From an uncultured Cohaesibacter sp. (GTDB lineage: Bacteria; Pseudomonadota; Alphaproteobacteria; Rhizobiales; Cohaesibacteraceae), in contig NZ_CAXXID010000002.1 of assembly GCF_963678225.2 (NCBI RefSeq), forward strand, positions 3,579,142 through 3,603,141: a stretch of 24,000 nucleotides of DNA, in the 5' to 3' direction. Under the pieces are notes generated by a model. The model saw only the letters and a list, made by a program, of their open reading frames with translations, was not told where the DNA came from and searched no databases. Positions 1-24,000 of the stretch are shown here, piece by piece (position 1 is the stretch's first letter; each line of letters opens with the position of its first letter). The translations under genes and the position numbers were made by a program.

Positions 1-420
1 GCTGACAAGATCCAAAACACGTTCAGTGCTTTCTGTATCGAAAATGACGCTTAAACGGGGATGCGCTGCAAGAACCTCAGGCAAAACGACAGAAGCACAC
101 AACTTGTTTAGCGAGCTCACTGTACCAAGACGAATGAACCCTTCGGATTCCGCATTTATATCCTGCGCAACACGAGAAATGTGATCGAGCCCTACAAAAA
201 CCCGCTCAACTTCGTGAAAAAGCTTAGACGCCTGTGTTCGGGGAACCAGTCTACCACGCACCCGATTGAAAAGCAGAAAGCCGATTTCCGCCTCAAGATC
301 CCGGATCAATCGGCTCACTGCTGGTTGGGTAATATTGAGGTTGGCGGCAGCGGCGCTGATTGATCCTGCGATCATAACGGCGCGAAATGCCTCTATCTGG
401 CGCTGTTGAATGTGATGCAT
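1..420 (-). CDS. LysR-family transcriptional regulator, N-terminal 140 codons (3' end runs off the left window edge)
   Basis: Absent from the ORF track because it is open at the window edge. The reverse complement of 420..1 reads MHHIQQRQIEAFRAVMIAGSISAAAANLNITQPAVSRLIRDLEAEIGFLLFNRVRGRLVPRTQASKLFHEVERVF... with no stop. It carries the classic LysR winged-HTH (TQPAVSRxIxxLE). It is divergent from the ABC cluster that starts at 556. Confidence 0.85.
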   Translation of the reverse strand, partial: MHHIQQRQIEAFRAVMIAGSISAAAANLNITQPAVSRLIRDLEAEIGFLLFNRVRGRLVPRTQASKLFHEVERVFVGLDHISRVAQDINAESEGFIRLGTVSSLNKLCASVVLPEVLAAHPRLSVIFDTESTERVLDLVS

Positions 421-506
421 AAATGGCAGCATATAACATTTCGGCATAGAGCGGCAAGAAAATTTGAATTGTGTTCTAGTGTTTTGCGGCGTTAGGCTGA
501 TCTTAC

Positions 507-530
507 CCGGACACCGTGGAGGTGCTCCGG
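507..530 (+). promoter_or_regulatory. Leader hairpin just upstream of the SBP ribosome-binding site
   Basis: ccggacacc gtgga ggtg(c)tccgg: 9 bp with one bulged C. It ends 12 nt before the gggagg RBS. Confidence 0.4.
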
Positions 531-555
531 AACATAATTTTCGGGAGGAAAATAC

Positions 556-2121
556 ATGGTATCTAAACCATGCGTCGCGATGACACTCGCTGCAGGCTTG
601 CTGGCAACCTGTTTCTCTGCCCCTGCAGCTCTTGCTGCTGATCTGAAGATCGGGATCGCCGGTTCACCAACATCAATGGACCCCCAGTTCTATGTTATTG
701 GCACCAACAGTGCCATGGCACGCAATATCTTTGATGGACTGGTCAATCAGGATGATCGTCAGCAACTCAAACCCGCCCTTGCAACCGAATGGACTGCCGT
801 TGACGACACGACCTGGCAGTTCCATTTGCGCGAAGGCGTAAAATTTCATGATGGATCAGACTTCGATGCTGATGATGTTGTGGCCTCTATTGCTCGCGTA
901 AAGCTGGCCTCGGAAAATAGCCCAAGCTCTTTCATGCCTTACGTGAAAGGCATCACTGCGGTTACGGCGATTGACCCGATGACGGTCGAATTCAAGACCG
1001 AAACAGCCATGCCGCTTCTGCCCAACAACCTGTCGCGCATTGCTATTTTGCCATCAGAAGAGGGGGAGACCCCAAGCTCTGAACTCAACACCGGTAAGGG
1101 CGTGATCGGTACTGGACCATTCAAATTCGTTAGCTGGATTCCGGATAGCACCATCGAGCTGGCACGCAATGATGACTATTGGGGCGACGTTTCGGAGTGG
1201 GATAATGTGACCTATAAGGTCTTTTCCAACCCGTCCGCTCGCGTTGCTTCTCTTCTCTCAGGCGATGTTGACATGATCGAGCAGGTGCCGCCTGCTGATA
1301 TCGGAACGCTGGAGAATAAAGACGGCGTTGGCATCGTAAGCAACAGCTCCAACCGCGTCATGTATCTGCATATGGATCAGGACCGCGATGATTCCCCATT
1401 CGCCAAGGGCCCAGATGGGCATAACCCGCTCAAGGATGTTCGCGTCCGCCATGGACTCTCTTTGGCCATCAATCGTCAGGCGATTATCGATCGCATCATG
1501 GACAAACAGGGTGTGCCCGCCGGTCAGCTGGTACCTGAAGGCTATACAGGTTATGTCGATAGTCTGAAGCCGGATCCGTATGACCCCAAGAAAGCCAAGG
1601 AGTTGTTTGCAGAAGCAGGCTATCCTAATGGCTTTGATCTGACCTTCCATGCCTCCAATGACCGCTATCCCAATGATAGCCTCGTTGCTCAGGCCATCGG
1701 ACAGATGTTCACCCGTGTTGGCATCAATACAGACATCGTGACCCTGCCGAAAAGCGTTTATTTCTCACGCGCTTCAGCGCTGGAATTCAGCTTTATCATG
1801 GGTGGCGCTGCCGTGGAAACCGGTGAAGCATCCGGCGTTCTGGGGCCTCTGCTTGAGACCTACGGTGACAATTCCGGACGAGGAAACCGCGGTCGCTATA
1901 GCTCCAAGGCTTTCGATGAAGCCCTGCAGCGTGGCCGTAGCCTCCTGGATGCAGATGCGCGAGACGAAGCGCTGCAGGAAGCCATGAAAATCGCTATGGA
2001 TGATATGGGTGTAATCCCTGTCTTCTTCCTGGCGCATACATGGGGGCTGGAAAACAGTCTGACCTACAAAGGCAGAACAGACGGCTATACGCTCGCAGCC
2101 AACGTCCATTCGGCCAAGTAA
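556..2121 (+). CDS. ABC transporter periplasmic substrate-binding protein, family 5 (DppA/OppA/NikA/opine-type)
   Basis: 521 aa. Signal peptide MVSKPCVAMTLAAGLLATCFSAPAALA. Family-5 SBP signature region LATEWTAVDDTTWQFHLREGVKFHDGSDFDADDVVASI. RBS gggagg lies 7 nt upstream of the ATG. Confidence 0.9.
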   Translation: MVSKPCVAMTLAAGLLATCFSAPAALAADLKIGIAGSPTSMDPQFYVIGTNSAMARNIFDGLVNQDDRQQLKPALATEWTAVDDTTWQFHLREGVKFHDGSDFDADDVVASIARVKLASENSPSSFMPYVKGITAVTAIDPMTVEFKTETAMPLLPNNLSRIAILPSEEGETPSSELNTGKGVIGTGPFKFVSWIPDSTIELARNDDYWGDVSEWDNVTYKVFSNPSARVASLLSGDVDMIEQVPPADIGTLENKDGVGIVSNSSNRVMYLHMDQDRDDSPFAKGPDGHNPLKDVRVRHGLSLAINRQAIIDRIMDKQGVPAGQLVPEGYTGYVDSLKPDPYDPKKAKELFAEAGYPNGFDLTFHASNDRYPNDSLVAQAIGQMFTRVGINTDIVTLPKSVYFSRASALEFSFIMGGAAVETGEASGVLGPLLETYGDNSGRGNRGRYSSKAFDEALQRGRSLLDADARDEALQEAMKIAMDDMGVIPVFFLAHTWGLENSLTYKGRTDGYTLAANVHSAK

Positions 2122-2153
2122 TAATACCCCGCAGTAAGACCCCAAGAGCCAAG

Positions 2154-2186
2154 GGCGAAGCGGTGACATTCAGTCATCGCTTCGCC
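2154..2186 (+). promoter_or_regulatory. Strong intercistronic hairpin immediately after the ABC binding-protein gene
   Basis: 14 contiguous pairs (ggcgaagcggtgac / gtcatcgcttcgcc, one G-U) with a 5-nt loop. No U-tract follows. Located 33 nt after the SBP stop and 20 nt before the next start. Confidence 0.6.
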
Positions 2187-2205
2187 TTAACAGAGAGACT
2201 ATGCC

Positions 2206-3183
2206 ATGTCTGCGAAGGCATCCCCGACCAAGAAGAAATCCATCATCATCGATTGCGACCCCGGCGTTGATGATACGTTGGCCATCCTTTTCGCGCTGGG
2301 CTCTCCCGAGCTGGATGTAAAAGCGATTACCACCGTTTGCGGCAACGTGCCGCTTGAAGTCTGCACCAAAAATGCACTGAAGATACTGGAGCTTGCCGGT
2401 AGAACCGATATCCCAGTTCATGCGGGTTGCGATGGTCCGATGATCGGCGAGCCGATCTTTGGCAAATTTCACGGAGCAGGCGGGCTGGGCAAGCTGGTTT
2501 TACCTGATCCGGTGACGCAGCCTTCTCCCAAGCATGCGGTGGGTAAAATGGCAGAATTGTTGCGCGCAGCAAAAACCAACAATGAAAAACTGACCATCTG
2601 CACACTGGGGCCGATGACCAATCTGGCTCTGCTGATCAAGCTGCATCCTGAACTGCTTTCTTCAATCGAATGTGTTGTCTCTATGGGCGGCGCTTACCGG
2701 ATTGCAGGCAACCGCACCCTGACATCGGAATTCAACATGCTGGCAGATCCCCACGCTGCCCGCATAGTCTATTCCGCAGGCCTTGAGTATGTCGCCCTTC
2801 CGCTTGATGCCACGCACCAGGCGATGACATCGCCCGAGCGGATCTCATGGTTTAAGGGCGGGGAGGCAGGTTCACCGCTCGCAGCGACTTATGAGCTCTT
2901 GAGCGGCTGGTCGCGCAACGATCCGCGTCGCTATGGCTCGGATGGCGGCCCCATGCATGATCCTCTGGTAACCATCTATCTGGTTGCGCCACATCTGTTC
3001 CAGACCGAACTCGCAAAGGTCTTCGTCGAATGCGACAGCCAACTCTGCTATGGTCAGACAGTGGCAGACTGGTACGGCCAAACCGGAGAAAAAGCGGATG
3101 CGCAAATCGTGCAGAAGGTAAATGCAGACGGTGTCTTCTCCATTCTGAGCGAGCGGATCAGATCGCTCTCCCAAGCAGGGTGA
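2206..3183 (+). CDS. Inosine/uridine-preferring nucleoside hydrolase family protein (canonical motifs)
   Basis: 325 aa. N-terminal IIIDCDPGVDD (DxDxxxDD), FHGAGGLG, GPMTNLA, EFNMLADPHAA and GGPMHDPL all match IUNH-family hallmarks. Confidence 0.85.
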   Translation: MSAKASPTKKKSIIIDCDPGVDDTLAILFALGSPELDVKAITTVCGNVPLEVCTKNALKILELAGRTDIPVHAGCDGPMIGEPIFGKFHGAGGLGKLVLPDPVTQPSPKHAVGKMAELLRAAKTNNEKLTICTLGPMTNLALLIKLHPELLSSIECVVSMGGAYRIAGNRTLTSEFNMLADPHAARIVYSAGLEYVALPLDATHQAMTSPERISWFKGGEAGSPLAATYELLSGWSRNDPRRYGSDGGPMHDPLVTIYLVAPHLFQTELAKVFVECDSQLCYGQTVADWYGQTGEKADAQIVQKVNADGVFSILSERIRSLSQAG

Positions 3184-3184
3184 A

Positions 3185-4234
3185 GTGATGAGCAAACGGA
3201 TATTCCTTTCTTCGGACCCCGGTATCGATGACATGGCAGCTATCCTGTTTGCCCTTGCAGACAGAGACATAGACCTCATCGGCATAGGCGCCGTGGCTGG
3301 CAATGTTGCCATGGAAACGGCACTGGAGAATGCACGCTTCACATGCGCGCTGGCCGCATCCTCTCGCGAGGTGCCGTGCTACGACGGCTCTGGCGGCCCA
3401 ATATTGCGCGACCAGATTTTTGGTGCACACAAGGCGCTCGGCTCTTTTCGCGATCATCTCAAAGATCTGTCCGCCCATTTGCCATCGCTTGACCCCGCCA
3501 ATATTGTGCCCGAGCAAACTGCGGCTGAGGTCATGGCCGAGGCCATTCGCGATGCTGCTCAGAGGCAAGAGCCTGTAAACCTTGTCGTAACCGGGCCGAT
3601 GACGGATGTTGCTCTAGCCATAAAGCTAGCAGGCAAGTCAAACTGTCAGACAGGGATCAAAACCATCGTTGCCATGGGTGGTGCGTTCAAAACCCTTGGC
3701 AATCGTGCTCCTTATGCTGAAATGAACATGTTGAGTGATCCTCATGCAGCCCGCATTGTCTGCGAAAGCAATATCAGGCTTATACTCTTTCCTCTGGATG
3801 TTACGTGGCAGTGCCGATTGACACATCAGGATCTTGAGCAGATGGAAAGGGAAGCGGGGTTGATCGGTAAGGTATTCTCAAAACTCTTCCAAGTCAGTGA
3901 TCGCGAAAATCCTTCGCTATATGGCGGACCGGGCGGACCGGTGCATGATCTTCTGCCCGTTGTCTGGCTTGTGGCAGATGCTTTATTCGAAGGCCGCAAC
4001 GCTCTCGTTTCGGTCGCTACCGGTCCTGAGCTGGCAGGCCATACCAGTCGATTACAACAAAAATTACATGATGAAGAGGGGTCCCCATTGCCTCATTTCA
4101 TCGTTGAGGGCGTGAACCGCGACGCTGTACTGGCGCTGTTTCTCGACCGTTTGAAATCGCTCGCAAATGGGCTGAACGGGGCCGAAACCAGCGCCCCTTG
4201 CAATAAAACAAACAGGGAGGAAGACCTGCAATGA
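3185..4234 (+). CDS. Divergent nucleoside hydrolase (IUNH) paralog with a degenerate N-terminal Asp motif
   Basis: 349 aa. Start is GTG 3185 or ATG 3188, one or four nt after the upstream stop. It retains GPMTDVA, EMNMLSDPHAA and GGPVHDLLP. However it reads SSDPGIDD instead of DxDxxxDD and FGAHKALGS instead of FHGxxGxG. Its stop overlaps the permease start (ATGA at 4231-4234). Confidence 0.75.
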   Translation: MMSKRIFLSSDPGIDDMAAILFALADRDIDLIGIGAVAGNVAMETALENARFTCALAASSREVPCYDGSGGPILRDQIFGAHKALGSFRDHLKDLSAHLPSLDPANIVPEQTAAEVMAEAIRDAAQRQEPVNLVVTGPMTDVALAIKLAGKSNCQTGIKTIVAMGGAFKTLGNRAPYAEMNMLSDPHAARIVCESNIRLILFPLDVTWQCRLTHQDLEQMEREAGLIGKVFSKLFQVSDRENPSLYGGPGGPVHDLLPVVWLVADALFEGRNALVSVATGPELAGHTSRLQQKLHDEEGSPLPHFIVEGVNRDAVLALFLDRLKSLANGLNGAETSAPCNKTNREEDLQ

Positions 4235-5208
4235 CAGCTTATCTTCTTCGCCGTGGCGGACAGACCCTTCTCACCTTACTGGTGATGTCAATCCTCGTCT
4301 TCGTTGGCGTGTATCTGGTTGGCAACCCGGTGGATGTCATGATCTCCGCAACGGCAACGCCCCAAGAACGCGCCGAACTGATCGTGCGCATGGGACTTGA
4401 CCAGCCGGTCTGGGTGCAATATTGGCACTTCCTCAAAGGAGCGCTATCGGGTGATTTGGGAAATTCCTTTCTCTATAACCGCCCCGCGCTGGGCCTCATT
4501 TTCGAGCGCATGCCCGCCACTCTGGAACTGGCCTTCAGCGCCCTGTTTCTCGGGTTGGTCTTTGGCATCCCGCTTGGCGTGATTGCCGGCCTACGTCCAT
4601 CGAAGCCGGAATCGCGCGGCATTATGGCTTTTTCTATCCTTGGTTTCTCGCTGCCCACTTTCTGGGTCGGGCTGATGATGATCCTGCTCTTTGCTGTCAA
4701 ACTTGATATCCTGCCAGCCTCAGGCCGTGGAGAGACAATCAATGTCCTGGGTGTGCCATTGAGTATCTTCACCACCGACGGCCTATCCCATATCTTCCTG
4801 CCTGCGCTCAATCTGGCCCTGTTCAAGATATCGCTTGTCATCCGCCTGACCCGAGCAGGCGTATCCGAAGCCTTGCAGTCTGAATATGTGCGCTTCGCGC
4901 GGGCCAAGGGGGTGAGCGAGTGGCGGATCGTCTTCTTGCATGTTTTGAAGAACACGCTCATTCCACTCATCACCGTCGTCGGTCTGGAACTTGGCGCTTT
5001 GATTGCCTTTGCCGTGGTTACCGAAACCATCTTTTCATGGCCCGGAATGGGCAAACTGATCATCGATGCCATCACGACGCTCGATCGCCCGGTTATTCTC
5101 GCTTACCTGATGATTACGGTGCTCATGTTTACAGTGATCAACCTGATCGTGGACCTGACCTATACGCTGGTTGACCCACGCGTTAAAATCGATGGGGGAT
5201 CAGAATGA
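4231..5208 (+). CDS. ABC transporter permease (DppB/OppB-like)
   Basis: 325 aa and multi-TM. EAA-loop region YVRFARAKGVSEWRIVFLHVLKNTLIPLITVVG is typical of DppB/OppB. ATGA overlaps at both ends. Confidence 0.9.
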   Translation: MTAYLLRRGGQTLLTLLVMSILVFVGVYLVGNPVDVMISATATPQERAELIVRMGLDQPVWVQYWHFLKGALSGDLGNSFLYNRPALGLIFERMPATLELAFSALFLGLVFGIPLGVIAGLRPSKPESRGIMAFSILGFSLPTFWVGLMMILLFAVKLDILPASGRGETINVLGVPLSIFTTDGLSHIFLPALNLALFKISLVIRLTRAGVSEALQSEYVRFARAKGVSEWRIVFLHVLKNTLIPLITVVGLELGALIAFAVVTETIFSWPGMGKLIIDAITTLDRPVILAYLMITVLMFTVINLIVDLTYTLVDPRVKIDGGSE

Positions 5209-6170
5209 CCGATATGACCAGCAACATGAACGCATCGGGCCCGTCTGAAGACCTTGCCGCCCAGATTGCCGCGGCCAACAGCTTCCCGCCCGAGCCACCT
5301 GCGCGGCCCATTCGCAGCGCCATCAAGCGCGTATTGACAGACCCCTTGGGTCTTGTGGGTACAGTGATTGTTGTGGTGATGCTTCTGGCCGCTCTCTGCG
5401 CCCATTGGATTGCACCGCAAAACCCTTATGATCTGGCAGTGCTGGATATCCTGGATAACCGCCTGCCGCCCGGCTCGGAGAGCTTTTCGGGCATGACCTA
5501 TTGGCTGGGGACGGACGATCAGGGGCGCGACCTTTATAGTGCCATTCTCTATGGTCTAAGGACCAGTATCTTCGTTGGCATTGCCTCTGCAGGTATCGCG
5601 CTGGTGATTGGCTCTGTGATGGGGCTCATTAGCGCCTATTTTGGCGGTCGCACCGACACCCTGGTTATGCGTCTGGTCGACATCCAGCTCAGCTTTCCTC
5701 CCATTTTGGTGGCGCTTATTCTGCTGGCCATTCTGGGACAGGGCGTTGACAAGATCATCGTCGCCTTGGTTGTGACCCAATGGGCCTATTATGCTCGAAC
5801 CGTGCGCGGCGCGGCGCTTGTGGAGCGCGGGCGAACCTATGTGGACGCGGCCCGCTGTCTGGCCCTGCCTTCGCGCATGGTGACGATGAATCACATTTTG
5901 CCAAACTGTCTGCCGCCGTTGATCGTTGTTGCTACCATGCGTGTGGCCTATGCGGTCAGTCTGGAAGCCACTCTGTCCTTCCTAGGCATTGGTTTGCCGG
6001 TGACTGAGCCGTCGCTTGGTCTGCTCATTTCGAACGGCAACAAATATATGCTCTCTGGTGACTGGTGGATTTCAGTCTTCCCCGGCGTGGCCCTGTTGTT
6101 GCTGATCGTCGGCATCAACCTTGTTGGCGACCGCCTGCGCGATGTGCTCAATCCCAAGTTCAAGGACTAG
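5205..6170 (+). CDS. ABC transporter permease (DppC/OppC-like)
   Basis: 321 aa. Contains the YVDAARCLALPSRMVTMNHILPNCLPPLIVVAT EAA-loop region and a DppC-type N-terminal TM plus periplasmic loop. Confidence 0.9.
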   Translation: MTDMTSNMNASGPSEDLAAQIAAANSFPPEPPARPIRSAIKRVLTDPLGLVGTVIVVVMLLAALCAHWIAPQNPYDLAVLDILDNRLPPGSESFSGMTYWLGTDDQGRDLYSAILYGLRTSIFVGIASAGIALVIGSVMGLISAYFGGRTDTLVMRLVDIQLSFPPILVALILLAILGQGVDKIIVALVVTQWAYYARTVRGAALVERGRTYVDAARCLALPSRMVTMNHILPNCLPPLIVVATMRVAYAVSLEATLSFLGIGLPVTEPSLGLLISNGNKYMLSGDWWISVFPGVALLLLIVGINLVGDRLRDVLNPKFKD

Positions 6171-6173
6171 ATC

Positions 6174-7181
6174 ATGACCACAAATATGACCAGCCGATCT
6201 GACTATGCTCTTGAATTGCGCGGCCTTGAAACCGTTTTTGACGGCGACAAGGGAGCTGTTGCCGCCGTGCGCAACGTCAATCTGGCCATCAAGCCGGGTG
6301 AAATTGTAGGGTTGGTGGGCGAATCCGGGTCCGGCAAGTCGGTGACAGGCCTCTCTATCATGGGCCTCATTGACCGGCCGGGTCGGGTATCAAAAGGCGA
6401 AATCCTGCTCAATGGTGAGGATCTGCGCAAAGTGTCCGCCAAGCGTCTGCGCTCTCTCAGGGGTGATCGCATGGCGATGATCTTTCAGGACCCCATGATG
6501 ACCCTCAATCCGGTGCTCCGGATCGATACGCAGATGATTGAGGCCATCACCGCCCATGATCCCCGCATTGACAAGACGGTCGCCCGCAACCGTTGTCGCG
6601 ATGCGCTCGGTATGGTGGGGATTCCCGACCCCGAAGAGCGGCTCTATGCCTATCCGCATCAATTCTCCGGCGGTATGCGTCAGCGTGTCGCCATCGCGAT
6701 TGCCATGCTCAACAATCCCGATCTGATCATCGCTGATGAGCCGACAACGGCGCTTGATGTGACCATTCAGGCGCAGATCATTGCCGAGATGCAAAAACTC
6801 TGCAAAGAGCGCGGCACGGCCCTCATCTGGATCACCCACGATCTCACCGTGGTGGCCGAACTGACCCAACGTGTCTATGTGATGTATGCGGGATCAGTTG
6901 TGGAAGAGGGCCCACTGGATGATGTTTTGGATCATCCGCTTCATCCCTACACGCAAGGACTTATCCGGTCCATTCCATCGGACAATGACCCCGGTGCGCG
7001 TTTGTTCCAGATACCGGGCATGACGCCCCCCATTGACCGGATGCCCAAGGGGTGCCGGTTCCATCCGCGGTGCCCTTATGTTCAGCTTGATTGCCTGAAC
7101 GACATAGAGCTGACCCAGACCAGCGCGGCGCGCTCGGTGCGGTGTGCGCATCCGATCAATCAGGGAGAACAGGTCTCATGA
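6174..7181 (+). CDS. ABC transporter ATP-binding protein (DppD/OppD-like)
   Basis: 335 aa. Walker A GESGSGKS, signature FSGGMRQR, Walker B LIIADEPTTALD. C-terminal oligopeptide-type domain with HPYTQGL and a 4-Cys motif. Confidence 0.9.
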   Translation: MTTNMTSRSDYALELRGLETVFDGDKGAVAAVRNVNLAIKPGEIVGLVGESGSGKSVTGLSIMGLIDRPGRVSKGEILLNGEDLRKVSAKRLRSLRGDRMAMIFQDPMMTLNPVLRIDTQMIEAITAHDPRIDKTVARNRCRDALGMVGIPDPEERLYAYPHQFSGGMRQRVAIAIAMLNNPDLIIADEPTTALDVTIQAQIIAEMQKLCKERGTALIWITHDLTVVAELTQRVYVMYAGSVVEEGPLDDVLDHPLHPYTQGLIRSIPSDNDPGARLFQIPGMTPPIDRMPKGCRFHPRCPYVQLDCLNDIELTQTSAARSVRCAHPINQGEQVS

Positions 7182-8227
7182 TCTCCAATAACGAAAAACA
7201 AGAAGCGCAGGTAAAGGCTTCCCCGGATCAGCAGGCGCCTTTGCTGGAAATCGATCATGTCACGCGCCGCTTTGAGCGTAAGCCCGACTTTGCCGCCAAA
7301 TTGGCCGCCCGGTTGGGGGCGCCCATCAACCGCCGCACGGTGCATGCCGTAGACGATGCCTCCTTTGCCATTCATCAACGTGAAGTGGTCGGGCTGGTCG
7401 GAGAATCCGGCTGTGGCAAGTCGACCCTCGGGCGTATCGTCGCGGGCATTGATGACCCGACAGAGGGCCGCATTCTCTATCGGGGGCAGGATGTTGCCCA
7501 TGCTTCAGGGGAAGCGACCAGAAAATTCCATCTCAAGATCCAGATGATCTTTCAGGATCCGCTCGATTCTCTTAATCCGCGCTACCGCATCGGCAAGTCC
7601 GTTTCCGAGGCTGCCCGCTATCACAAGGTCGTGCCAGAAGAGAAGATGACCGAGCATATCGAGAAGGTGCTCCTGCAATGCGGTGTTGATCCCACCACCC
7701 AGAACCGCTTTCCGCACCAGTTCTCCGGAGGTCAGCGACAGCGGATCGGGATTGCGCGTGCACTGGCATTGCGTCCGGATATGGTGGTTTGTGATGAAGC
7801 CGTGGCATCTCTAGACGTCTCAATTCAGGCCCAGATCATTAACCTGTTCATGGATCTGCGTGATGAATATGATCTGGCCTATTTGTTTGTCAGCCACGAT
7901 ATCGGTGTTGTGCGTCATATCTCCGACAGGGTTGTGGTGATGTATCTGGGCCGGATCGTGGAGCAGGGGACAACGGCGGAATTGTTCGCCAAGCCAAACC
8001 ATCCCTACACTCAGGCACTCTTAAGTGAAGTCCCCAGCCTGAAACGGCGGCATTCCTCTTTCCATACCATCAAGGGAGAGATACCTTCGCCTTTGAAACC
8101 ACCCTCGGGCTGTCACTTCCATCCGCGGTGCCCTCATGCCATGGAACGCTGCAAACTGGAACGGCCAATGCTCAAGGCGGTTGCTTCAGGGCATATGTCT
8201 GCCTGCCACCTCAATGATGAAGGATAG
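7178..8227 (+). CDS. ABC transporter ATP-binding protein (DppF/OppF-like)
   Basis: I place the start at ATG 7178 (MISNNEKQ...). This forms an ATGA overlap with the upstream stop, unlike the track's longer 7091 start. Walker A GESGCGKS, signature FSGGQRQR, Walker B MVVCDEAVASLD, HPYTQAL, C-terminal 4-Cys motif. Confidence 0.88.
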   Translation: MISNNEKQEAQVKASPDQQAPLLEIDHVTRRFERKPDFAAKLAARLGAPINRRTVHAVDDASFAIHQREVVGLVGESGCGKSTLGRIVAGIDDPTEGRILYRGQDVAHASGEATRKFHLKIQMIFQDPLDSLNPRYRIGKSVSEAARYHKVVPEEKMTEHIEKVLLQCGVDPTTQNRFPHQFSGGQRQRIGIARALALRPDMVVCDEAVASLDVSIQAQIINLFMDLRDEYDLAYLFVSHDIGVVRHISDRVVVMYLGRIVEQGTTAELFAKPNHPYTQALLSEVPSLKRRHSSFHTIKGEIPSPLKPPSGCHFHPRCPHAMERCKLERPMLKAVASGHMSACHLNDEG

Positions 8228-8295
8228 GGCGGGCTCCCATCGCCAATGGGACAATGTGCCCCCAGCTTAGTGCCGTGACGAAAAGGACAAGCAAA

Positions 8296-9180
8296 ATGAT
8301 TACGGTTTTCGGTTCCATCAATCTCGATATGGTGATCCGTGTTGCGGATTTTCCCCGCCCCGGCGAGACCATCACCACCCATGGTTTTGACATGTCCGCT
8401 GGTGGCAAGGGCGCCAATCAGGCGCTTGCCGTGCGTCGGGCTGGGGGCTCCGTGCGCATGGTAGGGCTGACCGGAGCGGATAGTCATGCTCAGCTTGCAC
8501 TTGCTTTGCTTGAGGAAGCCGGTGTTGACCTCACACGCACGAGGGCCTGCAAGGAAAGCACCGGACTGGCCTTCATTCAGGTGGAAGACAGCGGCGAGAA
8601 TACCATCGCCATCGTCAAGGGTGCCAATGGGGAGGTTACTCCTCAAACCGCAGACAATACACTTGGTGATCTCGCAAAGGGTGACCTTTTGCTATTGCAG
8701 CAGGAAATCCCCTTTACAGCCATCGATCAGGCCCTTGATCTGGCAAAAAAGGCCGGTGCCAAAAGCGTGCTCAATACCGCACCCTTTCAGGACGCCTACC
8801 TGCCTCTGGCCAATAAAGCCGATGTGGTTATTTCCAACGAAACCGAATTCGATGCTCTCATGCCTGGAGCCGACCCTATGCAACAGCGGGCAAAGGCTTT
8901 CGTGGCTCAAAAGGATCGCTTGTTGATCGTGACGCTGGGTGCCGAAGGTGCGCTGGTGGTTGAACCGGGTAAGGAACCAGTTCAGGTGCCATCCCCCAAG
9001 CTGGAGAAGGTGGTCGATACCACAGGAGCTGGCGACACCTTCTGCGGCTATTTCTGCCAGATGATGGCCGATGGAGCTGATCCCGTCACCGCCACTCGCA
9101 AGGCGGTCAAGGCGGCCAGTCTGGCCTGTTGCAAGAACGGGGCTCAACCGTCCATCCCGCTCGCGGCAGATGTGGCCTGA
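8296..9180 (+). CDS. rbsK: Ribokinase (PfkB family)
   Basis: Start chosen at ATG 8296 (MITVFGSINLDMV...), preceded by aaagga. Motifs GGKGANQA and DTTGAGDTF, plus the N-terminal VFGSINxD, are ribokinase hallmarks. Confidence 0.85.
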   Translation: MITVFGSINLDMVIRVADFPRPGETITTHGFDMSAGGKGANQALAVRRAGGSVRMVGLTGADSHAQLALALLEEAGVDLTRTRACKESTGLAFIQVEDSGENTIAIVKGANGEVTPQTADNTLGDLAKGDLLLLQQEIPFTAIDQALDLAKKAGAKSVLNTAPFQDAYLPLANKADVVISNETEFDALMPGADPMQQRAKAFVAQKDRLLIVTLGAEGALVVEPGKEPVQVPSPKLEKVVDTTGAGDTFCGYFCQMMADGADPVTATRKAVKAASLACCKNGAQPSIPLAADVA

Positions 9181-9240
9181 GTTTTTTCTCGGATCTATAG
9201 GCTAGTCAGGTCCGGTTCCACTCTCTAATGGAGTTTGATC

Positions 9241-10125
9241 ATGTCTTTTCGTGGTGTGTTTCCCTATCTCGTCTCTCCTGTCACCTCTGATGGTGTCGTG
9301 ATGAAAGGCATACTGACTGATCTCGTTGATCATCTCATCGAGGCCGGCGTGCATGGGCTGACCCCGCTGGGCAGCACTGGCGAATTCGCCTATCTCTCGC
9401 AGCAGCAACGCAACGAAGTCGTTGATACGGTGATCAAGGCGAACAATGGGCGGGTGCCTGTCATTGCAGGCGTGGCCTCAACCTCGACCGCAGATGCGGT
9501 CGCCCAGACCCGCCACATGATCAATGCCGGAGCGGACAGTATTCTTGCCATTCTGGAAGCCTATTTCCCGGTCAGTGAAGCCGGGGTCGAGAGCTATTTT
9601 ACCCAGATTGCCAAAGCAGCCGATGGCAAGCCCGTTGTGCTCTATACCAACCCGCAATTCCAGCGCTCAGACCTGACCCTGCCGGTTATCGAGCGCTTGA
9701 GCCAAATCGATAATATCCGCTATATCAAGGATGCCTCAACCAATACCGGGCGACTGCTTTCCATCATCGAACGCACCAGAGGGCGTATGGAAGTATTCTC
9801 CGCCTCCGCGCATATTCCTGCCTGTGTCATGATGATTGGTGGCGTGGGCTGGATGGCTGGCCCCGCCTGCATCGTGCCCAAACAGAGCATCGCGCTCTAT
9901 GAAGCCGCCCAGATGGGCGACTGGGACAAGGCTATGGAGCTGCAACGCCCTCTCTGGCGGATCAATGAAATCTTTGCCAAATACTCCATAGCGGGATGCA
10001 TCAAGGCCGCGCTAGATCTGCAGGGCTTCAAGGTTGGCGACCCCATTGCGCCCCAGGCACCCTTGGGTAAAGAAGCTCGCCATGAAATTGCTGCGGTTTT
10101 GCGAGAAGTCGGTGCTTTGACCTAG
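9241..10125 (+). CDS. Dihydrodipicolinate synthase / N-acetylneuraminate lyase family class I aldolase-like protein (substrate unknown)
   Basis: Start chosen at ATG 9241 ([10 protein letters not shown]...) with ggag 7 nt upstream. GSTGEF motif, YTNP, and candidate Schiff-base Lys in IRYIKDAS. Separated from rbsK by 60 nt that begins with a T-run but has no strong hairpin. Confidence 0.8.
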
Positions 10126-10187
10126 AACGTCAAGTACACATTAAGGCAATACGAACAGCACAAAGGCATTCACCGCCATGGGGTTTT

Positions 10188-12800
10188 CTACTTCCTGAAG
10201 AGTTTACTCGCACCGCCTGATATGACCAGGGTTACATCTTTAAGCGCCGAAATAGGAGAAACCCCGGGAGGAACCGCGACAAAACGGGGTTGCCAGTCGG
10301 GATGGAATTTCTGCTTGAAGGCACGTAGTCCTTCAAAATTATAAAATGACCGTCCGTGCCGATACATAATGGCGCCGAAACGACTCCAAAGACGGGCACC
10401 CTTGCGCACTTGGAGACCCGCAAGCGGAGCAAGGCTGAGACTGAATTCCTCTGCGCCGGTTCTTCTGGCATATTCGATCAGTTCAATGAAGAGAAATTCC
10501 ATCACGCCGTTGGCCTGTTCAGGCGGGTAGCGCATCAGGTCAATTGAAACGCGGGAACCGTCTCCCGGGCGAAGTATATTGGCAAAGGCCAAAATTTCGC
10601 CATGGCGTTTGATGGTGGCTATGGAGAAATTCTGCAAATAGCCAGGGTCGAACCGCCCCAGCGAGAACCCTTTTTCCCCGCCAACCTTATCTGCAATCCA
10701 CGCATCTGAAATTGATTTCAACTGGCCCATCAGAGACAGATCATGAGGGGCATCGTTGATCGTCAATTCGAAGCCATCCTTCAAAGCCTTATTGTGTGCT
10801 GAACGCATAGATTTGAACTTGCTGCCAGCAAGGGTGAAATCGCGCAATAGAATTTCAGCTTCTTCACCGATCTTATGGAGTGAAAAGCCCATTTCTATCC
10901 AGAGCGAAAGATAGGCTTTGCTCACCTCGAACATGACCGGGTGGGCGCCGTTGTCGTAAGCTTCCTCCCAGAATGACCAGACGAGGGCCTCAATAGATTC
11001 CTTCGGCCCAACCGGGTCCGAATAGGCAATCCATTTGTTGCCTTGTACCGCATACATGATGAAAGCATCTTCGCTGTCGTTAAAGAACAGCTCCTTGTCT
11101 CCGGTCAGAGCCAAACAGGCTTTTGGGTCATTCTGCTGATCAATGATGGCGCGGGCTTTCTTAAGGGCCGATTTATCAGGAGGCCTAGTATGGAAAGTTG
11201 CGGGCTGAATGGCGAGCCAAACAGTTACGAACAAAAAGAAAGATGACCCGGCCAATCCGGCGCGTAAAGCACGGGAAGTGTTTGCTATGCTCGAAAAATC
11301 AGTCCAGAGATCTGTGCTATATGGGGTCGCTTCATGCATGAAGAAAAACACAGTCGCGGCACTGACCGCTATTCCGCCCGCAAGAGCGAACCATCCCGGG
11401 CTCAGCACACTGCGGGTCAATTTGGCCGAACGGTTGAAGAAGCTTCGAAAAGGCCAAAGGACAATCGCCGTAGTTAGCAGCAACAGGACGCTATCCAGAT
11501 CCAGCTTGTTCATCAAAGCTGCACCAGAAGCTACAGCGAGAGCAGTTAAAGTGAGCCAGTAGGCTCCGGATATCCTGCGCACAAGTCCTTGGCTCAAGAT
11601 GACCAACAAGACACCCAAAACAGCAGAGAGGAGGGCGCCACCCTCAAGAAGGATCGTCGCCAGCAAATCGTCAGGGTCTATCTCATCCGGCCGGACCGAT
11701 GGCATGAGTGCGATAAGAACCAGATAACTGCCTATGCCAAAGACGGCAAGGCCAATCAAGGTAGGCGCAACGCCACTGGCTGCCTTCATGACCGGTCGGA
11801 GCGGTTCAGACACATCGCCAAACAGTCTGGTGATAAAACCACCGGCAAAGCGGGCTTCATTGATCGCGACAAAGACAAGAGCAAGCGCAAAGGGTAAGAG
11901 ATAATAAATAAGCCGATAGAGAAGCAACGCAGCCGCGATCTGATCAAGCGGCACACCCTTGGGGAGGGCCGCGATGATGATGGTTTCGAAAACACCGACA
12001 CCACCAGGCACATGACTGAGCACACCCGCCATTGATGCGGCAGCAAAGACCGGCAGGAAGGTGAGAAAATCGGGGCGAGCGCCCGGGAGCAAAACATAGA
12101 GCGTTAGCGCTGCCATTGAGGTGTCTATAAGGGTAAAAGCCAGCTGTGAAAAAAGCACTCCCGGCGTTGGGGCCGATAGTTCGAACTTGCCCAACCGAAA
12201 GCTTTTTCCGTTCAGAGACATAAGCAACAGGAACAACACGACGGCCACAGCGGCAACCCCAGCCCAAATTCTCAGACTAACTGGCGCGATTGGCAAGATA
12301 TTGACTAGCGCATAAGGGTGAATTGCTAACGCTGCAAGGCCAATCACCGTTATGCCAAAGCCGAATGCAAGTGCGGCAAAGGTCGAAACGCTTGCAATCT
12401 CGAACAGGCTCAATCCAAAAGCAGAATAGACCCTATAGCGTACGGCACCGCCGGAAATCACACTAACACCGATCGTGTTGCCGAAGCTGTAGCCGAGAAA
12501 TCCGCCCACAGCGATGGCACTTGCGGGCACTTTCTTGCCAAGGGACCGCAAAGCTGACCAGTCATAACCGATCAATGCAATATAGCCCGCAGCCGTTGCC
12601 AAAAGAGCTGACAACAATGTCAACCACGGGGTCATGCGCACCTGAGCAATAACGTCCGTCGCCTTGACGGGTTTGAGCAAATGATAAAGCGCGTAAATAC
12701 CGAGCACAAACAAAATAAGAGCAAGCAGGATCGGCGCAGACTTTCTTGCGTAGGAAGCCCAATCTGATTGAGCGAGGCTATCGGAGTTTGAACTGGACAA
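10188..12800 (-). CDS. mprF: Bifunctional aminoacyl(lysyl/alanyl)-phosphatidylglycerol synthase/flippase, MprF/LpiA-like
   Basis: 870 aa. The N-terminal ~530 aa is a very hydrophobic multi-TM domain. The soluble C-terminal ~330 aa ends in ...YNFEGLRAFKQKFHPDWQPRF..., characteristic of the aminoacyl-PG synthase (DUF2156) domain. The only in-frame start that preserves the first TM segment is TTG at 12800. Confidence 0.82.
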   Translation of the reverse strand: MSSSNSDSLAQSDWASYARKSAPILLALILFVLGIYALYHLLKPVKATDVIAQVRMTPWLTLLSALLATAAGYIALIGYDWSALRSLGKKVPASAIAVGGFLGYSFGNTIGVSVISGGAVRYRVYSAFGLSLFEIASVSTFAALAFGFGITVIGLAALAIHPYALVNILPIAPVSLRIWAGVAAVAVVLFLLLMSLNGKSFRLGKFELSAPTPGVLFSQLAFTLIDTSMAALTLYVLLPGARPDFLTFLPVFAAASMAGVLSHVPGGVGVFETIIIAALPKGVPLDQIAAALLLYRLIYYLLPFALALVFVAINEARFAGGFITRLFGDVSEPLRPVMKAASGVAPTLIGLAVFGIGSYLVLIALMPSVRPDEIDPDDLLATILLEGGALLSAVLGVLLVILSQGLVRRISGAYWLTLTALAVASGAALMNKLDLDSVLLLLTTAIVLWPFRSFFNRSAKLTRSVLSPGWFALAGGIAVSAATVFFFMHEATPYSTDLWTDFSSIANTSRALRAGLAGSSFFLFVTVWLAIQPATFHTRPPDKSALKKARAIIDQQNDPKACLALTGDKELFFNDSEDAFIMYAVQGNKWIAYSDPVGPKESIEALVWSFWEEAYDNGAHPVMFEVSKAYLSLWIEMGFSLHKIGEEAEILLRDFTLAGSKFKSMRSAHNKALKDGFELTINDAPHDLSLMGQLKSISDAWIADKVGGEKGFSLGRFDPGYLQNFSIATIKRHGEILAFANILRPGDGSRVSIDLMRYPPEQANGVMEFLFIELIEYARRTGAEEFSLSLAPLAGLQVRKGARLWSRFGAIMYRHGRSFYNFEGLRAFKQKFHPDWQPRFVAVPPGVSPISALKDVTLVISGGASKLFRK

Positions 12801-12915
12801 GCTGGTCTCTCGTTTTCAAATTTGCAAAATCAGGACCAACTAAAGGAGGTGTGTTGATTCGGCCCGATTAGAATCGCCTACTTACTGAGCATTTTCGACA
12901 GTTTATTGGGCAAAT

Positions 12916-12935
12916 TTCTTACAAATTTGTAAGAA
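12916..12935. promoter_or_regulatory. Perfect 20-bp palindrome TTCTTACAAATTTGTAAGAA upstream of mprF (candidate operator)
   Basis: Checked by hand to be its own reverse complement. Its core CAAATTTG recurs at 12817-12824, and CAAATTT recurs at 12911-12917. Confidence 0.5.
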
Positions 12936-13075
12936 CATCTCAATATTTTCGGCAAATATCGATGACAAAACAGACGATAATCCATAGCGCATGAGTTGGA
13001 GATACAAAAATCGTAACAAACGCGCTCCTACACCAATGTTTAGCACATCAATGAAGCGACCTAAAAAATGGTGAG

Positions 13076-13993
13076 CTACTCTACCGGCTCAAATCCAAAC
13101 TCCGGTGTAAACGACTGAATAGCTTCAATAACTTCAACAATCCTCGGATCTGATTTGCGCTCGAGCAAAACATAGATCCCCATAAGCCAGCGAGGGATTT
13201 CCTCATCGGGAGTCATTTCGATCTGAACAAGGCCTTTGCTTCCTAGAAAACTATTCAGCTGTGTCGAATGAACCAGAACCATATCGGTTTCCAGCACCAT
13301 ATCAACACAAGCCGTCATGGAGTTTGACATGAAGGTGTGGCCAAACCAGTCAGACCGCGGCTCATTTGCATCTGCACGTTGTCCAAGTTGTCGGTCTTCG
13401 GGTTGAACAGCGATGCATGTTGGCCATTGGGTGATCTCGTCTCGGTGACGCGGCTGTTCAAGCAGAGGATGGTCAGGCCGGACATAATAGGCATCGGCGG
13501 CCATCCCAAGTGGAATGAATTCCACTTCACTGCGTTTATTGAAATCGGGAATAATGTGCCCGACAAATAATGAAATATCACCAGCAAGCAGATGGTCCAT
13601 GCAGGCCATCATGTTGCCAACACTGACATTGATAGAAACCTTTGGAAAAGCCTGATGATGCTTGATTAAATAATCTTTGAAGAATTGCGTCCAGGTAGAA
13701 TACCCCGTACCAATACTTATGCCATGCTCGCGTTCTTCACGAAGTTGATCAATATTGTCTATCGCATTTGCATAAATCCGGCGCATAAGATGCGCACTTT
13801 TATAGAGAGTCTCACCATAAGTGGTCAAGCGCACCCCGCGAGAAGATCGTTTGAACAGTTTGACCTTCATCTTCTCTTCAAGCTTCTTTATGTTGTATGT
13901 CAAAGCAGGCTGAGATATCAACAACTTACTGGAAGCCGCCGCAAAAGAACCTGCATCTGCGACTTCAAGAAACTGCTCTAATGTGCGATCCAT
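13076..13993 (-). CDS. LysR-family transcriptional regulator
   Basis: Start placed at ATG 13993 (MDRTLEQFLEVADAGSFAAASSKLLISQPALTYNIKKLEEKM...), preceded by gggaga. It has the LysR wHTH and a substrate-binding C-terminal domain. The track's 38-aa N-terminal extension has no support. Divergent from dctP. Confidence 0.85.
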   Translation of the reverse strand: MDRTLEQFLEVADAGSFAAASSKLLISQPALTYNIKKLEEKMKVKLFKRSSRGVRLTTYGETLYKSAHLMRRIYANAIDNIDQLREEREHGISIGTGYSTWTQFFKDYLIKHHQAFPKVSINVSVGNMMACMDHLLAGDISLFVGHIIPDFNKRSEVEFIPLGMAADAYYVRPDHPLLEQPRHRDEITQWPTCIAVQPEDRQLGQRADANEPRSDWFGHTFMSNSMTACVDMVLETDMVLVHSTQLNSFLGSKGLVQIEMTPDEEIPRWLMGIYVLLERKSDPRIVEVIEAIQSFTPEFGFEPVE

Positions 13994-14138
13994 TTTCCGA
14001 TTTCTCCCGAATAAACGCCACCCTTTTCTATAAAATTCATTTATATTAGCGCCGTTTTTTTGTATTGGATTTAAAGCCTCGAGAAATCTATATTCGCGCC
14101 AAGCCATTTGTCAATTCCAGTAAACCTGAAATTGCCAG

Positions 14139-14173
14139 GTGCAAAAAGAGGGTATTTTTGCGAGTGATTGCAC
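14139..14173. promoter_or_regulatory. Nested inverted repeats in the LysR-dctP divergent intergenic region (candidate LysR box)
   Basis: GTGCAAAAA-gagggta-TTTTTGC, then GAGTGA, then TTGCAC. GCAAAAA (14141-14147) pairs with TTTTTGC (14155-14161). GTGCAA (14139-14144) pairs with TTGCAC (14168-14173). Confidence 0.4.
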
Positions 14174-14291
14174 TATAACACTCCATTGTCCGACCATGGT
14201 GGAGGCTTCAAAAAGTAGTCATGCCGGACAATACGTAAAAATACTTTCTTTGTCTCAAGTTTAAAATTCTCGTTTCGAAAGGGAGAAAGTC

Positions 14292-15272
14292 ATGAGACTT
14301 GGAAAGATCGGAACACTTCTGGTTGCTTCAATCGCATTCGGGGCTCTTAGCTCTTCTGCATCTGCTCTTACACTTAAAGTGTCGGATTCTCACAACAACA
14401 ATCACTCAACCGTTGTCGCTCTGAACGAGTTTAGCTCTGCGATTGAAGAGCGCACGGGTGGTGACGTTGAAGTGCAGGTATTTGGCGCAGGCGTGCTCGG
14501 TACCGAATCCGAAATGATCAACCAGCTGCGCATGGGCATTCTGGACATGGTGCGGACAGCGCCAACTGATCTGGAAAAATTCAACCCAGTCTACAGTGCT
14601 TTTTTGCTTCCTTACCTCTTCAAGGATGACGCTGGCGTTGAAAAGGCCATGAGCGAAGTCAAAGATGATGTGTTCCACTCTCATCCGGATTCCGGTTTCA
14701 TGGGGCTTGCCTGGAATACAGCAGGGGCTCGCAGCTTCTATACCGTGGACAAGGAAATCAACAGCCCAGCCGATCTGGAAGGCCTGAAAATCCGCGTTCC
14801 GAACAGCCGTTCCATGACACAGGCTGTTGAAATGCTCGGCGCAACGGCAACGCCTGTGCCTTGGGGTGAAGTTTACACGGCTCTGCAGCAGGGCATCGTT
14901 GATGGCGCCGAGGGAAGCCCGACTTCTCTGATTGACGGTAAATTTGTTGAAGTCATTCGTCACTTCTCCTTCGATCGTCACTTTACCATTCCTGACGTTC
15001 TGATCATCAGCACCAAAACCTGGGACAAGCTGAACGACGAACAGAAAGCGATCTTCAAGGAAGAAGCAGAAAATTACACCAAGCGTGTTGCTGTTCTTGA
15101 AGAAGAGAAGGTTGCCAAAGCGATCGCTCTGTCCAAAGAGCAGGGCGTAGCCTTCAAGGACGTTGATCTGGCCCCCTTTAAAGCGCGCGTTATGCCGCTC
15201 TATGACGAGCTGCGCGCCAACAATGAAGAAGCTGCCGAGATCGTATCTCGCATTGAAGCAGCTCAAGAGTAA
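14292..15272 (+). CDS. dctP: TRAP transporter substrate-binding protein (DctP family)
   Basis: 326 aa. Signal peptide MRLGKIGTLLVASIAFGALSSSASA. DctP-family sequence features, and followed by dctQ/dctM-type genes. RBS gggaga. Confidence 0.88.
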   Translation: MRLGKIGTLLVASIAFGALSSSASALTLKVSDSHNNNHSTVVALNEFSSAIEERTGGDVEVQVFGAGVLGTESEMINQLRMGILDMVRTAPTDLEKFNPVYSAFLLPYLFKDDAGVEKAMSEVKDDVFHSHPDSGFMGLAWNTAGARSFYTVDKEINSPADLEGLKIRVPNSRSMTQAVEMLGATATPVPWGEVYTALQQGIVDGAEGSPTSLIDGKFVEVIRHFSFDRHFTIPDVLIISTKTWDKLNDEQKAIFKEEAENYTKRVAVLEEEKVAKAIALSKEQGVAFKDVDLAPFKARVMPLYDELRANNEEAAEIVSRIEAAQE

Positions 15273-15304
15273 GGTGAGCGGTATCTAACCCTCGTATGAT
15301 GTGT

Positions 15305-15322
15305 TTCCGGCTCTAGCCGGAA
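15305..15322 (+). promoter_or_regulatory. Intercistronic hairpin after dctP
   Basis: ttccggc tcta gccggaa: a perfect 7-bp stem with a 4-nt loop, 33 nt after the dctP stop. Confidence 0.5.
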
Positions 15323-15359
15323 GCACTGCCTTTCTCCTCTAATTAAGGCACAAACCTTC

Positions 15360-15851
15360 ATGGTGAAATTTCGGAATTATTTGGAAAAGGCTGTGTTGTC
15401 TCTGATCACGGTCTTTCTGGTCCTGCTCGTTGTGATGGCATCCTGGCAGGTCTTCGCACGTTACATTCTCAATGCTCCGCCCCAATTTACAGACGAAGCC
15501 ATGCGGTTCACGATGATCTGGTTGGTGTATCTGGGGGCAGCTCTCGCCTTCGGTATCACTGATCGCCATATGTCACTTGGCCTATTCAAGGACATGTTCA
15601 AGGGGCGGACCCGCATCATGTTCGAGGTGTTCAGCTTCGCATCCGTGCTGGTGTTCTGCCTGATCGTCATGATCAAGGGCGGCATCGCGTTGGTCCTCAT
15701 CGGTGAGGGGCAGTATTCGGACAGCATGAACCTACCAATGAACTGGGTGTATGTGATTATTCCCTTCTCGGGTTTCCTTTCGATCCTGCTCAAAACACAA
15801 AATTTTGTTGAGGTCTTAAAAGATATAAGGAGCGGTTCGGATGGATACTAA
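15360..15851 (+). CDS. dctQ: TRAP transporter small permease (DctQ family)
   Basis: 163 aa with four predicted TM segments. Position and size are typical of DctQ. Overlaps dctM by 11 nt. Confidence 0.85.
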   Translation: MVKFRNYLEKAVLSLITVFLVLLVVMASWQVFARYILNAPPQFTDEAMRFTMIWLVYLGAALAFGITDRHMSLGLFKDMFKGRTRIMFEVFSFASVLVFCLIVMIKGGIALVLIGEGQYSDSMNLPMNWVYVIIPFSGFLSILLKTQNFVEVLKDIRSGSDGY

Positions 15852-17145
15852 TCTTGTCATTATGATCCTGTTGCCGTTGTTTCTGGTCTTCATGTTTTCT
15901 GGCATTCCGATTGCAATCGGTATCGGCCTAAGTTCTCTGGCGGCAATCCTCGTTATTCTGCCCTTCGACATGGTGGCCTTTCAGGGCGCCCAGAAGATGT
16001 TTGGCGGCATCAACAGTTTCGGCATGCTAGCCGTGCCTTTCTTCATGCTCGCCGGCAACATTATGAACCATGGCGGCATCGCAAGAAAACTAATCGATCT
16101 TGCGCTTATGTTTGGTGGTCGCATGCCAGGTGCTTTGGCGCACGCCAACGTTATGGGCAACATGCTGTTTGGCACATTGTCCGGTTCCGGCATGGCTTGT
16201 ACGGCAGCCATCGGCGGTACCATGGCCCCGATTCAGAAAGAAAAAGGCTATAACCCGGCATTCTCCGCTGCGATCAACATCGCATCTGGCCCCGTCGGCA
16301 TGCTTATTCCACCAAGCGGACTATTGATCCTGTTCTCGATTGTCAGCGGTGGCGTTTCTGTTGCGGGCTTGTTTATGGGCGGCTGGATTCCCGGCATCCT
16401 GTGGGGTGTAGCCGTGATGGTTGTTGCCTACTTCATGGCAAAGAAGCACAACCTGCCAACCGAGAAGTCCGACCGCACGTTCGGTCAGAAACTGAAAGTC
16501 TTCTGGGACGCAGTACCAGCCCTGATGCTGATTGTCATCGTGATGGGCGGCATTGTTGGCGGCGTATTCACCGCTACCGAAGGTGCTGCGGTTGCTGTTG
16601 TCTACAGTCTACTGCTTTCTTTCTACTACAGAACCATCAGTGGCAAAATGCTACTGAAAACCCTGAGCGATACCGCCCTTACAACCGGCGTTATTCTCTT
16701 CTTGGTGGCTGTTTCGAGCTTGATGAGCTGGATCATGGCTTATGCTCAGATCCCGCAGATGATCGGCGAAACGCTTCTGCAACTGACCGATAACCGTATC
16801 GTTCTGCTGCTGATCATCAACATCTCCTTGCTCATTCTGGGCACCTTCATGGACGCCACACCGGCGATCCTGATTTTCACACCGATCCTGATGCCAATCT
16901 GTACCGGCATGTTCGGGATGGACCCGATCCACTTTGGCGTAATGATGATTTTCAACCTTGGTATCGGGAACATCACTCCGCCTGTTGGCTGTGTGCTCTT
17001 CGTGGGCGCGGCAGTGGGGGATACTAAGATCGAAAAGATCATTCCGTTCCTTCTCCCGGTCTTCGCGGTTCTGTTCGGTGTGCTGTTGCTTGTTACCTAC
17101 GTTCCGTCCCTGACGCTGTTCCTGCCACGCCTTATCGGGCTCTGA
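15841..17145 (+). CDS. dctM: TRAP transporter large permease (DctM family)
   Basis: 434 aa, polytopic, DctM-like throughout. RBS aaggag lies 8 nt upstream. Confidence 0.9.
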   Translation: MDTNLVIMILLPLFLVFMFSGIPIAIGIGLSSLAAILVILPFDMVAFQGAQKMFGGINSFGMLAVPFFMLAGNIMNHGGIARKLIDLALMFGGRMPGALAHANVMGNMLFGTLSGSGMACTAAIGGTMAPIQKEKGYNPAFSAAINIASGPVGMLIPPSGLLILFSIVSGGVSVAGLFMGGWIPGILWGVAVMVVAYFMAKKHNLPTEKSDRTFGQKLKVFWDAVPALMLIVIVMGGIVGGVFTATEGAAVAVVYSLLLSFYYRTISGKMLLKTLSDTALTTGVILFLVAVSSLMSWIMAYAQIPQMIGETLLQLTDNRIVLLLIINISLLILGTFMDATPAILIFTPILMPICTGMFGMDPIHFGVMMIFNLGIGNITPPVGCVLFVGAAVGDTKIEKIIPFLLPVFAVLFGVLLLVTYVPSLTLFLPRLIGL

Positions 17146-17266
17146 TTACAGGTTCCTCGTCACTGAAAATGGCTCTTGGCCGCCAATCTTGGCGACCAGG
17201 GTCTACGGTGCTGGCCGCATCTCAGTTTAACTCATTCACATGATTGCAAACTCGAAAGCCTAGCTT

Positions 17267-18616
17267 ATGAAAAACGTAAAAATCGCATATATCGGAGGAG
17301 GCAGCCAGCAGTGGGCTCTGCACCTCATGGCCGACCTCGCTCTTTCCAAAACCCTCAGCGGCAGCCTCGTTCTGTATGACATCAACAATGAAGCTGCTGA
17401 AAAGAACAAAGAAGTCAGCAAGCACATCTTCTCCCGTCCGGAAGCGACCGGAAAATTCGAAGTTGAAGTCGAAGCCGATCTCGACCGCGCACTGGCTGGT
17501 GCGGATTTTGTTGTTATTTCCATTGAACCCGGTCCGACCGAAAACCGCTTCATCGACCTCAAGATCCCCGAAAAATATGGCATCTACCAGAGCGTTGGAG
17601 ACACGACGGGCCCTGGTGGCATCGCTCGCGCCATTCGTTCTATTCCAGTCATGGCCGATTTTGCCAATCACATCATGGACGTTTGCCCTGATGCATGGGT
17701 CATCAACTACACCAACCCGATGGCATGGTGCACCGCAGCCCTTGTAGCAGCTCAGCCAAACATCAAGGCTGTCGGTTGCTGCCACGAAGTGTTCCACACG
17801 CAGGAAATGCTCTGCAAGTGGGTAAGCGAGCATTACGATGTGCCGCTTCCTGCGCGTCATGACATCAAACTCGACATTGCTGGCGTGAACCACTTCACCT
17901 TCGCAACAGGCGCTCAGTGGAACGGCAAAGACATCTTCGAAGAATTCAAGTCGGCCATGAAACCTCTTGATGTTGATACCCTGAAAGCCAATGCTGCAAA
18001 CCGCACCAAGGAAGAGCTTTGGTTTGACTCGGACTTCGAGATCGCCAAGGATCTGTTCAAGCGCTTTGGCGTACTTGGCGCTGCGGGTGACCGCCATCTG
18101 GCAGAATTCATTCCATGGTATATCACGAGCGGTGAAGAGCTGAACAGCTGGGGCGTTGTGCTCACACCATACGAATGGCGCGTCAAACGTCAGGCAACGC
18201 AGGACGAAGCCCGTCAGGAATTCCTCGATTCCGACCTCAAACCTTCGGGCGAAGAGGGCGTCTTGATGATTGAAGCGCTCAGCGGGGCTGCCGATAAGCC
18301 TTGCCGTACACAGGTGAACATGCCGAACACAGGCCAGAACAACTTTGCTCCTTTGGGCAGCATCGTGGAAAGCTACGGTCTGGTCAGTGAAAACAAGATC
18401 GAAACCGTGTCCTGCGGTATTCTGCCTGCTGCTGTGCAATCCCTTGTGAGCCGTAACCTTACGGTACAGGGGCTTGTTCTGGAAGGTGTTATGGAAAATG
18501 ACAAGGACAAGATCTTCAGTGGCTTCATGATTGACCCGCTCGTCTCCAACTCTCCACGCGACTGCGAAGCCCTTTTCGAAGAGCTATGGACAGCGCTGGA
18601 ACAGCTAAAGGATTAA
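17267..18616 (+). CDS. Glycoside hydrolase family 4 enzyme (NAD+/Mn2+-dependent alpha-glycosidase; uronidase/glucosidase specificity unknown)
   Basis: 449 aa. N-terminal Rossmann MKNVKIAYIGGGSQQW, INYTNPM, and a Cys-His metal site in VGCCHEV are GH4 hallmarks. The size is typical of GH4. Confidence 0.8.
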   Translation: MKNVKIAYIGGGSQQWALHLMADLALSKTLSGSLVLYDINNEAAEKNKEVSKHIFSRPEATGKFEVEVEADLDRALAGADFVVISIEPGPTENRFIDLKIPEKYGIYQSVGDTTGPGGIARAIRSIPVMADFANHIMDVCPDAWVINYTNPMAWCTAALVAAQPNIKAVGCCHEVFHTQEMLCKWVSEHYDVPLPARHDIKLDIAGVNHFTFATGAQWNGKDIFEEFKSAMKPLDVDTLKANAANRTKEELWFDSDFEIAKDLFKRFGVLGAAGDRHLAEFIPWYITSGEELNSWGVVLTPYEWRVKRQATQDEARQEFLDSDLKPSGEEGVLMIEALSGAADKPCRTQVNMPNTGQNNFAPLGSIVESYGLVSENKIETVSCGILPAAVQSLVSRNLTVQGLVLEGVMENDKDKIFSGFMIDPLVSNSPRDCEALFEELWTALEQLKD

Positions 18617-18650
18617 GGCGCAAGGCGTCATCTGAACCTATAGAGATTGG

Positions 18651-18688
18651 CGCTGGGGCGGTATAACAGACCGCGCCAGCGTTTTTAT
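18651..18688 (+). terminator. Rho-independent terminator of the TRAP-GH4 transcription unit
   Basis: cgctggggcggt / accgcgccagcg form an 11-bp GC-rich stem with one internal mismatch and a 7-nt loop. TTTTTAT follows. The element lies 35 nt after the GH4 stop. Confidence 0.75.
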
Positions 18689-18832
18689 ATGTGCAGTCAA
18701 GTCCCGCGTAAACCGATGAGCACCTGCTTACTCTATATGTGAGTATGGAAATAAATACGGGCAAGACTGCCTTCAAAATGGCGCTAACGCCAGGTCTCAG
18801 ATCATGACACCCGAGACATCTGCACTGTCCGA

Positions 18833-19009
18833 TTAACGCATTTCAATATCAATATGCGCCCCATATCGAGCCTTGAGCTGATCTATTTCCTTGCCCGAAA
18901 AACCCAAACTGGATGCCTTGCGCAAAAACTGCGCCAGTTCATCCTGTTCTGACAATTCAGGTTTCATACGCTCACCCATAATGGTCGCATGTTTGTTTGG
19001 TGTACCCAT
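18833..19009 (-). CDS. Hypothetical small protein (58 aa)
   Basis: Start placed at ATG 19009 (MGTPNKHATIMGERMKPELSEQDELAQFLRKASSLGFSGKEIDQLKARYGAHIDIEMR) because aaagga lies 7 nt upstream. I recognise no family. A weak hairpin ggcgttagcgcc + ATTTT lies downstream on the minus strand. Confidence 0.4.
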   Translation of the reverse strand: MGTPNKHATIMGERMKPELSEQDELAQFLRKASSLGFSGKEIDQLKARYGAHIDIEMR

Positions 19010-19190
19010 AATTTGTCCTTTGCCAGACAATGAGGAATGCTTTCGCAACATGGCCTTAAGGCATTCTACGCATCAACATACGACGCACACGACTTTAAGA
19101 GGCCTTACTGCAAGATAGAAAGTCACTACGAACGCGATTGACGCCACTTCCTAAAAGGGGCGCTAAACACGAACAGAAATTCTCATGTCA

Positions 19191-19523
19191 TCAGGAAATG
19201 GGAGGAGGGGTGTCAGGTGGAATGGTCGACCCTCTGAGATCTATCTCGACGATAGAGTAGGGGACGATATGAAAGGGTTCGATATGCGTATCAAGGTCGC
19301 TTTTTATCAGGAAGAATGAAAACGCACCATCTGAAGAGCAGGTTTGATACTGCTGATCTTCCCCACACCCTATTAGCTGCGTACCATCAGATGCAGAAAT
19401 TTTAGAAGCTTCGCTGCAAGACAGCGGCTTTTTGTGATCAAACGCAAATGTCTTACCTGTCCCGGCAAAAAGCCCGAACAACAAAAGCATGATAACAAGA
19501 ATGCTTTGCAGTTGGCGTGACAT
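19191..19523 (-). CDS. Hypothetical secreted small protein (110 aa, Cys-containing, Pro-rich C-terminus)
   Basis: Well-formed signal peptide MSRQLQSILVIMLLLFGLFAGTGKTFA|FD. The mature part has 3 Cys and ends PPDTPPPIS. I recognise no family, and RBS spacing is suboptimal. Confidence 0.45.
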   Translation of the reverse strand: MSRQLQSILVIMLLLFGLFAGTGKTFAFDHKKPLSCSEASKISASDGTQLIGCGEDQQYQTCSSDGAFSFFLIKSDLDTHIEPFHIVPYSIVEIDLRGSTIPPDTPPPIS

Positions 19524-19616
19524 GTGCGTGAAGACACTTCCCTAAGCGAACCCGTTGATTGATACGGACTCATTATAGCCTAGGTAGGAACAAGATCAAA
19601 TTTCTGCAAGAGGAAA

Positions 19617-19665
19617 CAAAAAAATAAATAAAAAAAGAGAGAGATGCTGCCAAATAAATGCAGCA
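19617..19665 (-). terminator. Candidate weak terminator downstream of csp
   Basis: On the minus strand, tgctgc-N9-gcagca forms a 6-bp stem. It is followed by ctctctctttttttatttatttttt (a long T-rich tract). The stem is weak. Confidence 0.35.
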
Positions 19666-19731
19666 AAAAACCCCGATGCAGGCACCAGGGTCTCAAGATT
19701 GTTTAAGCCTTCAATGGACTGTTAGATCGCT

Positions 19732-19941
19732 TTAGCCTAGCACTTTCAGGCTATCGGCATTTTCCTTGCCGTTGCGACCTTCAACCATTTCATATTCAAC
19801 CTTCTGACCTTCGGTAAGGGTTGTTAGGCCGGAACGTTCAACCGCAGAGATGTGAACGAACGCATCTTTTCCACCTTCAGCTGGCTCAATGAAGCCATAG
19901 CCCTTGGTTGGGTTGAACCACTTAACAGTTCCGGTTGCCAT
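19732..19941 (-). CDS. cspA: Cold-shock protein, CspA family
   Basis: 69 aa: [39 protein letters not shown]... RNP1 (KGYGFI) and RNP2 (VFVHI-like, AFVHI) motifs are present. RBS aaggaaa. Confidence 0.93.
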
Positions 19942-20965
19942 TTCAAAATTTCCTTTTGACTTAAGGGTCTTGTCCCTGGGTACCTCATGTACACCATGGG
20001 GTAGTCATCTTCTTCGTGAGGCCTAGAGTATCCGCTTGCGCTCGCGGCAAACCAAACGCTTCAGAAAAACCAACACCTAAAGATTACATCACAAAAAACA
20101 AAACTCAAAGATTAGATTTGCGTCTGTTTGGAAATTTCACATTAATGTTACAAATATCATTTCTAATCTAAAATAATTTCATCTAAAAGCATGAAATTAC
20201 TTAGAAAAACGTCACATATCGTAATTTGAGAACCGATTTTAGTGAAAGTAATTTAAACGAATTTACAATTTAAATTGCAAAAACTCGTGTCACTGACGAA
20301 ATATTTGCCACAAAAATTCCCCATTTGCTCGAAAATCAATCAGGACCAAGTTAGCACACGAACCGTGTCAGAATTAAAGAAGAAATCGCGAAGAAAAAGA
20401 ATATATATTTGCGCACCCAAGTAACACATGCGATTTACTCAGATAGTCTTAAAAATCGTCACAATAGACCATCTTTTCGCGCCAAACGGCTACAAAATAG
20501 CGTGTTCTCACACATCGTGAAGATCTGTCCAATATCCGTATTCACCTTACAGACAAGGGCTCCAAACTGAGCACCATCCTGCCAACGCTTTGCCGTTTGC
20601 TGAGCGAATAAACAAACGCGTGCGGATGTGAAACTCCTTGGTCTTGATAGTCCCCAATCGGCGGCTGGCTCATTTCCCCGAAGGTTGAAATTGGTCTAAA
20701 AACGAGTCTGTTTGTTTGCTCAGATTCTAGACGACTTCTAAATGCATAATAAATAAATACCCTAATTATAATTTATGGTAAGTATTATTTCGCCAAATAA
20801 TTACGAACTGTATCGACTATTTGCATAAAATACCAAAAAAGCGCACGAAAGCATTATCTTGTCTGGGTTGATTTAGACATCACGGTCGGCTTCCATACCA
20901 TTAAGGGAAAGAACTGATTCAATAGGACTAAGCCGCTGACCAGCATTCATCATTGAGGCAATTCA
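19942..20965. other. ~1 kb AT-rich non-coding region between divergent csp and soxB (csp 5' leader, sox promoter/leader, multiple inverted repeats)
   Basis: No ORF of 60 aa or more on any frame. Spot count: 20161-20220 has 14 G+C out of 60, versus 39 out of 60 at 6241-6300. Confidence 0.8.
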
Positions 20966-22213
20966 ATGCGCTTTTCATTCGCATCTCTCGCTCGCAACGC
21001 CATGACCTACCATCAGAATTGGCCTCGGCAATGGCGAAGCCCTTCTCCAAAAAATCACTACGACGTCATTATTATTGGCGGAGGAGGGCATGGTCTTGCC
21101 ACGGCCTATTATTTGGCCAAAAACCATGGTGTCCAAAGAATAGCTGTGTTGGAAAAGGGCTGGATCGGCGGCGGCAATACCGGTCGCAACACAACCATCG
21201 TGCGTTCCAACTATCTATGGGATGATGCTGCCCATTTATATGAAAAGTCGTTGCAGCTCTATGAAGGGCTCTCAAAAGATCTCAATTACAACATCATGCT
21301 TAGCCAAAGAGGCGTTCTCAATCTGGCCCATAGCCAGCAGGATGTCCGAGATACAAAGCGTCGCTTGAATGCCAATAAGCTCAACGGTATCGATGCCGAA
21401 TGGCTCGACGCAGAAGCGGTGAGGGCCTTCTGCCCGATTATTCGCACAGACAAGAAAGCCCGTTATCCGGTTCTTGGGGCATCACTACAAAAGCGGGCAG
21501 GTACAGCGCGCCATGATGCCGTTGCCTGGGGCTATGCGCGCGCAGCCGATATGCGAGGCGTTGATATTATCCAGAATTGCGAAGTCACAGGCATCACCAG
21601 GCAAGGCGACCGCGTAACTGGCGTTGAAACCAATCGCGGTACCATCACGGCTCACAAGATAGGTATCTGCACTGCTGGGCACTCTTCAGTGCTAGCAGAA
21701 ATGGCTGGCTTCGCTGTGCCTATCACCAGTCATCCCCTGCAAGCCATGGTTTCCGAGCCAATCAAGCCCGTGCTTGATACAGTCGTCATGTCGAACGCTG
21801 TCCATGTCTATGTTAGCCAATCAGACAAAGGAGAACTTGTGCTGGGAGCAGGCATCGACGCCTACCAATCTTATGCTCAGCGGGGCTCGTTCCATGTGGT
21901 GGAGCATCAGATTTCTGCCTTGTTGGAACTTTTTCCCATCTTTTCGCGGCTGAAATTGATGCGCATGTGGGGCGGCATCGTAGACACCACTCCAGACGCC
22001 TGTCCGGTCATCTCAACCACGCCTGTCAAGAATCTTTACCTCAACGCAGGCTGGGGCACCGGAGGGTTCAAGGCCATACCCGGATCCGGTTTTGTCTTCG
22101 CACACACCATCGCAAATGAAGCGCCACACGCGTTGAACGCAGCCTTCACGCTCGATCGTTTTTCGACCGGTCACTTGATTGATGAACATGGCGCCGCTGG
22201 CGTCGCGCATTAG
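20966..22213 (+). CDS. soxB: Heterotetrameric sarcosine oxidase, beta subunit
   Basis: 415 aa. N-terminus ...[40 protein letters not shown]...[22 protein letters not shown] is near-diagnostic of SoxB. RBS gagg. Confidence 0.93.
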
Positions 22214-22227
22214 AGGGAACTGAGCAT

Positions 22228-22539
22228 ATGTTGAAAATCAAATGTCCCTATTGCGGTGACCGTGACGAAACTGAGTTTTCCTATGGTGGTGAGGCTCATA
22301 TTGAACGCCCTGACACCCCTGCCGAGGTTTCTGACGAAGCGTGGGGCGCCTATCTCTTTGGCCGCCCCAACAAAAAGGGGCTTATGCGCGAACGTTGGTT
22401 CCATGCACATGGCTGTCGCCGATGGTTCAATCTTTTGCGTGACACGAGCAATCACACAATCATCGGCTCCTACAAGGCTCTTGAAAAACCGTCTATTGCG
22501 GAACTTAGAAAAGAGAGCCGGAAAGGAAGCGCAAAATGA
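22228..22539 (+). CDS. soxD: Sarcosine oxidase, delta subunit
   Basis: 103 aa. MLKIKCPYCGDRDETEFSYGGEAHIERP... with later H..GCRRW (zinc-site Cys/His) is typical SoxD. Located between soxB and soxA. Confidence 0.9.
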   Translation: MLKIKCPYCGDRDETEFSYGGEAHIERPDTPAEVSDEAWGAYLFGRPNKKGLMRERWFHAHGCRRWFNLLRDTSNHTIIGSYKALEKPSIAELRKESRKGSAK

Positions 22540-24000
22540 ATGTCAATCGACTGCCTTCTGGTGGGCGGATCAATCGCGACGTTCCGATCCGGTTTCGCTT
22601 CAATGGCACCTACTATTTGGGATATGAGGGCGACACACTGGCGTCCGCATTGCTCGCCAATGATATCCATCTCGTTGCACGCTCTATGAAATATGCCCGG
22701 CCGCGCGGTATCATGGCGGCTGGCCCGGAAGAACCCAACGCGATAGTGCAAATCAATGTGTCCAATCGCAGCGAACCAAACCCCAAAGCGACGGAAACTT
22801 ATCTGCATCCGGGGCTCATCGCCGCCTCAGTCAACGCATGGCCGTCCTTACGACATGATGCAAGACGGCTGAGCAGTATCGGCGAGCGCTTGATGAGTGC
22901 CGGCTTCTATTACAAGACAATGTTCGGCTCGAGCACGCTATGGCAGAAGGTGTTTGAACCAATCATCCGCAGATCAGCAGGACTGGGAAAAGCGCCGAGC
23001 GATCCAGATCCCGATGTCTATGATCATATGCACAGACATGTTGATCTGATGGTTGTCGGTGCAGGGCCCGCAGGGTTGGCAGCCGCCAGAGACGCCGCGC
23101 TTTCCGGGGCACGGGTTATCATTGCAGACGCTTTGCCCGAGTTCGGCGGCTCACTGCTTTCCCAAAACCGAACCATCGACAAGATGAGCGGCATGGATTG
23201 GGTTTCTGGCGTCACTTCAGAGTTGGAAACCTGTGACGACACGCTTCTTTTGCCCAATACCACAGCGATTGGCTATTTCGACCAGAATTATATCATTGCC
23301 ATCGAAAGACGTCTTGATCACAAGGGAGAGGCATCCTCGCCAGCCAATGTGAGAGAACGCTTGTGGCACATACGCGCAGACAAGGTCATTCTGGCCACCG
23401 GTGCACATGAAAGACCTCTGGTCTTTTCAGACAATGACCGGCCGGGCATCATGCTCGCTGGAGCAGTACAAAGCTATGTCAATCGCTTCGCCGTACTGCC
23501 GGGCAAAAGCGCCATCCTGTTTGCCAATAATGACGCGGCCTATGAGGCGGCTCTGGATTTCAAAAAGGCTGGTGGCGATCTTGTCGCCGTCATCGATCCC
23601 AGACAGGAACCACAAGGCCCTCTGGTCGAAGAGCTGTTTGCGACTGGAACGCGCTTACTATCTGGCCATGTGGTAACAGCGACGCTCGGCACCAATCGTT
23701 TCAAGGGGGGTGACGCTGCGCCATGGGACGGCCATGCGATTACAGGTAAGGCCGAGCGGTTTGAAGCCGACATTCTGATGATGTCTGGCGGCTGGAGTCC
23801 GGTCGTGCATCTCTTTAGTCAGGCGTCAGGCAAGCTGCGCTATGATAGCGAGACATGCGCCTTTGTTCCAGATATCTACGGCCAGAAGGAATGCTCTGTC
23901 ATTGGAGCGGCCAATGGCGATTTCAGCTTGATTGAAGCTCTGCGTGCAGGCGGTCGCGAGAGCATGAAGGTCGCACTGGCCTACGGCAAGCCCACAAGAA
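22536..24000 (+). CDS. soxA: Sarcosine oxidase, alpha subunit (5' part; continues past the right window edge)
   Basis: Absent from the ORF track because it is open-ended. ATG 22536 overlaps the soxD stop (ATGA). Reads MNVNRLPSGGRINRDVPIRFRFNGTYYLGYEGDTLASALLANDIHLVARSMKYARPRGIM... and in frame HVDLMVVGAGPAGLAAARDAALSGARVIIAD (dinucleotide fold). Confidence 0.9.
   Translation, partial: MNVNRLPSGGRINRDVPIRFRFNGTYYLGYEGDTLASALLANDIHLVARSMKYARPRGIMAAGPEEPNAIVQINVSNRSEPNPKATETYLHPGLIAASVNAWPSLRHDARRLSSIGERLMSAGFYYKTMFGSSTLWQKVFEPIIRRSAGLGKAPSDPDPDVYDHMHRHVDLMVVGAGPAGLAAARDAALSGARVIIADALPEFGGSLLSQNRTIDKMSGMDWVSGVTSELETCDDTLLLPNTTAIGYFDQNYIIAIERRLDHKGEASSPANVRERLWHIRADKVILATGAHERPLVFSDNDRPGIMLAGAVQSYVNRFAVLPGKSAILFANNDAAYEAALDFKKAGGDLVAVIDPRQEPQGPLVEELFATGTRLLSGHVVTATLGTNRFKGGDAAPWDGHAITGKAERFEADILMMSGGWSPVVHLFSQASGKLRYDSETCAFVPDIYGQKECSVIGAANGDFSLIEALRAGGRESMKVALAYGKPTR

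Follow-up and report, generated by a model that had tools for sequence, protein, structure and literature searches.

A widely conserved and apparently undescribed gene cluster was recognised in an uncultured Cohaesibacter sp. closely related to Cohaesibacter marisflavi, where it encodes a peptide-type ABC importer, a pair of nucleoside hydrolases and a pyruvate-type lyase. The cluster is real, and its most likely role is the import and degradation of a ribose-linked compound. An earlier note on the same DNA had proposed the system as a candidate undescribed one, and this is supported by full-text literature searches and the PDB, in which no description of the cluster was found.

Gene order and regulatory region

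A profile search of the window (the whole stretch of 24,000 nucleotides that was analysed) confirmed nine plus-strand genes, with the coordinates and domains that the earlier note had given. Next to a divergent LysR gene, these encode in order a family-5 binding protein (SBP), two nucleoside hydrolases (NH1 and NH2), two permeases, two ATPases, a ribokinase and a DHDPS-like lyase, as follows.

1..420, minus strand: divergent LysR-type regulator, N-terminal 140 residues, start ATG at 420, the remainder lying beyond the window
433..449, no strand assigned: operator-like box 1, ATAACATTTCGGCATAG, family pattern ATAACATT-N5-AT, near the regulator start codon
460..470, no strand assigned: box 2, the second conserved box, AAATTTGAATT in the window and AAATGCAATTT in most loci
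556..2121, plus strand: periplasmic family-5 SBP, 521 aa; PF00496 (SBP_bac_5), 309 bits
2152..2188, plus strand: 16-bp stem-loop without a U-run, between the SBP and NH1 genes
2206..3183, plus strand: NH1, nucleoside hydrolase of IUNH fold, 325 aa; PF01156 (IU_nuc_hydro), 296 bits
3185..4234, plus strand: NH2, nucleoside hydrolase, 349 aa; PF01156 (IU_nuc_hydro), 200 bits
4231..5208, plus strand: DppB/OppB-type permease; BPD_transp_1 and BPD_transp_1_N
5205..6170, plus strand: DppC/OppC-type permease; BPD_transp_1 and OppC_N
6174..7181, plus strand: DppD/OppD-type ATPase; ABC_tran and oligo_HPY
7178..8227, plus strand: DppF/OppF-type ATPase; ABC_tran and oligo_HPY
8254..9180, plus strand: ribokinase-like PfkB kinase; PfkB domain, best NCBIfam match ribokinase
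9235..10125, plus strand: DHDPS/NAL-family class I (Schiff-base) lyase; PF00701, 196 bits

The gene overlaps and spacing reported earlier proved real when the junctions were read directly. The TGA of NH1 ends at 3183 and the GTG of NH2 lies at 3185 (ATG 3188 being an alternative start), and ATGA overlaps occur at 4231-4234, 5205-5208 and 7178-7181. From NH1 to the second ATPase runs a series of overlapping or 1-nt-spaced genes, an arrangement of translational coupling. The only strong structure was the hairpin at 2152-2188 (z = -5.2 relative to shuffled sequence, minimum free energy -28.9 kcal/mol), which may stabilise or attenuate the transcript, like the hairpins that commonly follow SBP genes.

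The N-terminal part of the LysR protein matched PF00126 (HTH_1) at 63 bits, and its full-length orthologue consists of HTH_1 plus LysR_substrate; against NCBIfam the orthologue scored best with PRK11013, an E. coli LysR-type model, but at 148 bits it fell short of the 288-bit cut-off. Of the 82 LysR-SBP intergenic regions compared, from alpha- and gammaproteobacterial loci, 67 carried the ATAACATT-N5-AT pattern unchanged, and in 60 loci the distance between box 1 and box 2 was precisely 27 nt.

Conservation across Proteobacteria

Gene neighbourhoods were counted at 76 untruncated genome loci from different species of Alpha-, Beta- and Gammaproteobacteria, ranging over Hyphomicrobiales, Rhodobacterales, Rhodospirillales, a Rhodoferax MAG and plant-associated Enterobacterales. 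An orthologous, divergent LysR gene was present at every one. The transporter gene string contained at least one hydrolase gene at all 76 loci and two at 75, so that the placement of hydrolase genes between SBP and permease genes described in the earlier note was borne out, orthologous transporter loci devoid of hydrolases were not encountered, and the proposal that the genes form one unit importing and dismantling an N-ribosylated compound is supported. Recurrence at 75 of the 76 orthologous loci, in different species, rules out a fortuitous arrangement. No further conserved neighbour genes were found nearby across these loci.

The lyase gene was found at 73 loci, in 70 of which it directly follows the SBP gene and precedes the hydrolases. 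It is thus a core member of the system, as had been surmised, and the suspicion that it might be a separate transcription unit can be dropped. The T-run after the ribokinase stop codon, considered as a terminator, was rejected: neither a terminator scan nor folding of the ribokinase-lyase gap (z = 0.15 against shuffled sequences) revealed one before the lyase gene. The absence of the lyase from three loci, one of which (Rhodoferax) also has a single hydrolase, indicates that the transporter-hydrolase pair is able to stand alone, and was counted against the reading favoured below.

A PfkB/ribokinase-like gene, located 3' of the ATPase genes, occurred at only 28 of the 76 loci; the ribokinase noted earlier is therefore present in the window as an accessory rather than a core component. 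The kinase of the window scored 268 bits against the TIGR02152 ribokinase model (cut-off 299.65), and its counterparts in loci other than those of Cohaesibacter share only 34-37% identity with it, yet score best as ribokinases. That two very different ribokinase-like sequence types occupy one operon position was counted in favour of ribose release.

Between Agrobacterium or Rhodovulum on one side and Pectobacterium on the other, every component shows 57-81% identity, and the cluster is carried by Rahnella megaplasmids and large plasmid replicons of Neorhizobium; these identities and plasmid locations suggest that the components were horizontally transferred jointly. The DppB/OppB-type permease is 69-76% identical in most loci beyond the Cohaesibacter/Afifellaceae clade, and the ATPase region only about 45% identical to that of the window in most loci. 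In the Pectobacterium and Rhodovulum loci, where genes were called, the two ATPases are fused into one gene of about 600 aa.

Hydrolases, lyase and binding protein

In NH1, the DCDPGVDD motif, N39, E166/N168 and H241-D242 are invariant among 79 orthologues, save for one E166-to-D change, and the FHG motif, equivalent to His82 of YeiK, is retained. All 66 NH2 copies retain the catalytic D, DD, N, E/D-x-N and H-D; five copies carry Ser in place of the first Asp of the DxD motif, the Cohaesibacter and Afifellaceae copies in the alignment among them. Both hydrolases look active, since the residues that bind Ca2+ or act in catalysis in solved IUNH enzymes have kept equivalents in each. Their His241-type active site is typical of enzymes for ordinary pyrimidine and purine nucleosides, and was counted against an N-riboside with an acidic aglycone. 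NH2 is an ancient paralogue and the fastest-evolving gene in the cluster, its identity to the copy in the C. marisflavi type strain being only 71%, against 97-100% for neighbouring genes.

NH1 and NH2 share their fold and Pfam family with RihA, RihB (YeiK), RihC and the Crithidia IU-NH (group I, His-type, Ca2+-dependent), as well as the DxDxxxDD fingerprint, the E-x-N ribose contacts and the His-Asp pair. They differ in being old tandem paralogues embedded in a transporter operon (75 of 76 loci) and in scoring only 240 bits (NH1, best match RihA) and 150 bits (NH2) against a cut-off of 433. The base-contacting positions of YeiK are also altered in both, Gln227 to Asp or Asn and Thr223 to Trp or Ser.

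For the lyase, ATG 9241 is a more probable start than 9235, with GGAG at 9230-9233 seven nt upstream; the predicted 294-aa product then equals in length the 99%-identical database protein P0121. GSTGE, Y110, Y137 and the Schiff-base K165 are kept. Assignment as DapA was rejected (153 bits, below the dapA cut-off of 206, with F142 replacing R138), as was NanA (86 bits against 382); the NanA and KDG-aldolase models score below dapA. Beyond the Cohaesibacter clade, most loci encode orthologues 75-83% identical to it, and one orthologue, 3EB2, was solved by structural genomics with no function assigned. A sister clade (64-66% identical) adjoins genes for DctA-type dicarboxylate carriers and a PcaB/ADSL-like lyase, or for an MFS carrier with an aldehyde dehydrogenase gene near, a context that points to a small carboxylic 2-oxo acid as the probable substrate class.

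The SBP begins with what resembles a Sec signal peptide ending ALA/AD. It falls under every NCBIfam equivalog cut-off (DppA, NikA, GsiB, OppA, CntA), and no close relative of it was found solved or named. Orthologues 62-69% identical occur in at least 284 species; in the plasmid collection the next-nearest homologues are at most 44% identical, a sharp gap that marks a distinct orthologous group. The comparison with family-5 proteins proposed earlier assigned no ligand. Binders of glutathione, dipeptides, nickel and sialic acid, and AccA, are all about equidistant from the SBP (20-26% identity); the cargo list given there for the family was incomplete, as solved members also bind glutathione and sialic acid. 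In structural comparison the SBP model matched GsiB/YliB and GbpA best. The invariant Glu421 aligns with Asp408 of DppA, the residue that binds the peptide alpha-ammonium group. As the AlphaFold model is only moderate (pLDDT 70), and poor over the loops expected to contact the ligand, the case for Glu421 is one of sequence alignment.

The nearest SBP paralogues (about 41% identical) serve SBP-hydrolase-GGT-permease operons, an ancestry that suggests gamma-glutamyl compounds as possible cargo. These GsiABCD-type glutathione/gamma-glutamyl importers with Ggt are the nearest paralogous systems, the permeases of a Phyllobacterium example being about 60% identical to those of the cluster. They share the unusual order of SBP, two enzymes, permeases and ATPases, but the inserted genes encode a hydrolase and a gamma-glutamyltransferase rather than two nucleoside hydrolases and a lyase. 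The Agrobacterium acc operon (AccA-E with AccF/AccG; agrocinopines, agrocin 84) likewise encodes a family-5 importer with enzymes dismantling a non-peptide cargo, also in plant-associated hosts. However, it uses a phosphodiesterase and a phosphatase instead of nucleoside hydrolases and a lyase. In the cluster, the enzyme genes lie between those for SBP and permeases, and the SBP resembles AccA (about 130 bits, 20-23% identity) no more closely than it does DppA or GsiB.

CUT2-type importers with Bmp/PnrA-like SBPs (RnsBACD, NupABC-BmpA) resemble the cluster in presumed role, ATP-driven riboside uptake followed by salvage or catabolism, but belong to an entirely different transporter family from its family-5 SBP and Dpp/Opp-type permeases and ATPases with oligo_HPY. 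Sialic acid catabolism starts with a NAL-family lyase, so SatABCD of Haemophilus ducreyi, with its family-5 SBP for a non-peptide acid, demonstrates that pairings of such SBPs with NAL-family lyases exist; its SBP is only about 24% identical, nucleoside hydrolases are absent, and the lyase of the cluster is not NanA. The ribose utilisation systems (RUS) of Bacteroides reportedly include transport functions and have incompletely known substrates. They belong to another phylum, rely on SusC/D-type transport with a permease and have no NAL-type lyase. The likeness lies in ribokinase and nucleoside-hydrolase homologues clustered for ribose scavenging (10.1101/574913).

Candidate substrates and proposed pathway

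The main rival to a specialised riboside, which we consider unlikely though deserving of attention, is the scavenging of ordinary nucleosides (uridine, cytidine, inosine, xanthosine) by a re-tooled Dpp-type importer. Between them the hydrolases would handle both pyrimidine and purine substrates, or else they would join in a heterocomplex, as do the plant paralogues NSH1 and NSH2 on ordinary nucleosides, with ribose as carbon source and the lyase as a side function. The best solved or curated hydrolase relatives all act on canonical nucleosides, their catalytic residues are all kept (including His241, and in NH1 the His82 equivalent), ribokinase genes co-occur and three loci have no lyase. A bystander role is nevertheless hard to reconcile with a lyase conserved like the transporter core and usually encoded between SBP and hydrolases; to our knowledge, canonical bases are not substrates of pyruvate-type lyases. 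Both hydrolases also fall far under the RihA/B/C equivalog cut-offs with altered base-contacting positions, and no nucleoside binder occurred among the family-5 SBPs in the solved-structure matches.

It is improbable that the substrate is an O-linked ribofuranoside or an ulosonic/sialic-type acid conjugate, such as a ribose-Kdo-like capsular or plant glycan fragment, with the IUNH-fold enzymes acting as ribofuranosidases and the NAL-like lyase splitting a 2-keto-3-deoxy acid into pyruvate and an aldose. IU-NH cleaves activated O-ribosides such as p-nitrophenyl riboside, but we know of no IUNH-fold enzyme that cleaves unactivated ones. The lyase carries the NAL-type GSTGE rather than the GTTGE of DapA, yet the NanA and KDG-aldolase scores argue the other way. 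The Bacteroides loci are said to act on ill-defined ribose-containing nutrients. The sialic-acid-binding SBP of H. ducreyi (PDB 5Z99/5YYB) was among the structural and sequence matches, but the SBP is no closer to it than to peptide binders and its nearest paralogues indicate amino-acid-type ligands. Nucleoside-hydrolase homologues beside ribokinases in Bacteroides ribose-utilisation loci (10.1101/574913) were counted in favour. Finally, an ordinary peptide or gamma-glutamyl-peptide importer with unrelated hydrolase and lyase genes inserted by chance, to which the best scores of the transporter components (Dpp, Opp, Nik and Gsi models) and the GGT-linked paralogues would lend themselves, is strongly disfavoured by the same insertion at all 76 loci in three proteobacterial classes with a shared operator, by the identity gap from 62% to 44% and by translational coupling.

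The reading that we favour, at about even confidence, is a LysR-controlled uptake-and-catabolism operon for an N-riboside whose non-sugar part is probably acidic or amino-acid-like and not a plain nucleobase. Among known natural ribosides, none was found with an aglycone obviously requiring a pyruvate-type lyase. The biochemical steps that we infer would begin with capture of the N-riboside by the periplasmic SBP and import through the Dpp/Opp-type permeases and ATPases. In the cytoplasm, the N-ribosidic bond would be cleaved by the two IUNH-fold hydrolases, possibly as a heteromer, and the ribose phosphorylated by the operon's own or a housekeeping ribokinase to enter the pentose-phosphate pathway. 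The aglycone, or a 2-oxo acid derived from it, would be cleaved or dehydrated by the NAL/DHDPS-type lyase to pyruvate or a related product. The divergent LysR protein would bind the ATAACATT-N5-AT operator, with the substrate or an intermediate as its signal to turn on the operon.

A Dpp/Opp-type cluster and its conservation

The window carries, opposite a divergent LysR gene, a cluster whose parts are familiar and in which importer, catabolic enzymes and LysR regulator follow a standard logic. What is new is that nucleoside hydrolases and a NAL-type lyase are combined with an importer of the Dpp/Opp family, in a set that is widely conserved and mobile. The substrate-binding protein (SBP) shares 99% identity with a Cohaesibacter marisflavi protein, and the contig of the C. 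marisflavi type strain matches the window DNA at 92-94% over 1-3468 and 4207-12104; by this match the source is a close relative of this marine alphaproteobacterium and not the same strain. An ORF listing and Pfam and NCBIfam scans recovered the nine plus-strand genes, with the coordinates and domains that an earlier note had assigned to them from the sequence alone, and likewise the tight junctions reported there: the NH1 stop codon ends at 3183 and the NH2 GTG start lies at 3185, with ATGA overlaps at 4231, 5205 and 7178.

Features of the cluster (window coordinates)
start ATG at 420, minus strand: regulator gene, with a LysR helix-turn-helix (HTH_1) in the window fragment
433-449 and 460-470: operator-like boxes, the window copies of two conserved elements
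556-2121, plus strand: SBP, family-5 binding protein
2152-2188: hairpin directly 3' of the SBP gene
2206-3183, plus strand: NH1, first nucleoside hydrolase
3185-4234, plus strand: NH2, second nucleoside hydrolase, followed by two permease, two ATPase and one ribokinase genes
9235-10125, plus strand: lyase, DHDPS/NAL family

The importer has the composition of PepT-type (Dpp/Opp/Nik) systems, with a family-5 SBP, two BPD_transp_1 permeases bearing OppB/OppC N-terminal regions, and two ATPases that both carry the oligo_HPY C-terminal domain found in such importers. The probable start codon of the lyase is ATG 9241, which lies seven nucleotides past a GGAG and gives 294 amino acids, the length of a 99% identical database protein. 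The T-run after the ribokinase gene, which the earlier note had read as a possible unit boundary, did not behave as one: a terminator scan found no terminator-like site ahead of the lyase gene and folding was no better than that of shuffles, so a terminator at this place is ruled out. The sole strong RNA structure within the operon is the hairpin at 2152-2188 (a perfect 16 bp stem, -28.9 kcal/mol, z = -5.2, without a U-run), which may set the ratio of SBP to membrane-component expression. Rfam and tRNA scans across the whole window gave no matches.

A search of GTDB representatives, one genome per species, with an alignment of SBP orthologues as query, found SBP relatives in at least 284 species. 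The best 80 loci were taken with 10-kb flanks, the window proteins were mapped onto them by tblastn, and tallies were made over the 76 loci uncut by contig ends. A divergent LysR gene occurs in all 76, two hydrolases lie between the SBP and permease genes in 75 and at least one does so in every locus, and the lyase gene is present in 73, which settles its membership of the cluster against the caveat that it might form a separate unit. The commonest arrangement, with 70 loci, places the lyase gene directly after the SBP gene, ahead of the two hydrolase genes, the two permease genes and the ATPase; the lyase-last order of the window is a variant of the three Cohaesibacter loci. Independent gene calls in Pectobacterium and Rhodovulum agree with the tblastn picture. 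Minimal variants also occur: a Rhodoferax MAG has a single hydrolase and no lyase, and Bosea sp. and Pectobacterium colocasium keep both hydrolases without the lyase, the latter with a gap of about 400 nt at the expected position of the lyase gene.

The cluster was found in Rhizobiaceae, Phyllobacteriaceae, Bosea, Microvirga, Rhodovulum, Salipiger and Paracoccus, as well as in an Azospirillaceae MAG, a Rhodoferax MAG, Pectobacterium, Rahnella and Samsonia. Because every component is 57-81% identical between alpha- and gammaproteobacterial copies, and the cluster is located on Rahnella megaplasmids and large Neorhizobium plasmid replicons, it has evidently spread by horizontal transfer as a single unit. 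All-against-all clustering of flanking ORFs (loci L002 and L004 excluded) revealed no conserved neighbour besides the core and the ribokinase.

The regulator is of LysR type: full-length orthologues have HTH_1 and LysR_substrate domains, its gene is oriented divergently, and the shared promoter region contains a conserved box. Among curated models it scores best with that of E. coli LysR, well under the cut-off. An ATAACATT-N5-AT element beside the regulator start is invariant in 67 of 82 LysR-SBP intergenic regions, and 60 of these regions also have a second box, AAATGCAATTT, at a distance of exactly 27 nt from the first. This two-box layout is that expected of a LysR-type recognition and activation site, and is putatively one. 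That LysR-SBP gaps have these operator-like boxes in common shows that regulator and operon travel together.

The rest of the window holds three further units.

Features downstream of the cluster (window coordinates)
10188-12800, minus strand: MprF, bifunctional lysyl-phosphatidylglycerol synthase/flippase (806 bits, equivalog cut-off 600)
13076-18616: second LysR gene, divergent from TRAP transporter genes (DctP, DctQ, DctM), then a family-4 glycoside hydrolase
20966-24000: start of a heterotetrameric sarcosine-oxidase-type operon, with SoxB (710 bits, above cut-off) and SoxD at 20966-22539

The mprF gene is full-length, directly downstream of and convergent with the operon, and is also present in the type-strain locus. 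The family-4 glycoside hydrolase is alpha-galactosidase-like (283 bits, under the cut-off of 486). Since TRAP systems usually carry organic acids, its pairing with a TRAP transporter suggests uptake of an acidic glycoside. A TRAP transporter also adjoins the Rhodovulum cluster, but the DctP proteins are just 27% identical, so the two systems are not orthologous and TRAP as a linked partner was dismissed as coincidence. Between these units, 18617-20965 is an ORF-poor stretch of about 2.3 kb with a G+C content of 0.39-0.46, against 0.50-0.57 around it; it gave no Rfam or tRNA match, lacks direct repeats and has a single weak inverted repeat, and its 110-aa ORF at 19191-19523 had no Pfam match. 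The SoxA gene is expected in the last 1.4 kb of the window.

The hydrolase pair and the ribokinase

NH1 and NH2 score 295.7 and 199.9 bits against PF01156 (gathering threshold 34.2). The NH1 fingerprint DCDPGVDD is invariant in 79 orthologues. In NH2 the second Asp of DxDxxxDD and the DD pair are kept in 66 of 66 copies, and the first fingerprint Asp, which is not known to bind metal in YeiK, gives way to Ser in five copies including that of the window (the Cohaesibacter and Afifellaceae ones were read in the alignment). Both hydrolases keep the counterparts of the Ca2+-binding and catalytic residues known from solved IUNH structures, among them the catalytic-base Asp, the DD pair, Asn39 and the E-x-N ribose contacts, in essentially all orthologues, and the H-D pair (His241 in Crithidia numbering, the leaving-group activator, and Asp242) is invariant in both paralogues, as in IUNH group I. 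NH2 as a pseudo-enzyme was ruled out, its catalytic residues being intact in all 66 copies.

Against the RihA, RihB, RihC and UriH models NH1 reaches 240, 181, 222 and 205 bits, under the respective cut-offs of 433, 459, 382 and 450, and NH2 scores lower than NH1 and also under the cut-offs. The FHG motif, equivalent to His82 of YeiK, is found in NH1 and is absent from the NH2 copies inspected (Cohaesibacter, Rhodovulum, Pectobacterium); where YeiK contacts the base through Thr223 and Gln227, the hydrolases have Trp or Ser and Asp or Asn, respectively. By these scores and residues NH1 and NH2 appear to be bona fide IUNH-fold enzymes, distinct from the RihA/B/C and UriH equivalogs.

The two proteins are old paralogues, about 35% identical to each other. 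Their junction is a 1-nt gap in the window and in Pectobacterium, and an overlap in Rhodovulum. Such tight coupling would fit a heteromeric enzyme; plant NSH1/NSH2 is a heteromeric nucleoside hydrolase. Of all genes in the cluster NH2 consistently evolves fastest, also in comparisons among Pectobacterium, Rahnella, Rhizobiaceae and Rhodobacterales. Within it, blastn found no counterpart of 3469-4206 on the contig of the C. marisflavi type strain, whereas both flanks match at 92-94%, and NH2 is 71% identical to the type-strain copy, compared with 97-100% for the other cluster proteins. The pattern resembles that of a replaced allele or of a hot spot of divergence, limited to the second hydrolase.

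A ribokinase-like gene past the ATPase occurs in 28 of the 76 uncut loci, and the ribokinase is thus accessory. The window protein scores 268.4 bits against TIGR02152 (cut-off 299.65), a model that leads a second ribokinase model by 58 bits and any other kinase type by about 170 bits. Copies outside Cohaesibacter are 34-37% identical to it and their best model is also ribokinase, so that the gene would be either unusually divergent or recruited twice; both histories agree with ribose as a product.

The lyase and the binding protein

The lyase belongs to PF00701 (195.6 bits, threshold 22.1) and scores 153.2 bits against TIGR00674 (DapA), under the cut-off of 206.15. In an alignment to hand-entered reference sequences (E. 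coli DapA), it keeps the Schiff-base lysine K165 (DapA K161) together with Y137 and Y110 (DapA Tyr133 and Tyr107), has Phe142 where DapA has Arg138, which binds aspartate semialdehyde, and carries the NAL-type motif GSTGE instead of GTTGE. It is also far under the cut-offs of the NanA, KdgD, HpaI-like and archaeal KDG aldolase equivalogs of NCBIfam. Falling below every curated cut-off, the lyase is not a dihydrodipicolinate synthase. Its sole close solved relative is the orthologous structural-genomics entry 3EB2 (393 bits), deposited without a function. The notion that the lyase is the most conserved gene was discarded: it holds solely in comparisons with the window, and between other clades the lyase and the transporter are conserved to about the same degree.

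Proteins of a sister clade, 64-66% identical to the lyase, are encoded in quite different operons. On a Roseomonas gilardii plasmid (L085, 5254-9876) and in Janthinobacterium (L088, 3336-7885) a conserved unit comprises GntR, a PcaB/adenylosuccinate-lyase-like enzyme, a DctA-type dicarboxylate carrier and the sister-clade lyase; in Janthinobacterium a class II fumarase gene adjoins it. This GntR-regulated unit is another small pathway, not yet characterised, and solving it might reveal the substrate class of the lyase. On a Rhizobium plasmid the order is LysR, sister-clade lyase, MFS carrier, and a gene for an aldehyde dehydrogenase lies just past the LysR gene. These operon contexts suggest that this type of lyase may act on a small carboxylic 2-oxo acid reachable by several routes. 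The contexts of more distant homologues (Methylobacterium, Holophaga and two other loci) were uninformative.

The SBP lies far under the cut-offs of the DppA, OppA, NikA, GsiB, CntA and SapA equivalogs, the best being DppA with 174 bits against 1005. In a PDB sequence search its best solved relatives were the uncharacterised Bacillus protein 5U4O, DppA and GsiB/YliB (150-169 bits); AccA, the binding protein for agrocinopine and agrocin 84, and AgaA reached 130-134 bits. An AlphaFold model built from 15 orthologues has a pLDDT of 70, falling below 50 in loops 38-55 and 400-448, the likely ligand loops. Foldseek against the PDB ranked GsiB, the glutathione binder GbpA and DppA first, with AccA, nickel binders and the H. 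ducreyi sialic-acid binder close behind, all at 18-26% identity. With AccA scoring below DppA, GsiB and 5U4O by sequence, and placed below GsiB, GbpA and DppA by structure, the SBP shows no special closeness to AccA-type binding proteins. The structural comparison that the earlier note had called for thus indicated no ligand, and a structure-based assignment was rejected, the model being moderate and its matches to glutathione, dipeptide, nickel, AccA and sialic-acid binders nearly equal.

Two indirect hints point to a cargo that may contain an amino-acid-like moiety. Glu421 of the SBP aligns with DppA Asp408, the ligand of the peptide ammonium group, and is invariant inside an invariant ETGE motif, and an invariant loop, NDRYPND, aligns with the region of DppA Arg355. 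The nearest SBP paralogues (about 41%) belong to operons that have the unusual layout of this cluster, with a hydrolase and a gamma-glutamyltransferase between the SBP and permease genes. In a plasmid collection a sharp gap separates SBP orthologues (62-67% identical) from all others (at most 44%). Enzyme genes embedded in ABC transporter gene strings recur at paralogous loci: Rhizobium leguminosarum plasmid pRL22b6 (L092, 1-15160) and L079 (852-8914) both have SBP, hydrolase, gamma-glutamyltransferase, permeases and ATPases, and directly upstream of the paralogous importer on pRL22b6 another ABC operon has two DHDPS-family genes interleaved with its ATPase genes.

Proposed function and its significance

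The most economical reading, which we hold with about as much belief as doubt, is a five-step route in which an N-riboside would be imported, the hydrolase pair would remove its ribose, the ribose would be phosphorylated, the remaining part would be processed by the Schiff-base lyase, and the whole operon would be controlled by a dedicated LysR sensor. Its main rival, ordinary nucleoside scavenging with the lyase as a side player, gains from the ordinary look of the hydrolase active sites and is rendered rather unlikely by a lyase that is near-universal and central in the gene order. An O-riboside or ulosonic-acid conjugate as substrate is conceivable and quite improbable. Chance association with a peptide importer, which the earlier note expected to show as absence of the hydrolases from orthologous loci, is effectively excluded, at least one hydrolase being present in all 76.

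Nicotinic-acid riboside, S-adenosylhomocysteine, acp3U, lysidine, succinyladenosine and ribose-Kdo fragments were considered as substrates by reasoning alone and set aside, none of them explaining all three enzyme types. More specifically, and with doubt somewhat outweighing confidence, the N-riboside route may represent the first riboside importer of the Dpp/Opp family and a new pathway: a natural N-riboside whose aglycone is dicarboxylic or resembles an amino acid would be imported and broken down by heteromeric hydrolases and a lyase of new NAL/DHDPS specificity under a LysR sensor, with horizontal spread among plant-associated and marine Proteobacteria. Candidate substrates for it include exudates of plants or algae and modified nucleosides set free when RNA or cofactors are turned over. 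No description of the cluster, or of SBP or lyase orthologues, was found in full-text literature searches or in the PDB sequence search, and the database names of the cluster proteins are generic, the SBP group being called "ABC transporter substrate-binding protein".

The conserved LysR operator-like site offers a ready biosensor for finding the compound, and the conserved hydrolase tandem, with catalytic residues intact and one member fast-evolving, is a tractable bacterial case of a two-paralogue design. If the proposed route is true, ribosides would join the substrates of the very large peptide/opine ABC family, and a function would be given to an SBP group of at least 284 species and to a clade of the DHDPS family to which the orphan structure 3EB2 belongs and which goes under the name 4-hydroxy-tetrahydrodipicolinate synthase in some sources. 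It points to an overlooked ribose-containing nutrient common to rhizosphere, phytopathogen and marine niches.
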